In this document: positions 1 to 64,000 of the stretch, piece after piece
How the letters are laid out: every line of letters begins with the position of its first letter
Numbering within the stretch: position 1 is the first letter of the stretch
IMG/VR virus record: IMGVR_UViG_3300044959_000131
Coordinates: 1 to 64,000 of that record
Direction: 5' to 3' (one strand)
Source of the DNA: a virus
DNA: 64,000 nucleotides
Notes under the pieces: generated by a model
What the model was told of the DNA's origin: nothing
Database searches by the model: none
What the model saw: the letters and a program-made list of their open reading frames with translations, nothing else
Position numbers and translations under genes: made by a program

Positions 1-228
1 ACGGCCGAGGCTTTCAAGGCAGTATTGGAGGTTATGTTCCCATTCATTGGAAAGGCCAAAGACGACGGAGACAGGCAACTCATTGAGAAGATGCAACAGG
101 AAGTTAGAAAGGGTCCGCTCTTCTTCAGCCCAGTTGTTATGAATTCTTTGAGGAACGCCGTTAAGAAAGTCACAGTTGCAGACGACTTCAAACAGAAGCT
201 GAAGCAGCGAATCAAGAAGAGGGAATAA
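1..228 (+). CDS. hypothetical protein, 3' part (probably starts before the window)
   Basis: Frame is open from base 1; the TAA stop directly precedes the next ATG at 229. Confidence 0.6.
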   Translation, partial: TAEAFKAVLEVMFPFIGKAKDDGDRQLIEKMQQEVRKGPLFFSPVVMNSLRNAVKKVTVADDFKQKLKQRIKKRE

Positions 229-654
229 ATGAAATTGACCCTGAAGAGATTCTATCAAGCAGTCGATCTCGACAATCCAGACAAGGTTACGTACTACCTT
301 GTGCTCGTTACAGATGCTGGAAAGGAAGTTCTACTTCCTGTTCAGAAGGAGACGACTGAAGCGTTGGTACGTATGCTCTATGACAGAGGGCAAGAGGAGT
401 CAGAAGAAAGTAGCAACGAGTTAGAAAATGACTCTTCTGAAGACCAGAGTGAGGTTGGACACGAAGAGGAAGATGAATACCTCTCTGAAGAAACAGAATC
501 TGAAGAATTAGAAGAGGACGAGTTGGAGGGCGATGAATTGGATGATGACGATCTTGGTCCAGCAGCTTACGCTGCAAAACCGGCAATCGTTAGACGGGAA
601 GTGTCTAAGAATCCTCAAACCCCAATCTCTGAAGACGACATCCCGTCGCTATGA
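229..654 (+). CDS. hypothetical protein with long Asp/Glu-rich tract
   Basis: 141-aa ORF; ATGA overlap with the next gene. Confidence 0.75.
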   Translation: MKLTLKRFYQAVDLDNPDKVTYYLVLVTDAGKEVLLPVQKETTEALVRMLYDRGQEESEESSNELENDSSEDQSEVGHEEEDEYLSEETESEELEEDELEGDELDDDDLGPAAYAAKPAIVRREVSKNPQTPISEDDIPSL

Positions 655-1100
655 TCGTCAACTCACTTTGCAACTCCTGTCTTCAACCGTTTCTCCTCAT
701 CATTGAGCCGTCAGAAGTTCATCTCATCAAGGAAATTTCAGACGAACTAGGAGAGACGTGTCCATGTCCAAGACTATGTGGTGGCTCGATCAACCTTGTC
801 GGAGATCCAGTCATCAAGACAATGACGACGGACCGCAGGATGAAAGAGCCGATGACGGTAACAGGTCGTCAGCTTTACCAAGCAGTTCTTGGGATGGGCC
901 TTCCTGACGAAGTGCCAAAATCGATGGAGACGGTTGACTCGCTCCTCAGAGCGAACAAAATCGTGAAGACGCTCATAGAGGAGCATTCTGGAAAGTTGTA
1001 TCTTCATGAACTTCATCTGGAGAATGGTGTTGTCCTCCATCTAGCATCGGGTTTAAAGGGAGCTCAGGTTCTGAAGGTGACGAGGGCGATAAATGGCTGA
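651..1100 (+). CDS. hypothetical protein, N-terminal Zn-binding motif
   Basis: CNSC...CPCPRLC; coupled to neighbouring ORFs. Confidence 0.7.
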   Translation: MIVNSLCNSCLQPFLLIIEPSEVHLIKEISDELGETCPCPRLCGGSINLVGDPVIKTMTTDRRMKEPMTVTGRQLYQAVLGMGLPDEVPKSMETVDSLLRANKIVKTLIEEHSGKLYLHELHLENGVVLHLASGLKGAQVLKVTRAING

Positions 1101-1422
1101 CGACGTTCTTGCGGAGGCGCTGGCGAGGTTGGAGCACAAGGTAGATGCCATCATTCGGCATCTCAATGTCTCTACTCAGCCAATGCATTTCCCAGGTCAG
1201 GTGTGCCCAGCTTGCGGCTCCTTCATCGACTATCAAATCGACGTGACCAAAGGAGTTGTAGTTCGTCGGTGTAAATGCACGACAGGGAAAGTTCCACCGG
1301 TTATACCACTCATCCCTGTCCAAAAAGGAGTATCAAATGGCAATTCCACTTCAGGCAAAGACTCAGCAGAATCCATCCGAGAGGACCTTGCCGAGATCGG
1401 TACAAGCAGTAAAACTAGTTGA
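1093..1422 (+). CDS. hypothetical Zn-ribbon protein
   Basis: CPAC...CKC. Confidence 0.65.
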   Translation: MADDVLAEALARLEHKVDAIIRHLNVSTQPMHFPGQVCPACGSFIDYQIDVTKGVVVRRCKCTTGKVPPVIPLIPVQKGVSNGNSTSGKDSAESIREDLAEIGTSSKTS

Positions 1423-1603
1423 CCTAGCTCTCGTCTCGTATACGGACGACAGCGGCCTTCAGCATGTCCAGCTTGCCATTGTCGGCGACAACAACGTCAA
1501 CCTTATTAGCGGTCGACTTCTCGGTATATCGGATACGACCAATCAAGGTCCTGCGTCCGATTGGCTCAAGAAGGCTATCTTCGAAAAGCTCGGGAGGAAG
1601 TGA
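1337..1603 (+). CDS. hypothetical protein
   Basis: 88-aa ORF, GGAG upstream, abuts the groES-like gene. Confidence 0.55.
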   Translation: MAIPLQAKTQQNPSERTLPRSVQAVKLVDLALVSYTDDSGLQHVQLAIVGDNNVNLISGRLLGISDTTNQGPASDWLKKAIFEKLGRK

Positions 1604-1978
1604 ATGATGAACCCCGAAAAGGTTCTTCCACGTGAAAACTGGGTATTGGTACTCGATGACAAGAGGAAGAAAGAGACATCTGGAGGGATCGTACTTCCAG
1701 ATGAGGAAACGGGAATCGAAAAGGTAACAGAGGGGTCTGGAACTGTTATCAGAGTTGGCCGTGGGGAAAAGAATCATCGACTCGGTCTTGAAAATGGCGT
1801 CCGTGTCGTTTACCGCGCCTTCTTGAAGCACGCGCATCGACTGGATACCGATGAAACGTGGGATGATGGACAGCGGAAGCACTACTTCCTGATGAGCTCA
1901 GATGATATTCTCGCTGTCATTGCGCCTGGTGTGAGTGTCGGCGTGTTCTCTGGACGTCCTCAAGTTCGAGAGAAATAA
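1604..1978 (+). CDS. groES: GroES/Cpn10-like co-chaperonin
   Basis: PRENWVLV...ETSGGIVLP...GTVIRVGRG...GVRVVY resembles the Cpn10 signature and mobile loop. Confidence 0.8.
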   Translation: MMNPEKVLPRENWVLVLDDKRKKETSGGIVLPDEETGIEKVTEGSGTVIRVGRGEKNHRLGLENGVRVVYRAFLKHAHRLDTDETWDDGQRKHYFLMSSDDILAVIAPGVSVGVFSGRPQVREK

Positions 1979-1998
1979 TATAATGAGGAGGATCGAAT

Positions 1999-2460
1999 AT
2001 GGCTTGGTTCGCCATTGACCTGGACGGCACTCTCGTTTCAAAGGAACTTGACCCGATGACAGGTCAAGAAGTTACGGTCCCTATCGAAGGGGCAGTCGAA
2101 GCAATGCATGAGCTTGCAGCAGCTGGGCATCGATTGACGGTATTCACAGCCCGCTTTGCACCAATGCCTGCTTCAAGAAGAAACGAACTGAAACAATCAA
2201 TCGAGGCAGAACTACGTGGTCTTGGATTCCCAGAGATGGAGGTCTGGACTGGTACGACAAAGCCGGATGCCGATATCTTCATCGGTGACAACAATGTCAC
2301 TTTCGACGGAGACTGGGGTCTAGCACTAGCTCAGGCTCAAACGATGCTTGAAGAGCGCGGCCTTGTCGATATTCCACCAGACGACGGGTTGATGCCAGAC
2401 GAGGTTGAGCAGGAGTATGATCCTAATTTGGCGATGGCCCCGCCGGAGGAAATTCAATGA
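1999..2460 (+). CDS. HAD-superfamily phosphatase-like protein
   Basis: N-terminal DLDGT motif, LTVFTAR, KP..DIFIGD. Confidence 0.75.
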   Translation: MAWFAIDLDGTLVSKELDPMTGQEVTVPIEGAVEAMHELAAAGHRLTVFTARFAPMPASRRNELKQSIEAELRGLGFPEMEVWTGTTKPDADIFIGDNNVTFDGDWGLALAQAQTMLEERGLVDIPPDDGLMPDEVEQEYDPNLAMAPPEEIQ

Positions 2461-3005
2461 ATCCTACGATGAGGGAAACTCGAGCCTGGATCGAGGTGAC
2501 TCCAGACCTCATCAACACTCCCGAGAATCGATCTGCAGAGAACTACATTCGCACCTTGAAGCAGTTCGAAGTCGAAACAAATCCAAGATACGTTCGAGGA
2601 CGTGCCAATGGTCAGGAGACCTACTGCAACATCTTCCTCTGGGATGCTACCAAAGCAATGAGTTGCGAAGTGCCGCACTGGGTTGATCCGTCAACTGGTG
2701 TCAAGGTTCCGGTAGGAAAGGGCAAGGAACTATCTGCAAACGGCGTTTGTGACTGGTTCACAACTCATGGCCTCAAGTTCGGCTGGATGATGTGTGGACG
2801 GAAGAAGGCGATGGAACGAGCGACAAGAGGGTTCCCAACTGTCGTTCTTTGGAAGAATCCGCGAGGAATTGGACACGTAGCTATGGTTCTGCCTGGGATG
2901 GACTTCACACACATTGCTCAAGCTGGGGCCATTAACTTCTTCGATGACAGATTGGAGAAGGGGTTCGGACAAGTTGGACCATTGATGTTCTACACGCACG
3001 ACTGA
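2457..3005 (+). CDS. CHAP/NlpC-P60-like cysteine hydrolase (putative peptidoglycan hydrolase)
   Basis: TYCNIF...ANGVCDW...GHVAMV...IAQAG: Cys/His arrangement of papain-like amidases. Confidence 0.6.
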   Translation: MNPTMRETRAWIEVTPDLINTPENRSAENYIRTLKQFEVETNPRYVRGRANGQETYCNIFLWDATKAMSCEVPHWVDPSTGVKVPVGKGKELSANGVCDWFTTHGLKFGWMMCGRKKAMERATRGFPTVVLWKNPRGIGHVAMVLPGMDFTHIAQAGAINFFDDRLEKGFGQVGPLMFYTHD

Positions 3006-3012
3006 TAAAGAC

Positions 3013-3570
3013 ATGACAACGAGGCCAGCTTCAATAGGGGATTCAAGGACGCCGCTGAAGCGTATTCAGGAATTTTTCGAATTACCTGACACACGAGCTG
3101 GTGTTGTTGCTAAGTTCGAGAAAATACTCGAATCCGGAGGCGTCCAGAAAGTCGTCATTGAGGTCGGACGTCCTATCAGAGTTGAAAGGCTAGTCAGGGC
3201 ATCAGACGCGCCAGATGTCGAAGAGCTTCGAGATGATGATTGGCTGAATGCTGTTCGAAATAACGAACTCCAAGAACTCGATCCAACAGGTGCAAACCCA
3301 TACGTATACCTATTTAGGGCGTTCCATCTCCTGAGTCAAAAGCGCCTCAAGGCGCGAATCATTCTCATCCACAGTACAAAAGAGCTCAAAGAATGGATGG
3401 GTCTAGACTCGTTTATTGATGTCAGGGAGCTGTTTGGAGTCGAGGTTCGAGAGCATCCAGACGTACCGGACCAGACCGCCATCCTCATCTCTTCCAATCC
3501 TGATGAAGTCGATGTGCCAGTGTTTAGTCTGAAGCTGGTGTTCGATAAAGCGACTGGAGATAAGAAATGA
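3013..3570 (+). CDS. hypothetical protein
   Basis: 185-aa ORF in the operon. Confidence 0.7.
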   Translation: MTTRPASIGDSRTPLKRIQEFFELPDTRAGVVAKFEKILESGGVQKVVIEVGRPIRVERLVRASDAPDVEELRDDDWLNAVRNNELQELDPTGANPYVYLFRAFHLLSQKRLKARIILIHSTKELKEWMGLDSFIDVRELFGVEVREHPDVPDQTAILISSNPDEVDVPVFSLKLVFDKATGDKK

Positions 3571-4031
3571 AACCGATTGTCGAGAAAGTTCTGAAGAGCG
3601 GAATCGTAGACCGTGGAATGGTCGAGCTCCTAGAAAGGTGGGGAAACCTTCCTGAGGGTTCCGTGGAGCTTTTGAATAACGAAACACTCAAGAATGCAAC
3701 GCGGGAACAGCTCCAGAAGTTTGCCGAGGACTTGGCGAACGAGGTGTCAAAGGCTCATGATATGAGGGAGACCAACCTTGACTTGGACCGCCTCCGGTGG
3801 CCGGTCGAGGTATCTGTGCTCGACCAGTACAAATCCTGTATTGCCGACAAGGTGACGGCCGTCATCGACCGTATGGGCCGGTACTTCTTTAGAGTTCAAG
3901 ACGTCAAGAAAGAGTGGTTCACACCTGGCTTCACAATTGTTCGTGGTAACTCGAAGGAGACGATTCTAGAGTCGGACACACTGTTTATTGGGTCGGACGC
4001 GGTCGCAATCCAAGTGACAACTAGGGCTTGA
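3567..4031 (+). CDS. hypothetical protein
   Basis: 154-aa ORF, ATGA overlap. Confidence 0.7.
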   Translation: MKPIVEKVLKSGIVDRGMVELLERWGNLPEGSVELLNNETLKNATREQLQKFAEDLANEVSKAHDMRETNLDLDRLRWPVEVSVLDQYKSCIADKVTAVIDRMGRYFFRVQDVKKEWFTPGFTIVRGNSKETILESDTLFIGSDAVAIQVTTRA

Positions 4032-4055
4032 CAACGTCGAACACCGTTATACACT
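4028..4055 (+). promoter_or_regulatory. sigma70-type promoter (leaderless transcript likely)
   Basis: TTGACA (4028-4033), 16-nt spacer, TACACT (4050-4055), 7 nt before ATG 4063. Confidence 0.65.
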
Positions 4056-4062
4056 ACCCGTC

Positions 4063-4257
4063 ATGAGCAAGGCGAAGAGCGTTCTTAGGGCGTTCCGCAT
4101 CGAGGAGGACCTCGATAAGCGCCTCAAGAAGATGTCCGAGAGGCTCAACGTGACGAGCTCATGGCTCATCCGGGATTACATCTGGAAGGGCCTTACTAAA
4201 GACGAGGAGGGTGTTCGAAATGGCTCAGTGCGAGAAGTGCGGGACCGGCGGTCATGA
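4063..4257 (+). CDS. ribbon-helix-helix (CopG/Arc-like) DNA-binding protein
   Basis: RAFRIEEDLDKRLKKMSERLNVTSSWLIRDYI fits the RHH pattern. Confidence 0.75.
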   Translation: MSKAKSVLRAFRIEEDLDKRLKKMSERLNVTSSWLIRDYIWKGLTKDEEGVRNGSVREVRDRRS

Positions 4258-4558
4258 CATGCGCGAAATGGGGATTGGTCAGGATGACCAAGGAAGGCAG
4301 ATCTTCGTCGGGCCATGCTGCGTGAGGGCAGATACGAGAAAGCTGGACCAGACGGAGCTTCACTACGGCCTTGAAATATCGTCCCACATGGGAATCAAGG
4401 CGTACGTCTCATATGGTGGACTGACCATCGAATTCAAAAAGACAGCGGAGGACATAAGGAAATGGATCCAAGAGTCGGAGAGGAAGAGGGAGAGGTCGGA
4501 CGAGGAGAGGAGTGGGACTCAGGACAAGATGATGGTGAAGAATCATGGCTTGAACTGA
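4220..4558 (+). CDS. hypothetical protein with CxxC...CC motif
   Basis: GAGGAGG SD 9 nt before ATG 4220; CEKC...GPCC. Confidence 0.65.
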   Translation: MAQCEKCGTGGHDMREMGIGQDDQGRQIFVGPCCVRADTRKLDQTELHYGLEISSHMGIKAYVSYGGLTIEFKKTAEDIRKWIQESERKRERSDEERSGTQDKMMVKNHGLN

Positions 4559-4734
4559 CCTCCCCTGAGGACCTGTCGTCCGCTCCCAAAGATGACCTCA
4601 TAAGCGGTCTCTTTGGATTCAATCCGTCGGACGTGGAAGCCGGAAGCCCTTCATGGGCGGACAATTTCCGACAGGAGTACTGGCAGGAGTACTGGAATGA
4701 AAATGACTCGGGAGGATCTCAAGGCGGAGATTGA
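4462..4734 (+). CDS. possible small acidic protein overlapping both neighbours
   Basis: GGAGG/AAGGA upstream; very D/E-rich; fills an otherwise empty 140-nt gap. Confidence 0.4.
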   Translation: MDPRVGEEEGEVGRGEEWDSGQDDGEESWLELTSPEDLSSAPKDDLISGLFGFNPSDVEAGSPSWADNFRQEYWQEYWNENDSGGSQGGD

Positions 4735-4990
4735 AGAGAAGAAACTTGATCTAGACGCCTTTTTGAGAGCCCGTGACATCATCAGGGCCAGGGTCATTGA
4801 AGTCGCTGACTCTGGATGTAAGCTGACACCGCTGCCAAACTGGTCTGGCACAGATGCTGTTCTTGGCTCTCTGGACCTATCTATCCATGCCATGGAGCGG
4901 ACAATTGAAGAGCTCCAAAGATGGCTTAAGGCCGTCGAAGACGAAGGTCCGAATCTCAAGTTGGTGACGAATGAAGAAACGGAAGAATGA
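4697..4990 (+). CDS. hypothetical coiled-coil protein
   Basis: Start refined to ATG 4697 behind AGGAG. Confidence 0.65.
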   Translation: MKMTREDLKAEIEEKKLDLDAFLRARDIIRARVIEVADSGCKLTPLPNWSGTDAVLGSLDLSIHAMERTIEELQRWLKAVEDEGPNLKLVTNEETEE

Positions 4991-5537
4991 AGACCTCGTC
5001 AGGGACGCACTCCTTGAGTCGGCTCTTGTCACGCCGATTTCCTCAGAAAGGACATATTCAGGATGGGAGTTCCTGTGCCGACAAGTCCCAGGTCAGGAGA
5101 GAGCTTGGCTTGCCTGTGTAGAGGATCTTCTTCGATGGTCTCAGGGCGCTCTCTCAGATTCTGAGGAATTGTTGATTGCCAGGAAGTATCTTATCAAGGA
5201 CGACCGTATGGTCTACGGTTGGCTCATCCGTCTGAAGGCTAAAAGCGCTCAGAACGCTTCGAACCTCACTGACTCGTTCATTTCGATCCTCAAGAAGAAA
5301 GCCTCATCGATTACTTCGGTATCCGCTCCTTCGAGATCATCTCATATGAACGCAACAATTCCTCAAATCAAGCTCGTCTCGAAGACCACAGATGAGGAAG
5401 GTCGACTCATTGAGGTTACCGAGATGCCACTTCCTCATGTGAGCCGAGATTTGAACGTTCCGAGCAAGCCAATCTGGAGTCCGGAGCATGGTCGATACAT
5501 CGGCGGCGGAAAAGGAGCAAAGCCGACTGGAGGATAA
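4971..5537 (+). CDS. hypothetical protein
   Basis: 188-aa ORF. Confidence 0.7.
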   Translation: MKKRKNEDLVRDALLESALVTPISSERTYSGWEFLCRQVPGQERAWLACVEDLLRWSQGALSDSEELLIARKYLIKDDRMVYGWLIRLKAKSAQNASNLTDSFISILKKKASSITSVSAPSRSSHMNATIPQIKLVSKTTDEEGRLIEVTEMPLPHVSRDLNVPSKPIWSPEHGRYIGGGKGAKPTGG

Positions 5538-6209
5538 ATGTTCAAACAGGTAAAGCCTGAGATGCAGCTCATCTCCGAAGCCCACCCAGACTTCGATAAG
5601 ATAGCGGACCCTAGAGTATTGGCTGCTGTAGAGAGGGCGCGGAGGACGGCAAACATATCCTCAGAGCAGGCAGAGAAGAACATCGGCTCTACTCCAGAAA
5701 TTCGAGCCAAGTACAAGATTGAAGTGATGTTCGAGAAAGGCCGTACATCGGCCGGTCCAAACCTCTGTGGAATTCAGATTTGGGAATCTGGAAAGAAGTT
5801 CCACGGAGGTGGGGACGAGCTGATGTACTGGTGCATGGATACGGAATCGAATCAGGGATGTAAGGGTCCTATACCAAGTGACCTCATAAAAGGCCCAGTC
5901 GCCGTATGCCCAAACTGCAACCGGGCCATCAGAATGGACCGAGCGGCCAATATGAGGATTTTGAGGGTTCCGACGAAGGTATTGGCTGCCGAGCTTGTAA
6001 AAATCTTCCGCTCACTCGATTCCAATGCGGATTTGTACTTGAAGTTCCACAAGACCGACGTTCGTTACATTGCTATGGAGAGGGCTAAAGGTCCAGACGT
6101 CGCTCGCAGGCTCAAAGGGATGCATATCTACCCACTCAAGAACATCTTGAAGGATACTGCGAATGGATCTGATCTTGGATCTAGGTTCCTAGCGTTTCTG
6201 ACATCTTAG
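5538..6209 (+). CDS. hypothetical protein with Zn-ribbon motif
   Basis: GGAGG SD; WCMD...GC...CPNC. Confidence 0.75.
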   Translation: MFKQVKPEMQLISEAHPDFDKIADPRVLAAVERARRTANISSEQAEKNIGSTPEIRAKYKIEVMFEKGRTSAGPNLCGIQIWESGKKFHGGGDELMYWCMDTESNQGCKGPIPSDLIKGPVAVCPNCNRAIRMDRAANMRILRVPTKVLAAELVKIFRSLDSNADLYLKFHKTDVRYIAMERAKGPDVARRLKGMHIYPLKNILKDTANGSDLGSRFLAFLTS

Positions 6210-6256
6210 ACATCTAGCCATTCTCGAACGCCTCCTTCCATCCTTTCAGGGACTTA

Positions 6257-6883
6257 TTGGAGAGCGACGTGACTGATATTGAGAAAAGGGCTGCGCCTCC
6301 AAAGTCAGAAGCCATTGCGAACGCTCGGAAGGCTCTAACAGACCGTGCCGTAGAAGCATTCATCGGCATGGATCGTCAGATTTTGAGAAACATGGCTCAG
6401 GAGGCGCTGTTCAAAATGAAGCCTCCGTATCGAATAGTCGTCTGTGGAGGAGCAGGTTCTGCAAAGACGACGTTCTCTGAGGAGCTCGGCAAGATTCTCG
6501 AAATCCCAACCTTCGACCTCGATCAATACATACCTGGTGGATGGGTCGAGGATGAGAAGGTATATCGAAGAGCGTTCTCGGAAGGGCTAAACAATCTTTG
6601 GAATGACGTCCCCGTTGAAAAGGAATGGATCATCGAGCACGTCGAAGCGGCCGGACCAGAAGTAAGAGACCTCTTCCATCCGAAATGGGCCATTCATCTC
6701 CATCCAGGAGTTTCACAGCTTCGGGCGATTGCAAAACTCCGTGAAATCTTTTCTGGTGAAAGTTCTGGGTCACGGGAGATAAGAGCACTTTCCAGTGACA
6801 AGATTTCCATGTCACAATTCCGAGATGCACCGGGAAGGGTCGTTTCGGAGGGTTATGGCTGGACGCTGAAGGAGCTCAGATGA
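6257..6883 (+). CDS. P-loop nucleotide kinase-like protein
   Basis: IVVCGGAGSAKTT Walker A, then DLD and WIIE motifs of the adenylate/nucleoside kinase fold. Confidence 0.7.
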   Translation: MESDVTDIEKRAAPPKSEAIANARKALTDRAVEAFIGMDRQILRNMAQEALFKMKPPYRIVVCGGAGSAKTTFSEELGKILEIPTFDLDQYIPGGWVEDEKVYRRAFSEGLNNLWNDVPVEKEWIIEHVEAAGPEVRDLFHPKWAIHLHPGVSQLRAIAKLREIFSGESSGSREIRALSSDKISMSQFRDAPGRVVSEGYGWTLKELR

Positions 6884-7761
6884 ATCTCCAAATGCTTAAG
6901 AGCTTCCGTATGGAGCTCGAGAAGATTGCTGCTACACGAGCCCTGAAGGAAATAAGAAGGCTTATACGTTTTGGAAGACTGGCTGAGGCTGACGCTCTCG
7001 CGAGACGTCCAGGTGTCCTCAAACCTACTTTCCTTGGTCATCAAATCCACGATCTCGGTGCTGGCGCTGAAGGTGTCGCAACTCTTACAGCTGGTGGGAC
7101 AGCCCACGGAGGAGGTCTTGGTGTTCAGAAGATTTACCAACCTAAAGGCTTGTCCTCACAAGAGATGATTGCTAGGAAAGAGCAGGCCGGAATGGCTCTC
7201 CGATCCAACCCAATATTTGCTCAATTCCGTGGCTCCCAACAAGGTGTCGGAGGAACGACTGCCCACGCGATGGAATTCGTGCGCGGTAAAGCACCGGAGG
7301 TCTCTCCGCAAACCTATGCCCAAATACGAGCAGCTCGTAGAGGAGTTGTAAAAGGGATGAGGCAGGCAGGTTTTGTTGGAGCGGCGGATGTGCGTCCAGA
7401 AAATATGATTCAGACACCATCCGGGCAAGTTAAAGTCATCGACTATATGCCTATACGGAGAGGGGAGTTTGAATCTGGAAACGTAAGATCGAGTATCAGT
7501 AAGGAGTTGCAGTCTAAGGGTCTTGATCCACTTACCAAGGACGTACTCACCCAAACTCCAGGTACAAATCTCTTACGAGAGAAAATCGAGAAGTACTCTC
7601 CTGGTCAGCTTAAAGCGCTGCATTTCCGAGGAGTCCAACCCAAGACGCAAATTGCTAATAGGCCTATCTCTAAACCAGTAGGAAATCCGACTCGCTCGGA
7701 CAAGATCGTGAAAAATCCATCTCATGTCCCTACGAGACCAATGAGACCATCTGTCTTGTGA
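6880..7761 (+). CDS. Hanks-type Ser/Thr protein kinase-like protein
   Basis: LGAGAEGVA G-loop, VQKIY lysine, MEFV hinge, DVRPENM catalytic loop, VIDY metal-binding loop. Confidence 0.75.
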   Translation: MNLQMLKSFRMELEKIAATRALKEIRRLIRFGRLAEADALARRPGVLKPTFLGHQIHDLGAGAEGVATLTAGGTAHGGGLGVQKIYQPKGLSSQEMIARKEQAGMALRSNPIFAQFRGSQQGVGGTTAHAMEFVRGKAPEVSPQTYAQIRAARRGVVKGMRQAGFVGAADVRPENMIQTPSGQVKVIDYMPIRRGEFESGNVRSSISKELQSKGLDPLTKDVLTQTPGTNLLREKIEKYSPGQLKALHFRGVQPKTQIANRPISKPVGNPTRSDKIVKNPSHVPTRPMRPSVL

Positions 7762-7900
7762 GCTAATAACATGCGCCAGCACTCATCATCCCATCGTGGG
7801 CCTGTCACCAGTGCTGACTGTCACTCCGATCCAGAGGTGGCCACGTGTCCCAGAATGACAACTGTTTCTTTTCCTTCTTGTACCCTCTTTTTGAGGTATT

Positions 7901-8212
7901 TTGATGCCGACATTTTCTGAACTTCATGAAAAGTTGCTGGCGGCCAAGAACCGGCGTCTTGTCTTACTTCACATCGCCGACCTCATTGAAGGGGAATTTC
8001 TGTCACACAATCCAGAGTCTCGGCCTAAGAGGCTTCTTCTGAACGAAGATAAGGTCCCGGTCCCACAGACCGCATTCGATGAAGTCGTAGAGAGTATCCT
8101 CAAGGAAGTTCAGGAACTGGACAAGCACATTCAGCAAATTCTTCAATCGACCTTGCAGGACCACAAGGTAGATGGTACTCAAGACGCTCAAAAGGAAGAG
8201 AACCATGAGTGA
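7901..8212 (+). CDS. hypothetical protein
   Basis: 103-aa ORF, GAGG upstream. Confidence 0.7.
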   Translation: MMPTFSELHEKLLAAKNRRLVLLHIADLIEGEFLSHNPESRPKRLLLNEDKVPVPQTAFDEVVESILKEVQELDKHIQQILQSTLQDHKVDGTQDAQKEENHE

Positions 8213-8786
8213 AGGTAACGGTGCAAACGGAGCAGTGACACGTGTCGAGGAAGATGTCAAACAAATGGCATCAGCGAAGAAGATGTCGAAAATCGACATC
8301 AAGCGAATGCAGGCACGTGAAGAACGTCGTCGACGTCTAATCAACAGAGGCGTTCCAGAGGACAAAGTGGACGCCGTAATGGAAGCCGAGGACTACAAGA
8401 ATCTACCAATCGATAAGAGACTCGACCGTTTCGAGCACATCGTATCTCAGGCCCTGCAGGGCTTGCAGATGGACATATTGGCCCTTCGACATAACGATGG
8501 CGTTATTGCTGAAGCCATGGACATCAATCTCAAGGCGATGTCCAGAGCCCTCGAGAAAGCTGGCGTCTCAAAGGAGGTACAGGGCGACATCATCCGCGAG
8601 GTCGAGAAGGAGATTCGCGAGGAGCAAGAGAAGAGGGCGCGAGCTGAGCAGGAAGCCCTTCGTCTAGCCGCAGATCGGTCCGAGATGGAGCGTATTGCGG
8701 CCGAGATAAACGACAATACATCATCGTCTTCGGACGAAGCTCCTGCCGTAGAGATCCCAGAAGGCGCAACAGTGTTTGGGGGCTAA
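8205..8786 (+). CDS. hypothetical coiled-coil protein
   Basis: Start refined to ATG 8205; charged and helical. Confidence 0.7.
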   Translation: MSEGNGANGAVTRVEEDVKQMASAKKMSKIDIKRMQAREERRRRLINRGVPEDKVDAVMEAEDYKNLPIDKRLDRFEHIVSQALQGLQMDILALRHNDGVIAEAMDINLKAMSRALEKAGVSKEVQGDIIREVEKEIREEQEKRARAEQEALRLAADRSEMERIAAEINDNTSSSSDEAPAVEIPEGATVFGG

Positions 8787-8812
8787 AAAAGGGGCCGAGG
8801 CAGCCCCTTCTT
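8785..8812. terminator. bidirectional intrinsic terminator between convergent genes
   Basis: AAGGGGC-7nt-GCCCCTT stem, A-run on the left, TTCTT on the right. Confidence 0.8.
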
Positions 8813-8815
8813 GAC

Positions 8816-9865
8816 TTACTCTACATCCATGACACGGCTGTAACCGGTGATTTTTGCGAGCGCAGCCTGCCCTGCCTCTTTGGCAATGTCATCTAAGGCA
8901 TATTTGCCGATGGTCTCAAGTAGTTCCTTGAGGTTCGACATTGCGTTCGGGTTATTGTTGAGCATCGTCGCTGATGCCTCGTAGTCGATTCCGTCTTTGT
9001 CACTCAAGGTGTAGGCATACTTCTCCTTGATGTCGTCCAATGTCTTTTGGACATCGGAGTTTGTGAAGTCGAGTGACTTGAATACTGCAAAGGCGTCGAA
9101 GAGCGGCTTCAAGTTCTTAGGGTTCAACTTGCCCTGTTTTTCGAGCAGCTCTTTAGCGTGCTTTGCAGCCTCACCGAGCGTCTTGTGCATCAGGGCCGCC
9201 GTTTCCGCAACCCACTCTTGAAGATCGGATTGGAGCTTTTTGTGGGCCTCAATGGCTTGGTCGGCGCTTACCTTGGATAGGCTATCCGCCGCCGAGATTT
9301 TGAACATTCGCCACTCAAACCTGAACTTCGACTTCAGCTCGTCGATATCCAAGAACGATTCTTCGTTCTTGAGATACTGCTTCTTTACCCAGGCATCGAT
9401 TTCGTACTTCTTTTCCTTCGTTATTGGATAGGAGTTCTCGATCCTCTTTGCGGCAATCTTATCCACCTGTGCGTTGAGGACCTCAAGCTGAGCTCTCTTG
9501 AGCTCTGGGTAGTTGTCGATGAGGTTCTTTACTTCCTTCAAGAACTCCAACTTTAGGGCCGTCAGCTTTTCCAGCAGGTCTTCCAAGACTGGATATCTAA
9601 CGAATCGCGCCCCAGCAATTGGAAAATCTGAGGAGCGTGAAGCCAAGGTTGACCTTGCCTTGCTTTCGATCTCCTGAATCCTTGAGATAGCGTCCTTCGG
9701 TAGGAGTTTCTTATGTCCCAGCTTGAAGGCTCCTGGATCCAAGTTTGGCAGGTCCAGATCATCGGCATTGAGCTTCTTGATCGCTGCCCACCTACCTACA
9801 TCGAGGTCGAATAGAATTCCTTGTTTGAAGATTACATCCTCAATTCCTTGATTGACGGAACCCAT
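8816..9865 (-). CDS. DUF3150-like protein
   Basis: LDVGRW..KKL..DDL...KLGHKKLLP...IESKARSTL...FPIAGARFV pattern recalled for this family; last gene of the AAA module. Confidence 0.55.
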   Translation of the reverse strand: MGSVNQGIEDVIFKQGILFDLDVGRWAAIKKLNADDLDLPNLDPGAFKLGHKKLLPKDAISRIQEIESKARSTLASRSSDFPIAGARFVRYPVLEDLLEKLTALKLEFLKEVKNLIDNYPELKRAQLEVLNAQVDKIAAKRIENSYPITKEKKYEIDAWVKKQYLKNEESFLDIDELKSKFRFEWRMFKISAADSLSKVSADQAIEAHKKLQSDLQEWVAETAALMHKTLGEAAKHAKELLEKQGKLNPKNLKPLFDAFAVFKSLDFTNSDVQKTLDDIKEKYAYTLSDKDGIDYEASATMLNNNPNAMSNLKELLETIGKYALDDIAKEAGQAALAKITGYSRVMDVE

Positions 9866-9867
9866 AC

Positions 9868-10116
9868 CTAGTCTCCAACTATCCCAGTTTTCTCTCTAGG
9901 TCCTGGACACGGTCCGTTTTGGCACTCAGGTTTTGTACACGGAATGCACCCTGTGCCGTGGCATATCTCACAGTTATCGCAATTCTCGCCATCGGCATGG
10001 TGCCGAGGACAAGAGGGCCATTTGCACTCGGCGGCGCAAATCTCCCGTCTGTCCTCGGCACCACAGTCCAGGCATCGAGCACCGGGCCATCCTGACCAGC
10101 GGTGTTCTGACATCAC
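9868..10116 (-). CDS. small Cys-rich (12 Cys) metal-binding protein
   Basis: 82 aa; GTG overlaps the stop of the upstream gene. Confidence 0.6.
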   Translation of the reverse strand: MMSEHRWSGWPGARCLDCGAEDRREICAAECKWPSCPRHHADGENCDNCEICHGTGCIPCTKPECQNGPCPGPREKTGIVGD

Positions 10117-10319
10117 TACTTATTCCCGACAGACACCGTTCCCTTAGCGGTGCGAAGAGCCTCTGGCTTCTTGGTCTGTTTCACTACGGAACCGAGCGCC
10201 TTGATGATTCCCTCTGTTTCCTTGAGACATGCAGAGTCGCTGAATCCGTCTGCCTCGATGTTGACGTGTCCCGGGTCCTTAGGATCGATGCTGATGATGA
10301 TTCTCTTCTCGGATGCCAT
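10116..10319 (-). CDS. DUF2997-family protein
   Basis: IIISIDP...VNIEADGFSDSACLKETEGIIKALG; AGGAG SD. Confidence 0.75.
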   Translation of the reverse strand: MASEKRIIISIDPKDPGHVNIEADGFSDSACLKETEGIIKALGSVVKQTKKPEALRTAKGTVSVGNK

Positions 10320-10328
10320 TTGCTTCTC

Positions 10329-10715
10329 CTAGATGTCCATCTTCCGCTCGTACTTTATGGACGAGCCGGTCTTGTGGACCGTAATTGGGATGGACTCATG
10401 CACGATCTGCAGGCTGTCTTCTATTTCTGGAAGTGATTCGCCACTCTTCCACTTCTTGTAGATGTCTTTTGATGACGGACTGGACTCAAGAACCTGTTTG
10501 GTGTGCTTGCATGATCGAATCTTCTCTCCAGTCTTGGCATTCTTCTTTGGGAAGATCCAGCCGGGGCAGTTGCAGGAGAGACTGCCGTCCTCCCAGAGGA
10601 GAGTCTGGTATTGAGCTTTCATACCCTCAACTTCTCTGTTGGAGGTGAAAACCCAACTGTAGATTGCCCTCCCCCTATCTTGTTTCTTGTTGGTTTTTCT
10701 CTTCTTGTCTATCAC
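10329..10715 (-). CDS. SWIM-type zinc-finger protein
   Basis: LSCNCPGW...SCKH. Confidence 0.65.
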   Translation of the reverse strand: MIDKKRKTNKKQDRGRAIYSWVFTSNREVEGMKAQYQTLLWEDGSLSCNCPGWIFPKKNAKTGEKIRSCKHTKQVLESSPSSKDIYKKWKSGESLPEIEDSLQIVHESIPITVHKTGSSIKYERKMDI

Positions 10716-10776
10716 TTGTAATCTCTACTGATTTCTATGCATGAAGAATGTTTTCTTGCGATGTCGTGATCTCGAC

Positions 10777-11223
10777 TCAAGAGTACTTCGTGGCGTAGAG
10801 CTTTATGGTGCCGTCCTTCTCTTTCACGCGCTTCAGTGAGTAGCCCTGGCTCTTGAGCTGCTTTTCCGCCACCCTAGCTGTGTACTCCTGCATGACGAAA
10901 TTCTGCTTCTCGACGTCGAAGTTCCTTTTCTTGTCGAATTCAGAGATGTAGGCCACGTACTTTCCATCCCCGGTCCGTCGATACCCGACGTCGTTGGCCG
11001 CGCTGCCAACATTGTTCCTGCGAATGATGATGTGGCACGGCGGGGCGTAGTCGGGCGAGCTCCTGTCTAGGAGCGACCTGTTGTCACCTTGGTACCCGTA
11101 GAGTGGAGCTCCATCTTCGTGAACTTCGACGTTTCCAGCTCCGAATTGAGCTTCCAAAGCTTCGATGAGCTGCCTTTCGTACTTCTGGAGGAAGTCGACC
11201 TTGATTTCCGTAAAGTGGCTCAT
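10777..11223 (-). CDS. DUF1257 (Ycf35-like) protein
   Basis: MSHFTEIK...LIEALE...CHIIIRR...NDVGYRR..DGKY...YTARVAEKQLKSQGY. Confidence 0.8.
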   Translation of the reverse strand: MSHFTEIKVDFLQKYERQLIEALEAQFGAGNVEVHEDGAPLYGYQGDNRSLLDRSSPDYAPPCHIIIRRNNVGSAANDVGYRRTGDGKYVAYISEFDKKRNFDVEKQNFVMQEYTARVAEKQLKSQGYSLKRVKEKDGTIKLYATKYS

Positions 11224-11243
11224 GTGTAGTTCCCATCTAAGAA

Positions 11244-11274
11244 GGATGCCGGCTCATACTTCGAGCCGGCATCC
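11244..11274 (-). terminator. 12-bp GC-rich hairpin between AAA ATPase and DUF1257 genes
   Basis: GGATGCCGGCTC-7nt-GAGCCGGCATCC, followed by TTCTT on the - strand. Confidence 0.55.
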
Positions 11275-11296
11275 GTTGTACCATACTACTCTGACA

Positions 11297-12847
11297 TCAG
11301 GCATCGATGGCCCGACCGATTGCAACTTCTCGCTTCTTTACGACATTGGCAGGTCGTGTGCGGCCCTTGCACCACTGCTGCATGGCCTCGATTTGTGACT
11401 TCATCATCTCGGACAGAGGAACCGTCTCATCAACGGCCATCTGAATGTCGATCATCCCAAGCTCCCGGTTTGCGGAGAAGGCCGTGAACATGGCCTCGTT
11501 GATGACAGCTTCGATCTCTGCACCCGAGAAGCCCTCGGTGTCCTTGACGAGGCCATCCATGTTGAGGTTCTTGATGAGCTTTTCACGTCCCCTCTTGGCT
11601 AGGTGGATGTGGAAAATCTCCCTCCTTTCGTCTTCGTTCGGCAGGAGCACCGAGAACGTTTCGTCAAAACGACCCTTCCGAAGGAGTTCTGGTGGAAGGG
11701 ACGATACGTCGTTGGCGGTCGCGTAGACGAAGACGGGACTTGTCTTCTCTTGCATCCATGTCAGGAATGTTCCTAGGACACGAGCCCCGACGCCCGAGTC
11801 CAAGTTCCCTGACCCAGAACCGGCGAAGCCCTTCTCAATCTCGTCCAGCCACAAAACGCACGGGGCAACGGCCTCGGCCGTCTGGATGACTCTCCTGGCG
11901 TTTTCCTCGGATGCGCCGACCAGTCCAGCGAATATACGGCCCATGTCACACCGAAGAAGTGGGAGACCGAGCTCTTCGCTGATGGCCTTTGCTCCCAATG
12001 ACTTTCCAGAGCCAGGAGGCCCAACCATGAGAATGCCTTTTGGTGATGGGAGGCCGTATTCTCTGGCTTTCTCAGTGAAAGCCTGCTTCCTCTTGGAAAT
12101 CCATTCCTTGAGGTTTGCCATCCCACCTACCTGCTTCAGTCCATTACCCTGTGGAGGGTAGTAGGTCAAAAGGCCAGTCTTCTTCAATGTCTGGCACTTT
12201 TCCTCCATGACCACCGCTGGGTCCCATCGCTTCGTGCTGTTGTTCATCTTGGACCGAACGTACGACAGTGTGAATGCGTTCTCGGCCTCAGATGTCGTCA
12301 GCCCAAGCGCAGCATCAATCAGTTGTTTCCTTAGCTCTGGACTCGGGATGCTGTCCCCCTTCAGCTTGGTACCATCGATGATACCCTGAATGACTCTGTC
12401 GAGCTCCTCCGGTCCAGGAAGATTCATCTCGACGAGTGCGAACTCCTTTTCAAGCTCTGGAGGAAGCTTGACGACCGGTGATATCACGACAACCGTCTTC
12501 TGGCTGGCCTTGTAGTGCTGTATGAGGTCGATGACCTTGGCCTGGATCCCTGGGTCTTCGAAGAAGTGGTGCATCAGTGGCATTGCCACGATGGACTTCG
12601 GGTTCATCTTTATCATGAAGTCGAGTGCGTTCGATGGTCCGTCTGTGTCATCGACCACCTTTGCGGTCCCCTCCCTCATGAGACCCTTCGATAGAGTCCA
12701 CACCCACAATTCTCGGTTCGTCTCCTTCGCGGCGAGACGAATCTCCTGCAAAGAGCGCATGTACTCCGAGCTCTGCAGGTAGATAGCCGGGTAGCCAGCC
12801 TTCACCTTCTCAATGATGGCCCTAGCGGTGCTGATGTTATTCGCCAT
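11297..12847 (-). CDS. Ycf46-type AAA+ ATPase
   Basis: Walker A GPPGSGKS, Walker B LWLDEIEK, SRH ATAN...PPELLRKGRFD, degenerate N-terminal AAA domain; start refined to ATG 12847. Confidence 0.85.
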   Translation of the reverse strand: MANNISTARAIIEKVKAGYPAIYLQSSEYMRSLQEIRLAAKETNRELWVWTLSKGLMREGTAKVVDDTDGPSNALDFMIKMNPKSIVAMPLMHHFFEDPGIQAKVIDLIQHYKASQKTVVVISPVVKLPPELEKEFALVEMNLPGPEELDRVIQGIIDGTKLKGDSIPSPELRKQLIDAALGLTTSEAENAFTLSYVRSKMNNSTKRWDPAVVMEEKCQTLKKTGLLTYYPPQGNGLKQVGGMANLKEWISKRKQAFTEKAREYGLPSPKGILMVGPPGSGKSLGAKAISEELGLPLLRCDMGRIFAGLVGASEENARRVIQTAEAVAPCVLWLDEIEKGFAGSGSGNLDSGVGARVLGTFLTWMQEKTSPVFVYATANDVSSLPPELLRKGRFDETFSVLLPNEDERREIFHIHLAKRGREKLIKNLNMDGLVKDTEGFSGAEIEAVINEAMFTAFSANRELGMIDIQMAVDETVPLSEMMKSQIEAMQQWCKGRTRPANVVKKREVAIGRAIDA

Positions 12848-13190
12848 TGACTTTCCCCTCACGTTTTGGAGCAAGAAGCTCCCAGAAGAAATTCACTTCC
12901 AATTCCAATGCGATGTTCCGTGTTTTGAAAAACACCAGCTCTCCTGTACGACTACATACGATCTCACTTATCCCGTCCTTTTTAGCGCATCGAATGGCTA
13001 GATTTCGGTCGTACGCAGACCTGACCGTCCATCCCTTCTTTCCGTCTGACTCCTCCCACTCCACATTTGATGCCCGGCAGGATGTCGCTATTTCTCCGCC
13101 GATGTCTTTTGCGAATTGCTCGATGCCATCCTGGTACATCATCTGGATGGTACCGTCCGGTGCAATCTCGACTTCGAATTTGTCCTTCAT
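12837..13190 (-). CDS. hypothetical protein of the Ycf46/DUF1257/DUF2997 module
   Basis: IAPDGTIQMMY...RASNVE...GWT...R..ALE.EV; overlaps both neighbours; start refined to 13190. Confidence 0.7.
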   Translation of the reverse strand: MKDKFEVEIAPDGTIQMMYQDGIEQFAKDIGGEIATSCRASNVEWEESDGKKGWTVRSAYDRNLAIRCAKKDGISEIVCSRTGELVFFKTRNIALELEVNFFWELLAPKREGKVNGE

Positions 13191-13903
13191 CGCTGATGTG
13201 CCTTCTCTATCCGGCTCTTCGATTCTGAGATGATAGAGTCGGCGTTCTCCGCTATCCACTTATGTGGCGACATCACTCCATCATTTGCCTTGTCAACGAG
13301 GTTCTTGATGTAAGTCCCAGTCTCCCCAGACATGTCGGATTCGTCGACAATCTTTTTCATCGCCCATAGGACGGTTATAGAAATTGGTGCGCAGACTGGT
13401 GCTTGGTTCTGTCTGAATTCGGCATCGAGCATCCAGACTTGTTTCTCAAGGTGTATGAGGTTGAGTAGCCGTACACTAGTTCCCTTTGGTGCATCAGGTG
13501 AGCAGTTTTCTGGTGGGCTGGAGACGAAATGGTAGCGGCACATGCTTGGCCTGAACGGGTATATGCTACACTCGTTCTGGTCCGTCAAAAACGGACACCT
13601 CAGCTTCTTCTCAAAGTAGTTCTCTCTGGTGACGTTCTTGTAGCTCGCCGCGATGGCGTTCCTTTTAAGTGCCTCTAGCAGCTCTCCCAGTCTTGGACGA
13701 ATTGACTCGTCCACCAAGAGCCGTTCAGCGATGTTCAGGCCCTCCGTCAGAGTCAGTGTTGCAAGGAGATAACAACAGTGAGCGCAGCCCTTTTTGCAGC
13801 TCACACCTCCAACTTTTTGGATTGCCTCCTGAGCTTTCTTATCTAGTATCTCGAAGAGACGATCAAATTCGTCCGTCAGGAAGACGGTTTCATCCAACGT
13901 CAA
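13187..13903 (-). CDS. YkgJ-family cysteine-cluster (Zn/Fe-chelating) protein
   Basis: CKKGCAHCC...RCPFL...CSIYPFRPSMCR. Confidence 0.85.
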   Translation of the reverse strand: MTLDETVFLTDEFDRLFEILDKKAQEAIQKVGGVSCKKGCAHCCYLLATLTLTEGLNIAERLLVDESIRPRLGELLEALKRNAIAASYKNVTRENYFEKKLRCPFLTDQNECSIYPFRPSMCRYHFVSSPPENCSPDAPKGTSVRLLNLIHLEKQVWMLDAEFRQNQAPVCAPISITVLWAMKKIVDESDMSGETGTYIKNLVDKANDGVMSPHKWIAENADSIISESKSRIEKAHQR

Positions 13904-13973
13904 TCTCCTCTGTGACGTCAGGACTTAATTGTCCTGGCAAGATATTTATTCCGACAAAAGCGGATTTTCTTCC

Positions 13974-14014
13974 GATGCAATGATGATCGAATCAGATTCG
14001 ATCATCATTGCATC
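13974..14014. repeat. perfect inverted repeat, 20-bp arms, 1-nt centre
   Basis: GATGCAATGATGATCGAATC-A-GATTCGATCATCATTGCATC. Confidence 0.95.
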
Positions 14015-14016
14015 AA

Positions 14017-14090
14017 CGACCCCAGCAGGACTCGAACCTGCAACACCTGGCTTAGAAGGCCAGTGCTCTATCCGATTGAGCTATGGGGCC
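14017..14090 (-). tRNA. tRNA-Arg(UCU)
   Basis: Cloverleaf; CTGGC-CTTCTAA-GCCAG; GGTTCGAGTCC; no encoded CCA. Confidence 0.95.
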
Positions 14091-14114
14091 ATCACCGTGC
14101 TTGTCTTCTACGTG

Positions 14115-14187
14115 TGCCTCCGGCAGGATTCGAACCTGCATCGACCTGGATTTTAAGTCCAGCGCTTTACCATTTAGCTACGGAGGC
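14115..14187 (-). tRNA. tRNA-Leu(UAA), short variable region
   Basis: CTGGA-CTTAAAA-TCCAG; 6-nt variable loop; A73. Confidence 0.9.
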
Positions 14188-14192
14188 TAACT

Positions 14193-14750
14193 GTGAGAGT
14201 CATCATCTATGACAAGAACCCGGGAGTAGGATTCACTCAATGGCTCCTGAAGCTATCTTGGTCTATCGGGTGCTGGTTTCAAAAACTCATCGGAGCAGTA
14301 GATGACTACTACGGAGCATCATCTTGGGATGATGCGAAGCAGTGGCTTCTCTCACGGCCGCGCCCACTGACAGTTATCCAGTACTGGGGTCATGGGAGCC
14401 CCGCTCGAGTGTGGCTTGCTCAGAAACTCGTTCCATCATATGAATGGCTGACGTTGAAAGAAGCTATAGCCCCAGACTCTCTTCTCTGGTTCAGGGCCTG
14501 TAGTGTCTTTCAAGGAAATTCCGGAATCGACTTCTCGAAAGAGCTCGCTGACGGTCTGAACTGCACCATCGCTGGACACACAAGAGTCATCGGGCTATTT
14601 CAAGGTGGTCTCTACACGCGCAAGCCGCACCAACCACCAAGTTGGTCACCGTTGGAGGGAACGACGCGGGGTTGGTTGCCAGACCATTTGAAGTGGTGGA
14701 ACAAGAACACCATATTCTGTCTTAGAACCAAAGTCCCCGAGGGTTGGTAA
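14193..14750 (+). CDS. caspase/CHAT-fold (DUF4347-like) putative cysteine peptidase
   Basis: IQYWGHG...LWFRACS His-Gly / Ala-Cys dyad spacing; GGAGG 6 nt before GTG. Confidence 0.55.
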   Translation: MRVIIYDKNPGVGFTQWLLKLSWSIGCWFQKLIGAVDDYYGASSWDDAKQWLLSRPRPLTVIQYWGHGSPARVWLAQKLVPSYEWLTLKEAIAPDSLLWFRACSVFQGNSGIDFSKELADGLNCTIAGHTRVIGLFQGGLYTRKPHQPPSWSPLEGTTRGWLPDHLKWWNKNTIFCLRTKVPEGW

Positions 14751-14782
14751 AGTAGAAGAATCTGCCGAATTTTCCGTCGTAG

Positions 14783-15049
14783 TCACTTGAATCTCTTGTT
14801 GACGGAAGCGATGAGGGCCTCGGCGAGGTCCACGTACATCTCGATTTCCGTCTTCAACGCACCGAGCTGCGAAGCGGTAAGCCCAAAGCACATGGCTACT
14901 CTTGAGGCCAATATGGCCGTCGCCACATTCAGCAACTCAGCGCGCGCCACCTTCCAGGATTCGAGGTCGGTCGTGGACGCGAGCATCAAAACATCGCTCA
15001 CTGTGACGGGCTTCACTTCTGGTTCCTTCTGTTCCGTTGGTTCTTTCAT
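14783..15049 (-). CDS. hypothetical protein
   Basis: Listed ORF extends into tRNA-Ser; real start is probably 15049 (or 15112). Confidence 0.55.
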   Translation of the reverse strand: MKEPTEQKEPEVKPVTVSDVLMLASTTDLESWKVARAELLNVATAILASRVAMCFGLTASQLGALKTEIEMYVDLAEALIASVNKRFK

Positions 15050-15114
15050 TTCTTCACCCCCTTCTTTTTGACGAACAGTTTCTGGCGCGTTTAGGCTCAC
15101 TGCTTTTGACATTG

Positions 15115-15202
15115 TGGAAGAGGTGAGATTCGAACTCACGGGGCCTTTCAGGGGCCCTCCGGTTTTCAAGACCGGTGCCTTAAGCCGCTCGGCCACTCTT
15201 CC
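15115..15202 (-). tRNA. tRNA-Ser(UGA)
   Basis: CCGGT-CTTGAAA-ACCGG, long variable arm. Confidence 0.95.
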
Positions 15203-15249
15203 ATAGTCCAGCTCATCTGAGACGCCAGACGAGAAGGAGTTATTTCGAT

Positions 15250-15798
15250 TCAGTTGTCGTTATCTATTTCCGTGTGCCAGTAGGCTACGGACTTCATCCA
15301 TTGCTTCCAAGCGTCCGGCATTCCTTTCTGCCATGTAAATGTGATGTTGAATGTGTATGGAAGCTTATTAGGCTTTGTTGGTCTCTGAATCAAGTTCATA
15401 TTTGCTTGCTCAGGAGTACGACCAGCCTTCTTCTGGTTACATGGCGTGCAGCATACAACGACGTTCTCCCATGTCGTCGGACCACCTTGTGACCGTGGAA
15501 TGACGTGATCATAGGTGAAGTCGCTTCTCGGAACCTTGACTCCGCAGTACTGACATTTTCCGTTGTCCCTCAAGTAGACGTTCTCTCTCGAGAATCTGAT
15601 CGCCCTCTTACGTCCTCTGATGGATCTGAGGAGTCTGATCACACACGGCATCTTGAATTGAAGCGTAACGGAGCGAACGATTCTATCTTCGTACTCCTCT
15701 ACGACCTCAACCTTCCCTTCCCAGAGCAGAGTAATCGCCCTCTGCCAAGATACTTTTGCTATCGGCTCATAAGAAATACTCAGGACCAGAGTGTCCAT
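15250..15798 (-). CDS. HNH endonuclease
   Basis: RENVYLRD..KCQYCG...TYDHVIPRSQGG...WENVVVCCTPCNQKK. Confidence 0.9.
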   Translation of the reverse strand: MDTLVLSISYEPIAKVSWQRAITLLWEGKVEVVEEYEDRIVRSVTLQFKMPCVIRLLRSIRGRKRAIRFSRENVYLRDNGKCQYCGVKVPRSDFTYDHVIPRSQGGPTTWENVVVCCTPCNQKKAGRTPEQANMNLIQRPTKPNKLPYTFNITFTWQKGMPDAWKQWMKSVAYWHTEIDNDN

Positions 15799-15818
15799 CC
15801 GTCGAGCCTCATTACCAA

Positions 15819-15897
15819 TGCCCCGGGAGGGAATCGAACCCTCACGCCTGAGCAGCGGATTTTGAGTCCGCCGTGTCTACCGTTCCACCACCGGGGC
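15819..15897 (-). tRNA. tRNA-Leu(CAA)
   Basis: GCGGA-CTCAAAA-TCCGC, extended variable arm. Confidence 0.93.
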
Positions 15898-15899
15898 GT

Positions 15900-16082
15900 T
15901 CACAATTCAATTCGGTACGGTGACCGATGCGCCCCACATTTTGTACACTCCCCAGTAGATTCGAATAGATGCTCAGTCTCAGACTTGCAGTACTCTGTTC
16001 TCTCCTTTCTTCTGAACAAACTTTCGGCCTTATTGGCCTTTCCTAACTCCATATCTTCCTTGGTCAACATGCTTGTCATCAT
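15900..16082 (-). CDS. small hypothetical Zn-finger protein
   Basis: C...H...ECTKCG; GGAG SD; fills the gap between tRNAs. Confidence 0.55.
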   Translation of the reverse strand: MMTSMLTKEDMELGKANKAESLFRRKERTEYCKSETEHLFESTGECTKCGAHRSPYRIEL

Positions 16083-16104
16083 CGTACCTTACTCCACTCC
16101 TTTT

Positions 16105-16186
16105 TGGGCCAGGAGAGACTCGAACTCTCACGCCTGTTAGGCGCCGGATCCTAAGTCCGGTGCGTCTACCATTCCGCCACTAGCCC
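16105..16186 (-). tRNA. tRNA-Leu(UAG)
   Basis: CCGGA-CTTAGGA-TCCGG, long variable arm. Confidence 0.95.
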
Positions 16187-16191
16187 GTACC

Positions 16192-16356
16192 TCAATGAGG
16201 TTTTTTGACCGTGAAGCCAGAACCTATGCACATTCCACTATAGGCATAGTGCGGTGAGTATCCTCCCTTCTTCGTGATATCTACAATTTTCGAACACCAC
16301 GGGCACTTTACCTTCTTTGTCCCACTCTTCGTCTTCTTAACGTTCTTCTTAGGCAT
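16192..16356 (-). CDS. small basic Zn-finger protein
   Basis: KCPWC...H...C; start refined to 16356. Confidence 0.5.
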   Translation of the reverse strand: MPKKNVKKTKSGTKKVKCPWCSKIVDITKKGGYSPHYAYSGMCIGSGFTVKKPH

Positions 16357-16546
16357 GCTCATTCGTAACGTTCTTAGGCACTTGTTCAGGGCTGGAGTGG
16401 CTGGTGAGGTGCCATCCATCACAATACTTACAACGATATGCACGTTGGCCGTGCTTATGAGCTTCTCTTCTCGCTTGGCCTTCGTGCTTGAACTTCACCT
16501 TCCTTGAACAGCTCTTCCACATCTTCCACGCTTTCCAGTCTGTCAT
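16349..16546 (-). CDS. small phage Zn-finger protein
   Basis: CSRKVKF...RAYRCKYCDGWHLTS; start refined to just after tRNA-Val. Confidence 0.65.
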   Translation of the reverse strand: MTDWKAWKMWKSCSRKVKFKHEGQARREAHKHGQRAYRCKYCDGWHLTSHSSPEQVPKNVTNEHA

Positions 16547-16547
16547 G

Positions 16548-16620
16548 TGGCCGACCCCGGAATTGAACCGGGCCCTCCGGTGTGTAAGACCAGCGCTCTC
16601 ACCAAGTGAGCTAGTCAGCC
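16548..16620 (-). tRNA. tRNA-Val(UAC)
   Basis: CTGGT-CTTACAC-ACCGG. Confidence 0.93.
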
Positions 16621-16640
16621 GGTTACGGTTATATATTTTG

Positions 16641-16713
16641 TGGACTCCACGGGAGTCGAACCCGTCACCTCCGCCGTGCAAAGGCGGCGCTCTACCAGAT
16701 GAGCTAGGAGCCC
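16641..16713 (-). tRNA. tRNA-Ala(UGC)
   Basis: CCGCC-TTTGCAC-GGCGG; G3:U70 identity pair present. Confidence 0.95.
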
Positions 16714-16746
16714 AAGTACGGTACCTGTCCGCATCTCCTTAAGTGA

Positions 16747-16789
16747 TAATAGATGGATTCAGACCATAATGGTCTGAATCCATCTATTA
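16747..16789. repeat. perfect inverted repeat, 21-bp arms, 1-nt centre
   Basis: TAATAGATGGATTCAGACCAT-A-ATGGTCTGAATCCATCTATTA. Confidence 0.95.
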
Positions 16790-16816
16790 CTTATACCAAG
16801 AGAGGGAGTCTTTTTC
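16788..16816 (-). promoter_or_regulatory. candidate phage promoter (A-tract...GGTATAAGTA)
   Basis: Same 10-mer recurs at 28394-28403; the core GTATAAGT also occurs at 27778-27785. Confidence 0.5.
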
Positions 16817-16819
16817 GAT

Positions 16820-17059
16820 TCAATCCGAGATGAGCTCGGCTTCGATCTTCTTCTTTTTCAGTCGAGCAAGTGCCTTCTTTGCGGAGCTTTCGTCCTTGAA
16901 TAAGAAGCTGATATCGCGAATCCTTGTAACGAGGTTCGTCCCTGCTCCTTCTTCTGGACGTCCGACGATTCCACGAATAGTGGAGTCGAGACCGAACCCT
17001 GGGTAGCGGTCGATGTCGTAATACACGTTCAGCCGGAACGACTTGGACTGCTTCCTCAT
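16820..17059 (-). CDS. hypothetical protein
   Basis: AAGGAG SD before ATG 17059. Confidence 0.65.
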   Translation of the reverse strand: MRKQSKSFRLNVYYDIDRYPGFGLDSTIRGIVGRPEEGAGTNLVTRIRDISFLFKDESSAKKALARLKKKKIEAELISD

Positions 17060-17104
17060 TACAAGTGCTCTCCTTTGTTTATGGGTCCACAATTCTTGAG
17101 ATCT

Positions 17105-17554
17105 TCAATTCTTGAGATCTTCTACGTACCACTCCAACTGACGTTCGCTCCATCTACGACGAAGTGTGCGAACGAACTTGCGGCCGTGTTTCGATACTAT
17201 CGTAACGTTGATGTACTTCGGTCTTGCGAAGTCGAAGGCCAGTTCCCACATTTTTAATGCGATGCCGCGCCTTCTATACGCCGCCTCGACCCATGTACCA
17301 GCGGCATGTAGTTCCGGCACAGGATGGTCGTCTTTGGTTGGGTACTCGAACACGTTGAATCGAAAGAATCCGATGACTCTATGGTTTGTCGTCGCGACAA
17401 TAACGTAATCGCAAGGAAGATACGCCCACTCCTTGAAAAAATTATGCCCATGATTAGAAATTCTTGGACGTTGAACGTGCGATGTGAAAGGCCCTGCGAG
17501 GTAGTGCGTTGAGCTGATTCTATAGTTGATACGCTTTGTTGGGTCTAGCGTCAT
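17105..17554 (-). CDS. GNAT-family acetyltransferase
   Basis: WVEAAYRRRGIALKMW acetyl-CoA binding motif; start refined to the ATGA overlap at 17554. Confidence 0.7.
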   Translation of the reverse strand: MTLDPTKRINYRISSTHYLAGPFTSHVQRPRISNHGHNFFKEWAYLPCDYVIVATTNHRVIGFFRFNVFEYPTKDDHPVPELHAAGTWVEAAYRRRGIALKMWELAFDFARPKYINVTIVSKHGRKFVRTLRRRWSERQLEWYVEDLKN

Positions 17555-18339
17555 TGCAGCTTCTCCAGCAGCCCAATCCACTCCTGCATGCTGCTGCGGA
17601 GGCAGGACAGACACACTGCGCTCGTCATCCACGAGTCGTTGTACTGCTTCCACGTCCCGAAGTGCCGTCTTTCCCCGCTTTCGCCGTGGCAGACGATGCA
17701 GCGGCCCGGCTCCACGTTTGCGACTGCAAAACCGTTGTTTTCGACGTGGTAGGCCGGTGCATCTCCCTTCGAGTACTGCCCCGGCGGCTGGATGGTGAAG
17801 AAATTTTCCATGCGCGCACCGAGGTGCCACGAGTGACGCACCTCGTCTGGCGAGTCTATGGCCTCACTTTGTGCAAACCAGATGCACGACAACGGCCCAG
17901 TCTTGTGCTGTGCGACGAATGGCTTCAACTCGTCAGGGACTTGGTGCTTTTTCTGTGAGAAAGAAACGGACGCCGTATTGAGACCAACGCGCAACCCGGC
18001 CGCCTCGAAATGCTTTCTCACGTCTTCTTTGTGTTCCCGCGGCATGAGGGGCACGACAATGCGTAGCGTCCGGGCGGGCACCAACTCGTAGTAGCTGTAC
18101 ACCTTGTTCTCTTCTTCGTCTCTCTCGTGGCGCACACAAATTCCCCTGTCGGTGAGGCGCGAGAGAAACAACTCCACCGGGTTGACGTCCGTCCGGTACC
18201 CGTCCTCTCCGGGGAATTTGTAGTGGGTACCGTGTTTGGCGCAGCAGCTTGCAACGTATGCCGGTCTCTGGCTTGCTTCTTCGACTTTCTTTCTGAGCGA
18301 CTCCAGGCTTTGTTTTTCGGATAGGTTGAGAATGCTCAT
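17551..18339 (-). CDS. hypothetical protein with C-terminal Zn-finger
   Basis: CIVCH...CLSC; GGAGG SD. Confidence 0.65.
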   Translation of the reverse strand: MSILNLSEKQSLESLRKKVEEASQRPAYVASCCAKHGTHYKFPGEDGYRTDVNPVELFLSRLTDRGICVRHERDEEENKVYSYYELVPARTLRIVVPLMPREHKEDVRKHFEAAGLRVGLNTASVSFSQKKHQVPDELKPFVAQHKTGPLSCIWFAQSEAIDSPDEVRHSWHLGARMENFFTIQPPGQYSKGDAPAYHVENNGFAVANVEPGRCIVCHGESGERRHFGTWKQYNDSWMTSAVCLSCLRSSMQEWIGLLEKLQ

Positions 18340-18686
18340 TTCGCCTCCGATTCAGATGTCTGATCGTGATCGTCGGAGAGCTCGTCGAGAACGGACCTCA
18401 CGTCTGGAATTTTGCCCTCGTTGATGATGGTCGCCAGGCGATAGATGACCAAATACCAGTCGTGGTTTTCCCACAGCTTCTGGTCCGCCTTTTCGACTTC
18501 GGTGAGATCGTATGCGGTTTTAACGACTAGGTTTCGCAGGAAGGAACGAGATCCATCGTTTTTCTCGATGTTGATATCTCGTTTCAGATGCGCTTCTTTG
18601 GCCTTGTCGAAATCCAACTCCCTTGCCAGCTCGAAGACGTTTTCTCCAAACCGTTCACTGTTCTCGTCCATGTGACCGTTCAACAT
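18336..18686 (-). CDS. hypothetical protein
   Basis: AGGAG SD, overlap-coupled. Confidence 0.65.
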   Translation of the reverse strand: MLNGHMDENSERFGENVFELARELDFDKAKEAHLKRDINIEKNDGSRSFLRNLVVKTAYDLTEVEKADQKLWENHDWYLVIYRLATIINEGKIPDVRSVLDELSDDHDQTSESEAK

Positions 18687-18689
18687 CTC

Positions 18690-19034
18690 CTAACACACTT
18701 TGTCTTTTCCTGCATTCCTACGAGCCATTATTTCAGCGACTAGCTTCTCATGACCGCGCCTTGCATCTTCCTCATTCGTATATCGACGGCACTCTCTCCA
18801 ACCACCGTCGTAATACGCCATCGTCTCGAAGATGACGGGTTTGTCGGACAGCGGATCATGGTCAATTCCAAGCCACACCGTCGAGACGTACTCACCTTCC
18901 TTGGAAAGAGAAGTCCAACAGATTCGCCAGTATGATTCGTCTCCTCCCCTCTTCCGGAAGAACTCGTCTCTAGATAGAGGAGAACCATCTCTGTCGTAGT
19001 AGATATGACTCCTGTCATGGTGTGTTTTGTCCAC
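18690..19034 (-). CDS. conserved phage hypothetical protein
   Basis: VSTVWLGIDH...FETM...RRY...A..GH pattern recalled from other phages. Confidence 0.7.
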   Translation of the reverse strand: MDKTHHDRSHIYYDRDGSPLSRDEFFRKRGGDESYWRICWTSLSKEGEYVSTVWLGIDHDPLSDKPVIFETMAYYDGGWRECRRYTNEEDARRGHEKLVAEIMARRNAGKDKVC

Positions 19035-19078
19035 AGTGCTTACTCCATAAGAGGAACCAGATCATTTCGATGTTTGCT

Positions 19079-19152
19079 TCTGGGTGGCCGGATTCGAACC
19101 GACGACCTTCTGCTCCCAAGGCAGACGCTCTACCAGGCTGAGCCACACCCAG
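19079..19152 (-). tRNA. tRNA-Pro(UGG)
   Basis: TCTGC-CTTGGGA-GCAGA; C1:G72, A73. Confidence 0.95.
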
Positions 19153-19172
19153 TTAATTGCTATCTGACTTAC

Positions 19173-19400
19173 TTATTCTCCGAGGTACGGAACGTTCTCG
19201 TCTTCCGAAAAGATGAAGTACTGAACGCCATTACGGACGATGGTTTTAGGTGGTGAGTGGTTGACCATCTTGACTCGTTGTCTTGGTGGCCAACTTATGA
19301 ACAGCTTCACTTTCTTGTCTGTCTTACTACTCATCGTCCTTTCGTAGCACTCGATGGCACTTCGAAGAGAAGTGTGTGGGTGTCTCCTGCAAAACTTCAT
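19173..19400 (-). CDS. small basic hypothetical protein
   Basis: 75-aa ORF; true start uncertain. Confidence 0.45.
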   Translation of the reverse strand: MKFCRRHPHTSLRSAIECYERTMSSKTDKKVKLFISWPPRQRVKMVNHSPPKTIVRNGVQYFIFSEDENVPYLGE

Positions 19401-19442
19401 CTTACTGACCTTAGAAGTCGAAACTCATAATTAATAATTTCA

Positions 19443-19476
19443 ACGTGTGACTGGGATAATCCCCCCAGTCACACGT
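19443..19476 (-). terminator. 13-bp hairpin downstream of DUF6745-like gene
   Basis: ACGTGTGACTGGG-8nt-CCCAGTCACACGT, followed by an AT-rich tract. Confidence 0.6.
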
Positions 19477-19490
19477 CGTCTGTATTCACC

Positions 19491-20480
19491 TCAAGGTGTT
19501 ACCTCCCATCCGTTCCAAGCAACACGAACTAGGCGCTGGCGACGCATCTCCTCGAGTGTCTCTCCGGGTCCTTCCAACTCCAGCTCGCTAGGCCGCTCAC
19601 AGAGAATGGCAAACTCGCGGTGCGGCCAGATGAGGCAGCAACTCTCACACAGCGCCGCGTAGGCGCGGGCCCGTAACTCCATGTCGCGCCCAATGTCGAG
19701 TCGCAGTACGTCGAGGGCATAGGATACAGCAGCGGGGCCCCACCACCAGCTGCCAACCGAGAACTGGGCCTCAAGGTAGCGCCGCCAGAGGTCGGCCACA
19801 GCAACGCCCGCCGCACTGTGCAACCCGTAGCACACTGCATCGCCAATCGCTCGATGGGTGGTGTTGCTCACTTCGAAGTGAACCACACGTCGCATTACAC
19901 CATGCACGGCACGATGTACCGCTCCATGCACCGTGTCGCCCACAGCGCTACATAATGCATCCTCCAGCTCTCTGGTCACGCTGTCGTGTACCGCGTCATG
20001 CACCGCCGAATGTACATCGGTGTGCATCAAGTCGCGTACCACGCCTTGCACGACAATAAACACTTCGCCCCGTACTGCGCCGCTGACGGAGTCGTACACC
20101 ACGCTGTCACCAGACAGCTGGAGCGCAGCCCGCGCACCCGCGAGGCACGCCACCAACGGTGACGACGCCCAAATGAGTCGCTTTGGAGGATGAAGTCGAG
20201 AGAGGCGATAGCAGGCGAGTAGAGCAGCCTCTGCTAGCGCCCTGTCGGCGGGCTGTATGCATCGGCCAACAGCAATCCACCGTCGTGCGTGCTCGTCGAG
20301 CTGCGCGCGCTCTTCGTCGGTAAGCGACTCCACACGCTTGCGCAGCGGCCCCTCGCGCTGCGGCAACTCGTCCCGGTACAGACGCGCCACGTCGATGCGG
20401 CCCTGCTCATCGTACCAGTCGCCGAGGACTTCGCGTCCATCGGCGGTGGAGGCGAGGGTGAGTATTTCCTGCTGCGTCAC
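19491..20480 (-). CDS. DUF6745-like protein with internal tetrapeptide repeats
   Basis: RWIAVG...ADRALAE...PPKRLIWASSP; xVHD/AVHG repeats; C-terminal WPHREFAILCERP. Confidence 0.7.
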   Translation of the reverse strand: MTQQEILTLASTADGREVLGDWYDEQGRIDVARLYRDELPQREGPLRKRVESLTDEERAQLDEHARRWIAVGRCIQPADRALAEAALLACYRLSRLHPPKRLIWASSPLVACLAGARAALQLSGDSVVYDSVSGAVRGEVFIVVQGVVRDLMHTDVHSAVHDAVHDSVTRELEDALCSAVGDTVHGAVHRAVHGVMRRVVHFEVSNTTHRAIGDAVCYGLHSAAGVAVADLWRRYLEAQFSVGSWWWGPAAVSYALDVLRLDIGRDMELRARAYAALCESCCLIWPHREFAILCERPSELELEGPGETLEEMRRQRLVRVAWNGWEVTP

Positions 20481-20542
20481 AGAATCACCTCGACGAGGAG
20501 AAAATCATCGCGCAGCCTCTGTCGGCATGGTGCCCTCCATTC

Positions 20543-20797
20543 CTACGCCTTGAGCGGTGATGATGGCGTAGTCACCTCTTGTTTCCTACGAGGCACAGCC
20601 AGCAGGCGCTCCCCTTCTGCCTTGTACTCCGCCCTCTTCTTCTCGTTTTTCTCTTTCTTCGCTCGATCAAGAAACATCATCGCTTGTTGGCAGCGGTGGC
20701 ATTCCTTACCCAGACCCTTGTGGCCACACTTGAACAATCGACGCATGTACGTACTCCCTTTTGGTGGATACTTCGTTTCGTGACGCACGACCATCAT
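20543..20797 (-). CDS. small basic Zn-binding hypothetical protein
   Basis: FKCGH...CHRC. Confidence 0.55.
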   Translation of the reverse strand: MMVVRHETKYPPKGSTYMRRLFKCGHKGLGKECHRCQQAMMFLDRAKKEKNEKKRAEYKAEGERLLAVPRRKQEVTTPSSPLKA

Positions 20798-20803
20798 GTG
20801 TAG

Positions 20804-21082
20804 TCAGAGCGTCAAACTCACTGTGACGCGCCAACGACAATTCGGACAAATACTACTCCAAGCAATTTGATCAAAGCGTGGTCCTTGGAGCAGTAGAACC
20901 AGTGGTCTCCCACAGACACATGTCGTGGGCATCTCTGTAAAGTTCATCGGCTTAGTCTTCGACTTCCTGTGACAGCGACTTTTCGCGGAAAACTCTTTCG
21001 AAGAGGCCTTCTTCTCTTTCTCCTTCGTTATCTTCATCTTGAGCATCGTGTCCTCGGATCCAGATCCGTCCAAATAGCCCAC
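20804..21082 (-). CDS. small Zn-ribbon hypothetical protein
   Basis: TCVCG...ICPNC. Confidence 0.5.
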   Translation of the reverse strand: MGYLDGSGSEDTMLKMKITKEKEKKASSKEFSAKSRCHRKSKTKPMNFTEMPTTCVCGRPLVLLLQGPRFDQIAWSSICPNCRWRVTVSLTL

Positions 21083-21098
21083 ACGATATCGAACGTAC

Positions 21099-21470
21099 CT
21101 ACTCCCTCCTTTCTAGAATTGAATCGATTACCTCTATGATCTCTCGTCGAGATATTGGCTTCGTCAATACTGCGTTCGCACCGGCCAAGCTCGAATCTCG
21201 TTGTAAATCTCCGCTCCCGCCCGTCAAAACGACGATGGGCGTATCTTTGAGTTTTTCATCTGCCCGAATTGATCTCACCAAGGCGATTCCATCCATCACC
21301 GGCATCATGAGGTCTGTGATGATGAGGTCTGGCTCGAACTGCCTGGCCATTCCATATCCCTCAAGACCGTTCTTGGCCTCGTATATTTTGTAGCTCAGTC
21401 GAACGAGGAAGAGCTTGAGAATTGTACGGATCGGTTCCTCGTCCTCAACGATGAGAATCTTCTTTGTCAT
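21099..21470 (-). CDS. single-domain response regulator receiver (CheY-like)
   Basis: ILIVEDE, DLIITDLMMPVMDG (phospho-Asp), VVLTG, LTKP. Confidence 0.92.
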   Translation of the reverse strand: MTKKILIVEDEEPIRTILKLFLVRLSYKIYEAKNGLEGYGMARQFEPDLIITDLMMPVMDGIALVRSIRADEKLKDTPIVVLTGGSGDLQRDSSLAGANAVLTKPISRREIIEVIDSILERRE

Positions 21471-21510
21471 GAGTGTAGTTATTTTCTCATGACTTGATAT
21501 GTGGGAAGTA

Positions 21511-21583
21511 TTGGCCCGGCGGGACTCGAACCCGCATCTGTTCGGTTATGAGCCGACGGCTCTACCAATTGAGCTACAGGCCA
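21511..21583 (-). tRNA. tRNA(CAU), probably Ile2 (lysidine type)
   Basis: CTCATAA loop; C4:G69 and C5:G68 (TilS determinants); not initiator-like. Confidence 0.8.
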
Positions 21584-21584
21584 G

Positions 21585-21656
21585 AGCCCACAGAGGGATT
21601 CGAACCCCCGACCTGTCGCTTACAAAGCGAAAGCTCTACCACTGAGCTATGTGGGC
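21585..21656 (-). tRNA. tRNA-Thr(UGU)
   Basis: TCGC-TTTGTAA-GCGA. Confidence 0.93.
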
Positions 21657-21662
21657 TTCGTT

Positions 21663-21733
21663 CTGGGGCGCAGGGACTCGAACCCTGATGCGTGGCTTCA
21701 AAGGCCACTGTCCTACCTTTAGACGACACCCCA
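21663..21733 (-). tRNA. tRNA-Gln(UUG)
   Basis: GTGGC-CTTTGAA-GCCAC; U1:A72, G73. Confidence 0.93.
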
Positions 21734-21740
21734 ACTACAT

Positions 21741-22217
21741 TTATTTTAGATGGACGACAGTAACCATCGTCTCAGCACCGGCGTCGAAGATTTGATCTTC
21801 GGTGTCAAATATTCCCTCGTCCCTGTAGAACTCTTTGTAGACGATTCGATTGATACCAGCGTTGGCGATTAGCTTGAAGCATGTCCAACATGGAGATGTT
21901 GTAGTGTAGATTGTCGATCCATCGAGTCTTACTCCGTTTTTCGCGGCTTGTACGATAGCGTTGGCCTCTGCATGAACCGTCCTCACGCAGTGACCATTGT
22001 GCATCATGCAGCCAATGTCTATATTTCCATCCTCGCAGTGTAGGGATCCTCTGATAGAACCATTGTAGCCAGTTGAAAGAATGATTCGGTCCCGGACGAT
22101 GACGGCGCCTACGTGTTTCCTTGGGCAAGTTGCTCGCGTCGATACTTCTCGCGCAATTCTCATGAAGTAACGGTCCCAGTCTAACCTCTTCTTCTGAAGC
22201 TTCTTCTTTCTCTTCAT
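21741..22217 (-). CDS. dCMP deaminase (ComEB/cytidine-deoxycytidylate deaminase family)
   Basis: RATCPRKHVGAVIV...GYNG...HAEANA...PCWTC. Confidence 0.92.
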   Translation of the reverse strand: MKRKKKLQKKRLDWDRYFMRIAREVSTRATCPRKHVGAVIVRDRIILSTGYNGSIRGSLHCEDGNIDIGCMMHNGHCVRTVHAEANAIVQAAKNGVRLDGSTIYTTTSPCWTCFKLIANAGINRIVYKEFYRDEGIFDTEDQIFDAGAETMVTVVHLK

Positions 22218-22247
22218 AAAGTCTCAAAGATGATGAAGGAGTTGAAG

Positions 22248-22319
22248 AGCGGGCGAAGGGAATCGAACCCTCGACATTCAGCTTGGAAGGCTGACGTTCT
22301 ACCTCTGAACTACGCCCGC
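22248..22319 (-). tRNA. tRNA-Gly(UCC)
   Basis: TCAGC-CTTCCAA-GCTGA; U73. Confidence 0.95.
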
Positions 22320-22320
22320 A

Positions 22321-22627
22321 GACGACATCGTAAAGAGTAACTATGTCGGTTAGAGGTTCACTGCTAACTTCACATAGACCATTCCCGCATAGGTCGCGAC
22401 CCTAGTCCTCTCCGAATCTACCCCGCTCATTTCGAGCTTTCACGGGCTCGCCATGAGCGGATTCGGCTGTGCTTAACCTCTCCAGGGGCCTAGACAAGGA
22501 TGAGTTGTTGTCTAGGGATTCAAGGATTGGCGTCCACTTTATGTGTGGCTCGCTTACACCACGGGTAGCAGTCTATACAGTTGAGTTATCTATAAGCATT
22601 TGTGCTCGATTACTACAATCAAATGAT
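22321..22627 (-). ncRNA. candidate structured non-coding RNA of unknown class
   Basis: No credible ORF; nested stems 22412-22466, 9-bp stem 22489-22516, stems 22341-22377; lies between tRNA-Lys and tRNA-Gly. Confidence 0.55.
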
Positions 22628-22699
22628 TACCGCCGGAGGGAATTGAACCCTCGACCCTTCGCTTAAAAGGCGAGTGCTCTACCACTGAGCTACGGCGGT
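22628..22699 (-). tRNA. tRNA-Lys(UUU)
   Basis: TCGC-CTTTTAA-GCGA. Confidence 0.93.
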
Positions 22700-22739
22700 T
22701 TGATATTCGGACTTCAGCTTCAACAGGTTTTGGAGTCGC

Positions 22740-23879
22740 CTAGAACTTCTCAGCAAATCTCCAAACCACAGGAAATCTGGGCTTGTTGTACTTGGTCCAC
22801 CCTTGGAACTTGACCGTGACCTCTCTGCCGATGACCAGATTTGGGTTCTCGTAGTACCTTTTCAGGTCTTCTAGCTTACCCTTCATCTTAGCGTCGAAAG
22901 TGTCCCCATTTGGGTAATCCTTCCCGGGAGGAAGCTGACATACGAATAGCGCATGTCCTGCCATCTTTCCACGACCTTCTTTCACTCCGATGACGGTGAA
23001 TTCCTCATCCATGAATGTCTTCAACTTCTGAAGGTCAACGCTTCGCCTCTCCACGTACTTACCGTGCGCGTTGCGAACCATGGCTCCCTCATATCCGAGG
23101 GCATTGAATTCCTCGAACGCAACCATCATCTCATCCTCATCCTCAACTTTGATGGTCTCAACGAGCTTGATGGGAGAGCTTGTTGAATTGCGCGCCGAGA
23201 ATACACTTCTGAGCCAGTTGAATCGCTCCTCGAAGGTTCCTGGCATGTTGATATCGTAGATATGGTACTCCACCACCTCATGACCGGGCTCCGGAGCTGA
23301 AGAACGGATGAAGTGTGTGAGCTCCTCGAACCGATTTCGGAAATCGTGATTGTAGAGTTCTCCATCGGGGAGAATCTTCCCAGGGAACTCATGAAACAGT
23401 TCGTAGAGAGCCTCTGCAATATGAGGCATCGACGTGATGGGTTTCCGAGTCCGAGACCAGAGCGTTACGTCCCTATCAGCTATGACCGCCGTGCAGCGAT
23501 GGCCGTCAAGCTTCGGCTGAACATAGGCCGGGAACACGATTGAGTCGCCCCTCTCGCTGTAATTGTGAGCCAGCATAGGGAAGTATCCTCCTTCGATTAC
23601 GGAGTCCACCTTCCCTTGTTTTGCATCTTCCAGGCTCTGGACGTACCCGTTCTTGAGCTTTTTCTTCCACTGTGACTCTGCTTCTGCCTCTGCTTGTTGA
23701 ACTGGTGTTGTCTCGTTGGAGCGGCCTATATTCTTGCCCTCCTTTACAACATCTTCAATTTCCTGAATCTTACCGCCAACTTGACCGAACCGGGTTATGA
23801 TTACGTTTCCCCTGGTCTCGATCTCCCACATCTGGTATGCGCCGGTACTTGTCTTCTTGAAAAGTCTTGGAAACTTCAA
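22740..23879 (-). CDS. ATP-dependent DNA ligase with N-terminal WGR-like domain
   Basis: QPKLDGHR (motif I), DGELY, YHIYD, EGAMVR, KLK, OB-fold; probable TTG start at 23879 behind GGAG. Confidence 0.92.
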   Translation of the reverse strand: MKFPRLFKKTSTGAYQMWEIETRGNVIITRFGQVGGKIQEIEDVVKEGKNIGRSNETTPVQQAEAEAESQWKKKLKNGYVQSLEDAKQGKVDSVIEGGYFPMLAHNYSERGDSIVFPAYVQPKLDGHRCTAVIADRDVTLWSRTRKPITSMPHIAEALYELFHEFPGKILPDGELYNHDFRNRFEELTHFIRSSAPEPGHEVVEYHIYDINMPGTFEERFNWLRSVFSARNSTSSPIKLVETIKVEDEDEMMVAFEEFNALGYEGAMVRNAHGKYVERRSVDLQKLKTFMDEEFTVIGVKEGRGKMAGHALFVCQLPPGKDYPNGDTFDAKMKGKLEDLKRYYENPNLVIGREVTVKFQGWTKYNKPRFPVVWRFAEKF

Positions 23880-23993
23880 GGCTGACTCCAGTTGAATCTT
23901 TGGATCGTATCTGAGAAGATGTAAACGCTCTGATTTACAACCCTCGCCCAAATTACTACCCGAGACTATTGATATATTGGAGAAGGACGCTCG

Positions 23994-24200
23994 ATGAAAG
24001 ACGTCATCGTTCGTTTCGCCGACGAACATCAAGGGAAATCGAAAGAGGAGCTGTCTGCAATCCTGGACAGAGAGATTGAGAAGTTTTCTCAGTACATGTC
24101 GACGATCGGAGATTGGAAAGCCGTAGGTCCGTTAAGCGCACCCGAACGGGCGCTCATAAAGACCTACCTGGTCCAGAAAGTCACCGGCAAAATCGATTGA
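23994..24200 (+). CDS. hypothetical protein
   Basis: GGAGAAGG SD. Confidence 0.65.
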   Translation: MKDVIVRFADEHQGKSKEELSAILDREIEKFSQYMSTIGDWKAVGPLSAPERALIKTYLVQKVTGKID

Positions 24201-24211
24201 GGAGTTCATTG

Positions 24212-24526
24212 ATGGCCAGGCAAGAAGTCGTAATGATCAAGTGCGACCGATGCGGGCGGGAGGAGCTCCAGCCTGCGTCCACTCAAGTAGAGAAACTGGC
24301 TCCAGACTTTGAAAGCCAGTTCAAGGGTAATAGGATATGCTATCAGGATGTCTGCAAGCGGTGCGAGGATACAATCAGCTTGGCACTCCAGAGACTAAAA
24401 GAGTGGGATCGTGACCTGAAGTCGTTGATGGGTCCTATCGTCTCGCCAAACGAGGCACCGCCTGTAACTCCTGCTCCAGACTATAGTCCGCCGAAGCCAC
24501 ATTCGGCAGCTTCTATGAAGCGGTAA
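24212..24526 (+). CDS. Zn-finger hypothetical protein
   Basis: KCDRC...VCKRC; GAGGAG SD before ATG 24212. Confidence 0.7.
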   Translation: MARQEVVMIKCDRCGREELQPASTQVEKLAPDFESQFKGNRICYQDVCKRCEDTISLALQRLKEWDRDLKSLMGPIVSPNEAPPVTPAPDYSPPKPHSAASMKR

Positions 24527-24560
24527 TACCCTTTCCGAGAAGTCCCCCACCGGCAAGGGT

Positions 24561-24598
24561 GAGCCGGCCAGGTTGCAGCCTGGCCGGCTCTTCTTTCT
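24561..24598 (+). terminator. intrinsic terminator
   Basis: GAGCCGGCCAGG-TTGCAG-CCTGGCCGGCTC followed by TTCTTTCT. Confidence 0.85.
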
Positions 24599-24661
24599 AT
24601 AAGGCTAAGAAAACCGACGACTATGGGTCGTCTGGCCATCTACTCTCTTATGCCGAAATAA

Positions 24662-27610
24662 CTACCGAATTGGGCAACCGCCTTTGCACTCGTCCTCGAC
24701 CTGTACGACTTCCTTACGACCTGTATAGGCGTCCCACTCTTCCTTGCTTACCTTCTGGTATGGGGCATTCTTTCGGCTCTTCTCCGGGAAGAACGTTGTT
24801 CCTTTGATGAATGGGATGGCCTCGATGAAGAGCCTCTCCATCTCTTCCTCAGAGGGCATCTTGTCCTCTGGCATGTTGATTGTGAAAGAGATAGCGTTGT
24901 CGGCGTAGCATTCCTGTAACATCATCTGCGTGCCCAAGGAGTCTTCGAGGCTGATCTCATCTTGACTCTCGATGAGTTCGTCTGGGTCGAGACCTTTTGA
25001 TCTGAGAATCTCCATTATCGGATCCTCGCACCAGTACTCGACAATCTCGGTATTATTCGCGTCTTCGTCTTTGTATGTCTTGTATCCCTCAATCTTCTTT
25101 ACCTGGAGCTCTGGGTCCGTATCAGCGTATCTGACGAGCCTCTTGAACCTCTTGTAAATGATGGCTTGCCCACTTGCCGATACACCCGGCATGAGGGAAA
25201 TGGTTCCTGTTGGAGCAAGAGCAGTATTCTTTACCGGAGTCGGAATTCCCAACATCTGAGAGTAACGACGTGCCTCGCTTTCTACGACGTTCTTGAAACG
25301 TCGCAGCTCTTGCTTGACGTTTTCATTCTTCCAGGCAGATGAATACTTTTCTTGGAATCGAAGAGCGAGCCATCCATGGTATCCTAAGAATCCGACTCCG
25401 ATTCTGCGGTTCCTTGATACGACCTCCCGCTGGCGAGGTTGTGGAATGTCGCCGTATGTGGCTCTGATGAGCCATCTTGTCATCAACCTGAATGCTTCCT
25501 CTGCATCAGCTTGAGGTCGGTTCGCGAAATACTGCAGGTTGACGTGTCCCAAGTTGCAGTTGCAAGTCAAGACACCTGCGGCAAGTGTGAACCTCTCGAC
25601 ACCTGGAACCGTCACGCAGTAGACCGGCACCTTCTCTTCAAGAGGTTCGATGGACACCACCTGCCACGCGAGTCCGTCTGTATCGGGGCGGCAGAGAGTG
25701 AAGAACATAAGAGGGTTCTTCCTCTTTCCGTAGTTAGTCTCGGTTGTGCCACTATCTTTCGCGGCCCTGAGAACCCAACCCGCTGCGGCTGCATTCTCCC
25801 TCAACCATGTCTCAGCTTGTGGGTGCGAGGATCCGAGGTGTAGGGTCCCATTTTCCTTTTCAGTGGCGTCTGCCATTCCCCAACCAGTGATGAAGCCCGA
25901 GAGGTAGTCTGAACCTTCAGAACCGTCTGGAAACTCTTTGAGGTTCTTCTCGGACTTCAACCACGCCTCAGGAGCCCCGTCGCACGACTGTGGGTAGGTG
26001 AGATGGTCGAAGAACTTGGCCATCTCTTCAGCTTTGTCTCCAAAGAGGCGAATGCGGTGACGCCACGCACCGTCGGCATACTGCCTATCTGCAGAGCCGT
26101 CTCCGAAGATGATGCCGTGTTGAACTCCTTTCTTATAGTCCTCGTTCTTTTCGAACGGGGCAGCGCTCATTGGGATGACGTCACCAACATGGAGAGAGTC
26201 TGTGACAGTACCGTCGATCCTCTCCCAGCGATGATTTGGGGTCACAACGATGTCGACGCGATAGTTGCTCCTCGTTTTCTGATAGCCCTCAGAACCGGTG
26301 TTCCGACGTACTGGGGCGAGTACGACGCGCTGAACGATTTGCTCACCGAATTGCCTGACGACACCAGGCTTCCAGCCCTGCGGTGTTGGTACGGTTACTG
26401 TCTGCCCAACTACGTCGATGAAGCGAACAGCTCCGTACTCTTTCGTTATGAATTTAACGTCACCAGCAAAGCAATTTTCCCACATCTGCAATCCGATTTC
26501 ACCGCACGGATTTGGGCAGAACATCTTCTCTGGCTCTCGCTCCCCTTTCATTGCGAGGCTTCGATTCCAGAGTCCTGGCTCTCCATTCAATCTCTTACCA
26601 AGGATGACTGCTCGAGCCACTTCCTTGGCATGTTTGTCTCCAATCTTGTAGGCCTCGATGAACTCGTCATCGACTTCAACAGAGATGTTCGTACTCCAAT
26701 GCAGTCCATCTGTTCTCTTGCAGTTAATGAACTCGAAGATGTCACTGTCCTTCCAGTTCTTGACAGACATCCTAGACGAACGACGCTTTCCACCTGAAAT
26801 GACACAAGAGGCGAGAATATGGTCCATCATCATTGCGTCGAGAGATGTCAGTCTACGTCCGTGGCAAGAGTTTAACTGCTTGCATACGTCGTGAAGCATC
26901 AAGACGAGAGGACCTGGTCCGCACGAGATTCCGCCAGAAGTTTTTAGAGGAAGGCCACGTGCTCTGATCTTCGACACGTCTATGACGAGCGTGGCCTCCT
27001 CACCTGACGATCGGTCCCATGCGGTCTTGAGCAAGAAATCGATCGCTTCGCACCATCCTTCTCGACTGTCTTCAACGACAAGTCTACTTGCCCTAGAGAG
27101 ACCGTTGTGGTCTGAGATCAGATGGAAGAAGTCCGAGTAGTTTGGGTGGTCTTTTCGGCAGGTGATGTGGAGATCAATTCGGCGGGCGATTGGAGGTAGC
27201 TGCTCCAGATAACGATTCGAGTAGTTCGAACCAACACCTCCTCCCTGCATCAGTTCATCAAATAGGAAAGTGAAGTGGTCTTCCGGCCTCTCTGGATCCC
27301 AGCCCGATGCGTTGCAGTTGAACAGGAACTGACGACCTTTCACACCTGAGGCGTAGAGATGGCGGCCTGCTGGGATAATCCCAAACTCCAGCATCAAGTT
27401 AATTAGCTTCCCTCGTTCATCCGGTTCGATGAAGGAGGAATCTACGAGTGATAGGTTTCCATCGACGGCCCTGATGACAGTTTCTTGATAAGTCTCGTTC
27501 TCGCCGTTCGATTTAGTCCGACTGTAGGAGCGTTTGTATACCTGTTCTCCGATAGGTCCCCACTTCACTCTGTAGTTCTTGATGTTCTCTGGGATTTTGC
27601 TTTCGATCAT
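24662..27610 (-). CDS. nrdJ: class II (AdoCbl-dependent) ribonucleotide reductase, RTPR/NrdJ type, intein-containing
   Basis: PAGR, FNC, NPCGEI, CNL (after the intein), APTGTIS, C-terminal CKGGCPIR redox pair. Confidence 0.92.
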   Translation of the reverse strand: MIESKIPENIKNYRVKWGPIGEQVYKRSYSRTKSNGENETYQETVIRAVDGNLSLVDSSFIEPDERGKLINLMLEFGIIPAGRHLYASGVKGRQFLFNCNASGWDPERPEDHFTFLFDELMQGGGVGSNYSNRYLEQLPPIARRIDLHITCRKDHPNYSDFFHLISDHNGLSRASRLVVEDSREGWCEAIDFLLKTAWDRSSGEEATLVIDVSKIRARGLPLKTSGGISCGPGPLVLMLHDVCKQLNSCHGRRLTSLDAMMMDHILASCVISGGKRRSSRMSVKNWKDSDIFEFINCKRTDGLHWSTNISVEVDDEFIEAYKIGDKHAKEVARAVILGKRLNGEPGLWNRSLAMKGEREPEKMFCPNPCGEIGLQMWENCFAGDVKFITKEYGAVRFIDVVGQTVTVPTPQGWKPGVVRQFGEQIVQRVVLAPVRRNTGSEGYQKTRSNYRVDIVVTPNHRWERIDGTVTDSLHVGDVIPMSAAPFEKNEDYKKGVQHGIIFGDGSADRQYADGAWRHRIRLFGDKAEEMAKFFDHLTYPQSCDGAPEAWLKSEKNLKEFPDGSEGSDYLSGFITGWGMADATEKENGTLHLGSSHPQAETWLRENAAAAGWVLRAAKDSGTTETNYGKRKNPLMFFTLCRPDTDGLAWQVVSIEPLEEKVPVYCVTVPGVERFTLAAGVLTCNCNLGHVNLQYFANRPQADAEEAFRLMTRWLIRATYGDIPQPRQREVVSRNRRIGVGFLGYHGWLALRFQEKYSSAWKNENVKQELRRFKNVVESEARRYSQMLGIPTPVKNTALAPTGTISLMPGVSASGQAIIYKRFKRLVRYADTDPELQVKKIEGYKTYKDEDANNTEIVEYWCEDPIMEILRSKGLDPDELIESQDEISLEDSLGTQMMLQECYADNAISFTINMPEDKMPSEEEMERLFIEAIPFIKGTTFFPEKSRKNAPYQKVSKEEWDAYTGRKEVVQVEDECKGGCPIR
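25559..26473 (-). mobile_element. intein (305 aa) with LAGLIDADG-type homing endonuclease in nrdJ
   Basis: WEN|CFAGD...VTPNHRW...GIIFGDGS...GFITGWGMAD...VYCVTVP...GVLTCN|CNL. Confidence 0.92.
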
Positions 27611-27810
27611 TTGCGGCTCCTTGAGAAAAGAGGACCCCCCAGCCGTGTGTTGGTCACACGTTGTCGGAGAGTCCTATGTGGGTGAGTTGACTAAGACCAG
27701 GAGGAACCTGGATTTGTCGAACGGCACGATGAAGTCCCCATTCACCAGTCACGCCTTGCAGAGCGTGGCCGTTCGAGACTTATACGACCGACCCTAGAAG
27801 CTTGGCAACA
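27611..27810 (-). promoter_or_regulatory. structured 5' leader of nrdJ: promoter, three-way junction, terminator-like hairpin, SD
   Basis: TTGCCA-18-TATAAG; P1 27768-27776/27717-27725; hairpin 27632-27674 plus CTTTTCT; AAGGAG. Confidence 0.55.
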
Positions 27811-27863
27811 GAATCGTGATTCCCTTACTGTTTCTGAGGGTTACGCGAATGAAGTCCATAGAG

Positions 27864-27912
27864 CAAGGGAAGCTGTCAGATGGCTAAGTCCGCCACCTGA
27901 CAGCTTCCCTTG
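27864..27912. terminator. long hairpin (16 bp + 4 bp) downstream of 27922-28350
   Basis: CAAGGGAAGCTGTCAG...CTGACAGCTTCCCTTG; no U-tract. Confidence 0.55.
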
Positions 27913-27921
27913 TACCGTCAT

Positions 27922-28350
27922 CTACGCAGTTTTTGACGAGATGGCCTCCATGAACAGTTCATCGTTGAATCGGGCTTCGCTTATCTCGATGAACCGATTG
28001 AAGTTCACCGGTACGACAGCCTCTCCCGATTCGACGGACTCGATCGCCTTCGAGAGAAAGAAGGCTTCCTCGTCCGTCAGAATGAGCTTCTTGCCCCTCA
28101 AAAACTGCAACCGTGGGTGAGAATAGTCGTCTGAGAATTCGATGAGGTGGAAAGTTTGGTTGCCAATCGACATTTCTTCGATGTTTCTAACTATGTCGAA
28201 TCCTAGACGAGCAATTCTTCGAAGATTCTCGTTTTCGCTCTTCTCTTTCAGCAGAAGAGCTCCAGTAGACAGGCTCAAGACCTTCGGGGTCTGACGAACT
28301 ACCCAAGAGGCCGCGTACATGAATCCAAGAGCCATCAAACCTGCTACCAT
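27922..28350 (-). CDS. hypothetical protein with N-terminal hydrophobic helix
   Basis: GGAGG SD; MVAGLMALGFMYAASWVV. Confidence 0.7.
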   Translation of the reverse strand: MVAGLMALGFMYAASWVVRQTPKVLSLSTGALLLKEKSENENLRRIARLGFDIVRNIEEMSIGNQTFHLIEFSDDYSHPRLQFLRGKKLILTDEEAFFLSKAIESVESGEAVVPVNFNRFIEISEARFNDELFMEAISSKTA

Positions 28351-28374
28351 TTATTTTCCTCCTCCAGTAAAGTG

Positions 28375-28403
28375 TGGGAGCTCAGCTCCCATATACTTAT
28401 ACC
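28375..28403 (-). promoter_or_regulatory. candidate phage promoter GGTATAAGTA followed by 8-bp-arm palindrome
   Basis: TACTTATACC 28394-28403; TGGGAGCT-C-AGCTCCCA 28375-28391. Confidence 0.5.
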
Positions 28404-28472
28404 CTGAATTGTCGTTGGATTTGCTATAGGTTCGTCATACCCATCACTCGTACTCCCACAAACTAGTACAGC

Positions 28473-31400
28473 ATGGCGAACAGCTACGAAATCGCCCAAA
28501 TGTTTGCCCAACAGAACGAAATGTTCATGGGGCAAAATCAGTTTGCTCAATCAATCGGCATCCCGACTACATCTGCATTCAATCAAGTCGGAATGGGTGG
28601 TCAGGGACTCGGATACATGGGATTTTTGACTCCGAGAGGGCCGGGAGGGGGATTCAATTGGGGTCAGCCTGGGATTATGGGCTACGGGCCAGGTAATACA
28701 ATTTCATCTGGTCTCATTTCTGGAGCTGGCGCTGCATTCACTGGCGGCACAATGGCTCTTGGTGCCGCAAGCATGTTCGGCATGCTTGGGAAGGCCGGAG
28801 CTATCATGGACCCGCTCGCATGGGGCGTGACAGCATTTCGGGCGATGGGTGGAGGTCTCGCAGGTGGTATCGCAGCCGCAGGTTCGGCGGCGATACCAAT
28901 TGCCGCAGGTTTGGTCATCGAGCACGGAGTCAAATCATTCGTAACCGGTGCCCAGCAACAAGCAATGATGAACACGATGCTGGGAAGCCAGTATCAGTTC
29001 TTCAATCCACTCTCGCGCACAGGTTCTGGATTTACGAGAGACGACGCCAAGTCCATTGGCGACATGATACGTCATCTGTCTCATGTACCAGAATTGATGA
29101 CGTCATACGAAGAGCTTACCAGGTTGGCAGGCAAGCTCAAATTTTCAGGCGTCATGCAGGGAGTAAGAAGCGCCGCTGAATTCCAGTCGAGATTCCGTGA
29201 GGCAATAATAACTATCCGCGAGACGGCCAAGATTCTTGGCACCACGATGGAAGAGGCGGAGCAGTTCTTTACGCAGAGCCGTGGTGCAGGTTTCTATGGG
29301 AGGAGCGCCCAGCTCAGGAACATCATGGCCGTTCAATTCACCTCTGGTTTGACCGGAGCAACAATCGGCCAGGTTGTAGCTCTTCAACAAGCCGGAGCAG
29401 ACATGGCGATGCAGATTGGTGCTCGCCGTGGATTAGGAGCAACAGCGGTTACAAACATCGCCCAGAACATAGCCCTGGCTCAACGAGAAGGCCGTCTTAG
29501 GGAGGGAGCAGTAGAAGACGTAACCGGTCTTCAAGGGCCGGAGGCACAACTCGCCCTGGCTCAGCGAATGTTCCAGGCAATGGTGCGATTTGGACAGATG
29601 GCACCTGGACGTCTGTTGATGGCTGGCATGATGAAGTACGAAGGAGGTCGGGCTGTCGGTGTCGATGAAGAACTAGCAAGAAGATTCAGCCAGGGCCTTA
29701 TCTCCGTAGAGGAGCTCAAGGAGAGGGCGAGTCGCCTAACAAATGATCAGAAGATCTCATTCACTGCACGACAGGCTGACCTCATCGCTTCTCTTGCTGG
29801 TCAAATCGGTCCAGGGGCTGCCTACAGAATGATGAGGAGTGTACTTGGTGAGGGTCGTAGCGAAGATGCCACCAATCTCATCATGCAGCGCCTTACCGGA
29901 CTGAGCGCTGGCGAAATAGACATCGCCCAAGGTATGGCTGGTATATCTGGAGACAGTGAGCAAGCACTATTTGCTCGTATCCGACAGCGTCAAGCCGAGC
30001 TCCGTGAAAGAGCGAGCCCATCAGCCATAATCAAAAGGATCAAAACACGTCTTCACGCAGCCACGTTTGGGAAGCTCGAGCAGCTTGGCGCGGAAGTGCA
30101 GCACTCAATTGCCAAGAGCGTTGACCAGTTCTTCGACGATCTCGTAGGTAGAGAAGTGTCGATGCTTACAGAGGATCGCGCAAAGGCAATCGCACAAGCC
30201 TTTGCCGGAAGCCAATCTGCCGAGGCTCGGGAGATGCTCAAGAGCCTCACTAAAATTGACACTCAAGGACTCGCAACGGTTAACCGTAGCAGAGGATTTT
30301 TGAAGACTGATAGAATCTCTGCACGGAGGTTTGCTACAGTTCTAGGGACTGGTGGACTGGCGCTTCCGTACTACGCCTTCAAGGATGCCTTGGAAGACAT
30401 TGGTTCGTTGGGAGGGCCAGAGTCTGGAATCGCACGTTTTATCGCCGGTCTCGGTGGCAAAATGACCGAAGGCCAGGTGAGGGAATTCGCAAATAAGGTG
30501 TTCGGTACATCTGACATCGCAAAACAAGTAGAGATTGCAAGGCAGCTTGCTTCTGGAGGCATCGCTGGAACTGGTGCTCAAGGTGCGATCCTTGAGATCA
30601 TGGGGGAGAAGGAATTTGACACCAAGACTAAAGCTGAACAGATGCAGTTAGTAATTGAGGGCCTTCGTACAAGAGTCCAAGACGTGGCCAGAAAGCTTGG
30701 ATTACCAGTGGATCCATCCTCGCTTGAGAAGATATCAGAGGAATCTCTTACCAACATACTTAATCAATCAAAGCTCTCTGAGAAGGAGAAGAGACTATTC
30801 AGATCATTCATCGGCGCCGCGAAGCATAGGGTTGGAGATATGGATGTATTTGCCCAGATGGCAGCGGCATCTGGATTTGGCGCGGACTTCGCTGAGATTG
30901 TAGGAGGAACTGGCAGTATAGCTGGTGACAGGGCATTTCTCCAGAACAAGCTAAAAGAGCTTGAGGGCAATAAAGAAAACAAGGCTAGTCTACTAGGTCT
31001 TATAGGTGCGACAGCTACAGAGTACCTGAAATCAAAAGGGTCGAGGGGAAGACAACTCTTGTTGGAGGTTATTAAAGATGAAGATCTTCGACTTGCATTG
31101 AAGCGTGGAAACATGAGTAACGTAATACAGAACCTTGCCACAAAGGGAATCGCGGTATCGGAAAAGGATCTGCTGGAGCTGTCTGGAATAGTCAAAAGCG
31201 AAGATTTTAACTTACGTAGCGACAAAGATGTCGCAACAGCCACAAAGCTAGTAACGGAGTACGAAACGTCTGCCAAACAGCTAGCAGGTCTACAGAGTCG
31301 AGAATTGTTATCTGAATCAGGCTCCAAGTTGTTGGCCGCTACTGATAAGGCAGGAAGAGCAGGAGAGGCGCAGAGGCGACTTGCGAAAGTACTCATCGAC

Positions 31401-31976
31401 ATTGGACAAGGAGGAATCTCAGACCAAAAACAAGAAGAGCTACGAGCTGCGATGAAGGAATACTCGGAGGTACTCGGCGGCCTGAAAGGAGATGAACTTG
31501 ATAGGGCGTTGAGAGCCGGAGGTTTCGCTGCTGAACAAGCTCTGGGAGCTTCAAAGAAAAGAAAGGATCTAGCAGGACGTTTCTTCAAGAACGTGAAAGA
31601 GGCGGCTGCCGCACTTGGTGTTTCTGAAGAAGACCTGGCATTGGCCGGTTTCCAGTCTGGCAAACTCACCAAAGAGCAACTCGATAGATTCGTGTTAATG
31701 GGGGCCACCTCTCGTATGTTGGTCGGGTCAATGGGAGGCGCGCCGGATGGGAAGCCTCAGTCAGAGACGAATAAACTGGTCGAAGCAATCAACACACTCA
31801 ACAATAACCAACGTGGCATCGCGACCCTTCTTGCCACACTCTCCAATGATCCAGACATCAAGAAGCAGCTTGCAACTGTTCTGGCCGGAATGAATGAGAC
31901 TGGAAATGCAGGACCGGCAGGCAACACACAGCTTCCAGGCGAACAAGGACAGCCGAAACAAGGACGGCCGAGATGA
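28473..31976 (+). CDS. tape-measure-like protein
   Basis: 1167 aa, Gly/Ala-rich, hydrophobic N-terminal segment, long helical body; precedes hub-like and baseplate genes. Confidence 0.55.
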   Translation: MANSYEIAQMFAQQNEMFMGQNQFAQSIGIPTTSAFNQVGMGGQGLGYMGFLTPRGPGGGFNWGQPGIMGYGPGNTISSGLISGAGAAFTGGTMALGAASMFGMLGKAGAIMDPLAWGVTAFRAMGGGLAGGIAAAGSAAIPIAAGLVIEHGVKSFVTGAQQQAMMNTMLGSQYQFFNPLSRTGSGFTRDDAKSIGDMIRHLSHVPELMTSYEELTRLAGKLKFSGVMQGVRSAAEFQSRFREAIITIRETAKILGTTMEEAEQFFTQSRGAGFYGRSAQLRNIMAVQFTSGLTGATIGQVVALQQAGADMAMQIGARRGLGATAVTNIAQNIALAQREGRLREGAVEDVTGLQGPEAQLALAQRMFQAMVRFGQMAPGRLLMAGMMKYEGGRAVGVDEELARRFSQGLISVEELKERASRLTNDQKISFTARQADLIASLAGQIGPGAAYRMMRSVLGEGRSEDATNLIMQRLTGLSAGEIDIAQGMAGISGDSEQALFARIRQRQAELRERASPSAIIKRIKTRLHAATFGKLEQLGAEVQHSIAKSVDQFFDDLVGREVSMLTEDRAKAIAQAFAGSQSAEAREMLKSLTKIDTQGLATVNRSRGFLKTDRISARRFATVLGTGGLALPYYAFKDALEDIGSLGGPESGIARFIAGLGGKMTEGQVREFANKVFGTSDIAKQVEIARQLASGGIAGTGAQGAILEIMGEKEFDTKTKAEQMQLVIEGLRTRVQDVARKLGLPVDPSSLEKISEESLTNILNQSKLSEKEKRLFRSFIGAAKHRVGDMDVFAQMAAASGFGADFAEIVGGTGSIAGDRAFLQNKLKELEGNKENKASLLGLIGATATEYLKSKGSRGRQLLLEVIKDEDLRLALKRGNMSNVIQNLATKGIAVSEKDLLELSGIVKSEDFNLRSDKDVATATKLVTEYETSAKQLAGLQSRELLSESGSKLLAATDKAGRAGEAQRRLAKVLIDIGQGGISDQKQEELRAAMKEYSEVLGGLKGDELDRALRAGGFAAEQALGASKKRKDLAGRFFKNVKEAAAALGVSEEDLALAGFQSGKLTKEQLDRFVLMGATSRMLVGSMGGAPDGKPQSETNKLVEAINTLNNNQRGIATLLATLSNDPDIKKQLATVLAGMNETGNAGPAGNTQLPGEQGQPKQGRPR

Positions 31977-32182
31977 GTTTTAGAAACGAAGTTGAGCAGA
32001 GATTCATCGTCGATGGTAGACCTGTCATCATCAAACTCATCAACAACCCGACCATCGACGACATCGTTGTTACCGAGGCCCGTGTCTACGCAACGTCCAT
32101 CGAACGTGGGAACGTAGACACGAATCGTCGTGTATCAAGAGGCTTGAGAGATTTCCTCATCCGACTTGGAGTCGAAAGATGA
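31973..32182 (+). CDS. hypothetical protein
   Basis: ATGA overlaps on both sides. Confidence 0.65.
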   Translation: MSFRNEVEQRFIVDGRPVIIKLINNPTIDDIVVTEARVYATSIERGNVDTNRRVSRGLRDFLIRLGVER

Positions 32183-33522
32183 TCGCCATCTCCGTCATTG
32201 AGGACCGCTTCAGTGCAATTCAGAAAGACAAGTCGTTTTTCGAAGACATCTTCAATTGGTCGAAGAGTGCAGAAAGGACCGTACGTCGGCCGGTTCGTGG
32301 AATCACATTGAAGGAAGACTCTTTTGCGACTCTTCGTGTCGTAACAGGTGGTAAAAAACACATCCTTCTTACAGATGCTGGAGGGAAGGAGGGCAGTCAA
32401 GATCACCGTCAGACTCAGATCTACTCCAACTTCCTACTACAGCAAGTTAGCGAAGAGAGAATGGAGAAACAGCAAATTCTCGAGACATTCGGTGAGCCGT
32501 ACATCTTCCTCTTTGGCGAAAGAGCAAGGGTCATGACGTTTGCCGGTGTTCTGCTGAACACCTTCGATTTCAATTGGGAGGCGGAGTGGTGGGAAAACTA
32601 CGAAAAGTACCTTCGAGGAACGAGATGTATAGAGAATGACGCAAGAGTCTTCCTGTCATTCGACCAGACACTCGTCAGTGGATACATCATCGGTGCCAGC
32701 TCATCGAAGAATACGCAGGAACCGAATCACGTGAACTTCCAGTTCACGATGTTTCTTACTGGATACACGAACTTTTCAGAAATCGGAAATGGAACGGCTG
32801 TTCCTCTTCGATCTCGTGAGAGGGCTAAAAAGATCAACGGCCTACGTACTGACAAGGCACGAGAAATCGTCGATGCCGAATTCGCCGTACAGGGACCGAA
32901 AGAGCTACAATCTGGACAAGTCATTACCGGACGAGTCGTTGATGGGAAGGTCCAGCCACAATCACTTGTGGAGGGTTTGACGGCTGGTATTTCTACTGTC
33001 GTTAATACATGGAACCGAGCTCAAGAACTTGTTAATAGTGTGGCACGACAACTCTCAAACGTAGCAAAGGGGGACATCTTACGTGTTCCATTTGGTTTTG
33101 CCGGAGTCATGGCGTATGACGCTGTTGACATTGTGAGAGATCCAATCGTCACATCTTACGGCGTCGTAAAGTACGGAGAGTTCAACGAGAACACGGACGA
33201 ATACATCGGGTCCTCATCCCACTATGGGAGCTCGACAATTACCAACCTCCTATCGTCCGATCAGATCCTACAATCAGCGACGAGAAATCAGGAGCTCGTG
33301 AACAGGGCAAAAGAGGCTTGGGAATCGGCTGGATTCAAGATGCCATCAGATGCGGAGGCTGAAGTTGCGAGCTTCATCATCAGAAACGGAGTTGGACTCA
33401 TACCAGTTGGAAACACGGCTGTATGGCAAGCGGCTGAGTTAGCGAACACCGGGCTCTCAGTTCTGAACGTGACACCTCAAACGGCGGCACGAGCTGTTTC
33501 ACCAGTTCCAATTCCTGGATAA
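32179..33522 (+). CDS. putative tail/baseplate structural protein (tube-initiator-like)
   Basis: 447 aa; EKQQILETFGEPYIFLFGERARVMTFAGVL; position after the tape-measure-like gene. Confidence 0.45.
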   Translation: MIAISVIEDRFSAIQKDKSFFEDIFNWSKSAERTVRRPVRGITLKEDSFATLRVVTGGKKHILLTDAGGKEGSQDHRQTQIYSNFLLQQVSEERMEKQQILETFGEPYIFLFGERARVMTFAGVLLNTFDFNWEAEWWENYEKYLRGTRCIENDARVFLSFDQTLVSGYIIGASSSKNTQEPNHVNFQFTMFLTGYTNFSEIGNGTAVPLRSRERAKKINGLRTDKAREIVDAEFAVQGPKELQSGQVITGRVVDGKVQPQSLVEGLTAGISTVVNTWNRAQELVNSVARQLSNVAKGDILRVPFGFAGVMAYDAVDIVRDPIVTSYGVVKYGEFNENTDEYIGSSSHYGSSTITNLLSSDQILQSATRNQELVNRAKEAWESAGFKMPSDAEAEVASFIIRNGVGLIPVGNTAVWQAAELANTGLSVLNVTPQTAARAVSPVPIPG

Positions 33523-33534
33523 GGAGTCGATGAC

Positions 33535-36500
33535 GTGGCTTCTGGAGTCGGTAGACCTTTAAAGCTGCGTCTTTTCCTGGAGGGCCAGGAAGTCCCAGTC
33601 ATTGCTGCGAACGTCAGCATTGGTGTTAACCAACCTGCTGCGGCTTCGATTCAAATCGTCCCTCTTGACTCCGGCATGGAATTCAAGCCGAGGACGATGG
33701 TCCATCTGTTCTACTTGGACAGCGTATCGCTGCTTGAAAAAGAGATACAGTCGGCCCGTGAGGTCGGTATAGACCCGAACGAAACCAATCTCAGGTACAA
33801 GCTTCTCTTCGCCGGAGAGATAATCGGATTCGCGTTCGCCCAGACACCCATATCCAGAAGTCTGGTGCTTCAGTGCTTGGACTTCTCAAGCTACTGGGAC
33901 TCATGCCATGCGACAGCAATAGAGTACGGGCCTGGTGGAAACGCATTCCACAATCTGTCGTCCGTCTATGCTTCGAACGCATCTCTTTTTGACGATATCG
34001 TCAATTTCCAATCAGAGAGATTGGTCTCGTGGCTCAGAACAAAACCAAAAACACCCGGTCTCCAGACCGTTTCGGGTCTAGCTGGAGGAATCATATCCAT
34101 CCTTGAAGCGATGGGAGGTGTCCCGAATCACTTCAAGGGCGTGAACGACTTCTTTACGTTTGCCGAACTTCGGTGCCGTCTACTCGCTCAAATTACCGCC
34201 GAAGAGAATGATAGCACGGCGAGCAATCTGATTTCAGTAAAAGTCTTTGATGAGTGGCTACGTAATGGCCTTCAGAATATTGGCCAGCAAGTCACATTCA
34301 GAGACATGATCAATCTACTCTGCAGGTACATCTACTACGACTTCGTACCGAATCCAGCAGCGAAGTATGATCGTAGCATCGATGGAACGACAGAGAAGAC
34401 GACAACAACATCGAATCTAAACCAGCACCCAGTTGTCCGTTCTGCCAAATCTGACCTTGAGAACATCAATATCAACGTTAGCGCAGCGTTGAGCTATGAC
34501 ACTGTAGATAATGCTGGTGCAATAGCGAATACAGCCCGTATTAACTCAGACGCTTTGGGCGCTGTAAACAACAAGCTGAGAACAGTTGGTCAAGCGGCAA
34601 AAGACATCATCTCCAGCATTGAGTCCGCTAAAATAAAGTTGCAGCTCCTAGCTAATGATATCGTTAAAGAAGGAAAGAGAGGAGCTGATCTGAAGACATC
34701 GTTACAAAAAGCTCTAGAGGACATCGGAGACGCGATACTCAAAATTGATGGAAGCACTACCAAGATAACATTCACATCTGGAGTTCGCTCTTCGGTAACG
34801 ACCTCCAGATTGCGATCTCAAATCTTCAGGCCTGATTGCTTCTTCGCTCCAGCTCCGCGTTGTAACGTCATCTTTCCGGAGCACTACGTCCACGTTGCAT
34901 TCGATAGGAATTACCTGTCGGAGGTGACACGCTCACTGACGATGGGATACCTCACTATTGTCGGTAAAGACCCACTCTTGGCCACTGACAAAGTGATGGC
35001 CCCGAACATCGGGCTCGATATGGAAAAAATTCAGAAGCAGACCGGAGCTTCTGGATATCGAATCCTCATGCCACATGAGAGGCATACGGGTATCATTCCA
35101 AGAACTGAATGGCTAGCAAATACGGCAACTTTCAATCACAGCACCGACAGCAACAAGTCTAAGTTACGTGGCGCCAGGTTGAGCTGGATGAACCGTGCCG
35201 CCCTGTTTCACTTCTTCAAGTACAGGTTCGGACCGAGGCGTGTCACTCTAGCTGGAAGGTTCAATCCGTATGTCGTCTGTGGATTCCCGGCTGTCATCAT
35301 CCTCAAACCATTCATCCCAGACGCCGCCAAGCTTCGAGAAGCCTTGAAGCTCAAGGAAGACGAGCCAATCGACGCGACGAGCAAGAAGGTCTTGAACGTT
35401 GTTCAGTCAAACGGAACAGCTGGTGTCTCTCTCGGAGCTCCGTTCCAGCTTATTGGAATGATAGGTAGCGTGACGCATTCTATCGATCAGCGTGGAGGGA
35501 CGACAAGCCTTTCGATGCACCACGTTCGTAGGCATCTTGGCTCAGACGACGAGTTCGTTGGCGTCTTCTCCGAGCAGCTTGAAAAAGCCAAGTCCCGCAT
35601 TCGTATACCTATAACGGCAGATGCCGCGTTCAATCAATCAAATGCAAGAGACCGAGACAGCCTGACGAAAGTTCTCGTCGGAGTCACCCCTCAGAACGGG
35701 GTCAAGACAACGGTCTCTTCGACGGTAAAAGGGAAGAATGAACGTTCAATCAGTTTTGTTAGGTACACTGTGGACCCTCAGTCCAAGAAGGTCGTCACAG
35801 AGGTTCTGACAAAGACAATCTCTCAAGGAAAAGAAACGACCAAGACAGTCCAAAGAGACCCAGTCAATCCACATGGCCGGATTGATGGTCTAAGCAGAGA
35901 AGTTCAGATTCCAGACCCTCCTGGATCGATTACGACTGGTTCGAAGGCGGTTTTTGGAGCGAGAGGGAAAGTTCTCGGTGTCGAGGTCGTAGATCCGACA
36001 CTTGTAACGGTTCCATCTGGTACTTTCAAAGGAAAGAAGGTCTTTCGGTCCGTCATCATTCATGAGGAAATTGAGGTAACCGTAAAGGACCTTGCTCCGG
36101 TAGAGGAGATCATTCGACCAACTTGGTTCTCTCCAAACTACGCAAACTCGAAGATCGGGCAGAACATCTACATGCCGTTCTTCGGAACGACCTCTATCAT
36201 CGACGAGCTGAAGTTTACAGGTCTTGTGCAGGGTGGATTGAATAACGTCGATGATGTCGAAGGAACCGTCTACGACCCGAATACGCCATTTGAGAAGATT
36301 CAGCAAGTAGAGATAGAAAAGCACAAGATCAGGACGCAGCTCTCCATAGAGAAGGCTGTCAACATACTTGCGTACTTTTACGGTCTGGTTCGGAGCGGCC
36401 GAAATGACATCGACCAATTCATCCGTGAGTACACCCAACGTCCGATCGCTACGATGATCGACATCTTTGGTACGCCAGACTTGGAAATCACGTACAATTC

Positions 36501-36744
36501 AAAGGGAGCCCCAACAATCACGAAGGGGAAGCCTGGATTCCACAGTCTTGCTGTAGATCGGCTGGCTATCGAGAAAGGTAACCTCGCAGGACTTTTGGAA
36601 GACCCAGACAAGCATCTACCCAGAATCAATGGGACTGGTAAAAAAGAGCCAATCTCTCCCGTGTACGACGTTCGAAAGGAGAAGCTTGAGATGGTCGACA
36701 AGTACGTACTTGAGCTCAAGAAGGGTCCAGGATTGCGTGGATAA
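33535..36744 (+). CDS. putative baseplate hub protein
   Basis: 1069 aa; beta-rich N-terminus LFLEGQEVPVIAANVSIG; position; AAGGAG SD. Confidence 0.5.
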   Translation: MASGVGRPLKLRLFLEGQEVPVIAANVSIGVNQPAAASIQIVPLDSGMEFKPRTMVHLFYLDSVSLLEKEIQSAREVGIDPNETNLRYKLLFAGEIIGFAFAQTPISRSLVLQCLDFSSYWDSCHATAIEYGPGGNAFHNLSSVYASNASLFDDIVNFQSERLVSWLRTKPKTPGLQTVSGLAGGIISILEAMGGVPNHFKGVNDFFTFAELRCRLLAQITAEENDSTASNLISVKVFDEWLRNGLQNIGQQVTFRDMINLLCRYIYYDFVPNPAAKYDRSIDGTTEKTTTTSNLNQHPVVRSAKSDLENININVSAALSYDTVDNAGAIANTARINSDALGAVNNKLRTVGQAAKDIISSIESAKIKLQLLANDIVKEGKRGADLKTSLQKALEDIGDAILKIDGSTTKITFTSGVRSSVTTSRLRSQIFRPDCFFAPAPRCNVIFPEHYVHVAFDRNYLSEVTRSLTMGYLTIVGKDPLLATDKVMAPNIGLDMEKIQKQTGASGYRILMPHERHTGIIPRTEWLANTATFNHSTDSNKSKLRGARLSWMNRAALFHFFKYRFGPRRVTLAGRFNPYVVCGFPAVIILKPFIPDAAKLREALKLKEDEPIDATSKKVLNVVQSNGTAGVSLGAPFQLIGMIGSVTHSIDQRGGTTSLSMHHVRRHLGSDDEFVGVFSEQLEKAKSRIRIPITADAAFNQSNARDRDSLTKVLVGVTPQNGVKTTVSSTVKGKNERSISFVRYTVDPQSKKVVTEVLTKTISQGKETTKTVQRDPVNPHGRIDGLSREVQIPDPPGSITTGSKAVFGARGKVLGVEVVDPTLVTVPSGTFKGKKVFRSVIIHEEIEVTVKDLAPVEEIIRPTWFSPNYANSKIGQNIYMPFFGTTSIIDELKFTGLVQGGLNNVDDVEGTVYDPNTPFEKIQQVEIEKHKIRTQLSIEKAVNILAYFYGLVRSGRNDIDQFIREYTQRPIATMIDIFGTPDLEITYNSKGAPTITKGKPGFHSLAVDRLAIEKGNLAGLLEDPDKHLPRINGTGKKEPISPVYDVRKEKLEMVDKYVLELKKGPGLRG

Positions 36745-36814
36745 GTGTCGTTGGCACGCGGATGAATAACGTGTACAGTTGTACCGCTGCTAAACTCTCA
36801 AAAAGGAGAAGGAA

Positions 36815-37138
36815 ATGGATTACTTCTCGGCAATGAAAGCTGGTTTCGAGGATGAGCTCTTAAGCATCTGCCGGATGACGAAGTATGCCGGATTTCTAAG
36901 ATCCGGTCGTCGCCCATTCAAGGCAACGACCCTCTTGCACAAGAGCATCCAACCGCCGAAACCCAAGCTTGCTACAATGGTAAAGCTCTCGTCTGAAGCG
37001 CCAAAGGGATTTCTGAGACGTCATGGGAAGTCGATTGGCCTTCTCGGCTTAGGAATGCTCGCCATGGACCAAGTACAGAAGGCCAAGAGAGATTGGGAAC
37101 TTGGACGTGCTATCAGGCTTCAACAACAGGGTTCGTAA
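36815..37138 (+). CDS. hypothetical protein (F.DEL motif family)
   Basis: AAGGAG SD; GFEDELLSI; C-terminal hydrophobic segment. Confidence 0.7.
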   Translation: MDYFSAMKAGFEDELLSICRMTKYAGFLRSGRRPFKATTLLHKSIQPPKPKLATMVKLSSEAPKGFLRRHGKSIGLLGLGMLAMDQVQKAKRDWELGRAIRLQQQGS

Positions 37139-37141
37139 TAC

Positions 37142-37624
37142 ATGGACTGGGAATCCATCATGAGTTCGTTCTCGGACGAACTCGAAAAGATCGCCTCTGA
37201 GTTAAAGAAAAAAAAGCCTCTTCATGAGAAAATTGTCGAAGTCGGTGCTCCTGTACTTGTAGGTTCTGGCGTCGGAAGGACTCTCAGCGAACTATCGTTC
37301 TCGAAGACTCATGGGGCCTCTCCAAGAAGGAAAACAATCGGCACCATTCTTGGTGCTCTTGGAGGTCTGGGATGGAATAGGCTTAAGGCCGAAAAGAAGC
37401 GTAGAAAGCGTTTAGAAAGACGTTTACGTGTATCGATGAAGCATCATCCGGTAGCGACTACAGCAGTGACTCCGCCTCAACCAACATCACAGATCAAGAC
37501 TGCTGCCGACCTGTTCAAATTCAAAGGAGTGGCCACGCCGAGATTCCTCAGCAAACCTGGAAAAAGCATTAGTAGCCAAGTACCAAAGATTGGGCGTCTA
37601 GGGACTCTTCCGAAGATGCCATAG
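37142..37624 (+). CDS. hypothetical protein (FSDELEKIA motif family)
   Basis: SFSDELEKIA; glycine-zipper-like segments. Confidence 0.75.
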   Translation: MDWESIMSSFSDELEKIASELKKKKPLHEKIVEVGAPVLVGSGVGRTLSELSFSKTHGASPRRKTIGTILGALGGLGWNRLKAEKKRRKRLERRLRVSMKHHPVATTAVTPPQPTSQIKTAADLFKFKGVATPRFLSKPGKSISSQVPKIGRLGTLPKMP

Positions 37625-37632
37625 GAGAAACG

Positions 37633-38070
37633 ATGAGCAAGAATAAAGAAGCGGTTGGGAATCTTGGTGAGGAGGAGCTAAACTTCCTCAGGCTCGTTCG
37701 TCAATCGAGGCAGGATACTCGACGCGATGCCGACGCTCTATTCAAGACCGCACCACAAAACAGAGAGCGTGACATCAAGCTGATGAATAAGCTCTTTGTC
37801 CAAGCACCAGGCGCAATAACGATGGCCGACAACCTACTGAAGAATGCCTCGGCCGAGGAGTTCGAGAAGTTTGAGAAGATGAAGATTGCATATAACGTTT
37901 ATGCTTTCTTCGATGGTGGATTTCACTATTCACCAGCACAACGTCGTTACCCAGAACTCTTGAAAGTCGCAAAGAGCAGACCGGCAGTCGTAATGAAGAA
38001 AACTCCAGATCCAGAAACCAAAACTGGAAATACATCTGGAGGCAGGACTCTTTCCGGTGCTATCGACTAA
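37633..38070 (+). CDS. hypothetical protein
   Basis: AGGAG SD; 145 aa. Confidence 0.7.
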   Translation: MSKNKEAVGNLGEEELNFLRLVRQSRQDTRRDADALFKTAPQNRERDIKLMNKLFVQAPGAITMADNLLKNASAEEFEKFEKMKIAYNVYAFFDGGFHYSPAQRRYPELLKVAKSRPAVVMKKTPDPETKTGNTSGGRTLSGAID

Positions 38071-38073
38071 GAA

Positions 38074-39039
38074 ATGCAACTTTCCTCCGACAGACTCGGA
38101 GCTCTCGAATGGGCGTTGCAGAAGCTTTCGGCTAAGAAAGCTGGAACAAAGAAGAATCAGCCTCCAATCGGCATCCCAAAGGCAGAAGTTCTAAAGCCAG
38201 CCGAGGTGACTTTCTTCCCAGCCAAGCCAAAGGCGCCGAAAGCTCCAGCAGCAGTTACTCCTCTAATTACTGCTGCACCATCGCCAATCGTTTCTACTTC
38301 GACGCCTGCTCAGAAGAAAAAAGAGCTCGGATCGAAGAAGAAGAGCGAGCTTGAGCTGTGGGAGAAGTGGAATAGCGGTGGACGGAAGCCACAAGACCTA
38401 GACCCTCTACTCAAGTCTCTGCAACCGCTCATTGAAAATCGAGCCCGAATCTACAAGAACAACGTCGAGATTCCAAACGCGGCGATAGACTTCGAGCACA
38501 AGAGACTCGCCGTCGAGGCCCTTCAGAAGTACGACCCTTCAAAAGGCGCTTCTCTTGGAACATGGGTCTCGAACTACTTGAAGAAGGCAAGTCGATTCAT
38601 TCAAACCAACCAGAACTTTGCTCGAATTACTGAGCCCATTGCCGCAAAGATCGGAAAGTTCAACGCAGCTCGTGCCGAACTTACAGAGCGCCTAGGATTC
38701 GAACCGGATGCGCAGACGTTGGCCGAGGAGACCGGGTTCTCATTGAAGGAGATCAAGCGTCTGACCAAAGAACAGAGGAAAGGACTTGTTTCATCAGGTA
38801 TTACAGGAACAGAAGTAAGCCCTGCCCATTTACTCTCCTCACGCGAACAGGAAGTCATACACCTTATCTACCACCAGCTCACTCCTGAAGAGAGAGTCGT
38901 TCACGAGTACACTTTTGGGTTGATGGGTAAGCCGGCTCTAAAGCCGGGACAAATTGCTAAACAGCTCAAGATGGACAGCTCGAAGGTGGCCAAGATTCGG
39001 ACCTCCATCTTCAACAAGATGAAGCCTTACTTGGAGTAG
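38074..39039 (+). CDS. sigma-70-family RNA polymerase sigma factor
   Basis: Region 2 EALQKYDPSKGASLGTW; region 3 LTERLGFEPDAQTLAEETG; region 4 LTPEERVV...QIAKQL...VAKI. Confidence 0.85.
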   Translation: MQLSSDRLGALEWALQKLSAKKAGTKKNQPPIGIPKAEVLKPAEVTFFPAKPKAPKAPAAVTPLITAAPSPIVSTSTPAQKKKELGSKKKSELELWEKWNSGGRKPQDLDPLLKSLQPLIENRARIYKNNVEIPNAAIDFEHKRLAVEALQKYDPSKGASLGTWVSNYLKKASRFIQTNQNFARITEPIAAKIGKFNAARAELTERLGFEPDAQTLAEETGFSLKEIKRLTKEQRKGLVSSGITGTEVSPAHLLSSREQEVIHLIYHQLTPEERVVHEYTFGLMGKPALKPGQIAKQLKMDSSKVAKIRTSIFNKMKPYLE

Positions 39040-39043
39040 CTCG

Positions 39044-39253
39044 ATGGCAGATAGACTATCGAGGCTCAAAGAGCTCGAAAATGCTGCCAAGGAATACATC
39101 AAGGCAGAGCGTAAGAGGGTAGAGAACGAGGTAAAGTCACTGCAGGACATTCTAGATGGCCGTACCGGTGGAGCTGGAATTCAGGCCATAAGCGTGAATA
39201 TCGTGGCGGCGGTCGCCAAAAAGGACCTTGAGGAGTATCTGAAGGGGAAGTAA
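39044..39253 (+). CDS. hypothetical protein
   Basis: GGAG SD; coiled-coil. Confidence 0.65.
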   Translation: MADRLSRLKELENAAKEYIKAERKRVENEVKSLQDILDGRTGGAGIQAISVNIVAAVAKKDLEEYLKGK

Positions 39254-39257
39254 GTAA

Positions 39258-39551
39258 ATGGAAGACTTGGCTCAGCTCGTCATAAAAACGTACGGAATAG
39301 CTGGGCTCATAATGATTAGCCCGTTCATAGCTGTTGTGTTCCTCTGGAGACACTGTGTCTCTCAAGCTAAGGAACAGGCGGCTGAAATTTCACGTATCAA
39401 CGAACAGCGCGTGGCTGAGCTCAAGGCTACGACTGAAAAGCTCGTCGCGTTGATTAGTGAGCAAAGCGCCTTGAATAAAGAAACGAACATGGCTCTTGAG
39501 AGAGTCGGTGATGTACTGTTGCATCTTCCGAGTATCAACCAGAAGCGGTAG
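39258..39551 (+). CDS. holin-like membrane protein
   Basis: One TM segment (YGIAGLIMISPFIAVVFLW) followed by a coiled coil. Confidence 0.4.
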   Translation: MEDLAQLVIKTYGIAGLIMISPFIAVVFLWRHCVSQAKEQAAEISRINEQRVAELKATTEKLVALISEQSALNKETNMALERVGDVLLHLPSINQKR

Positions 39552-39562
39552 CCGGAGGTTCC

Positions 39563-39790
39563 ATGTTATTTCGAAGGAAGAAGAGAATCGAGCCAGAAGA
39601 ACAGAAAGCTCTTGCTGAAACTTTTTCCGAGATCGGTGACGTGGAATCGCCGACTGGCGTATTCAAGATTGCAATGAACCGCTTAGACGATGCAATTAAG
39701 CAGAAGAAGAAAGTCATCGCCTCGGTAAGAGACATCACCAAAAAGCTTGCTGACAGTGTTCCTCAGACAACTAGCAAGGCGCGAACCTAA
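39563..39790 (+). CDS. hypothetical protein
   Basis: GGAGG SD. Confidence 0.6.
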   Translation: MLFRRKKRIEPEEQKALAETFSEIGDVESPTGVFKIAMNRLDDAIKQKKKVIASVRDITKKLADSVPQTTSKART

Positions 39791-39828
39791 TTTGATCCGT
39801 CTGTAACCTGTGACTGTAGAGAGACCAA

Positions 39829-40761
39829 ATGGTTGTCCAGTTCTCGATTTTGGTTGCGAATAATGACGACCTGATTGGTCTTGGCTACACGACCATCGAA
39901 ATTTGGCAGTCGGTTGACCATGGAAATTCCTACCAAGAAATTACTGCTCCGACTCCACAATCTGCATACGTGGATTCCTTACAGGCTCAGACGACATTTC
40001 AGATGGGAGGTCGTCTGTTAAAGGTCATCGTCAATGGTGGTTCTGAGCAATCAATACCGTTCAGCCATCTGACTCAACATTGGACCCCTCAGCAGGTTGT
40101 TGATCGAATAAACGAAGTTGTCCCTGGTCTCGCTTCACTCGCCTCTCCGAACGTCGTACGGTTATCGTCTCCAACGACTGGTAGAGCATCGAGTATCGGA
40201 GTTACGTACTGCGATGCTTACGACCTGTTCCCAACAGGTCTCTCCTCATATGGTCGAGACGCAAGGATTGCCCTCGTTCCAGGGACGACAATCTATCAAT
40301 ACTCAGACGTCGCTGGATCTACATCCGCTCGATACAAATGGCGATTTACGGCGAATGGATCCAATCCAAAGTCGAACTTCTCGCCATACGTTTTCGGATC
40401 CACAGCTCCGCTTGTAAACCCAGCGAATCTGTCTGTATGTCATGCCAAGTTTGTCGGCTTGGATGGAAAGCCAGTCAAGACGAAACTGGTCATTGTGAGT
40501 GAGCAGAATCCGTCGTCGACAGGCAACCTTATCGTAACTAGCACCGCGCCACTTCAACTCGAGTCAGACGATCTCGGATTCATCCAGTTCAGCTTGGTGC
40601 GTGGGACTCGAGTCAAGGTAGCTATTGAGGGTACTTCATTCGTTCGGGAATTCACTGTACCAGATGCCGCATCTTTCGATCTCCTTGCGGCGATGGCATC
40701 GGCTCCAGACCCATTTACGGTTCAGACGGTCCCACCGTTCCTTATTCGGAGGAGCGTCTAA
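39829..40761 (+). CDS. putative virion structural protein
   Basis: 310 aa, beta-rich, S/T/P-rich. Confidence 0.55.
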   Translation: MVVQFSILVANNDDLIGLGYTTIEIWQSVDHGNSYQEITAPTPQSAYVDSLQAQTTFQMGGRLLKVIVNGGSEQSIPFSHLTQHWTPQQVVDRINEVVPGLASLASPNVVRLSSPTTGRASSIGVTYCDAYDLFPTGLSSYGRDARIALVPGTTIYQYSDVAGSTSARYKWRFTANGSNPKSNFSPYVFGSTAPLVNPANLSVCHAKFVGLDGKPVKTKLVIVSEQNPSSTGNLIVTSTAPLQLESDDLGFIQFSLVRGTRVKVAIEGTSFVREFTVPDAASFDLLAAMASAPDPFTVQTVPPFLIRRSV

Positions 40762-41784
40762 ATGGCTGTCGCCGTCAACGTCTTCGTAAAAGATACCAAC
40801 GTCCCTCCGCAGCCCATACCTGGGGTTGTAGTCAACGTCTATGACGCATCGACTTTGACATTTGTTACGAGCGGAACGACAGACGCACTCGGAAAAGCCT
40901 CTTTCCTCCTACCAGGATCGCCTGCACCCGGAACAAGCTACGAACTTCGTTTTTTCAAGTCTGGGGTCGTCTTCCAGAATCCAAAGTTGATCGCCGTTCT
41001 TGAACCAGTAGCCCCACCGAACACAAATGACTTCGATGTTTCTGGAACCGTTGTCAATCTGCCAATCGCAACGGACCCAAGGATGTGTCGTTGCACTGGC
41101 CAATTTGTAAACTTCGGTGGGCAACCGGTTCGAAACACACTCGTCAAGGTGAGTTCGATACTTGGGGCTGGAAACCTTACGAAGCCACCTGACAAGCCAA
41201 TTGTACCTTGGCTTCAGGTCCCACCTCCGTCTCCTCCAAATATTCTTACCGGATTTCAAGTCCCGAAAGTCGTCGACGGAAAGATGGTCTCTGTATCGAC
41301 GATGGAGTACAGGACAGATGATAATGGGAAAGTCACATTCGATCTCATTCGTAATGGACAGTACTACGTTACGTTCGCTGGTGAAGAGGACCACATCTGG
41401 CCTATAGTTGTCCCGGACCGACCTTCGGCCAATCTCATCGATCTCATTCACCCAGAGCCAAAAACCCTTACCTGGGATCCAGTCGACGCTCCAGGAGATT
41501 CAGTCTCGTTATCTGTCGGTCAAACTAAGAGCGTCAAGTTCTCAGTTCTTTTCTCGAACTTCATTTCGTACTCCGCACACCTGTCTCACATCATCCAATT
41601 CACTAACTCCGACGGTAACAAGGCTGATGTTTTCTACGATTCCGGTAACGGGGTCTTGAAAATCACTGGGAAGTCAGTAGGAGCTCTAAACGTCACAGTC
41701 TCTGTACTTCCAAACCTTACTCCTGTAAGAGTCCCGCCATATTCTATTACATCAGCCCCTCTCTCGGTAACTGTCACTCCATAA
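40762..41784 (+). CDS. putative virion structural protein with Ig-like/transthyretin-like domains
   Basis: PIPGVVVNVYD...SGTTDALGKASF; TDDNGKVTFDL; C-terminal Ig-like strands. Confidence 0.55.
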   Translation: MAVAVNVFVKDTNVPPQPIPGVVVNVYDASTLTFVTSGTTDALGKASFLLPGSPAPGTSYELRFFKSGVVFQNPKLIAVLEPVAPPNTNDFDVSGTVVNLPIATDPRMCRCTGQFVNFGGQPVRNTLVKVSSILGAGNLTKPPDKPIVPWLQVPPPSPPNILTGFQVPKVVDGKMVSVSTMEYRTDDNGKVTFDLIRNGQYYVTFAGEEDHIWPIVVPDRPSANLIDLIHPEPKTLTWDPVDAPGDSVSLSVGQTKSVKFSVLFSNFISYSAHLSHIIQFTNSDGNKADVFYDSGNGVLKITGKSVGALNVTVSVLPNLTPVRVPPYSITSAPLSVTVTP

Positions 41785-41793
41785 GGTCGTATC

Positions 41794-42180
41794 ATGATAG
41801 AGACGTGGACTCCGCCTCAAGATGAGTTCGCTGGGACAGTATCTACAGGAAACAGAACCGTTGAGAGGTACGCTGGCTATAAGGCGCTTTGGATGAGAGT
41901 TATCATCCGAGCAGCTTTCGACTTGGCCTCATACAAAGACGACCGTCGAGTGGCGTTGCGAAAGTACGCCGAAAGCGCCCACAAATGGCTGTTCGAAAAG
42001 AGCCTGCTGTTCAACTCGTTTGAGAATATCTGTGCGATGCTAGGCATCGAGCCAGATCCTATTCGGGAGTGGGCCTCGACATTGACCAAAGAAGATGTTC
42101 AGAAGATGGAGCATCTAGAGAGAGGCGGGGTCAGGGACGTGGTCAAAGACGTGAGGCTTATGCTATCGAGGCGAAGTTGA
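41794..42180 (+). CDS. conserved phage hypothetical protein
   Basis: LWMRVIIRAAFD...AHKWLF...SFENICAMLGIEP. Confidence 0.7.
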   Translation: MIETWTPPQDEFAGTVSTGNRTVERYAGYKALWMRVIIRAAFDLASYKDDRRVALRKYAESAHKWLFEKSLLFNSFENICAMLGIEPDPIREWASTLTKEDVQKMEHLERGGVRDVVKDVRLMLSRRS

Positions 42181-42207
42181 GAGCGAACATGTCGAGGATC
42201 GAAAACA

Positions 42208-44388
42208 ATGAGGTCTGTGTCAGACCAATCTCGATTCCTCCTATCCAGGAGAGTTGCAGAAGCTAGACGTTCCGGGGCGATGTCTCCGGATGCAGAAGCC
42301 CTGGCATTGTTCGAGAGCATTGCACTTAATCTCCTGCTGCATCCAAGAAGCGTTCTTCTCTTCGCCATCCTCGCTAAAAATGGCTTGAGGAAGGCAGTTC
42401 TCGACGAACGGTCTGTTATTTCAGATATCAAGTCTGCTCTCGAAGACATCGGAAACGTAAGCTTAGATGTCACTTCGACAAAGCATCTGAAGACAGCTCG
42501 TAATGCACTTCTTCGGCTTGAGGAACTCGACCGAATCTCTACGGACCACAATCAGTACAAGAAGTTCGATGCGTCGGTTTCGGAGTTTCTCAACAATGTA
42601 ATCTCGAAGAGCGTCCGTAGGCCTGGAGCCACAAGCCTGGTGCGTCCTGGAACAGAGGCGAGCCTGGACTTCGCATCGTCTTTAGATTTGCTGACTGAAC
42701 TTCACTCGGATCTACTTGACCGTCTCTATGCCATTGCAGTCGGCGTCAACAACTTCTTGACGTCTCCGATATCGACGGTCATTGGTGTGACAACGGCGGC
42801 GAGGGCCAGATCCGACATAGAAGATATCATTCAAAAAATCGAGGAGAATGGAAGTGCTCCGGCTGATAGAGACATGGCCATACGTCTCATTACCGATAGA
42901 GCCGCTGTGAAGGCCATTGGCTCTCTGCCCAACATCTTCGATCCAGTCATTGATTCTACAAGGCAATTACCTCTCACTTACAGTCTGAGAGCAGCGAGCG
43001 ATTTGTCGAGAGCATCCGTCAAATCGCTCCAAGGACCGTTTGTACTTCCGGCACTCGCAAAGATTGCCATCACTGTAAACGGGACGTCGATTCCTTTAAC
43101 AAGCTTTCCTCAGACGGATGTCGACCTCAACAACAAAGCTGCCATCGTAGGGAACCCTGTCAGCTTCCCAATTTCTATTCCTCCGAACAGCTACCTTTTT
43201 GTCATCGTTAATGATACATCTCACAAGATTGGCCCTCTGACACCAGGTTCAATTTCGAAGAGCGCCTTCCTTGCCGACATCGCAGCAAAAATCTCAAGCT
43301 CAACACTCTCCGGAGAGTTGGTCGTAAAGGAATTCGTCAAGCCTGGTACAGACCGTATTCTCATCTATGCCAACACGGCGTCCAAGCTTCGAATCGTCGA
43401 CCTCCACGTTGGTAATGACACGGACATCATCGGAGGAAGTGAGGCTACTACACCAAGTCGTGCCATTTACGACAGGTCGATCCATGGACTCATCGGATTC
43501 GAAGGGACAGAAATCGGATACGCTGGCGCAACTACGTTACAGGTCGTAGTAGATGCGCTGAATTACATCTTCGGTTCCATTGTCACAGTCACTCGTAACG
43601 ATGATTCGAGATTCACATTAACAACAAACTCATCGTCGATTGGGACGTCGATGACCATCGATGCTCCTACTGTCTTGGGAATCTCTGGCACCTTCAAGGC
43701 GTCTTCTCCGACGTTCAGACTGTACGGAACTGTAAATGGCGTACCGACTGACCCAGTGAGCCCGGTTGGATTGTTGGACATCGGAGATGTAGTCGAGACT
43801 CCAACTGGTTCAGGGAAGGTTGTTGGTGTCACAAAGTCACGTGTAACTCTGTCCAACTCAATTCCAACATTCGATGGTAATATCGTCGTCAAAAGCGCAC
43901 TTACGATTGCCTATCAATCACTGGAATCGATGTTGCGGCCGTTTCTTGAGAAATGGCTCAATGAAGAATTCGCAAGTGACTTGCGGAAGTTGATCATTGC
44001 AGCCTCTTCAATACGAGCCGGGTCTCCGCAGTCCCAGAGGAATGTTGTTCTAGATTTTCTGAATCGACTTGATCAACAGCTTGCAGATCTTCTATCGAGG
44101 CTCGATGACCCGTCTACAGTCCTTCCGAGCCAATCGGCATCGAAGGAGAGAATCATCGTTGACGGAATAACCACTTCTTTGGAGGAGAGGAAGTTTGATA
44201 GGGCTTTGGATCTTTTCCTACGCTGCAAAATCCAAGAGGCCCTTGAGTCAACTTTAGATACAGCTTCCTATGGAGGGTCCCTTCTCAAAGCGATTTCTGA
44301 TTTTGCCAGGACGGATATGGTCGTTCCAAATCGCGCTTTGGACGAGGGTCTTGAGAGTACTCATTCACAGGATATCAAGGGTCTATGA
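42208..44388 (+). CDS. putative virion structural protein
   Basis: 726 aa in the structural operon. Confidence 0.55.
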   Translation: MRSVSDQSRFLLSRRVAEARRSGAMSPDAEALALFESIALNLLLHPRSVLLFAILAKNGLRKAVLDERSVISDIKSALEDIGNVSLDVTSTKHLKTARNALLRLEELDRISTDHNQYKKFDASVSEFLNNVISKSVRRPGATSLVRPGTEASLDFASSLDLLTELHSDLLDRLYAIAVGVNNFLTSPISTVIGVTTAARARSDIEDIIQKIEENGSAPADRDMAIRLITDRAAVKAIGSLPNIFDPVIDSTRQLPLTYSLRAASDLSRASVKSLQGPFVLPALAKIAITVNGTSIPLTSFPQTDVDLNNKAAIVGNPVSFPISIPPNSYLFVIVNDTSHKIGPLTPGSISKSAFLADIAAKISSSTLSGELVVKEFVKPGTDRILIYANTASKLRIVDLHVGNDTDIIGGSEATTPSRAIYDRSIHGLIGFEGTEIGYAGATTLQVVVDALNYIFGSIVTVTRNDDSRFTLTTNSSSIGTSMTIDAPTVLGISGTFKASSPTFRLYGTVNGVPTDPVSPVGLLDIGDVVETPTGSGKVVGVTKSRVTLSNSIPTFDGNIVVKSALTIAYQSLESMLRPFLEKWLNEEFASDLRKLIIAASSIRAGSPQSQRNVVLDFLNRLDQQLADLLSRLDDPSTVLPSQSASKERIIVDGITTSLEERKFDRALDLFLRCKIQEALESTLDTASYGGSLLKAISDFARTDMVVPNRALDEGLESTHSQDIKGL

Positions 44389-44699
44389 GCGACTTGAGAA
44401 AGATCCTTCACTCGGCCTACACCTTCATCCGTAGCCAGGAAATAAACAAGGCCACGGCTTCTCTGACTCTTGACCACCTGATCCAAGAACAGATTACGAG
44501 GCTCAAGAAAGGAGAAACACGGGCAGTACTTGATGCAAAGGGCGAGAGCATGGGGAACAGAATCTCGTACCTTGACACTTTGGACTCACTTGAGAAGGAG
44601 CTGAGCGACGTCATCAAGGCAGTACAGAACGCAGGAAATGACCAAGATAAGCTTGCAGAACTCGGTCTTGAGGTTCTCGATAAGGAGACCGAATCGTGA
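44385..44699 (+). CDS. hypothetical protein
   Basis: Overlap-coupled, 104 aa. Confidence 0.7.
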   Translation: MSDLRKILHSAYTFIRSQEINKATASLTLDHLIQEQITRLKKGETRAVLDAKGESMGNRISYLDTLDSLEKELSDVIKAVQNAGNDQDKLAELGLEVLDKETES

Positions 44700-45343
44700 A
44701 AGATTTCAAAATCGTCCACACTAGAAGCCTGCTTGATGTCTACTCGATAGCTCCGATTCGAGGTTTCAGCCCTCCATCCATAGTGGTCGTAGGTCCAGAC
44801 ATGGCTTCAGCGAGTGAAGTCATTTACAATGGTATCTTGGCGACCGAGTTCATTGTATCTTCGCCAACAAGACTAATCGTCCGAATTCCGCCAACTCAGG
44901 TTGGTAAGGACCTTACAGACTTCAAGGTTTTTGCGTCAAAGCCAGTTCTTCGTGGAGATGCGTCACTTGTCTTGGAACTTTCAAAACCACTTCAGTCCGT
45001 ATCAGGGATGGACAGACTTGTTCAGAGCTGGGTGATGATTTTCCTGACGACTCCTGGCTCAGATGTGTTCTCTCCGCAGAGCGGTGGTGGAGCAATGTCA
45101 ATCATCGGCGCACCAATTAATAGAAGGGGGAAGAGCGCGGCTGCGGATTTAAGCCTCGCAATCGACAATACACAAAGAGAGCTCATCAAGCTCCAATCTC
45201 AAACTCGAGGTATTCCACCGGAAGAACGTCTCTTGTCGAGCTCTCTTGAATCTATCGTGTCAGACGAGTCGACAGGAACATTGTCAGCTCGGGTTTTGAT
45301 CAAAAACATGGTAAACCAAACCGCCCAAGTATCGCTGAGCTAA
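44696..45343 (+). CDS. baseplate wedge protein, gp25-like, with N-terminal IPT-like domain
   Basis: SVSGMDRLVQSWVMIFLTTPGSDVFSPQSGGG; immediately upstream of the J-like gene. Confidence 0.65.
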   Translation: MKDFKIVHTRSLLDVYSIAPIRGFSPPSIVVVGPDMASASEVIYNGILATEFIVSSPTRLIVRIPPTQVGKDLTDFKVFASKPVLRGDASLVLELSKPLQSVSGMDRLVQSWVMIFLTTPGSDVFSPQSGGGAMSIIGAPINRRGKSAAADLSLAIDNTQRELIKLQSQTRGIPPEERLLSSSLESIVSDESTGTLSARVLIKNMVNQTAQVSLS

Positions 45344-45346
45344 ACA

Positions 45347-48300
45347 ATGGCCAAGTCAAACCTCAGATCATTCTTAGAAGATCGTCTACGGTCTCTTGAC
45401 CCTACTATTGACCTTAGTCCTGGGTCTCCGGCTCAGGTCCAGTTTATCGAACCTGTTCTGAAGTACCTTGGAACTGATCCGTTCGAGACTGATATTGACT
45501 CATTTATCACCGACAGGTTCGCTCAAGAGTTCCCAGACATCTTCGCCGGGGATCCAGGTGTCGTACGGGACATCTTTATCAAGCCTCTCATCCTACTTCT
45601 CGAGCCTTTCAAGCGAGAGACGGAAGCCATCAAGAGGAACCAGTCTCTAAAAGACCCGACTGTCCTATCAGACGAGGATGCTGATGCCCTCGTTGCAAAC
45701 GTCTTCGATGAACGAGATTCTGGATCATTCGCGACCGGGACCGCGAGGGTTATTTTTCCGAACCCGACAAACGTCCAGATCGAAATTACCACTCGGTTCT
45801 TCACCGCCGACGGATTGAGCTACTACCCAACAAATCCCATCTCCATCACTGCAGAGGAGATGGCATTTAACAAGACTGGCACACAGTACTTCATCGACGT
45901 TCCTGTAAAGGCCGAGAAGCAAGGATCGGAGTACAATATCGACGTTGGGACTCTCTCTGGAGTGGATGGCCTCTTCGGAGCCGTCCGAGTCACGAATCTA
46001 CACAAGTTTGAGAACGGAACAGCCAAGGTCGACACACCAACATTCATTGCACAAGCCAGAGAGGCAATGAATGAGAGATCCCTTGTTACGAGACGTGGAG
46101 CCACGGCTCGAATTGGTGATGTCTTTCAGACAGAGATCAGAGCTATTCAAGTAATCGGAGCCAAAGATCCAGAGATGGAGAGAGATATCTTAGTTGCTCT
46201 TTCCCCTGGACATCAGTGGATTACTGGCGTCGTCTCTTTTTGGAAGAAGATGGCCCTTGTTCGTGCAAGAACGATCGAGGGAGACGAAACAGACATCCCT
46301 GTTCCAGGAGATACACTTTACTGCTATCTCCCTAAGTCATTATTTCCAGCACTGGATCAGAGGTCACGTCTCGTAAGGTTGAAGGTTGAGCAGTTATACA
46401 TCGGACCTCTACCTATATCATCGCCATATCAGACGATGTACATCGTTCAGTGGTCCGGGAGCTTCCCGCCTGGCGTGGTCATCGCCGACGGAAGTTCTTT
46501 TGAAGGTGGCTTCTCTAAGAAGGGAAACATCGCCATCAGATCTCTCCCAGGACTTGGTTCTACGAGTATCACCGTACCAAACGGAGAGGTTCATGTATTT
46601 GGCCATACAGACTTCTACGTGCGGCCAATACTTCAGAAGACCTCGACCGCTATCATCAATGAACTCGCAGATAGCAGGTCAATAGTGGAGAGACTGACAC
46701 TCCAAACATTTGGTCTGACAACGGAGAAGAACAAGGTACAGGACACTGGGGCTCCCTCAATTGACTTTGTAAGTCTTGGCGTAGAGCCAGGAGACCTTCT
46801 CAGCATCGAGACAGGAGACGACACCGGCGTATACACCATTCGCGAGGTTACACCTTCGACTTTGTGGCTCGGATCGAATCTTACAAAGTCTCAGTCAAAC
46901 ATTAGATACCGAATTATCAAGAGCATCACCATAGACCCATTCGAGCCAAAGATTCACAAGTTCCCGTTTGCATCTATACTAGCCAACGATTTGCAAACGA
47001 CAATCGGTTCGAACCTCTTCAAGCTCACGTCAAACGACATGACAAGTTTTGGCGTGAAAGTAGGGGATGTCATCAGGGTAAAAAGCGATATTATCGCTGG
47101 CGACTACACGATAGTTGGATTCGACTCAGTTCTCGGTGGACGAGGTCTTCTCGTAGACAGGAAGGCGTCAGCGACGATATCAGGTCTGCAGTACGAGATT
47201 TTCACTCCGCTTGAAAAGATTGAAAGGCCGCTTGTCAGAATCAAGGACATCACTCTTCTAGACTCCGCTGGTCAAGCAACTGGCATCTCAATTCCACTTG
47301 CACAGCCAGTTGGAGTCGTACCAACAAGTAACTTCTCCTCTGCAAGAGTTCGCGGATCCAGCCAGAGACGAAGTGGATTTGTACTACCGAGCTTCAAGAC
47401 CACACCTTTCACAACATACCTTTCTGGAGGACCGGTAAGTGCTCCATCAGGAGACCGTAGATACTCACTTGGATTTGACACTCCAGAAGGGTGGTACTTC
47501 CCGGTCCAATTTGCCGACTTGACGTACGCTGAGTTGGACTACAGAGCAAATCCGTTATCTGGCAAAGGGGATCAGCTTGAACCAGCAAGTTACTTTGTCT
47601 GCGTAGCTGAAGAACTCGATGATTCAGAGAACTTCCCGCCGATCGATCCGAAGCCTGGAGAGTGCCTGAGCATCAAAAACGGCCCGAACAAGGGAAATTA
47701 CATCATCAAGGACGTCATCAAATTCAAGCATCGTCTTACGGCTCCATCGAGGACCGTTTGGACATACTTCATCAAAATCTATGGCTCCTTCCCTGTTGAC
47801 GTTCTCGGCCAACTCTTTGACTTCTTGAACGACGTCGGAGGCGCGGCCGCAGTAACAGAACTGCCGATAACGGGAACCGTCCCTTACCCAGACTTCTTCA
47901 AGAACCTCTACAACTCGCTCGGTACGAAAATTCATGCCGCGCTTTCCATTCTTGGAGTCTCTAGTCCTCCATCTGCAAGCGATCTTCAGGCGGCCCTCGA
48001 TTCGCTTGTCTTCAGCGATTATGACTGGGGAGACCCAGCCCGAGGTGTACTACGTACGTTCTTCCAGAGCCCTACTCTCTTTGAGCAGAGAACAGGTGAT
48101 AAAAACCCAACGACGTACAGCTTCGTCACCAAATCCGGTGAAACAATTCGATTCAGGTGCGACACCAATCGGTACAGGAAGCAGGAGATCATTCCTCCAA
48201 GACTGACGTCTGATGCAGATCCTTTGGACTATCCAAGAGATCTCGACGTTGCGATAACTCTCACCTACTCGGCTCAGACATCGAACTTCACGGTCGGCAA

Positions 48301-50026
48301 GAAATTGACTGGACAGTCGAGTGGGGCATCAGCAATCATCATCGCTGATACCGATTCTGGTTCCACAGGAACACTAACCCTGAAGAACGTAGTCGGAGCA
48401 TTCGAGCCTGGAGAAGTAATCGTCGACGATAATGCTGTTCCTGGTAGTGCTACGGCTGGGTCGGTTGGTGCATCGAATATCGTCAACTTTACCGACATCT
48501 CTCGACCATCGATCTTCTCTCTTGGGGTCGTCCCTGGAGATGTCCTTTCTGTGCATGAGGAGATCTTCTTCCACGGAACAGACAATAGCCGTCAGACAGC
48601 TGTTCAGACGATTGCTGGGACCCCTCAAATCACAGCTCCATCGACATCTGGAAACATCTTCACTCCCGACATGGTTGGCAACTTGCTCTACATCGAACAA
48701 GGGCAAGACGCTGGTGCCTACCGCGTCGTCAAGTTCATCGATGGTAGAAACATTGTTCTCGATAAAGCCCTGACAGAGTCGACTCCGACAATCCTAGCAC
48801 AGGGTATTTTGACCTCTTGGGGGCACGATGGTGGGGCCAATAAAATCATGTCCGTTCCTCCACCTCCTTCTCCTCCATTCGACTTCAGCCCATACATAGG
48901 GAAGTTCATCACCATCTATGGGATGAGCTACAAGTTCCAAGGCTCTTACGAGATTACTGGAGCCCCTGCTCTTGGTGCATGTATCATCTCGAAACCGTCT
49001 CCAGACTTCCCAGGATCGCCCATACTTCACTCTGAGACGGACGCGCATTGGGTCATTACTGATGCCCCGGTCTCCCCTCCAGCAACATCTGAGAGTGGTA
49101 CTGAACTCTACGCTTTGCGTCCGATTCGGATGTACAAGTCGGCCGCAAAAGACATTGTGATAACTTCTAGAGTCAACAACGACCTGTCTCTATCTCAGGC
49201 CGTCATAGCGACTTCTCCAACCTTGACGCCCGGTCTCAGGCAGCCTTTCAGGATCTATCGAAAGGACGTTCGTCGTGTAACTCCATCAGAGATGGAAGAG
49301 AACAGGTTCGGTCAGCTTGTGTACTTCGACACCGAGGTGAGCTCTTTATCACCGTATGAATCGGCAAACATCGATGCGGAGTCGTTCCTAACTGTCGATG
49401 AGGGAACGTACTCCTCATTTGGGTACAGACACCACCCGGACGACAGAACACTGACCTACTCGATGAAGGAGAGCGGTACTCTGAGTATTTCTCCACGTAT
49501 CCTACCGGTTGGAAGTCCGGATAGCGAGGATAATTTCATCAATCTCCTAGGCTCGTCGGTGAGGGTCACCTACGAGAGGTCAGACTTGGTAGAGAAGGTC
49601 CAAGAGTTCGCTGATTCCGCTCAAGACCGTGTTACGTCAGCAAACATCTTGGTCCGGCACTTCCTGCCTGCTTATGTCTCGTATGATGCAGAGTACTTTG
49701 GAGGAAGCGCTCCTAGTGTCATTGCATCGGATATAATCAATTACATCGACAATCTACCTGTTGAGCAGCCGCTGGACGTCTCAGAGATTCAAGACTTGAT
49801 ATCAAGACGTGGTGGCAACATAGTCACTCCAACGACTGTTCAGATTCTAATTCATGACTGGTCGAGGAGAGTATGGCTTGAGTTCAGCTCTAATCAGGTT
49901 GGTGGGACTGTTACCAAGGTACCATACGATGGTACTCCTCGGGTCTCATTCTTCATCCCAGGTCCGGATGTTTCTGGGCAAGACCCAATCCCTGAAGGAG
50001 AGCGAATCAATCTGACTCGGTATTAG
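45347..50026 (+). CDS. baseplate J/gp6-like wedge protein (very large)
   Basis: N-terminus IDLSPGS..., ATGTARVIF, VPVKAEKQGSEYNIDVG, VTNLHKFENGT...; 1559 aa. Confidence 0.7.
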   Translation: MAKSNLRSFLEDRLRSLDPTIDLSPGSPAQVQFIEPVLKYLGTDPFETDIDSFITDRFAQEFPDIFAGDPGVVRDIFIKPLILLLEPFKRETEAIKRNQSLKDPTVLSDEDADALVANVFDERDSGSFATGTARVIFPNPTNVQIEITTRFFTADGLSYYPTNPISITAEEMAFNKTGTQYFIDVPVKAEKQGSEYNIDVGTLSGVDGLFGAVRVTNLHKFENGTAKVDTPTFIAQAREAMNERSLVTRRGATARIGDVFQTEIRAIQVIGAKDPEMERDILVALSPGHQWITGVVSFWKKMALVRARTIEGDETDIPVPGDTLYCYLPKSLFPALDQRSRLVRLKVEQLYIGPLPISSPYQTMYIVQWSGSFPPGVVIADGSSFEGGFSKKGNIAIRSLPGLGSTSITVPNGEVHVFGHTDFYVRPILQKTSTAIINELADSRSIVERLTLQTFGLTTEKNKVQDTGAPSIDFVSLGVEPGDLLSIETGDDTGVYTIREVTPSTLWLGSNLTKSQSNIRYRIIKSITIDPFEPKIHKFPFASILANDLQTTIGSNLFKLTSNDMTSFGVKVGDVIRVKSDIIAGDYTIVGFDSVLGGRGLLVDRKASATISGLQYEIFTPLEKIERPLVRIKDITLLDSAGQATGISIPLAQPVGVVPTSNFSSARVRGSSQRRSGFVLPSFKTTPFTTYLSGGPVSAPSGDRRYSLGFDTPEGWYFPVQFADLTYAELDYRANPLSGKGDQLEPASYFVCVAEELDDSENFPPIDPKPGECLSIKNGPNKGNYIIKDVIKFKHRLTAPSRTVWTYFIKIYGSFPVDVLGQLFDFLNDVGGAAAVTELPITGTVPYPDFFKNLYNSLGTKIHAALSILGVSSPPSASDLQAALDSLVFSDYDWGDPARGVLRTFFQSPTLFEQRTGDKNPTTYSFVTKSGETIRFRCDTNRYRKQEIIPPRLTSDADPLDYPRDLDVAITLTYSAQTSNFTVGKKLTGQSSGASAIIIADTDSGSTGTLTLKNVVGAFEPGEVIVDDNAVPGSATAGSVGASNIVNFTDISRPSIFSLGVVPGDVLSVHEEIFFHGTDNSRQTAVQTIAGTPQITAPSTSGNIFTPDMVGNLLYIEQGQDAGAYRVVKFIDGRNIVLDKALTESTPTILAQGILTSWGHDGGANKIMSVPPPPSPPFDFSPYIGKFITIYGMSYKFQGSYEITGAPALGACIISKPSPDFPGSPILHSETDAHWVITDAPVSPPATSESGTELYALRPIRMYKSAAKDIVITSRVNNDLSLSQAVIATSPTLTPGLRQPFRIYRKDVRRVTPSEMEENRFGQLVYFDTEVSSLSPYESANIDAESFLTVDEGTYSSFGYRHHPDDRTLTYSMKESGTLSISPRILPVGSPDSEDNFINLLGSSVRVTYERSDLVEKVQEFADSAQDRVTSANILVRHFLPAYVSYDAEYFGGSAPSVIASDIINYIDNLPVEQPLDVSEIQDLISRRGGNIVTPTTVQILIHDWSRRVWLEFSSNQVGGTVTKVPYDGTPRVSFFIPGPDVSGQDPIPEGERINLTRY

Positions 50027-50285
50027 CCCGAGTGACAATGTTGCTATAAGGATCAAACTCTGATTGACACTGGACGCATTTGAGGAGCTTGTTTGGTAGT
50101 GGTACTCCGGCGGTGAAGGGGTTTTTCGTGTTCAAGAATACTTCGTGGTTGCGTGAGCCACAGACAGGACACGAAGAATTTCTGAAGAAGGCATCTTCCT
50201 TCTTCGCCATCGGTGTGAGTACATCTTCATGTCCTTCAAGCGCCTTTATGATGATTTCTGGATCCAACTCTCTGAACGCGGGCAT
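50007..50285 (-). CDS. small Zn-ribbon protein, antisense within the structural operon
   Basis: CPVCG...CVQC; AAGGAG SD; mostly in the inter-gene gap. Confidence 0.7.
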   Translation of the reverse strand: MPAFRELDPEIIIKALEGHEDVLTPMAKKEDAFFRNSSCPVCGSRNHEVFLNTKNPFTAGVPLPNKLLKCVQCQSEFDPYSNIVTRANTESD

Positions 50286-50308
50286 CTACGGCTCCTTGTG
50301 AGGTTTCA

Positions 50309-53020
50309 GTGGGTCTTCGACTCGTAAATACAGCACCCGGAGAGGTTACCGACCCGATCAAACCTGGTCAGCTCATTCACATGGGTTTGAAGTCTGAAAC
50401 CCTCTCTGTGCAGCTCGCAAGCGTAAATGTCGATATTGGTCTGTCTAGCTTCTGCCACTTTGGAACTCTACCAGAAGATAGTACTAAGCTGGCTGATATC
50501 GGGGTCATCCAATCTTTCGAGACCTCCGAGCGTCGTCGACCTATTACTGGAGAAGTTGCGAAGTCTCTATCGGCTGGTAGCATTGTTCTCACCAAGACAT
50601 CGAACAGTCTTGGTGAAAAGGGAATCTACGAGCTCAAGATTCCTATCACTCCCGTCAGCTCTATACTTGCATACTTCAAGTTTCGAAAGAAGTCTGCTTG
50701 GACGACCTATAACCCGGATTGGTGCAGCCTCACTAACATGGTGGGGATGTACTTTGGGGTTGAGCACGGGACGTTCAATACTGCTGCCTATGCCTTTTTG
50801 AGGGACAACGGAAGCGGAGGCTCAATCGTCTTCTGTGGTCCTTTGCAATCCTACAACACTGCACGACCTGGGCAGATAGAGCTCGCAACGGATCTAGACC
50901 CTGCAAGCGCGGGCTCTCAGGGATGGATGAGTCTTGCAGATAACGCAGTTATCGAGCTCTTCATCCGGATCAATACCTACACAAACCCATTTAGAGCAGA
51001 GCTGTGGACGAGGATTGCATCGACTCCGGCTCCTGTTTTTCAAGGCAGCATCCCTCTTGCCAGCCTTGGCCAGTTTCCAAATAGCGTATTTACGAACTCC
51101 AGGTCAGGTACGTCAGAAACAGCAACTCTCTTCTTTGGAAACATTGGCAGAGCCGGAGACGTGCTTCAAATCGACGATTGGGCTCTCTTCCCAGACTTTC
51201 GGACCAATATCAAGTCTGGCATTCCAATGTCGAACTGCGGCAGGCTGATCGTTCCAGACGTACCGATTCTGTACCGAAGCGCGGATAGAAAACTTCCGTC
51301 AGAACTCAAAGTCGCTCGTTGGTTCCAGGTTACCGGTCCTGGTACCATTCAACCAGATCCAAAACTTTTCTACCAACCTGGAACGTACCTAAAACCGGCT
51401 TGGATGAGCCTTACCAAGTCAGAGGCCGGTGTCAAAGCGTTCAAGAGGACTGAGCCTCGGCTTGAGACTATGAGCGATGGGTTCATGGTTGAGGCTTTCC
51501 TAGCCGGTACGAGTAAAAATCGAGATGGTGACTTGGTAGGTCCTGGATTCGTCGTCGAAGATGGGACGCGAGCTTACCGAGTCGTAATGCTTGAGACATC
51601 GTCTCAAAAGCTATACGGTCTACACTCGTCCGGGCCAGTGACGGCGTCGTCGAGCTATTACCTACCTGACCACGAAATAGACTTCAGAAGCCTGAAGCTC
51701 GTACGTCTCACGGTCGATAGATTGAGGTCAAAGGTCTACGTACACGTGGACAACGAGAAAGTTATCGAGGCCCCAATTAATACCAGGCCACAAATCAACT
51801 CTGGTATTCAATCGTTCCCTGTTACGAACGTCAGCGGGAATGATCTCATCATCGATGTGACGACAGACGGTGGGGCCTCGTGGACTCCTCACACGCATAC
51901 CTTTTCGTCGAACCCAACAAGCATCTCTGCAATCGTCTCAGAACTGAATGGAGATGCTGGGTTTGTTGGAGTCGGACCTTCTCAAATCGAAGCTCTGGAC
52001 AGAGGTAACACTTTCGCGATCAGAACCATTCACTCTGGTCCTCTCATGGGAATCAGAATCAACGGGGCCAGCTCGGCAGTTGGTGTGGGCGGTCTCAATA
52101 TGACCATCCCGAGCACGACGTTTGGTGAGTCTGGTGTGTTCCCGTCCGCATCTGACACAGTCGGAAAAGTCATCTTTGGTCATCCTCTCCAACAGACTTA
52201 CGACGCCGAACTGAAGTTGGCCTCCATCAGCTACATGACTCGGTATCTGGCGTGGGAGGCTGAGGACTCTCTTGCCCCAGACTCTGTAGGAATCGAGCCA
52301 GCCCGTCGATTTAACCTCGTATCTATTGGCGCAGGATCGTCTGATATAGATTCATCAAAGTTGACGATTACGAAGGCCGACTTTTCGAACATCAACGCAA
52401 GGCGCTACTACAAAAAGGACCAGCCATTAAGTAACGTTGGAGGCATCGTCGTAGACTTCGGATTCAGGGTTACTAACTACACCAATCATCTCGGTCGAGT
52501 AAACGCCCCGAACGTTGCTTTGGGAGCCGGGGTCGTCATCTTCTTGGGAGATAAAAGGGTCTTCTTAAATCTATACGATTGTGGGTTGAGTGGAAGGAAG
52601 ATCGGCATCATTCCAGGGTCTGGATCTGAGAATGACATTATCAACCAGACTGAGTTGGGTCTGAAATTCTCGGCTCCAGTCGATTGGACCCGTCACAACT
52701 TCTACAGATTGTCAGTACGAAGCTTCCACGCAATCGAGCTCTGGGCTGGTTCTGTGACTCAGGATCCAATTGTTTCGATACCATGGAGAAACGATATAGA
52801 CGGGTTCGATTTGCCGAATGATCTGACGAGCCCAGGTGTCGCCTTTGGGCACTTTCACTTTTTGACGAGTCCAAGTTCTACTGCCGTAGAGTGGACACAC
52901 TTCAGGTGGGGGTTCTCGAACGGCTACGAAATGGCTCTGAAACAGGAGTACCCAGAAGGGATGCCAAAATATCTGTTTGGCGGAAGGGCCTTCATTCTCA
53001 CCGATTTTGATGAAGCCTAA
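50309..53020 (+). CDS. putative virion structural protein
   Basis: 903 aa, beta-rich; GAGG before GTG. Confidence 0.55.
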   Translation: MGLRLVNTAPGEVTDPIKPGQLIHMGLKSETLSVQLASVNVDIGLSSFCHFGTLPEDSTKLADIGVIQSFETSERRRPITGEVAKSLSAGSIVLTKTSNSLGEKGIYELKIPITPVSSILAYFKFRKKSAWTTYNPDWCSLTNMVGMYFGVEHGTFNTAAYAFLRDNGSGGSIVFCGPLQSYNTARPGQIELATDLDPASAGSQGWMSLADNAVIELFIRINTYTNPFRAELWTRIASTPAPVFQGSIPLASLGQFPNSVFTNSRSGTSETATLFFGNIGRAGDVLQIDDWALFPDFRTNIKSGIPMSNCGRLIVPDVPILYRSADRKLPSELKVARWFQVTGPGTIQPDPKLFYQPGTYLKPAWMSLTKSEAGVKAFKRTEPRLETMSDGFMVEAFLAGTSKNRDGDLVGPGFVVEDGTRAYRVVMLETSSQKLYGLHSSGPVTASSSYYLPDHEIDFRSLKLVRLTVDRLRSKVYVHVDNEKVIEAPINTRPQINSGIQSFPVTNVSGNDLIIDVTTDGGASWTPHTHTFSSNPTSISAIVSELNGDAGFVGVGPSQIEALDRGNTFAIRTIHSGPLMGIRINGASSAVGVGGLNMTIPSTTFGESGVFPSASDTVGKVIFGHPLQQTYDAELKLASISYMTRYLAWEAEDSLAPDSVGIEPARRFNLVSIGAGSSDIDSSKLTITKADFSNINARRYYKKDQPLSNVGGIVVDFGFRVTNYTNHLGRVNAPNVALGAGVVIFLGDKRVFLNLYDCGLSGRKIGIIPGSGSENDIINQTELGLKFSAPVDWTRHNFYRLSVRSFHAIELWAGSVTQDPIVSIPWRNDIDGFDLPNDLTSPGVAFGHFHFLTSPSSTAVEWTHFRWGFSNGYEMALKQEYPEGMPKYLFGGRAFILTDFDEA

Positions 53021-56000
53021 TGAGTCTAAAAACCCTTATCACCGCATCCGTACTACCGGAGAAAAAGATTCCTACGGCATCGGTCAAAGTTGACCCTGCC
53101 TTCGGAGTCATTGGCTCCGTCGTGAAATTGGATGGCCGACAGAGCTCGGACCCGGACAAGTCGCCACTCACATATACGTGGACTTTCGACTCCGTTCCTA
53201 TTGGTTCCAGAGTAGCCAGGGAGGGTTTCCGTCTACTTGATCCTGATGGATCTGTCGTCTCGTTCTCTCCAGACGTCGTTGGCGAGTACGTCATCGGTCT
53301 GACTGTGTCGAACGGCATGTTCGAGAGCGAGAAAGTTCAAGCCGTCACCAGCATCCGAGCAATATTGGTCCCTCACGGGCGCGGACTAGTACCAGATGGA
53401 AAGTGGATTTGGAGTTACATCAGAGACGTTTGGCAGAGTGTCGAAAACAAAGAGATGTTCGAGACACTCTGGTCAGCTCTCATTCAAATCGTAGGTGCCG
53501 AGCTTTTGAAGCTCTATCAGGTCGATTTCAACAAGAGCATCAGAGACATACAAGACCTATATCAAAGAAGATGGCTATCGTACGAGCCAAAGCTGGACAT
53601 TAAAGCCAACGGACCAAACTTCTTCTTCGGTAACCACTATGCCGGTGTCAATGCATCGACCGTCAACTTAGGTCTGGAAGGATTGGCAATAGTTCTTAGC
53701 AGCACTGAGGTCGTAATCATTGAGGGATCTGTTCTACAGAACGTGGCTGGTGAGTCTTTTACTCTGAAATCGAGCATCGACCCTGCCAACAACAAGTCCT
53801 TCAAGATTACTGGCACAAACAGTTACGGTAACGGGTACAGGCTATCTATTACGTCTCCAATCCCGAACCCTGAGTCAGAGCATATTGACTCGGGAGTTGG
53901 CTTTGTATTCGCTGCGCGCTCCACTCAATGGAATATACATGGCGCTCATGGTAAGCCGTACGCAGAGTTGATGTCAGAGTATGGCTCTCCTCTCGACTAC
54001 CTTTTGCCTCTGTTCATGAATAAATCTGGTGGGGTTCTAGAGACACAGGTCGGTGATGTCATTCACTTCAAGACTGGACCGAACAAGGGCTTCTATCGAA
54101 TCGTTCAGAAGAGCGGTACTTTCATCACCGTCGACCGTGCTCCACCAAGTTTCTCCGACGAGACAACCATACTGAACCATACTGCAGACATTTACCGCCC
54201 AATACGGTTTGAGGTAACCCAGCCGGACAACCTCCTCACCGACACGATTGCCATTCCGTACGATGCCTCAAAGGACATCAGCTCGCTCGCGCCAGGTCGT
54301 GTAATCATCATCAATGGTCTGACATACACCATCGTTCGATGCAAGATCGATAAAAATCAACACACGCCATCCGTTCTCATCACCATCGACCGGCCGATTC
54401 TTCAGAGTGGTCTCCAAGGTTTAAGTTGGAGAACACCTCCAACGCTTGTATCGACGACTCAGAACTTTGAAGAAGAGGGTGTTTCACCGGGCGACGTTAT
54501 TGTGTTTGATATCGTTCAGGACGGAGCCGAAATCTCACATGTTCCGTGCCAAGTTGTAGGTGTCGACAGAGGAAGGATCGGGTTCGTGTTTACCACAGAA
54601 CCTGTAGCTCTTGGTCAGACACCTGAAGTACCGGCTGATGTCATTCTTAAGCTTGCTGATGACTTCCACATCGATGGTCTCATAAAGAACGGCGATGGAT
54701 CACTGACGTACACAGGACAAGCTAAGAAGTACTACGAAACAATAAACTCTACACAGTTCAAGAGGTTGTACTGGAACAAAGAGTTGACTCCAACGACTGA
54801 TATCAGCGTCAATCCGAACTACCAAATCAAGCCTAGGTGCATCTATAGAACGAAGCTCATACCCGTCGACTCGAGCCTTCGCTCTATCCCTCTCCTCCAA
54901 AACCACATCGCTCCGAATAATGTGGTTGAGAGGAACGGCAAGTTCTACAAGCAAAGGAACGGCGTGGAGTATGAAGTACCAGCTCCAGTGTTCCTCAAGG
55001 AGAACATCGACTACATCATTGATGGTGAGTACGCTTTCAGTGGTCGGATGACGTTCAAGACTGGAAGTGACATCATCGAGGTAGATGATGGAGACTTCGT
55101 CGACCGTGGGATTGGACCTGGAGATCAATTCATCATCAAAGAGCCAGTTACACTGGCCAAGACGTACTATGTACAGGCGGTTCTCAGTCCAACCAAACTG
55201 AAGCTCACGAGAGAGGTCCCACTATACGCATTTGGTGACTACGTCACAGCCAATGTTCAAATCAAGCGTAACCGTTCGGGACACTTCATCCGGTTTGCTC
55301 CGGGTCGGTTTACCGCAAAATCTCCTCCCCCAGATAGGCTCTGGGCAGAAGTCTCATTCTTCGACAACAACGAGAACATCGAGAACAACTTCGGAATCCT
55401 TGTTGGTCTTACAAGAGAAGATATCCAAGCAGTCTCGAAAAATCTGAATTACCGGCAAGCTGTGTCCGGTATCATGTATGCCTATCTTCGCGGATCTTCC
55501 ATCGAGAAAGTCAGGCTCGGGGCTCAGATTCTTCTCGGACTTCCTTTTGCTGAACACCGAGGAATCATTCGTTCCATCGAAGATGACTACCGCCTGGACA
55601 TCCATGGGAAGCCGGTTCTTGGACGTATTCTCATAGAAGACGTCGACAATACTGGAACCCCTCTTGGAATTCTCCGTATCTACACATTCCCGATTGAGCC
55701 AGGATCCGAGCTTGCCGGTCTTGAGAAGAATCCAGCAACGGGAGACGTCTACAAGGTTGGAGATATCGTAGAGAAGTTTGCGGCCCTTAGTAAGGGAGTT
55801 GAAATCACCGACTACATCATCAATCCTCTGGACAAGAACCACTCCGTCGAGAGACTTCTTCAGCAGTTCCACTCGATCAGAGTACGTATCAATGACAACA
55901 TCTTTAATCTCAATGAGATTAGCCTTGTCTCTAAGTTCTTGAGGAAGATTACACCCTCGTATATCGCGTTCTTCGTCTCCAGCCTGTCTGAGTTCTTCGA

Positions 56001-57282
56001 CGACGCAAATGTTCTGGACAAGATCGCTCTCAAGAACTCTCTGGGTCCGAGTACGTTGGTGGACAATGCATCTCTGTGCATCCCACCAACTATCAAGATG
56101 GATTCGAGGAGCGTCTCTGGGTTCCATCAAATCTACTTCGATGGTGGAGTCTTCTGGGTCAGAAGAGTAGGAAGTGACCTGACCACATCGACAGGGTCGT
56201 TGGATGTCAGCATACCATCTGGAGGAATACTAAACCCCAAGGCTGGTGAAGTCTTCGAGAGCCCACTGACTAAGGTCGGAGACAGTGTCATCATTCAAAA
56301 CGGTGTCAACAAAGGCATCTACACCATCACGGCAATCGCCAATGACCATACGATGACGCTTGACGGACCGGCCTTTGGATTCACCGGAGAGACCGGCATT
56401 CGATATGCCATCGTACGTCGCATCGGTACCATCATAAGGTCGAGCGAACCCTACTCCTTCTCTTCTGGAAGCCCAGTCGTAACTGGGACTGGAGGGCTCA
56501 GAACTGATGGTGTATCTCCAGGAGATTGGTTCTTGAACATCAACAACACGGCTGGTTTCCGAAGCCGACACCAGATCATTGAGGTTCTTGAGTCGACTCC
56601 TGGTTCTGGTGTATGGGACCAGCTGCGAATCAGCCCTGCACCGACAGCGACAGGTTCAGATAACTTCGCCATCGTCAGGTCCAAGGTCTTTGAATCCCCA
56701 TTCCCAACGATTTTTACAGTAACAGGAATCCCTGGTAACAGAATCAGCGTTCCAGCCGGTTCACTTCTCAAGGGCCTCGTTGAAACGGGCGATATTCTTC
56801 AAGAGTACGATGTATTCTACGACCGGTTGGGCAAAGAGCACATTGTCATTGACAGAGAGGAGCTATACCTGTCTCCACCCATCCCTCCTCTCACGACTGT
56901 CAACGTCAAACTATTCAAGAAGAATAGACCAAGCACTGGTATCGGATGGGACACCATTTCTCAGTGGGATCCGATCGACGTTTTGGATGTGTCCATTGTT
57001 GAGACGCAGTCTCTCGCGTCTTGTGTTGCATCGTCTACCGACGTCACTCTGCAAATGGAAAGAACGACGCCACCGGCCTCGGGGCCGTCGCCTGTCGACC
57101 CAACTCTCCTGAACATTCGTCCGATGGACTATCTGAAGCTGGAGGGAATGTCGTCTCCGTTGGATATCGGCTACGGTGCTGGAGTTTTCCCGATCGTTGA
57201 AGTAACCCCTACTCTTGTTCGCCTTTCCGTGGCATTACCAACTACTGAGACCCTTCCGTGGAGCATCATTCGGAGAGTGTGA
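53020..57282 (+). CDS. baseplate wedge-like protein with N-terminal PKD/Ig-like domain
   Basis: VVKLDGRQSSDPDKSPLTYTW (PKD-like); YRQAVSGIMYAYLRG...LLGLP wedge-like segment; 1420 aa. Confidence 0.55.
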   Translation: MSLKTLITASVLPEKKIPTASVKVDPAFGVIGSVVKLDGRQSSDPDKSPLTYTWTFDSVPIGSRVAREGFRLLDPDGSVVSFSPDVVGEYVIGLTVSNGMFESEKVQAVTSIRAILVPHGRGLVPDGKWIWSYIRDVWQSVENKEMFETLWSALIQIVGAELLKLYQVDFNKSIRDIQDLYQRRWLSYEPKLDIKANGPNFFFGNHYAGVNASTVNLGLEGLAIVLSSTEVVIIEGSVLQNVAGESFTLKSSIDPANNKSFKITGTNSYGNGYRLSITSPIPNPESEHIDSGVGFVFAARSTQWNIHGAHGKPYAELMSEYGSPLDYLLPLFMNKSGGVLETQVGDVIHFKTGPNKGFYRIVQKSGTFITVDRAPPSFSDETTILNHTADIYRPIRFEVTQPDNLLTDTIAIPYDASKDISSLAPGRVIIINGLTYTIVRCKIDKNQHTPSVLITIDRPILQSGLQGLSWRTPPTLVSTTQNFEEEGVSPGDVIVFDIVQDGAEISHVPCQVVGVDRGRIGFVFTTEPVALGQTPEVPADVILKLADDFHIDGLIKNGDGSLTYTGQAKKYYETINSTQFKRLYWNKELTPTTDISVNPNYQIKPRCIYRTKLIPVDSSLRSIPLLQNHIAPNNVVERNGKFYKQRNGVEYEVPAPVFLKENIDYIIDGEYAFSGRMTFKTGSDIIEVDDGDFVDRGIGPGDQFIIKEPVTLAKTYYVQAVLSPTKLKLTREVPLYAFGDYVTANVQIKRNRSGHFIRFAPGRFTAKSPPPDRLWAEVSFFDNNENIENNFGILVGLTREDIQAVSKNLNYRQAVSGIMYAYLRGSSIEKVRLGAQILLGLPFAEHRGIIRSIEDDYRLDIHGKPVLGRILIEDVDNTGTPLGILRIYTFPIEPGSELAGLEKNPATGDVYKVGDIVEKFAALSKGVEITDYIINPLDKNHSVERLLQQFHSIRVRINDNIFNLNEISLVSKFLRKITPSYIAFFVSSLSEFFDDANVLDKIALKNSLGPSTLVDNASLCIPPTIKMDSRSVSGFHQIYFDGGVFWVRRVGSDLTTSTGSLDVSIPSGGILNPKAGEVFESPLTKVGDSVIIQNGVNKGIYTITAIANDHTMTLDGPAFGFTGETGIRYAIVRRIGTIIRSSEPYSFSSGSPVVTGTGGLRTDGVSPGDWFLNINNTAGFRSRHQIIEVLESTPGSGVWDQLRISPAPTATGSDNFAIVRSKVFESPFPTIFTVTGIPGNRISVPAGSLLKGLVETGDILQEYDVFYDRLGKEHIVIDREELYLSPPIPPLTTVNVKLFKKNRPSTGIGWDTISQWDPIDVLDVSIVETQSLASCVASSTDVTLQMERTTPPASGPSPVDPTLLNIRPMDYLKLEGMSSPLDIGYGAGVFPIVEVTPTLVRLSVALPTTETLPWSIIRRV

Positions 57283-57283
57283 G

Positions 57284-57946
57284 ATGTTCAAAGACATCGT
57301 TCGAGTCGCAGACTCAGGATTCACGAAGCTTCGTAGCCGTGTTGGGAAGCTTCTTGATGCGAGAGCTTGGTTCGAGCCATCCGACGAAAAGTCCGTTGTC
57401 GAGGTCAAGGGGTGGGTCAGCCTATGCCTACGGGAAAGGGGTAAGATCGTCCCTGGCTCTAGGCGTGAGGGTCATAACATTTGGACCAACACGGGCCGAG
57501 AGTACCTCGCCCTCTTGATGAGCATCGAGACGCCGCCAACTTCGGCGTTCAGAAACGACAGAATCGCGTACATTGGTGTAGGTACTGGGTCCACTGTCGA
57601 GGACGTAGGAGTCATTAGACTCGCCAATCCAGTGCAGTACGTCATTGGACAGTTCCTCGCGCCTCTGGATGTGCCGCCGACCTTCCCACTCACTCCAACA
57701 CGAACGACTGTCCGTTACCATAGGACCTTTGCTGAAAACGAAATTACGATTACTCCTGGATCGCGGGTCGACATCAGCGAGATGGGATTGTTCACGAACG
57801 GTTCGCCAACGTCTCATGTCCCAGGTACGAGGGATACCGGAATCGCGAATGCTGGTTCTCAGTCTCCATGCGCATACAAGACGTTTGAACCTATCGGTAA
57901 GACGGACTCCCTAGAGCTCGAGGTCTCTTGGGAGATCAGGTTCTAA
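57284..57946 (+). CDS. putative baseplate/tail-fibre attachment protein
   Basis: GHNIWTNTGREYLA...YIGVGTG...ISEMGLF...KT..LELEVSWEIRF; start refined to 57284. Confidence 0.6.
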   Translation: MFKDIVRVADSGFTKLRSRVGKLLDARAWFEPSDEKSVVEVKGWVSLCLRERGKIVPGSRREGHNIWTNTGREYLALLMSIETPPTSAFRNDRIAYIGVGTGSTVEDVGVIRLANPVQYVIGQFLAPLDVPPTFPLTPTRTTVRYHRTFAENEITITPGSRVDISEMGLFTNGSPTSHVPGTRDTGIANAGSQSPCAYKTFEPIGKTDSLELEVSWEIRF

Positions 57947-57961
57947 TTAGGAGAGTTTCCA

Positions 57962-60900
57962 ATGGCTCAGATGGAATTCTTCCGTAGGCCACAGCTTGCT
58001 GGAAACAACATCCCTCGTCTCATTTCCGCGACAGTTCGAGGAAGTATTCGCCGTTCTGACCCAGATGGAATCTCACCGAGTCCGTACTTTCCAGGAGTCT
58101 CGGCAGGTCAGACACTAGACCTGAAGATCGATGGCGCTCCAGTTTCCGTGACATTGACTGGAAACACGCTATCGACAGTTTTAGACGACATCAATACGGC
58201 ACTTGGGCCTTCAGGGTACGCATACTCAGAAGACGGCGTCATCGCTATTCAGACGAATCAGCTTGGCGCAAATGGGTCGGTTGAAATCGTTGGTGGTACT
58301 GCGGCAGCCGCTCTTGGATTCGATATCTCTCTTGGACAGATTCGTTCTACCGGTGGAGACATTCCGAGCACGCCAGAGGGTCGAGTTGGGAACTGGTTCG
58401 GTGTCAGCTTCCCGAACAGGAATGACAATCTCACATCTGAGAGTCTGAACCGGCCTTTGGCACGTCTGGCCGGTAACCTCGACGTTCTGTTCTCAGAGCA
58501 CGTTCGTGAGGATGCGCTTCCGAGGAAGATCAACTTCACCGTTTCTCCAGACGGTAGGATTCTTACGCCGAACTCTGCAGACGATGTTCGCGTATTTACA
58601 GGACTTGGACTCCTCTCAAAGGACTCTACAAAGGAAGAGTTGGCCCCGTTTTTCTTCCTGGTAGACACAGTTACCAAACTTCCTCCCGCAAGCCGAGTGG
58701 TTGGAGTCGTTCGCGGAACTCCGTCAGGCTTGCCTCCGTACGCCGACGCAACGTCCTGGACAGGACCTGGCAGCACCGGAAACGTTCTTGGTGTCGACCT
58801 TCAAAAGTCGGCTGGAACCATCACCAGCATCAAGAACGGTCGGGTCATCCAAGTCGCTGGGGCAAACTTCATAGCAGACAAGGTCCGGCCTGGAGACTAC
58901 GTCAAAATCACTGGCGCCACCAACCTAACGCCGTGGAGCAACAACGGATACAGATGGGTCGTTGAGGAGGTCATCGACGCTCAGCACATCGCCGTGAGGC
59001 CGATGTCGAAGTCCGAACTGGCTCATGTAGGAACGTCATCGACTGAGGCTCAGCCGATCGTCGAACTCAACATGGCCAAGTCTGCGACCGAGGTCTACGG
59101 TTCCGTCGAAATCTGGACCGGAACGTACATGAACGACGTCCGTATCGTCGTCGACCCGCCAATTCCTTCCGGTGCAACGTATGAACTCTTCTTGTCATCT
59201 CCTGGAGACCTCAGGTCAAAGCGTACCTACGAGTCTCAGTTCAAAGACGTTGCAAATAGAGAATGGGCATCTGACCTGCGCCCATCTCCAAACGTGCTGT
59301 TGGTGTCTCCGACCGTAGCCTCGTGGAACTCATCTTCTGTCGTTCTAACAGGAGGCTACGCACGGTTCTCAGACCGTGTTGTTTACATCCCACCAAAGAC
59401 CTTCACCGCAGCCGATTTCAGCACTCCAGGTGTCAACTACGTCTACTGGGACAAGGACACAAACGAAATCAAGACTACCAGAAGCCACGTCAAGGTGGTG
59501 AACTCAGACCCGACTCAGCCACCCGGTTCTGGGTTCGCTGGAGATACACAGGCATCTCAACACATCATCGCGGAAGTCTGGAAGAGCGGTTCGAACATCT
59601 CGTCTGTACTCTTCGAGGGTCGGGCAGTTGGAGAAGAGGCTTCTCATCGAGTTGTAACAGTCGGCGTCGGAGGGCAGTTCTCCAAGCTCGAGGACGCTGT
59701 CAAATTCATCAATCGATGGGCCAAGGGAAACAACTTCCGAACCAGCACATACCCGCAGTTCGAGATTGTAATTGTCAGTGACACAACTGTCGACTTCTCG
59801 ACAATCACGAATAACAACAACGACTATCCGGGTTTACCAAGCATCTTTTTTGATGCTTCAGTCAGAGTTCGTGGAGCTAGTCCAAACGTAAAGCTCGTCC
59901 TCAAGAACTACGCTTCTGGAACTCCATTCGACTGCGGGTACTCTGGTTCTGGTACCTACCAGTTCGAAGATTTGACCATCACGTGTGATAGCTCGTTCTC
60001 GTCTGCCACACTATTCTTTGCCAGATCTGGATCCAACATCTTCTTCAAGAATGTCAGGACTCTTACTGATCAAGGTGTTGGCGGATTCCTTGAGTCTAGT
60101 GGCCTGACCGCCGTAATCGACTCCTGCGTCATTACAGGAATCAGGGCGTCTCTCGTCAAGACATCTGTTGCGAGCTCATCCTGCGACTTCGAAGTTTTCA
60201 ATTCGAAGGTCTCGATGCACTCGGTCGTAAACAGCTCACCGGGCATCTTCTACGGCACGGTCGGTGAAGTATTCTATGCAAGAAGACTCGTTGTTAGAGA
60301 CTGTGCGTTTACCGATCTTAGTACCGACCAGGGATACGCTGGACGACCGTTGATTGGGAAATTCTTCTTATACACTGTGTTCGATGGATGTACTTTCTCA
60401 GGGGTCTCAGGAGGTCTAACACCGGGACAGAACTCCGTTCTTTTCAAGTTTGTAGCCGGTGGTGATGGGGGACTTTTCATCTCGAAGTGCCAGACGTCTC
60501 TGTTACTACCTCCAACGAGGTGCTTCATCGACTCTGGCTCTCAGCAGGACCGTTGCTACATCGACAGCTGCCGAATCGTACTCAGTCCAGATGACCCAAG
60601 CGCTCCTGGCATCAGAGCAGGATCCGTTACCAACTGTGACATTATTGGCTTGACAGGAACGAATCAAACACTTGTCGCCGTCTCAAGAAGGTTTGCCGGA
60701 AACCACGTCTCTGGATCTGCGGCAATTGGCGTACGAAATGACCTGACGTATCAAACGGGCTCGAACTTCTTCGCGGACATTTCGTACAACAGATTTGAAC
60801 TCTCTGGCGGTACTTCGATCCTTGTCACGTCCAACGGACAGAACAACAACGGTGTAACGGTTCATGGAAATCAAATCTTGTTGCAGGGAGCCAACGCGGT

Positions 60901-63223
60901 AGGGATCAAGACGTGGGAAGGTTCCAATGACCTGCCTCACGGAGAGATTTCTGGAAACATCGTTCGAATCCGTACCGGTGACGGAGGTAATAACAAGATC
61001 GGCATCTACGCCAGAGGTTCTTGCAGCCTAATCGGAAATCAAATCTTCAACGCCGCCGGAGAGGTAACAGGTACAACAGGACACATCGGAATTCGTCTTG
61101 ATTCAGAAACAGAGACGAGGGTCATTGGTAACTCAGTCATCTTCTCTGCTGGTAGCTACATATGCATGTCAGTTGAGGGTGTCACACATGCAGCCCTCAT
61201 CAATAACAACGTATTCCAGTCAACCGGAAAGGCACTCGTTTTCTCTGGCGGTTCGTCGACAAGGCTCGTTGCCTCTTACAATAGAATTGTAGGAACCGCA
61301 GCAGCTGTTGAGGTACTGATCGCGGATATCTTCAACGGTAACTACCTCGTCGGTCCTGTAACGAGGCCCAATCCTGGTAGATTCCGTTCCATCGACGGGA
61401 ATTTCTTCTATGGAGACGTCAACATAACAATCAATGGTTCTACTTATGGTGGATCTTCTGTATCGAACAACTGGTTCAATGGAACTCTTGATCTTGAAGG
61501 GTCGGGATCCGAGCACGTAGACTTCTTTGGAAACCTTTTTGGTGGAGCATTCTCGACAACAGACGTAATTGTAAATGCACACAAGAACTATTTTGTTGGA
61601 TCCGAAACAACAGTCAATTTCGGATATGCAGGAATACAGCCACACATCATCAAAGACAACGTCTTTAGCGGATCGAATCAGACTATTAACATCGACGCAT
61701 CGGCTAGGGTCATAGGCAATAGTTTTATTGGTATCTCTCAAACATTGAACTTCGGAGATTCTGGTCACGGTAGTAATTCATACCGCCAAGAGTTCAAAGA
61801 CAATTACTGTCTCTGTAATACGAACATCTACTCGGATTTTACAACTTATTTGGTTGTCGAAGGAAACTTCATGATCGGACCTTCATCAATTGAGGAGGTA
61901 GACCGATTTAGCAACAACGTATTGTACGCTCTATACGCTCCTGCAAGTGGAAAGATCGTAGGACGTAGTTTTCTCGATACTGGAGGTAGAGCACCTGCAT
62001 CTGGAAATGTTATCTTCATTCCCTCTGGTAGCTTGAGCTTCGAGAATCTCGATTTCAGTTCTTGTGATATCAGAATAGTGAGTGGTGGATTAGCTCGATT
62101 CAAGGACTGCTCTATCCTTGGATGCAGTCTTCGTGTACAAGGATCTGGAGGATTCCCACTTGCTACATATGGTGGATCAACTGGTGGTTGTAGGATTGTC
62201 GGTTGCAAGGCCTACTCTGGTTTGTCTATTACGGTTAACGATGCCGACACTGAAGTACTCGTCGCCGACACGAAAGTATCAGGAGTATCAAGCGCGTTGA
62301 CCATCTCAAAGACTAACAACAATCAGAGGGCTGTCGTCAAAGACTGTGTCGTATCTGGAAATTTGATCGTCTCTGGAGGCTTCTTCCAGGACAGCATCGA
62401 TATTTCCGGCTGTATCGTAGGCGGCTATCTGAGCGCGCAGTCCGGTGGCGGTGTTGGTCGATGCACGGTATCGAACAGTACATTTAACTCCCTCGCCATA
62501 CATTCTGTAGGAGCTGGACAAGAGGTTCATGTAGATGGATGCCTATTCAAAGGTAAACTTACCATAGGAGGATATGGCAATATAGTTACTATCAGCAGTA
62601 ACTTCATTGGAAATGGACTTGAGTTTGTCAACGATGCTTCAGGCGGTACAGGTCTCCGCTACACAATTGATGGTAATACCATCATCTCTGATCACGGTAC
62701 TCACGGTATCTCTTTCCCAGCCATTAATTTAGGAGTCGACGGTTTTCAGCATATCGTCATTTCTAACAACAACATCAATGTCGCAGAAGGAACAGCCAGC
62801 GCCGGACCAGCTGTCATGGCTTCTGGGATCTACTTTGCTGATGGAGTTAGTAATGTAGTAATTGTTGGTAACTCCATCTCTCTGGGCAACGGAGTTGGCG
62901 ACCCAGGAGGAACGGGCTCTTACGTGTACGCCGGTATTCAAGCTGGTAGTGTCAACACGGGTGGTGGACCGGTCTCAGCCTGTAGAAACTGGGTCATCTC
63001 AGGTAATCGAATCTCCATTGGTAGTTCCTTAAGTGGGCATTCTTTCAGATCAGGTGCATTGACGATTTCCTACATGTACATTCGACTTAACGGAAACGCT
63101 TATGGAACAAGCGTCTCCGGGAACATAATGACCCAATCGTACGGTTTACCGTCAAACACTGCTCCACAGAACGGAGCTCACTACTTTAGAGACGTTACAA
63201 CTGCACCTTACACTGTTCCATAA
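57962..63223 (+). CDS. tail fibre/tailspike with right-handed parallel beta-helix repeats
   Basis: 1753 aa; VVTVGVGGQFSKLEDAV entry motif, then many ISGN/VIGN/NN-type repeats. Confidence 0.75.
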   Translation: MAQMEFFRRPQLAGNNIPRLISATVRGSIRRSDPDGISPSPYFPGVSAGQTLDLKIDGAPVSVTLTGNTLSTVLDDINTALGPSGYAYSEDGVIAIQTNQLGANGSVEIVGGTAAAALGFDISLGQIRSTGGDIPSTPEGRVGNWFGVSFPNRNDNLTSESLNRPLARLAGNLDVLFSEHVREDALPRKINFTVSPDGRILTPNSADDVRVFTGLGLLSKDSTKEELAPFFFLVDTVTKLPPASRVVGVVRGTPSGLPPYADATSWTGPGSTGNVLGVDLQKSAGTITSIKNGRVIQVAGANFIADKVRPGDYVKITGATNLTPWSNNGYRWVVEEVIDAQHIAVRPMSKSELAHVGTSSTEAQPIVELNMAKSATEVYGSVEIWTGTYMNDVRIVVDPPIPSGATYELFLSSPGDLRSKRTYESQFKDVANREWASDLRPSPNVLLVSPTVASWNSSSVVLTGGYARFSDRVVYIPPKTFTAADFSTPGVNYVYWDKDTNEIKTTRSHVKVVNSDPTQPPGSGFAGDTQASQHIIAEVWKSGSNISSVLFEGRAVGEEASHRVVTVGVGGQFSKLEDAVKFINRWAKGNNFRTSTYPQFEIVIVSDTTVDFSTITNNNNDYPGLPSIFFDASVRVRGASPNVKLVLKNYASGTPFDCGYSGSGTYQFEDLTITCDSSFSSATLFFARSGSNIFFKNVRTLTDQGVGGFLESSGLTAVIDSCVITGIRASLVKTSVASSSCDFEVFNSKVSMHSVVNSSPGIFYGTVGEVFYARRLVVRDCAFTDLSTDQGYAGRPLIGKFFLYTVFDGCTFSGVSGGLTPGQNSVLFKFVAGGDGGLFISKCQTSLLLPPTRCFIDSGSQQDRCYIDSCRIVLSPDDPSAPGIRAGSVTNCDIIGLTGTNQTLVAVSRRFAGNHVSGSAAIGVRNDLTYQTGSNFFADISYNRFELSGGTSILVTSNGQNNNGVTVHGNQILLQGANAVGIKTWEGSNDLPHGEISGNIVRIRTGDGGNNKIGIYARGSCSLIGNQIFNAAGEVTGTTGHIGIRLDSETETRVIGNSVIFSAGSYICMSVEGVTHAALINNNVFQSTGKALVFSGGSSTRLVASYNRIVGTAAAVEVLIADIFNGNYLVGPVTRPNPGRFRSIDGNFFYGDVNITINGSTYGGSSVSNNWFNGTLDLEGSGSEHVDFFGNLFGGAFSTTDVIVNAHKNYFVGSETTVNFGYAGIQPHIIKDNVFSGSNQTINIDASARVIGNSFIGISQTLNFGDSGHGSNSYRQEFKDNYCLCNTNIYSDFTTYLVVEGNFMIGPSSIEEVDRFSNNVLYALYAPASGKIVGRSFLDTGGRAPASGNVIFIPSGSLSFENLDFSSCDIRIVSGGLARFKDCSILGCSLRVQGSGGFPLATYGGSTGGCRIVGCKAYSGLSITVNDADTEVLVADTKVSGVSSALTISKTNNNQRAVVKDCVVSGNLIVSGGFFQDSIDISGCIVGGYLSAQSGGGVGRCTVSNSTFNSLAIHSVGAGQEVHVDGCLFKGKLTIGGYGNIVTISSNFIGNGLEFVNDASGGTGLRYTIDGNTIISDHGTHGISFPAINLGVDGFQHIVISNNNINVAEGTASAGPAVMASGIYFADGVSNVVIVGNSISLGNGVGDPGGTGSYVYAGIQAGSVNTGGGPVSACRNWVISGNRISIGSSLSGHSFRSGALTISYMYIRLNGNAYGTSVSGNIMTQSYGLPSNTAPQNGAHYFRDVTTAPYTVP

Positions 63224-63236
63224 GGAGGAAAAGACC

Positions 63237-63818
63237 ATGAGAACGATTGTACTTTCTGCTCTACTTACATCCTCTGTTGCTTTCGCAGACGTCGAAATCC
63301 AAGATTCCGGCACCAATTTAGATGGTGGAGTTTCATCTTCTGTCGAAGCTCCTGCTCCGATGGGTCTAGGAGAGGCATCGAATCTCGTGAAAACCGTGTT
63401 CACGAGCGTCAAAGAGGGCAACTGGTGGATGGCAGCCGGTGCCTTACTCGTTTTGGTTGTCGGCCTCTTGAGAGGCATCGGCAGAAAGTTCCACGAGTGG
63501 CTTCCAGACAACAACATCATGGATAAGCCACTTATCTTCCTCTACGACACAAAGATTGGTGGATGGGTGCTGAACTGGTTGACTGCGACAGCCGGAGGCA
63601 TCGCAACAGCCATGGCTGCTGGTGTAACCGTTGACTGGTCTCTCTGGAAGTCAGTTCTCATGGTCTCGACATCCGGCACGGCTCTGTTCGAGCTCTACTC
63701 CGACATCAAGGAGTGGTGGGTTGCGAGACAAGAGGCCAAGAAGAAGGCTGCCGAAGAAGAAGCTGCAAAGAAAGAAGCACTTGTATCCACTCAGCCGACG
63801 GACGTTCAAAATCCCTGA
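63237..63818 (+). CDS. membrane protein with signal peptide and 3-4 TM segments (holin-like?)
   Basis: AAGGAGG SD; MRTIVLSALLTSSVAFA signal; several hydrophobic helices. Confidence 0.55.
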   Translation: MRTIVLSALLTSSVAFADVEIQDSGTNLDGGVSSSVEAPAPMGLGEASNLVKTVFTSVKEGNWWMAAGALLVLVVGLLRGIGRKFHEWLPDNNIMDKPLIFLYDTKIGGWVLNWLTATAGGIATAMAAGVTVDWSLWKSVLMVSTSGTALFELYSDIKEWWVARQEAKKKAAEEEAAKKEALVSTQPTDVQNP

Positions 63819-63821
63819 CCA

Positions 63822-64000
63822 ATGGCTACTGCTATCCTGTCCGCACTGGCCGCTCTCTTTGGCCTCATCAGCACAGCCCTGACTTCTGGAGTGAATACGC
63901 TCAAGAAGGAGAACGAGGCTCTCAAGAAGGAGAACGCCGACCTCAAGGCTCAACTACAGTCGGCCAAGGAGACGGCGGCGACCGAGCTCAATGAGGCTAT
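63822..64000 (+). CDS. membrane-anchored coiled-coil protein (i-spanin-like), truncated by window end
   Basis: MATAILSALAALFGLISTAL followed by LKKENEALKKENADLK; not in the supplied ORF track. Confidence 0.55.
   Translation, partial: MATAILSALAALFGLISTALTSGVNTLKKENEALKKENADLKAQLQSAKETAATELNEA

Follow-up and report, generated by a model that had tools for sequence, protein, structure and literature searches.

The 64,000-nucleotide stretch of viral DNA analyzed here (hereinafter, the window) carries a module of seven co-oriented, tightly coupled genes on the minus strand (positions 8816-13190) that we tentatively interpret, with somewhat less than even confidence, as a functional unit comprising a hexameric AAA+ unfoldase or segregase and partner proteins addressed by a C-terminal tag, probably acting on DNA-bound complexes. 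The source record, a viral contig, is 176,945 bp long (CheckV, 93%) and contains a terminase match; the module comes from a large hot-spring phage. Other phages and drug-resistance plasmids carry the module as well, and no published description of it was found in the literature searched. In the order of transcription, the genes encode a protein with an RASxVE motif, a Ycf46-type AAA+ ATPase, a DUF1257 protein, a SWIM-signature protein, a DUF2997 protein, a small protein with 12 cysteines and a DUF3150 protein. A preliminary description of this DNA proposed a self-contained protein-remodeling machine of mobile elements, an interpretation that, as a whole, is partly supported by the present analysis; the seven co-oriented genes that it listed, several of them with overlapping or abutting start and stop codons, are confirmed by the reading frames and their junctions.

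Read directly from the sequence, the gene of a CxxCxxCC protein located upstream overlaps the RASxVE gene in an ATGA, the ATG of the ATPase gene lies 11 nt inside the RASxVE gene, 9 nt separate the SWIM and DUF2997 genes, the junction from the DUF2997 gene to the Cys-rich gene is TAGTGATG, and the Cys-rich and DUF3150 genes are 2 nt apart. The ATPase and DUF1257 genes are separated by a 73-nt gap containing a perfect 12-bp GC-rich hairpin (11244..11274, minus strand; likewise read directly), which may serve as an attenuator or stabilize the RNA. Between the convergent genes at the other end of the module lies a GC-rich hairpin with a 7-bp stem and a 7-nt loop (8789..8809), preceded by an A-run and followed by T's, which is likely to be the bidirectional terminator noted previously, although it is missing from the listing of a consensus scan. 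The module is located downstream of the RNR and DNA ligase genes.

The ATPase (11297..12847, minus strand) consists of 516 amino acids when translated from the ATG, or 525 from an alternative TTG start at 12874. It matches PF00004 (E 1e-27) and AAA_lid_3 in Pfam as well as phrog_8638 (4e-138), and contains the Walker A motif GPPGSGKS, the Walker B motif LWLDEIEK, the arginines of RKGRFD and, as its pore loop, a conserved [LIWY]-V-G; residues 15-500 are 42-46% identical to cyanobacterial and other cellular proteins. The N-terminal half aligns weakly with the C-terminal half of the same protein (hhalign E 1e-3, N126-198 to C147-220), which fits a degenerate first AAA domain. The C-terminal half contains an active AAA domain of the classic clade, and the N-terminal half appears AAA-like but degenerate, in line with the double ATPase with an intact C-terminal motor that had been described. 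The core of the module would then be a hexameric member of the Ycf46 family, a classic-clade unfoldase or segregase in which the first ring is inactive and the second active.

The DUF1257 (Ycf35-like) protein (10777..11223, minus strand; 148 aa) and the DUF2997 protein (10116..10319, minus strand; 67 aa) were assigned to these families in the preliminary description, and both exceed the respective Pfam cut-offs (PF06868, 23.2 bits against 22.2; PF11211, 32.4 bits against 24.1). The former is modeled by AF2 as a compact alpha/beta domain (pLDDT 94.4), for which no significant match was detected among solved structures (Foldseek E > 0.1; VIA best Z 6.0), and the latter is a beta-beta-alpha mini-domain in which, among 17 aligned sequences, C31 is invariant and G17 and G25 are conserved in at least 90%. 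At one locus, the two domains are naturally fused (L010:8476-9048). In the preferred interpretation, these proteins are the oldest partners of the ATPase and most likely form a heterodimeric cofactor.

The invariant Cys31, embedded in a G-[FY]-x-G-x-x-C motif, suggests a different role, namely, redox or metal-cluster maturation, whereby the DUF2997 cysteine, together with Cys-rich partners, would act on a metal, an Fe-S cluster or a radical, with the ATPase serving as an activase or chaperone. Two cysteine-rich neighbors point in the same direction: the 12-Cys protein encoded within the operon (9868..10116, minus strand; 82 aa, with a CxxCxGxG-like motif) and the translationally coupled upstream CxxCxxCC (YkgJ-like) protein (13187..13903, minus strand; 238 aa; PF03692, E 1.8e-7), a putative Zn/Fe-binding protein that probably belongs to the transcription unit of the module as an accessory. 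The same is true of the separate cyanobacterial duf2997-ycf35-fed7 cluster, which includes a ferredoxin gene (PMC4284462). However, one cysteine is not enough to hold a cluster, and no radical-SAM or Fer4_12 match was detected across the 177 kb of the phage. Moreover, the Cys-rich protein, previously listed as a module partner, is encoded by a genuine reading frame but yielded no family match in profile searches and has only 5 relatives, with about 50% identity; its gene is missing between the DUF2997 and DUF3150 genes in the closest related locus (L041) and in L006, and given these absences and the paucity of relatives, it is best regarded as a lineage-specific insertion rather than a conserved member of the module. 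The CxxCxxCC gene occupies the equivalent position in L041 and has a homolog near the ATPase in L019, but these are the only two other loci where it neighbors the ATPase. Maturation of this kind, which would also leave the C-terminal tails and the DNA-binding partners unexplained, therefore appears to be a rather improbable function of the module.

The proposed remodeling machine would include a second class of partners, with a short C-terminal peptide that follows a disordered linker, represented here by the DUF3150 and SWIM proteins. The DUF3150 protein (8816..9865, minus strand; 349 aa) scores well above the cut-off of PF11348 (58.1 bits against 24.9), and its AF2 model (pLDDT 74.9) combines a small sheet at the N-terminus and long helices with a four-helix bundle at the C-terminus, beyond which the tail is disordered (residues 330-349, pLDDT below 50), so that the helical DUF3150-like protein noticed earlier is borne out. 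This model has no significant match among solved structures, and accordingly neither it nor the DUF1257 model provides a clue to activity. The call of a SWIM zinc finger (10329..10715, minus strand; 128 aa) holds only in part: the CxCxnCxH signature (C-x-C...C-K-H, here C-N-C...C-K-H), on which the assignment is based, is shared by 8 homologous ORFs that come from 6 loci, but the Pfam search detected nothing even at E 1, and a homolog reached just 11.9 bits against a threshold of 19.6. In the protein with the previously noted RASxVE motif (12837..13190, minus strand; 117 aa), R39, A40, S41, V43 and E44, along with W54, R91 and A94, are invariant among 7 homologs. It has no match in Pfam, PHROG or NCBIfam, none of its 22 relatives contains a Pfam domain, and the nearest Atlas clusters are viral; it is a recurrent phage partner of the module.

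The ATPase, the DUF3150 protein and the SWIM protein share a C-terminal tail of the form [FY]-x-R-x-hydrophobic-[DE]-hydrophobic: the ATPase ends in IGRAIDA (11300..11320), the SWIM protein in YERKMDI (10332-10352) and the DUF3150 protein in GYSRVMDVE (8819-8842), all on the minus strand, the last of these tails being disordered in the model. With the class defined strictly as [RK]-x-hydrophobic-[DE]-hydrophobic, the tail is found in 33 of 81 ATPase ORFs (41%) compared to 28 of 4808 other ORFs (0.58%), and also in 4 of 11 DUF3150 and 2 of 8 SWIM ORFs; one or two extra residues often follow it. Among 99 relatives of the DUF3150 protein, 86 end with the motif (consensus G-[ED]-F-[KR]-R-[VF]-[VI]-[ED]-V). 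Cyanobacterial Ycf46 proteins terminate in a near-invariant SVAEYQR[ML]EF, and the versions from Chloroflexota, Myxococcales and gut Firmicutes have related tails. Other tail-bearing neighbors carry DNA-related domains: HHH_3 in 5 independent loci (L009, L098, L135, L143 and L155), SLOG/DprA-like in L006 and L008, and WGR, together with DUF6744, in L014.

We infer that the tail acts as a tag for docking or recognition and that, being present on the ATPase as well, it would gather the partners and the motor at a single site, most simply on the ATPase ring. In a permutation test, tails of the ATPase and its neighbors proved no more similar when taken from one locus than when taken from different loci (p 0.29) and thus provide no co-evolution signal pointing to a receptor; among the viral loci, the presence of the ATPase tail does not correlate with nearby DUF1257 or DUF2997 genes (p 0.6). 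Both the lack of within-locus co-variation, which fits a conserved receptor, and the retention of the tail by the ATPases of many phages without DUF1257 or DUF2997 could be taken in favor of a ring-shaped receptor that does not belong to the module, such as a peptidase of the host or the phage, to which the ATPase would deliver unfolded proteins for proteolysis while the tagged partners act as alternative caps or regulators. Proteasome activators provide a precedent: it is through HbYX or GQYL tails that PAN, Mpa, Cdc48, Bpa and Blm10 attach to the 20S proteasome. As in these activators (PAN, Rpt subunits, Mpa, Bpa, Blm10), the phage peptide forms the very end of a classic-clade AAA ATPase and also of unrelated, helical-bundle proteins, the similarity of the DUF3150 four-helix bundle to Bpa being at noise level (Z 7.7). 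The phage motif, R-x-hydrophobic-[DE]-hydrophobic, differs, however, from HbYX/GQYL in that it lacks the penultimate tyrosine and is often followed by one or two residues; unlike the case of the activators, no 20S or other peptidase gene was seen in the module or among its scanned neighbors, and the hosts span phyla with different protease sets. Docking on a peptidase is therefore unlikely in our estimation.

In the comparison set of 73 other viral loci that contain the ATPase, DUF1257 or DUF2997 is encoded near it in about 20-22 (for DUF1257, 19-22), the DUF3150 protein in 11 (either upstream or downstream), the RASxVE protein in 9 and the SWIM protein in 6; the gene order varies. Thus, the genes recur with shuffled order in many unrelated phages, as the co-conservation claim implied. 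Nevertheless, the trio of ATPase, DUF1257 and DUF2997 is not obligatory because many phages, some with complete genomes, encode the ATPase without a detectable DUF1257. The occurrence of the ATPase alone in many phages would be expected if the genes were mere neighbors in an early-gene region, without a common function. We consider this scarcely credible: genes of the same families turn up again and again around the ATPase gene, in varying order, even in distantly related phages, plasmids and bacteria; one locus carries a DUF1257-DUF2997 fusion; start and stop codons are coupled; and the chance that 3 of the 7 proteins share a rare C-terminal motif is about 2e-5, given a background of about 0.6-0.9% per ORF.

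Outside viruses, more than 594 cellular relatives of the ATPase were identified, including those from Chloroflexota, Armatimonadota, Myxococcales, Planctomycetota, Firmicutes and archaea, and the family is represented on 724 plasmid records, 598 of them conjugative; this spread beyond phototrophs upholds the argument against a photosynthesis-specific role. A DUF1257 gene is present within the 7-kb flanks of 50 of 80 cellular Ycf46 loci, mostly cyanobacterial ones, where it directly follows the ATPase gene. The DUF3150, RASxVE and SWIM proteins are absent from all 80 and are, within this sample, accessories seen only at viral loci. Such variable genes around a conserved core, the carriage by phages and conjugative plasmids, and the weak resemblance of the AAA domain to IetA models (PADLOC) are all features that a conflict system, one for superinfection exclusion, abortive infection or anti-defense with the ATPase as sensor or effector, would have if it were kept for the benefit of mobile elements. 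The PADLOC matches, however, involve the generic AAA domain only, with no partner gene of any known system; profile searches revealed no nuclease, protease or toxin domain in the module; and the module is surrounded by replication genes in cultured phages. In cyanobacteria, furthermore, the ATPase is a conserved chromosomal gene of a stress operon (PMC7496141). Overall, a conflict function seems decidedly unlikely.

The preferred interpretation, in which the module would use ATP to remodel DNA-bound proteins or to strip them off in the DNA metabolism of phages or plasmids, derives from the domain types of the neighbors: the tagged partners are mostly of nucleic-acid-binding types (SWIM, ComEA-like HhH, WGR, SLOG/DprA), and genes for replication and nucleotide metabolism are close by. 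The RASxVE-containing loci include those of the cultured phages L338C and HJ05, in which the module adjoins RepO-like and DnaB genes. It should be kept in mind that SWIM domains can bind proteins, too. The mutual binding of the module proteins, as well as the link to DNA, would be part of the same model. The cyanobacterial ycf46 operon has been tied to stress and growth arrest rather than to DNA (PMC13683863, PMC7496141), an observation that counts against the DNA reading.

One of the closest known systems is the cyanobacterial and plastid Ycf46 set, which is induced by stress and by ppGpp/RpaB, reportedly interacts with KaiC and affects CO2 use (PMC13683863, PMC7496141). The phage ATPase shares with these proteins the above identity over nearly its full length and a related tail (EYQR[ML]EF in cyanobacteria, IGRAIDA in the phage), and the phage DUF1257 and DUF2997 proteins belong to the same Pfam families. 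The set comprises the stress operons slr0373-slr0374-slr0376 of Synechocystis and Synpcc7942_0416-0418 of Synechococcus, along with the duf2997-ycf35-fed7 cluster. In contrast to the cyanobacterial arrangement, the phage-borne copy unites ATPase, DUF1257 and DUF2997 in one operon and adds the DUF3150, RASxVE and SWIM proteins. The adjacency of ycf46, DUF1257 and DUF2997 genes that had been taken as known holds for the first two; in the one cyanobacterial locus with both DUF families (L137), DUF2997 lies beside a second DUF1257 copy, away from ycf46.

Cdc48/p97/VAT and Vps4/CdvC offer another close analogy; these classic-clade AAA+ segregases use short linear motifs to recruit adaptors or clients. 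The phage ATPase resembles them in its classic AAA domain, aromatic/hydrophobic-Val-Gly pore loop, arginine fingers and two tiers, one inactive, and its partners are likewise marked by a short peptide at the end of a disordered linker. Unlike Cdc48, it scores only 123.8 bits against the TIGR01243 cut-off of 802.65, over the AAA domain only, and the profile libraries detected neither a Cdc48-type N domain nor an MIT domain. Furthermore, the phage ATPase bears the tail of its own partners, a sequence different from the VIM, VBM, SHP and MIM motifs. A parallel version of the module resides on IncC conjugative plasmids, for example, pR55 of Klebsiella pneumoniae (NC_016976.1, 20495-26182). There, the tails are different (KRKIILD on the partners, RKLAIED on the ATPase), no match to the Pfam DUF3150 family was found, and the tagged partners, with their hydrophobic N-termini, look like membrane proteins rather than DUF3150 or SWIM proteins. 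The shared features are an ATPase (32% identity across 94% of the query), behind which come a DUF1257-like gene (local HMM, 8.5e-9), DUF2997 and then proteins with one common C-terminal peptide, and, by eye only, a 115-aa protein resembling the RASxVE protein.

All seven of the co-oriented genes proposed in the preliminary description were recovered as open reading frames (ORFs) on the minus strand, at positions 8816-13190. In transcription order, they encode a 117-aa protein with an invariant R-A-S-x-V-E motif (RASxVE protein), a 516-aa AAA+ ATPase, a DUF1257 protein, a 128-aa SWIM-type protein with a C-x-C...C-x-H signature, a DUF2997 protein, an 82-aa Cys-rich protein containing 12 cysteines, and a 349-aa DUF3150 protein. 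The overlapping or abutting start and stop codons described previously are borne out by direct reading of the sequence: the ATPase ATG lies 11 nt within the upstream RASxVE gene, and the last four genes (SWIM, DUF2997, Cys-rich and DUF3150) are joined by a 9-nt gap, a TAGTGATG junction and a 2-nt gap; the DUF1257 gene is located 73 nt downstream of the ATPase gene. The operon probably starts one gene earlier, with the gene for a CxxCxxCC protein (13187-13903), given that the stop codon of this gene overlaps the RASxVE start as ATGA and that this arrangement is retained in the closest related viral locus (L041). At the place of the terminator said to close the module, between DUF3150 and a convergent gene, there is a GC-rich hairpin with a 7-bp stem (8789-8809), flanked by an A-run on one side and Ts on the other; this hairpin is absent from the output of a simple scan. 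Between the ATPase and DUF1257 genes lies a GC-rich inverted repeat (11244-11274, minus strand), a perfect 12-bp stem around a 7-nt loop, which could adjust how much motor is made relative to the partners, via partial termination or RNA processing. Within the Cys-rich gene, a 66-nt stretch (9998-10063) is 78% identical to its own reverse complement, which may reflect a repeated pattern of cysteine codons or a structured element.

The catalytic half of the ATPase is readily recognized by Pfam (PF00004, E 1e-27, residues 281-408; AAA_lid_3, E 1e-8). The Walker A (GPPGSGKS), Walker B (LWLDEIEK), sensor 1 (ATAND) and arginine finger (RKGRFD) motifs are all present and the pore loop, [LIWY]-V-G, is conserved across 38 ATPase sequences, so that, judging from these motifs, the protein appears to be a functional motor of the classic clade that threads its substrates. 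The N-terminal half lacks a P-loop; its similarity to the C-terminal half spans the helper motif and the lid (hhalign E 1e-3), which fits a degenerate first AAA tier. Residues 15-500 are 42-46% identical to proteins of Trichodesmium, Microcystis, Anabaena, Microcoleus and other organisms, and the same range of identity extends to Chloroflexota, Armatimonadota, Myxococcales, Planctomycetota, Firmicutes and archaea, with more than 594 cellular matches. At this level of similarity, the ATPase is assigned to the Ycf46 family, the non-catalytic N-terminal half included; the matched cyanobacterial genes are presumed to be ycf46 on the basis of the operon described in PMC13683863 and PMC7496141. Membership in the Cdc48/p97 subfamily was rejected (TIGR01243, 123.8 bits against a cut-off of 802.65, with only one AAA domain aligned). 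Among viruses, the ATPase belongs to phrog_8638, and relatives were identified in 165 records of cultured phages, including those of Rhizobium, Rhodobacter, Aeromonas and Mycobacterium, as well as in 724 plasmid records. Most of these plasmids are from Klebsiella, Escherichia, Citrobacter and Salmonella, and 598 of the records are conjugative. In five viral loci (L062, L069, L072, L073 and L075), the ATPase is encoded as separate N-part and C-part ORFs, 50 to ~1100 nt apart; gene splitting, an inserted element or a frameshift could account for this.

The assignments of the two small partners, DUF1257 and DUF2997, hold in profile searches, marginally in the former case (PF06868, 23.2 bits against a gathering cut-off of 22.2) and clearly above the cut-off in the latter (PF11211, 32.4 bits against 24.1). 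The DUF1257 protein is additionally linked by a local profile to proteins that score 36.8 bits in the cultured phage L338C and 34.6 bits in HJ05. It is predicted to adopt a compact alpha/beta fold (pLDDT 94.4), for which comparison with solved structures yielded only Foldseek matches with E >0.1 and, in VIA, a top Z of 6.0, where values under 8 count as noise; the top matches within this noise were the IntS9/IntS11 CTD, KA1 and TBP-like domains. DUF2997 is a beta-beta-alpha unit of ~45 residues with a single invariant cysteine. Searches of the PDB with profiles for DUF1257, DUF2997, DUF3150 and the N-terminal half of the ATPase produced no match below E 0.07. The best evidence here that DUF1257 and DUF2997 work jointly comes from the viral locus L010, where the two are encoded as a single protein. 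In Spirulina sp. (L137), there are two DUF1257 genes, one directly after ycf46 and the other paired with DUF2997 on the opposite strand, ~3 kb away, an arrangement that fits two paralogous DUF1257 roles in cyanobacteria.

The remaining proteins of the module are less widespread. The DUF3150-like protein of the preliminary description can be assigned to the family outright (PF11348, 58.1 bits against a gathering cut-off of 24.9, residues 15-280), and a precomputed DUF3150 domain is present on 92 of its 99 relatives; tblastn searches of cultured phages and of plasmids gave no match. Its predicted structure (pLDDT 74.9) begins with a small sheet, continues in long helices and has a four-helix bundle at the C-terminal end; Foldseek detected no similar solved structure and VIA detected only generic four-helix bundles, with a best Z of 9.8 against a mark of ~13 for helical proteins. 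A predicted complex of the ATPase with the DUF3150 protein scored 0.00 against a mark of 0.32, which speaks neither for nor against binding. As to the proposed SWIM zinc finger, the CxCxnCxH signature (C-N-C-P-G-W...C-K-H) is kept in 8/8 homologous ORFs, and the Pfam profile does not confirm the assignment: the protein has no match to PF04434 at E up to 1, and its homologue in locus L008 scores 11.9 bits against a cut-off of 19.6. The Cys-rich gene has five relatives and is absent from the nearest loci, and is therefore treated as a local insertion. The possibility that its product is a detached form of the Cys-rich extension of the RASxVE homologue in locus L006 was rejected, no similarity being found.

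The survey of gene neighborhoods indicates that these families recur near the ATPase in phages, and some of them also in cells and in the one plasmid examined. Among 73 viral loci around ATPase relatives, searched with iterated local profiles, DUF1257 is found nearby in 19-22 and DUF2997 in 19-20, followed by DUF3150 (11), RASxVE (nine) and SWIM (six). The position of the DUF3150 gene varies, preceding the ATPase gene in some viral loci and following it in others; in the cultured phages L338C and HJ05, the order is ATPase, an uncharacterized gene, DUF1257, DUF2997 and RASxVE, followed by RepO-like and helicase genes. The full gene set is not obligatory with the ATPase: in most of the phage records that have the ATPase only, complete ones included, Pfam detects no DUF1257 anywhere. 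Of the 80 cellular loci, 50 have a DUF1257 gene within 7 kb of the ATPase gene, which it follows directly in the cyanobacterial ones, and DUF3150, RASxVE and SWIM occur in none of the 80. Thus, the old core consists of the ATPase and DUF1257, often with DUF2997, to which accessories seen on viral loci only are added. The IncC plasmid pR55 of Klebsiella pneumoniae (NC_016976.1, 20495-26182) encodes an ATPase relative that ends in RKLAIED, followed by DUF1257-like and DUF2997 proteins and three proteins that end in KRKIILD. The same backbone region also encodes a 115-aa protein that is possibly RASxVE-like.

A feature common to the motor and some of its neighbors is a short C-terminal peptide, [FY]-x-R-x-hydrophobic-[DE]-hydrophobic. 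In this phage, the ATPase ends in IGRAIDA, the DUF3150 protein in YSRVMDVE and the SWIM-type protein in YERKMDI. A strict version of the pattern, [RK]-x-hydrophobic-[DE]-hydrophobic with 0-2 further residues, terminates 33/81 ATPase ORFs, 4/11 DUF3150 ORFs and 2/8 SWIM ORFs, compared with 28/4808 other ORFs (0.58%). Furthermore, the motif ends 86 of the 99 database relatives of the DUF3150 protein, with the consensus G-[ED]-F-[KR]-R-[VF]-[VI]-[ED]-V, and the last 20 residues of the DUF3150 protein are disordered in the AF2 model, in keeping with a short linear motif. In cyanobacteria, the C-terminus of Ycf46 is a near-invariant SVAEYQR[ML]EF, and related ATPases end in LRQMEL (Chloroflexota), GGRIEL (Myxococcales) and GGRRLDI (gut Firmicutes); the tail is thus an old property of the ATPase family. 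Genome-wide enrichment of the tail in this phage is not clear, the loose pattern being found on 11 of 1419 raw ORFs. The background is illustrated by the minus-strand ORF 32086-32406, which ends in PRSMDVA and was rejected as a chance match because it lies antisense within two plus-strand structural genes. Outside the window, a 228-aa Lys/Arg/Glu-rich protein with no Pfam match (positions 170814-171500 of the full record, minus strand; L160:2315-3001) ends in W-R-P-I-R-R-S-M-D-I, the same tail dialect as in the module proteins; were the genome circularly permuted, its gene would be only ~15 kb from the module.

Two expectations for the tail were not borne out. Tail dialects do not co-vary within loci (mean identity 2.28 of 7 versus 2.17 after shuffling, p 0.29), and co-occurrence does not identify DUF1257/DUF2997 as the tail receptor, there being no association with the ATPase tail in viral loci (p 0.6); among the cellular loci the association is strong, with the number of cyanobacterial ones acting as a confounder. 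In six phage loci (L018, L022, L024, L032, L034 and L035), the arginine-type tail of the ATPase is replaced by an acidic one (EEDEEL, EDEDL, DEDDDL or EEEEL). Local profiles found no DUF1257 or DUF2997 in the flanks of any of the six; in the whole records, Pfam detected DUF1257 distant from the ATPase in L024 and L032, and none in the other four.

The identity of the tail-bearing neighbors of the ATPase offers a hint as to function. By Pfam, these are ComEA-like HHH_3 proteins in five independent loci (viral L009; cellular L098, L135, L143 and L155), YpsA/DprA-type SLOG proteins in L006 and L008, and a WGR protein together with a DUF6744 protein in L014. Judged by their domains, the tagged partners, including the SWIM-type protein, are mostly nucleic-acid-binding modules. 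The module adjoins the replication genes in L338C and HJ05 and, in the window, lies downstream of genes on the same strand for an ATP-dependent DNA ligase (22740-24032, minus; phrog_114, 1e-79) and a 982-aa ribonucleotide reductase (24662-27610, minus; phrog_367, 1e-183). Together, the tagged partners and these surroundings point to a putative role on DNA or DNA-bound proteins. Directly upstream of the module, on the minus strand, are thirteen tRNA genes (Arg, Leu x3, Ser, Val, Ala, Pro, Met, Thr, Gln, Gly and Lys; 14016-22699), interspersed with small ORFs, one of which (15250-15798) is HNH endonuclease-like by eye.

The record itself, from a hot-spring or microbial-mat metagenome, is that of a virus with a terminase-type match, 176,945 bp long and 93% complete (CheckV), of which the window covers the first 64 kb. 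The plus-strand run at 28473-63223 includes very large ORFs of 1167, 1069, 1559, 903, 1420 and 1753 aa. A PHROG scan of seven ORFs between 28473 and 53020, with the 1559-, 1420- and 1753-aa ORFs left out, gave a sigma-factor-like protein (38074-39039) as the sole match. This phage is distant from characterized phages.

Where it could be checked, the interpretation in the preliminary description was largely right. The reading that we favor, at somewhat less than an even chance, is that of a Ycf46-type AAA+ remodeller for which DUF1257-DUF2997 would serve as the cofactor and to which partner proteins would be addressed by the C-terminal tail, the likely site of action being DNA-bound complexes. 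A redox- or metal-linked maturation system is a rival explanation of the module, weakened by the absence of any radical-SAM gene: PF04055 and PF13353 are unmatched in the entire record. The module could also represent a conflict system; PADLOC detected only generic AAA similarity to defense systems in the module. Membership in the anti-phage system IetAS was rejected, with 82.8 bits against 510 for the IetA equivalog (NF042959), a PADLOC match confined to the AAA domain, and no PADLOC match for the other module proteins. A broader form of the tail-addressed remodeller, which we consider rather unlikely, is that the tail code and its dialects would address changing DNA-binding adaptors (SWIM, HhH, WGR, SLOG/DprA and DUF3150) to one Ycf46-type segregase that strips or remodels proteins on DNA, the same machine operating in phages, IncC resistance plasmids, and cyanobacteria and plastids (the ycf46/ycf35 stress operon). 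If true, this peptide-code segregase would be the first mechanism for the long-orphaned ycf46/ycf35 genes.

Several features make the system attractive for experimental study. The phage version is compact and is also found in cultured phages, namely Rhizobium L338C, Aeromonas HJ05, Rhodobacter RcTiptonus and Mycobacterium Corndog, and the tail common to the motor and its partners provides a clear experimental handle. In addition, the module is present in the backbone of IncC multidrug-resistance plasmids, so its role may bear on plasmid biology, besides phage infection and cyanobacterial stress responses.

Ycf46 and Ycf35 have for decades been listed as conserved 'hypothetical chloroplast frames', and their phenotypes are only indirect. 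In Synechocystis, slr0373-slr0374(ycf46)-slr0376 forms a general stress operon, and CO2 use is affected when ycf46 is lost (PMC7496141); in Synechococcus, RpaB and ppGpp induce a ycf46 operon of three genes when growth is arrested, and interaction of Ycf46 with KaiC has been reported (PMC13683863). The duf2997-ycf35-fed7 cluster is conserved in cyanobacteria (PMC4284462). In the literature that we searched, the AAA/DUF1257/DUF2997 set is not described for phages or plasmids. With regard to known C-terminal tails, an alternative to partner addressing is docking of the tail onto an external ring, such as a peptidase; no partner peptidase was found among the scanned neighbors of the module. The tails that dock onto the proteasome end in hydrophobic-Tyr-X (HbYX) or GQYL, whereas those of the module proteins end in GRAIDA, SRVMDVE and ERKMDI.

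What the first reader, a model, noticed from the sequence alone, without database searches (positions are those of the whole stretch)
22321..22627. ~300-nt ORF-free, heavily base-paired region between tRNA-Lys and tRNA-Gly: candidate new ncRNA
Seen: this is a very long non-coding stretch for such a dense genome, flush against two complete tRNA genes, so it would be released by tRNA processing. Hand-paired elements: a three-tier nested stem CCGAATC/GATTCGG + CGCTCAT/ATGAGCG + CGAGC/GCTCG (22412-22466); a 9-bp stem CCTAGACAA/TTGTCTAGG (22489-22516); CTATGT/ACATAG enclosing GTTAG/CTAAC (22341-22377); a long-range 7-nt complement AGAGGTT (22352-22358) with AACCTCT (22475-22481) that could form a pseudoknot or switch; and a GGTCGCGACC palindrome. 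I see no hallmark of tmRNA, RNase P, SRP RNA or group I/II introns. Known: large structured RNAs such as GOLLD and ROOL occur in phage tRNA arrays. Inference: this may be an unclassified RNA of that ecological type.
Basis: partly seen in the sequence, partly recalled or inferred. Interest (0 to 1): 0.8.

Follow-up and report, generated by a model that had tools for sequence, protein, structure and literature searches.

The report
New structured RNA in phage tRNA operon
The 308-base gene-free gap between two tRNA genes of this uncultured ~177-kb phage encodes a conserved, intricately folded non-coding RNA. It matches no catalogued RNA family, recurs at the same spot in at least four other phages, and has no known function.

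Summary
Window 22320-22627 is ORF-free and lies on the minus strand between tRNA-Lys(UUU) and tRNA-Gly(UCC).

It is under strong selection. Against the closest relative (L085) the spacer from 22320 to 22600 differs at 3.9% of sites, against 22.5% at third codon positions of the flanking genes (p about 1e-14). A 1-nt indel and the lack of third-position bias rule out coding.

I found homologous domains in three more phage contigs (L088, L250, L273), always between the same two tRNAs. L250 and L273 each carry two tandem copies.

The copies share:
- an invariant UGGUGUAAGCGAG;
- an invariant hairpin loop (G/C)UCGCG;
- helices P1, P2, P4 and P5, whose sequences differ while pairing is kept. 96.8% of cells pair, against 31-47% in slid controls, and 13 of 24 pairs change on both sides.

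Rfam 15 gives no match in any copy, including tmRNA, GOLLD, ROOL, RNase P and T-box.

Most likely this is a stable RNA cut out of the tRNA operon transcript by tRNA-processing enzymes. That step and the function are inferred, not shown.

This scan had already flagged the 715-nt and 730-nt spacers of two of these relatives. Here they turn out to be tandem copies of the same domain.

The parts
22628..22699 (-). tRNA-Lys(UUU). It is the upstream neighbour in all five genomes that carry the RNA.
   Evidence: ARAGORN. Rfam tRNA 74.1 bits. The same neighbour is found in L085, L088, L250 and L273.
22581..22627 (-). 5' leader or linker between tRNA-Lys and the folded domain. It is the least conserved part.
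   Evidence: 14.9% differences plus 8 gap columns against L085, not distinguishable from third codon positions. The invariant motif starts 67-73 nt after tRNA-Lys in the window, L085, L250 and L273.
22372..22580 (-). Core folded domain of 209 nt, closed by helix P1. This is the unit shared by all seven copies.
   Evidence: 4.3% differences against L085, versus 22.5% at third codon positions, p = 5e-11. Model R1, built from this stretch, finds L088:14339-14522 and L250:1748-1950, each in the Lys-Gly spacer.
22569..22575 (-). P1 5' strand (UAGACUG). It pairs with 22375-22381 (UGGUCUA). P1b (CCCG, 22562-22565) pairs with CGGG at 22384-22387.
   Evidence: A closing helix is present in every copy with a different sequence. 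5 of 7 P1 pairs and 2 of 4 P1b pairs change on both sides. The U.G and G.U pairs fit only the minus-strand RNA.
22549..22561 (-). Motif UGGUGUAAGCGAG, identical in six of seven copies. GGUGU forms helix P2a with ACGCC (22529-22533). AAGCGAG is left as a 7-nt bulge.
   Evidence: Identical in six of seven copies. L088 has a CUC insertion within it. The partner varies ACGCC/ACACC/ACGAC/ACAAC, so the U.G pair becomes U-A.
22534..22548 (-). P2 inner hairpin: CCAC, loop ACAUAAA, GUGG.
   Evidence: Five different, fully Watson-Crick versions among the copies: CCAC/GUGG, CUGC/GCAG, UGGG/CCCA, CUGA/UCAG and CCGU/ACGG. 3 of 4 pairs change on both sides.
22489..22516 (-). P3, a 9-bp hairpin (CCUAGACAA / UUGUCUAGG). 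This is a peripheral element whose form varies between lineages.
   Evidence: Sequence. Kept in L085, with one loop change. Replaced by other hairpins in L088, L250 and L273.
22469..22476 (-). Junction motif UUAAGCAC. The family consensus is UUA(C/A)GCAC.
   Evidence: UUACGCAC in L085, L088, L250 copy 2 and L273 copy 2.
22412..22466 (-). P4, the three-tier 19-bp hairpin. This is a variable peripheral arm.
   Evidence: Exact inverted repeat. One mismatch in L085. A different P4 in L250 and L273 copy 2, with three double compensatory changes between those two.
22390..22404 (-). P5 hairpin: UAGG, loop GUCGCGA, CCUA. The loop is invariant as (G/C)UCGCG. Its UCGC is complementary to GCGA of the bulge, so a pseudoknot is possible.
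   Evidence: The stems differ in every lineage (UAGG, AAGGGG, GAGAGA, GAGAA, CACAGAG, UGCAGAG), all paired around the same loop. 3 of 4 pairs change on both sides. The bulge-loop complementarity reaches 5 bp in L088 and in L273 copy 1 (read from the output).
22320..22371 (-). 3' tail with two small hairpins: GUUAG/CUAAC at 22349-22368 and GACAUAG/CGAUGUC at 22324-22347. It ends 4 nt before tRNA-Gly.
   Evidence: 3.8% differences against L085, p = 6e-4. The A-to-C change in L085 makes the last hairpin a perfect 7 bp. No clear equivalent in the distant copies.
22247..22319 (-). tRNA-Gly(UCC), the downstream neighbour. RNase P cleavage at its 5' end would set the 3' end of the RNA (inferred).
   Evidence: ARAGORN. 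Rfam 74.3 bits.

Best explanation
The spacer encodes a conserved, structured non-coding RNA on the minus strand. The RNA is transcribed as part of the phage tRNA operon, between tRNA-Lys(UUU) and tRNA-Gly(UCC).

Its core is about 210 nt, window 22372-22580, and is a multi-helix junction:
- A closing helix, P1/P1b.
- A hairpin, P2. Its lower helix (GGUGU/ACRCC) leaves an invariant 7-nt bulge, AAGCGAG.
- Two peripheral arms, P3 and P4, which vary in length and sequence.
- A hairpin, P5, with the invariant loop GUCGCG.

The bulge GCGA and the loop UCGC are complementary and probably form a pseudoknot that locks the fold.

Inferred mechanism: the host's tRNA-processing enzymes release a stable RNA of about 300 nt. 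RNase P cuts at the 5' end of tRNA-Gly, and the 3'-end trimming of tRNA-Lys sets the other end. The RNA then acts in trans during infection, presenting its invariant single-stranded nucleotides to a specific partner, which could be a protein, an RNA such as a tRNA, or a small ligand.

Shown here: the element is real, selected, non-coding and sense-strand specific, and it has a conserved secondary structure. Inferred: transcription, processing, stability, the pseudoknot and trans action.
For: Selection:
- Against L085 (ligase 92% identical) the spacer has 11 differences in 280 nt. Third codon positions of the flanking ligase, deaminase and response-regulator genes have 159 in 707. Fisher p = 1.6e-14.

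Not coding:
- No ORF is present.
- There is a 1-nt indel inside the core.
- Only four of the 11 substitutions fall at third positions of the least-interrupted frame (hand count).

Homologues at the same locus:
- L088:14339-14522, L250:1748-1950, L250 about 2010-2330, L273 about 6940-7200 and L273:7254-7519.
- All lie between tRNA-Lys(UUU) and tRNA-Gly(UCC).
- In about 3 Mb of related phage loci, the motif combination occurs nowhere else.

Structure:
- P2, P5 and P1 keep pairing with different sequences in every lineage.
- On the model-guided alignment 96.8% of cells pair, against 31-47% when partners are slid.
- 13 of 24 pairs change on both sides, and 0 of 500 shuffles reach this.
- P4 shows three double compensatory changes between L250 and L273.

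Strand:
- The recurrent G.U and U.G pairs in P1, P2a and P5 would be A.C mismatches on the other strand.

No known family:
- Rfam 15 at E up to 10 in the window and E up to 1 in the relatives gives nothing in any spacer.
- ARAGORN and RF00023 find no tmRNA there.
Against: - No expression data.
- Only five genomes and seven copies, about four independent lineages. The pair counts come from an alignment fitted to the structure, and P2, P5 and P1 of three copies were aligned by hand.
- One substitution in L085 breaks a P4 pair. The P1b helix is not evident in L273 copy 2.
- The pseudoknot strands are invariant, so it has no covariation support.
- Folding energy is unremarkable: z -2.7 in the window and +1.1 in L088.
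- Nothing points to a particular partner or activity.
- Related phages manage without the RNA. In L009 and L016, tRNA-Lys and tRNA-Gly are 4 nt apart.
Confidence: 0.55

Rival explanations
1. Cis-acting riboswitch or attenuator. The domain would be a ligand-binding aptamer that controls read-through into tRNA-Gly and the downstream genes (dCMP deaminase in this phage). The tandem copies would act as in tandem riboswitches.
For: The architecture is aptamer-like: a P1-closed junction, invariant junction nucleotides, variable peripheral arms and a possible pseudoknot. L250 and L273 carry tandem copies. In L250 a short hairpin plus a U-run precedes tRNA-Gly. In the window the P1 3' strand could pair instead with ACAUAG downstream.
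Against: The downstream protein gene is not conserved. It is a deaminase in the window and L085, and further tRNAs or small ORFs in L088, L250 and L273. No terminator is found in the window. The alternative pairing is destroyed by two non-compensatory changes in L085, while P1 and the terminal hairpin are kept.
Confidence: 0.12
2. Self-cleaving or processing ribozyme that helps to cut the long tRNA operon transcript.
For: It is a compact, pseudoknot-capable fold with strictly invariant unpaired nucleotides, sits inside a polycistronic tRNA transcript and occurs in tandem. From my own knowledge, small ribozymes are known next to phage tRNAs.
Against: No match to any ribozyme family in Rfam. The domain sits 50-70 nt from tRNA-Lys and 50-100 nt from tRNA-Gly rather than abutting either. 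RNase P and tRNA 3'-end trimming already account for processing.
Confidence: 0.1
3. A known RNA diverged beyond recognition. Candidates are a tmRNA-derived or tRNA-like RNA, or a GOLLD/ROOL fragment.
For: Distant relatives carry tmRNA genes near the deaminase gene or next to their tRNAs (L008, L011).
Against: ARAGORN finds no tmRNA. RF00023 matches only the flanking tRNAs. There is no T-arm or acceptor, and no tag frame conserved between the window and L085. No GOLLD, ROOL or other hit in any copy.
Confidence: 0.05
4. A DNA-level or selfish element rather than an RNA gene. Candidates are a remnant of a mobile insertion or a protein-binding site such as an origin or recombination site.
For: The interval is an insertion relative to L009 and L016, where the two tRNAs are 4 nt apart. 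The tRNA array holds mobile genes such as an HNH endonuclease. P3 and P4 are perfect inverted repeats.
Against: Selection acts on almost every position, not on a short site. The helices covary and use G.U pairs that work on one strand only. The perfect repeats P3 and P4 are the least conserved parts across lineages.
Confidence: 0.05

Closest known systems
Stable non-tRNA RNAs of phage tRNA clusters: T4 species 1 and 2 RNAs (rnaC, rnaD) and the T5/BF23 stable RNAs. Cited from my own knowledge and from earlier notes of this scan.
   Same: They are encoded inside a phage tRNA operon on the tRNA strand and flanked by tRNAs, so tRNA-processing enzymes release them. They have no ORF and no known function.
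   Different: From memory those RNAs are about 100-140 nt. This core is about 210 nt, and 300 nt with its flanks, with five helices and a probable pseudoknot. No sequence relation could be tested, because no model of those RNAs is available in these tools. The host phages here are uncultured and unrelated to T4 or T5; the ligase is at most about 36% identical to that of any isolate.
   Same: Large structured ncRNAs of unknown function, often in phages or prophages and often next to tRNA genes.
   Different: No Rfam match at E up to 10. The unit here is 200-320 nt against roughly 600-800 nt (from memory). The conserved motifs differ. The 715-nt and 730-nt spacers of L250 and L273 are two tandem units, not one giant RNA.
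tmRNA (RF00023)
   Same: An RNA of about 300 nt found in or near tRNA arrays of related phages (L008, L011). Its 5' end is made by RNase P.
   Different: No tRNA-like domain and no conserved tag reading frame. ARAGORN and RF00023 are negative in the spacer.
Riboswitch aptamers, including tandem ones such as glycine
   Same: A P1-closed multi-helix junction, invariant junction nucleotides, variable peripheral stems and tandem copies.
   Different: No conserved downstream gene, no conserved expression platform and no match to any riboswitch family.

Membership tests
tmRNA (RF00023) | tRNA-like domain: acceptor stem formed by the two ends, a T-arm and a CCA-proximal end | tested here: not met
   ARAGORN finds no tmRNA in the window. 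RF00023 scores only the flanking tRNAs, 12-17 bits against a cut-off of 47.
tmRNA (RF00023) | Short tag reading frame with a resume codon, ending in a hydrophobic tail, conserved among relatives | tested here: not met
   The six-frame translation shows no tag-like frame. The only vaguely similar frame gains an upstream stop in L085.
GOLLD / ROOL | Match to the family covariance model | tested here: not met
   No hit at E up to 10 in the window, or at E up to 1 in L085, L088, L250 and L273.
RNase P RNA, SRP RNA, 6S RNA, T-box, group I/II introns, known ribozymes and riboswitches (all Rfam 15) | Match to any of the 4227 covariance models | tested here: not met
   The only entry in the spacer is a flavivirus stem-loop model at 16.7 bits, E 5.9, on the P4 hairpin. 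That is chance level. Nothing is found in the other copies.
Riboswitch (as a functional class) | Conserved aptamer followed by an expression platform, upstream of a functionally consistent gene | tested here: not met
   The downstream genes differ. There is no terminator in the window. The alternative helix is not conserved.
Stable RNAs of phage tRNA operons (T4 rnaC/rnaD, T5 RNAs), as a functional class | Non-coding and non-tRNA, on the tRNA strand, flanked by tRNA genes within one array | tested here: met
Stable RNAs of phage tRNA operons (T4 rnaC/rnaD, T5 RNAs), as a functional class | Accumulates as a discrete stable RNA after RNase P-dependent processing | not testable with these tools
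Stable RNAs of phage tRNA operons (T4 rnaC/rnaD, T5 RNAs), as a functional class | Sequence or structure homology to rnaC, rnaD or the T5 RNAs | not tested
   No model or reference sequence was used. blastn of three spacers against 50,697 GenBank phage records, a collection that should include T4 and T5, found nothing outside the tRNAs.

The most novel reading that the evidence does not exclude
The domain is a new class of functional RNA with its own biochemical activity: a ribozyme, or a specific binder of a tRNA or a metabolite.

Its strictly invariant UGGUGUAAGCGAG and GUCGCG would form a pseudoknotted active or binding site. One concrete version: the invariant UGGU pairs with the ACCA 3' end of tRNAs, as the T-box bulge and the RNase P L15 loop do. 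The phage RNA could then sense, protect or sequester tRNAs during infection, for example against host anticodon nucleases that target tRNA-Lys(UUU).
Probability: 0.15. Interest if true: 0.85.

Novelty: new variant of a known kind. Interest (0 to 1): 0.62.

Why it matters
Phage tRNA clusters have been known for decades to carry extra stable RNAs whose roles are still unknown. Here is a well-defined new example:
- an RNA of about 210 nt, apparently pseudoknotted, with covariation-supported helices and 13- and 6-nt motifs that are identical or nearly so in all copies;
- fixed between tRNA-Lys(UUU) and tRNA-Gly(UCC) in a clade of uncultured 140-200-kb phages, and duplicated in tandem in some.

That degree of conservation is usual for RNAs with a specific partner or catalytic site. 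The RNA is small enough for direct biochemistry: probing, cleavage assays, ligand and tRNA binding, and cryo-EM.

If it acts on tRNAs or on translation, it would add a mechanism to how large phages take over or protect the host translation apparatus.

The analysis also corrects the reading of two sister loci in this scan. They are tandem units of this family, not GOLLD.

Tried and rejected
- **Coding gene or pseudogene.** Rejected: no ORF, an indel in the core and no third-position bias.
- **tmRNA, RNase P, SRP, T-box, GOLLD, ROOL and ribozymes.** No Rfam or ARAGORN support.
- **blastn and nhmmer of the spacer** against about 90 loci of deaminase and ligase relatives found only L085. blastn of three spacers against GenBank phages found nothing beyond the tRNAs.
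- **Protein-anchored locus searches** in IMG/VR, JGI metagenomes and GTDB genomes found only relatives with ligase 57% identical or less and no copy of the RNA. Closer relatives came only from the search for homologous proteins plus look-up of encoding contigs. Two of those had no DNA on hand.
- **Exact-pattern scans of IMG/VR.** TGGTGTAA..GCGAGC..GACGC gave three chance hits in coding DNA. The GGTCGCG-anchored pattern gave L250. The 15-mer gave L273.
- **MAFFT** cannot align the copies across the variable arms. Three copies were therefore aligned by hand and by script.
Model R1, from two near-identical sequences, scores the distant copies only 15.5 bits, on a par with some false hits in a 67-kb search. 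It is decisive only within the spacer (E 1e-5).
- **Likeness to the tRNA-Lys anticodon arm.** The bulge shares UAAGCGA with the window's tRNA-Lys and the loop shares UCGC. I rejected this as chance, because the tRNA-Lys stems of L088 and L273 differ while the RNA motifs stay the same.
- **The 75-aa ORF** next to the RNA in L088 is not related to the 80-aa ORF upstream of tRNA-Lys in L250.
- Relatives cannot be drawn for a virus record.

Full report
**Setting.** The window is part of an IMG/VR virus record of 176,945 bp that is about 93% complete. Bases 14,000-22,700 hold a minus-strand array of 13 tRNA genes interleaved with small ORFs. The flagged interval, 22320-22627, lies between tRNA-Lys(UUU) at 22628-22699 and tRNA-Gly(UCC) at 22247-22319. 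An ATP-dependent DNA ligase lies upstream and a dCMP deaminase lies downstream.

**Selection.**
- The closest relative I could fetch is a JGI contig, L085, whose ligase is 92% identical. It has the same Lys, 314 nt, Gly arrangement.
- The flanking genes are 88-91% identical in DNA, and only 76-82% identical at third codon positions.
- From 22320 to 22600 the spacer has 11 differences in 280 nt (3.9%). Third positions have 159 differences in 707 (22.5%). Fisher p = 1.6e-14.
- Only the first 47 nt after tRNA-Lys drift freely.
- A 1-nt indel inside the core, and substitutions spread over all three phases, exclude a hidden reading frame.
- So the interval is neither a neutral spacer nor a decaying gene.

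**More distant homologues.**
- Sequence searches failed.
- By eye, however, the Lys(UUU)-Gly(UCC) spacer of L088 (an NCBI MAG contig, ligase 70% identical) shares three short motifs in the same order.
- That combination occurs nowhere else in 2.3 Mb of related loci. A looser structure-and-motif scan of about 3 Mb found no further copy.
- A covariance model built from the window and L085 alone (R1) aligns L088:14339-14522 end to end. E is 1e-5 within the spacer and about 1e-3 in a 67-kb search.
- A pattern scan of IMG/VR then found L250, a complete 196.8-kb genome with terminal repeats. R1 hits it at 1748-1950, again between tRNA-Lys(UUU) and tRNA-Gly(UCC).
- A second scan found L273.
- In both L250 and L273 the spacer is 717-730 nt, ORF-free, and contains two tandem copies of the domain.
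- In the window, L085, L250 and L273 the invariant motif of the first copy begins 67-73 nt after tRNA-Lys.
- In more distant relatives (L009, L016) the two tRNAs are 4 nt apart, so the RNA is an insertion specific to part of the clade.

**Structure.** The seven copies share the following elements.

| Element | What is conserved |
|---|---|
| P1 | A closing helix with a different sequence in every lineage |
| UGGUGUAAGCGAG | Identical in six copies; L088 has a CUC insertion in it |
| P2 | Five different all-Watson-Crick 4-bp versions |
| AC(R)CC after P2 | Can pair with GGUGU; the R position switches U.G to U-A independently in two lineages |
| UUA(C/A)GCAC | A junction motif |
| P3 and P4 | Variable arms; P4 of L250 and L273 differs by three double compensatory changes |
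| P5 | The stem differs in every lineage around an invariant loop, (G/C)UCGCG |

- On the model-guided alignment of the window, L085, L088 and L250 copy 2, 96.8% of cells pair, against 31-47% when partners are slid by 1-3 columns.
- 13 of 24 pairs change on both sides, and none of 500 shuffles reaches this.
- The sample is small and the alignment leans towards the model. The hand-aligned copies tell the same story.
- The recurrent G.U pairs fix the strand as the tRNA strand.
- The bulge GCGA is complementary to the loop UCGC, and the match reaches 5 bp in L088 and in L273 copy 1. Both strands are invariant, so a pseudoknot is plausible but untested.
CTATGT/ACATAG is broken twice in L085, whereas the alternatives (P1 and the terminal hairpin GACAUNG/CGAUGUC) are kept or improved.

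**What it is not.** No Rfam family matches any of the copies. There is no tmRNA-like tRNA domain or tag. blastn finds nothing outside the tRNAs in 50,697 GenBank phage records. The nearest isolate's ligase is only about 35% identical. A riboswitch reading fits the architecture and the tandem copies, but it lacks a conserved downstream gene, a terminator and a conserved alternative helix.

**Most likely mechanism (inferred).** The RNA is made as part of the tRNA operon transcript and is released by RNase P at tRNA-Gly and by 3' processing of tRNA-Lys. It then persists as a folded RNA whose invariant bulge and loop form a specific site for a partner. The closest functional analogues are the stable non-tRNA RNAs of the T4 and T5 tRNA clusters, whose functions are also unknown (my own knowledge, and notes). 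Whether it binds a protein, a tRNA or a ligand, or is catalytic, cannot be decided here.

**Relation to earlier notes of this scan.** The spacers of L250 and of a 730-nt sister locus, probably L273 (similar length, but only 3 of 160 short words of the L250 query shared), were flagged before. One was called a probable GOLLD. The other was followed up as a new large phage RNA with no catalogued family. My results agree that there is no catalogued family. They do not support GOLLD. They add that those long spacers are two tandem copies of the same 200-320-nt domain that occurs once in this window.

**Verdict.** This is a real, selected, structured ncRNA family that is absent from Rfam. The function is open.

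Noticed in passing
window 24662-27610 (-): The class II (B12-dependent) ribonucleotide reductase is 982 aa here and in L085, but 683-740 aa in relatives (L086, L088, L100). Pfam gives a weak intein-splicing hit at residues 446-682. This is probably an intein insertion.
   Followed up: no
L085:6263-7504 against window 22700-22739: L085 carries a YpsA/DprA-like (SLOG) gene and a tRNA-Tyr between the ligase and tRNA-Lys. Both are missing in the window, where the ligase stop is 40 nt from tRNA-Lys. The tRNA island is a hotspot of gain and loss: relatives L086, L100 and L101 have no tRNA array at this position at all.
   Followed up: partly
L009:5611-6012 and L016:1913-2607: The tRNA order Lys(UUU)-Gly(UCC)-Gln(UUG) is kept in distant relatives, followed after Gln(CUG) by Thr(UGU), and Lys and Gly are 4 nt apart. 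In the window the RNA and the deaminase gene are inserted into this conserved order.
   Followed up: partly
L273:7712-7778 and L088:14760-14820: Rfam tRNA hits of 45 and 39 bits directly after tRNA-Gly(UCC) that ARAGORN does not call. These may be unconventional or decayed tRNAs.
   Followed up: no
L273:11165-11236: ARAGORN calls a tRNA with anticodon UCA (labelled SeC) of ordinary length. It may be an opal-suppressor tRNA in this phage.
   Followed up: no
L008:363-1024 and L011:5827-6187: Distant relatives (deaminase 63-70% identical) encode tmRNA genes, in L011 next to its tRNAs and in L008 about 3 kb upstream of the deaminase gene. The window's phage has none.
   Followed up: partly
window 15250-15798 (-): An HNH homing-endonuclease gene sits inside the tRNA array, between tRNA-Leu(CAA) and tRNA-Ser.
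   Followed up: no
L250 about 1672-1690 (-): A short GC hairpin followed by UUUUU lies directly before tRNA-Gly in L250. It looks like a terminator and has no counterpart in the window or in L273.
   Followed up: no

Follow-up and report, generated by a model that had tools for sequence, protein, structure and literature searches.

The leader of the class II ribonucleotide reductase gene nrdJ is a conserved, structured RNA element, situated between a promoter and the gene and absent from the catalogue of known RNA families; its unusual feature is that two copies of it bracket the nrdJ operon. Because it is a conserved, structured cis-element with a terminator just in front of the Shine-Dalgarno (SD) sequence, the leader is very probably regulatory. 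With respect to its mode of action we favour, at a probability of roughly 40%, a reading in which the leader carries a recognition module of the nut/put type for a trans-acting factor or for RNA polymerase, which governs read-through of the leader terminator.

The window, i.e. the whole stretch of DNA that was analysed, comprises the first 64 kb of an IMG/VR virus record of 176,945 bp. Metagenomes of hot springs and microbial mats contain DNA of this phage (public DNA runs; there is no RNA run among them). On the minus strand, nrdJ occupies positions 24662..27610; its product of 982 aa matches the Pfam families RNR_Alpha, RNR-II_ins_dom, and Ribonuc_red_lgC, and the nearest NrdJ proteins of cultured phages, about 50% identical, are those of actinophages. 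For the comparison of leaders, NrdJ searches of IMG/VR, JGI metagenomes, and a large protein collection were used, which gave 21 distinct leaders. These belong to contigs of uncultured large phages (100-209 kb) with an NrdJ 56-91% identical to that of the window. The NrdJ of the window contains an intein-like insert of 305 aa (CFAGD...VLTCN; 25559-26473, minus strand), placed exactly between QMWEN and CNLGH of a conserved stretch; most NrdJ proteins of the relatives (677-700 aa) are devoid of it, and some carry inserts matching intein or LAGLIDADG families of Pfam.

The gene order around the leader is constant: a gene of ~1150 aa on the other strand, a gene of 140-190 aa, the leader, and nrdJ are followed by zero to eight small co-directional genes, two small convergent genes, and a DNA ligase gene. 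In the window, the gene preceding the leader encodes 142 aa on the minus strand and ends at 27922, leaving a gap of 311 nt to nrdJ. Directly after it, a very strong hairpin with a stem of 16 bp is found (27863-27912, minus strand), which has equivalents in all relatives and is probably the terminator of the 142-aa gene. The upstream protein of 140-190 aa possesses an N-terminal hydrophobic segment, is poorly conserved, and resembles a membrane protein; the neighbouring genes gave no match in Pfam or PHROG.

A sigma70-like promoter at 27779..27808 (minus strand) consists of the -35 element TTGCCA (27808-27803), a spacer of 18 nt, and the -10 element TATAAG (27784-27779). It is missing from the output of our consensus promoter scan, because the rule of the scan demands a T at position 6 of the -10 element. 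The leaders of the relatives contain a promoter of the form TTGnCA-17/18-TAnAAC/G at the same distance as in the window. Transcription is predicted to start ~6-8 nt past the -10 element, that is at 27773-27771 (minus strand), so that the RNA would begin only a few bases before the first hairpin. Between the -10 element and this hairpin, a semi-conserved string CGAAC (or GGAC/AGAC) is located at 27771-27775 (minus strand) and also occurs in the class-2 leaders described at the end; it may be a discriminator or start-site element, not part of an RNA structure.

Folding of the whole leader (176 nt) gave a z-score of -2.36 relative to shuffled sequences (ViennaRNA), and the centroid structure contains a three-way junction of helices P1, P2, and P3, a further hairpin P4, and a terminator. 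Applied to six close relatives, RNAalifold independently returned the core of P1, P2, P3, and the terminator. According to sequence and folds, P1 closes the junction by pairing 27776-27768 (TCGAACGGC) with 27725-27717 (GCCGTTCGA) on the minus strand; its outer 3-4 bp lie upstream of the predicted start, and the transcribed P1 probably comprises about 5-6 bp. Hairpin 1 (P2; 27750..27767, minus strand) has a stem of 6 bp formed by CACGC(T) (27767-27762) and (G)GCGTG (27755-27750) and exposes the loop CTGCAA (27761-27756). In hairpin 2 (P3; 27728..27746, minus strand), GGTGAA (27746-27741) and TTCATC (27733-27728), which include one G-U pair, enclose the loop TGGGGAC (27740-27734). The conserved tetranucleotide GUG(C/G) follows immediately 3' of hairpin 2 (27724..27727, minus strand) and, by inspection of the sequences, is able to pair in several relatives with a CAC that lies at the base of hairpin 1 on its 5' side. 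P4 (CCAGG-UUCCU-CCUGG; 27697..27711, minus strand) is conserved in position, not in sequence.

Behind P4, a C/A-rich and G-poor spacer (27676..27696, minus strand) contains CACCCACA; C-rich spacers exist in all relatives, and a rut site or a source of anti-SD sequence is a possible function. The leader ends with an intrinsic terminator (27624..27675, minus strand), a compound GC-rich hairpin (27675-27631) followed by the U tract CUUUUCU (27630-27624), and with the SD sequence AAGGAG (27617-27622) and the ATG of nrdJ (27608-27610), both on the minus strand. The promoter-like motif, the CCAGG/CCTGG hairpin, the GC-rich hairpin with its CTTTTCT tract, AAGGAG, and ATG had all been named in a first-pass annotation of this DNA and were found where it had placed them; P4 is part of the centroid fold, and promoter and terminator have equivalents in the relatives. 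The three-way junction that the annotation had also drawn is present in the sequence, the centroid structure, and the closest relatives, but its P1 is not conserved beyond the closest subgroup.

The same layout is shared by 19 of the 21 leaders: a promoter, hairpin 1 with CUGCAA, hairpin 2 with RGGGAC, GUG(C/G), a hairpin of free sequence, a C-rich and G-poor spacer, a terminator (canonical in about 13 of 18 cases), the SD sequence, and nrdJ. Among these 19, the loop of hairpin 1, whose length ranges from 6 to 10 nt, reads CUGCAA except for one UUGCAG and one CCGCAA. Its stem occurs in more than 14 unrelated sequences, every one of them complementary. In a gap-free alignment of 24 copies, compensatory changes were observed at all six pairs, with 34 doubly changed cells (13.4 +/- 3.1 in shuffles); the covariation score was 0.618 as opposed to 0.204 +/- 0.045 for shuffled alignments (0 of 500 reached it) and collapsed when the partners were slid against each other. 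Likewise, RGGGAC is contained in the loop of hairpin 2 (6-15 nt) in every class-1 copy, while its stem varies by subgroup (CGUGG/CUACG, GGCG/CGCC, CGUCG/CGACG, and CUCG/CGAG are examples), and both P2 and P3 are supported by consistent or compensatory changes among the six closest relatives. The 5' copies of the closest subgroup, and 12 of 13 copies at the 3' end of the operon, have an unambiguous hairpin 2. Neither hairpin 2 nor the 3' copies could be aligned by MAFFT from one subgroup to another; in the remaining 5' copies, hairpin 2 was therefore assigned by hand and by single-sequence folds and is less certain there. Terminal loops that are invariant on stems that covary freely constitute the pattern of elements which are read from outside.

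P1 and the junction behave differently from the hairpins in the alignment of related leaders that the first-pass annotation had called for: P2 covaries strongly and the layout is widely shared, whereas P1 and the junction are kept in the closest subgroup only. Even there, just the inner pairs CGGC/GCCG are constant, and L003, L008, and L056 carry disrupted or re-formed outer pairs; in the other subgroups an equivalent of P1 is absent or reduced to a short CAC/GUG or GAAC/GUUC helix. The complete junction P1-P2-P3 exists in the window and its five closest relatives and is missing from the 3' copies. In the window it leaves five bases unpaired (J1/2 0 nt, J2/3 ACU, J3/1 GU), which show no conservation between subgroups. 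The invariant bases reside in the terminal loops of P2 and P3, which speaks against the junction as a ligand pocket. A frame of 16 codons starts with an AUG in the P3 loop of the window; this AUG is absent in L003 and L008, and no conserved short ORF, as expected for a leader-peptide attenuator, was found among the leaders compared.

The conservation of the terminator is evident from several features. A hairpin plus UUUUGUCU(C) stands immediately 5' of the SD sequence in about 13 of 18 relatives, the U-tract consensus UUUUGUCUC runs into the SD sequence, and the outer stem contains five compensatory pairs in the six closest relatives (RNAalifold); in about 5 of 18 leaders a canonical U tract is missing. 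The terminator is separate from hairpin 2 and sits 45-70 nt beyond the two-hairpin module. No conserved pairing between module and terminator, i.e. no antiterminator, was found in the leaders: duplex energies were overall no better than those of shuffled sequences (z about 0), and an antiterminator built from the hairpin-2 region and the 5' arm of the terminator was rejected, its energies matching those of the shuffles. The lack of such a pairing fits a processive, not a structural, antitermination. In two relatives, L003 (2900-2990) and L008 (2880-2970), the sequence GGGACA in the loop of hairpin 2 is the complement of UGUCCC, the apical loop of the terminator, so that a loop-loop contact is possible in these two only.

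The second copy of the module is located behind nrdJ, downstream of the gene's own small terminator (GACGAC-CCAUA-GUCGUC followed by GGUUUUCUU; 24616..24632, minus strand). Its hairpin 1 (24561..24590, minus strand) has a GC-rich stem of 12 bp and the loop CUGCAA (24573-24578); its hairpin 2 (24528..24560, minus strand), with the stem CCCUU-G-CCG / CGG-A-AAGGG and GGGGAC (24542-24547) in the loop, abuts the stop codon (24524-24526) of a convergent Zn-ribbon gene (24233-24526, plus strand) that encodes about 100 aa with CxxC...CxxC and a proline-rich tail. On the plus strand, this hairpin 1 doubles as the terminator of the convergent gene, beside which lies a conserved gene of 71 aa. The 177-kb genome has 33 strong hairpins, and no other among them carries a CUGCAA loop. 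The 3' copy of the window possesses neither P1 nor an expression platform, and no recognisable promoter was detected in front of it by the consensus promoter scan. Weak matches behind nrdJ in other phages, obtained with the covariance model R1, had given the first sign of the 3' hairpins; derived from the six closest leaders, R1 is bound too tightly to their sequence and recovered only its own subgroup, even with the filters switched off.

At 15 loci the tandem pair forms the end of the nrdJ operon, always in the orientation of nrdJ; it invariably has the last co-directional gene on one side and, on the other, the conserved convergent Zn-ribbon gene, whose stop codon abuts the module in every relative. 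Five whole phage records contain exactly two modules each, the copies being 2.7-6.4 kb apart around nrdJ and the genes that follow it. Within one genome the two copies have unrelated stems (6 and 12 bp in the window; the stem of the 3' copy has 12-14 bp). In L058, CUGCAA is replaced by CCGCAA in both copies, although the stems are unrelated; this concerted change supports a partner common to both. A complete copy at a place where there is nothing to switch is, again, a property of a site read from outside. The G-U pairs of the leader hairpins, and of the 3' copies of L003 and L049, fall on the sense strand of nrdJ and thus favour RNA as the form in which the module would act. The gene content of the bracketed operon varies: L100 has a MazG-like pyrophosphatase (9125-9463) and L101 a stand-alone response-regulator receiver domain (9148-9513), and the genes of the other loci are without family match.

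The distribution of the motif is narrow. It is absent at 31 viral loci with a more distant nrdJ (<= 50% identity) and at 16 bacterial or MAG nrdJ loci (42-53% identity); among the loci searched, it does not occur outside a single phage clade and a single operon. A comparison of the leader with cultured phage genomes by blastn gave no match. When the window was scanned with Rfam 15, only 13 tRNAs were reported; for the region 27500-28000 there were, at E <= 10, two matches at chance level (mir-745 and TMV_UPD-PK3), and the 17 related loci that were scanned gave none. The Rfam scan suggested by the first-pass annotation thus assigned no RNA family to the leader; RF00167, 2'-dG-II, and RF00174/RF01689 were among the families without a match, and the annotation had remarked that the junction sequences do not match the purine or cobalamin cores.

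Several specific identities were considered and rejected. There is no Rfam match to the T-box (RF00230) or to a cobalamin riboswitch, and the B12-box string was not seen in the leaders. A mimic of the tRNA-Cys anticodon loop or a T-box specifier (UGC-A) does not agree with a loop of 6 to 10 nt and the missing T-box match. Kissing of the two copies' loops via UGCA-UGCA, which would circularise the message from 5' to 3' end, is argued against by L058, where CCGCAA in both copies destroys the palindrome. A search for a complementary trans RNA (UUGCAG plus GUCCC) gave no candidate; the ncRNA of the tRNA operon is without both strings. As defining features of the put, nut, ANTAR, purine, and cobalamin families were looked for and not found, the motif appears to lie outside all of them. 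It is new as a motif and absent from Rfam, and its way of working would correspond to a known kind, that of leaders controlling a terminator.

Which known systems come closest is best seen by comparison. The put RNAs of phage HK022 (putL and putR) are about 70 nt long, form two stem-loops, and occur as two similar copies per genome that each follow an early promoter, one of them just behind PL; put RNA binds the zinc-binding domain of the RNA polymerase subunit beta' and suppresses termination without protein factors (PMC9378689). In lambdoid phages generally, the order is promoter, nut/put, terminator, genes (PMC9378689; PMC11658703), and in the nut/N systems of lambda and P22 the loop of a promoter-proximal RNA hairpin is read by a phage protein, whereupon downstream terminators are passed (PMC11658703). 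The nrdJ module resembles put in its size of about 50-70 nt, in its two adjacent stem-loops a few nt past the predicted start of an early promoter, and in its two copies per genome (in five records), one of which lies behind a sigma70 promoter and upstream of a terminator. It differs in that there is no sequence likeness, that loops instead of stems are conserved, and that the second copy is found where the operon ends instead of behind another early promoter; an action on RNA polymerase is, for the nrdJ module, a proposal by analogy.

A nut site comprises boxA and, beside it, boxB with a stem of 5 bp and a GNRA-like pentaloop, and is present in two copies per genome. A promoter-proximal hairpin, two copies per genome, and a terminator downstream are common to nut and to the nrdJ module, whereas the latter has two hairpins with the hexaloop CUGCAA and with GGGGAC. 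A conserved boxA beside hairpin 1 was not found across subgroups, the string CGCUCU being limited to the closest one, and the neighbouring genes contain no N-like gene according to Pfam and PHROG. ANTAR targets (EutV, NasR/AmiR) also consist of two small tandem hairpins in front of a terminator. Their hexaloops have A as the first and G as the fourth base, the protein that reads them prevents termination, and their second hairpin overlaps the terminator; here, by contrast, the loop is CUGCAA, the hairpin 2 loops have 6-15 nt, and the terminator lies well apart. Iron-responsive elements of eukaryotes combine an invariant hexaloop with a free stem, occur at 5' or 3' ends of mRNAs, and have one protein reader. 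The likeness is one of logic only: the loop differs, and we claim no shared ancestry.

Invariant loops, a junction and a P1 that are not conserved, the lack of a pairing that links module and terminator, the second copy, and the nut/put-like order are the reasons why we favour a recognition module. According to this reading, the leader would be the 5' copy of the two-hairpin module, transcribed from an early promoter of the host type, and the intrinsic terminator downstream would block the entry of the polymerase into nrdJ. The exposed loops would be bound by a macromolecule acting in trans, either a phage or host protein, as in the nut/N system, or RNA polymerase itself, as with put. The complex would enable the polymerase to pass the leader terminator, and nrdJ together with its operon would be made only if the partner is available. 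The same partner may read the 3' copy, for example by re-arming the polymerase or by defining or protecting the 3' end. Judged from its sequence, the convergent Zn-ribbon protein is a candidate for an RNA-binding partner. Several observations argue against a recognition module: the neighbouring genes, as possible sources of a partner, matched nothing in Pfam or PHROG, and the product of the conserved gene upstream resembles a membrane protein; the 3' copy follows the terminator of nrdJ without a recognisable promoter, unlike putR or nutR; the stems of the two copies are very different, unlike those of nut or put pairs; the terminator is a predicted one, and about 5 of 18 leaders do not have the canonical U tract; the concerted loop change concerns a single lineage; and the module has no sequence similarity to put or nut.

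The most obvious competitor is a metabolite riboswitch, in which P1-P2-P3 would form an aptamer with docking loops, and the terminator would respond to the binding of AdoCbl, a dNTP/NTP, or a deoxynucleoside. The aptamer-like fold in front of a terminator, an SD sequence, and a metabolic gene is what one would expect, folding predicts the three-way junction for the window and its closest relatives, several other subgroups allow a closing helix similar to P1 (CAC/GUG or GAAC/GUUC), and a motif outside Rfam could be a new class. The purine and 2'-dG riboswitches upstream of RNR genes indeed have a three-way junction, two hairpin loops, and a terminator in the same position. Compared with these, however, there is no Rfam match at E <= 10, neither P1 nor the junctions, which are too short, are conserved, and there is an extra copy without an expression platform. 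An aptamer for a metabolite would be expected to keep its junction and P1 and to have mutually exclusive helices; the opposite was seen, namely five variable junction bases with the conserved ones in terminal loops, a P1 lying partly upstream of the likely start, no exclusive antiterminator, and a 3' copy without P1 or platform, which together indicate a site read from outside. The limitation to one phage clade and one operon is a further argument against a riboswitch, and we regard it as rather unlikely; if the leader did bind a metabolite, it would represent a new riboswitch class for nucleotide or B12 metabolism. With respect to the first-pass annotation, which had proposed a new ligand- or protein-responsive cis-regulator, it follows that a new, conserved, structured element with a terminator before the SD sequence is retained, the reading of its junction as a ligand pocket is not supported, and a response to protein appears, from the sequences, to fit the evidence better than a response to a ligand.

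The remaining alternatives do without a switch. The module might protect both ends of the operon transcript, the 5'-terminal hairpin against 5'-end-dependent decay and the 3' hairpins against exonucleases, or might provide processing sites for a loop-specific RNase or binding protein. This would agree with a hairpin 1 that begins within a few bases of the predicted 5' end, with the 12-14-bp stem of a 3' copy lying beyond nrdJ's own terminator, and with identical loops at both ends, which recall the logic of iron-responsive elements; but a conserved terminator with U tract between module and SD sequence would remain unexplained, and simple stabilising hairpins need no invariant loops. We consider end elements unlikely. 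It is quite improbable that promoter, module, and terminator, a complete unit without a conserved ORF, make a stand-alone trans-acting RNA of about 150 nt, with nrdJ expressed by leakage or from elsewhere. Lambda makes a short PR'-tR' transcript, which would be an analogous case; against this stand the U tract abutting the SD sequence with no other nrdJ promoter in between, the 3' copy without promoter, and the position relative to nrdJ, which is fixed in all relatives. Finally, the inverted repeats might act as DNA, i.e. as sites for a structure-specific recombinase, a nickase, or a hairpin-promoter polymerase, with the nrdJ operon as a cassette. Direct copies flanking a variable gene block, with conserved "loops" and variable arms, are reminiscent of attC sites or hairpin origins, but the synteny around the block is constant in all relatives and gives no sign of mobility, the G-U pairs on the sense strand favour RNA, and the 5' copy is located exactly behind a promoter; we hardly expect this explanation to be correct.

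Returning to the recognition module, its significance lies in the gene that it precedes, as ribonucleotide reductase sets the dNTP supply for the replication of phage DNA, and in the testable determinants of the motif, which are its two invariant loops, the free sequence of its stems, and the terminator behind it. With a protein or RNA polymerase as its partner, the module would be a new processive antitermination signal, unrelated in sequence to the very short list of known ones (nut, put, EAR, conAn2, canT, and LoaP leaders), and would constitute a compact and portable read-through switch. A more far-reaching version, which is conceivable although we rather doubt it, is that one dedicated factor reads CUGCAA and GGGGAC at both ends of the nrdJ unit and couples antitermination in the leader with formation of the 3' end or with a 5'-3' bridging of the mRNA. 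Were this true, it would be a new system of processive antitermination or of mRNP formation without sequence relationship to the nut, put, EAR, and LoaP leaders.

The two leaders that do not belong to the 19 described above, L061 (1040-1200) and L102 (6840-7000), have a similar layout with other loops, CUUGCG/CUUGAG and GAGGUY, and may represent a second specificity class. In 12 of 18 leaders (L004, L006, L007, L057, L100, L102, and L103 are examples), the upstream terminator is followed by the string CTTAGC (CTTAAC/TTTAGC), about 40-60 nt 5' of the -35 element; in the window, a string of this type also follows the terminator of nrdJ itself (24600-24606, minus strand).
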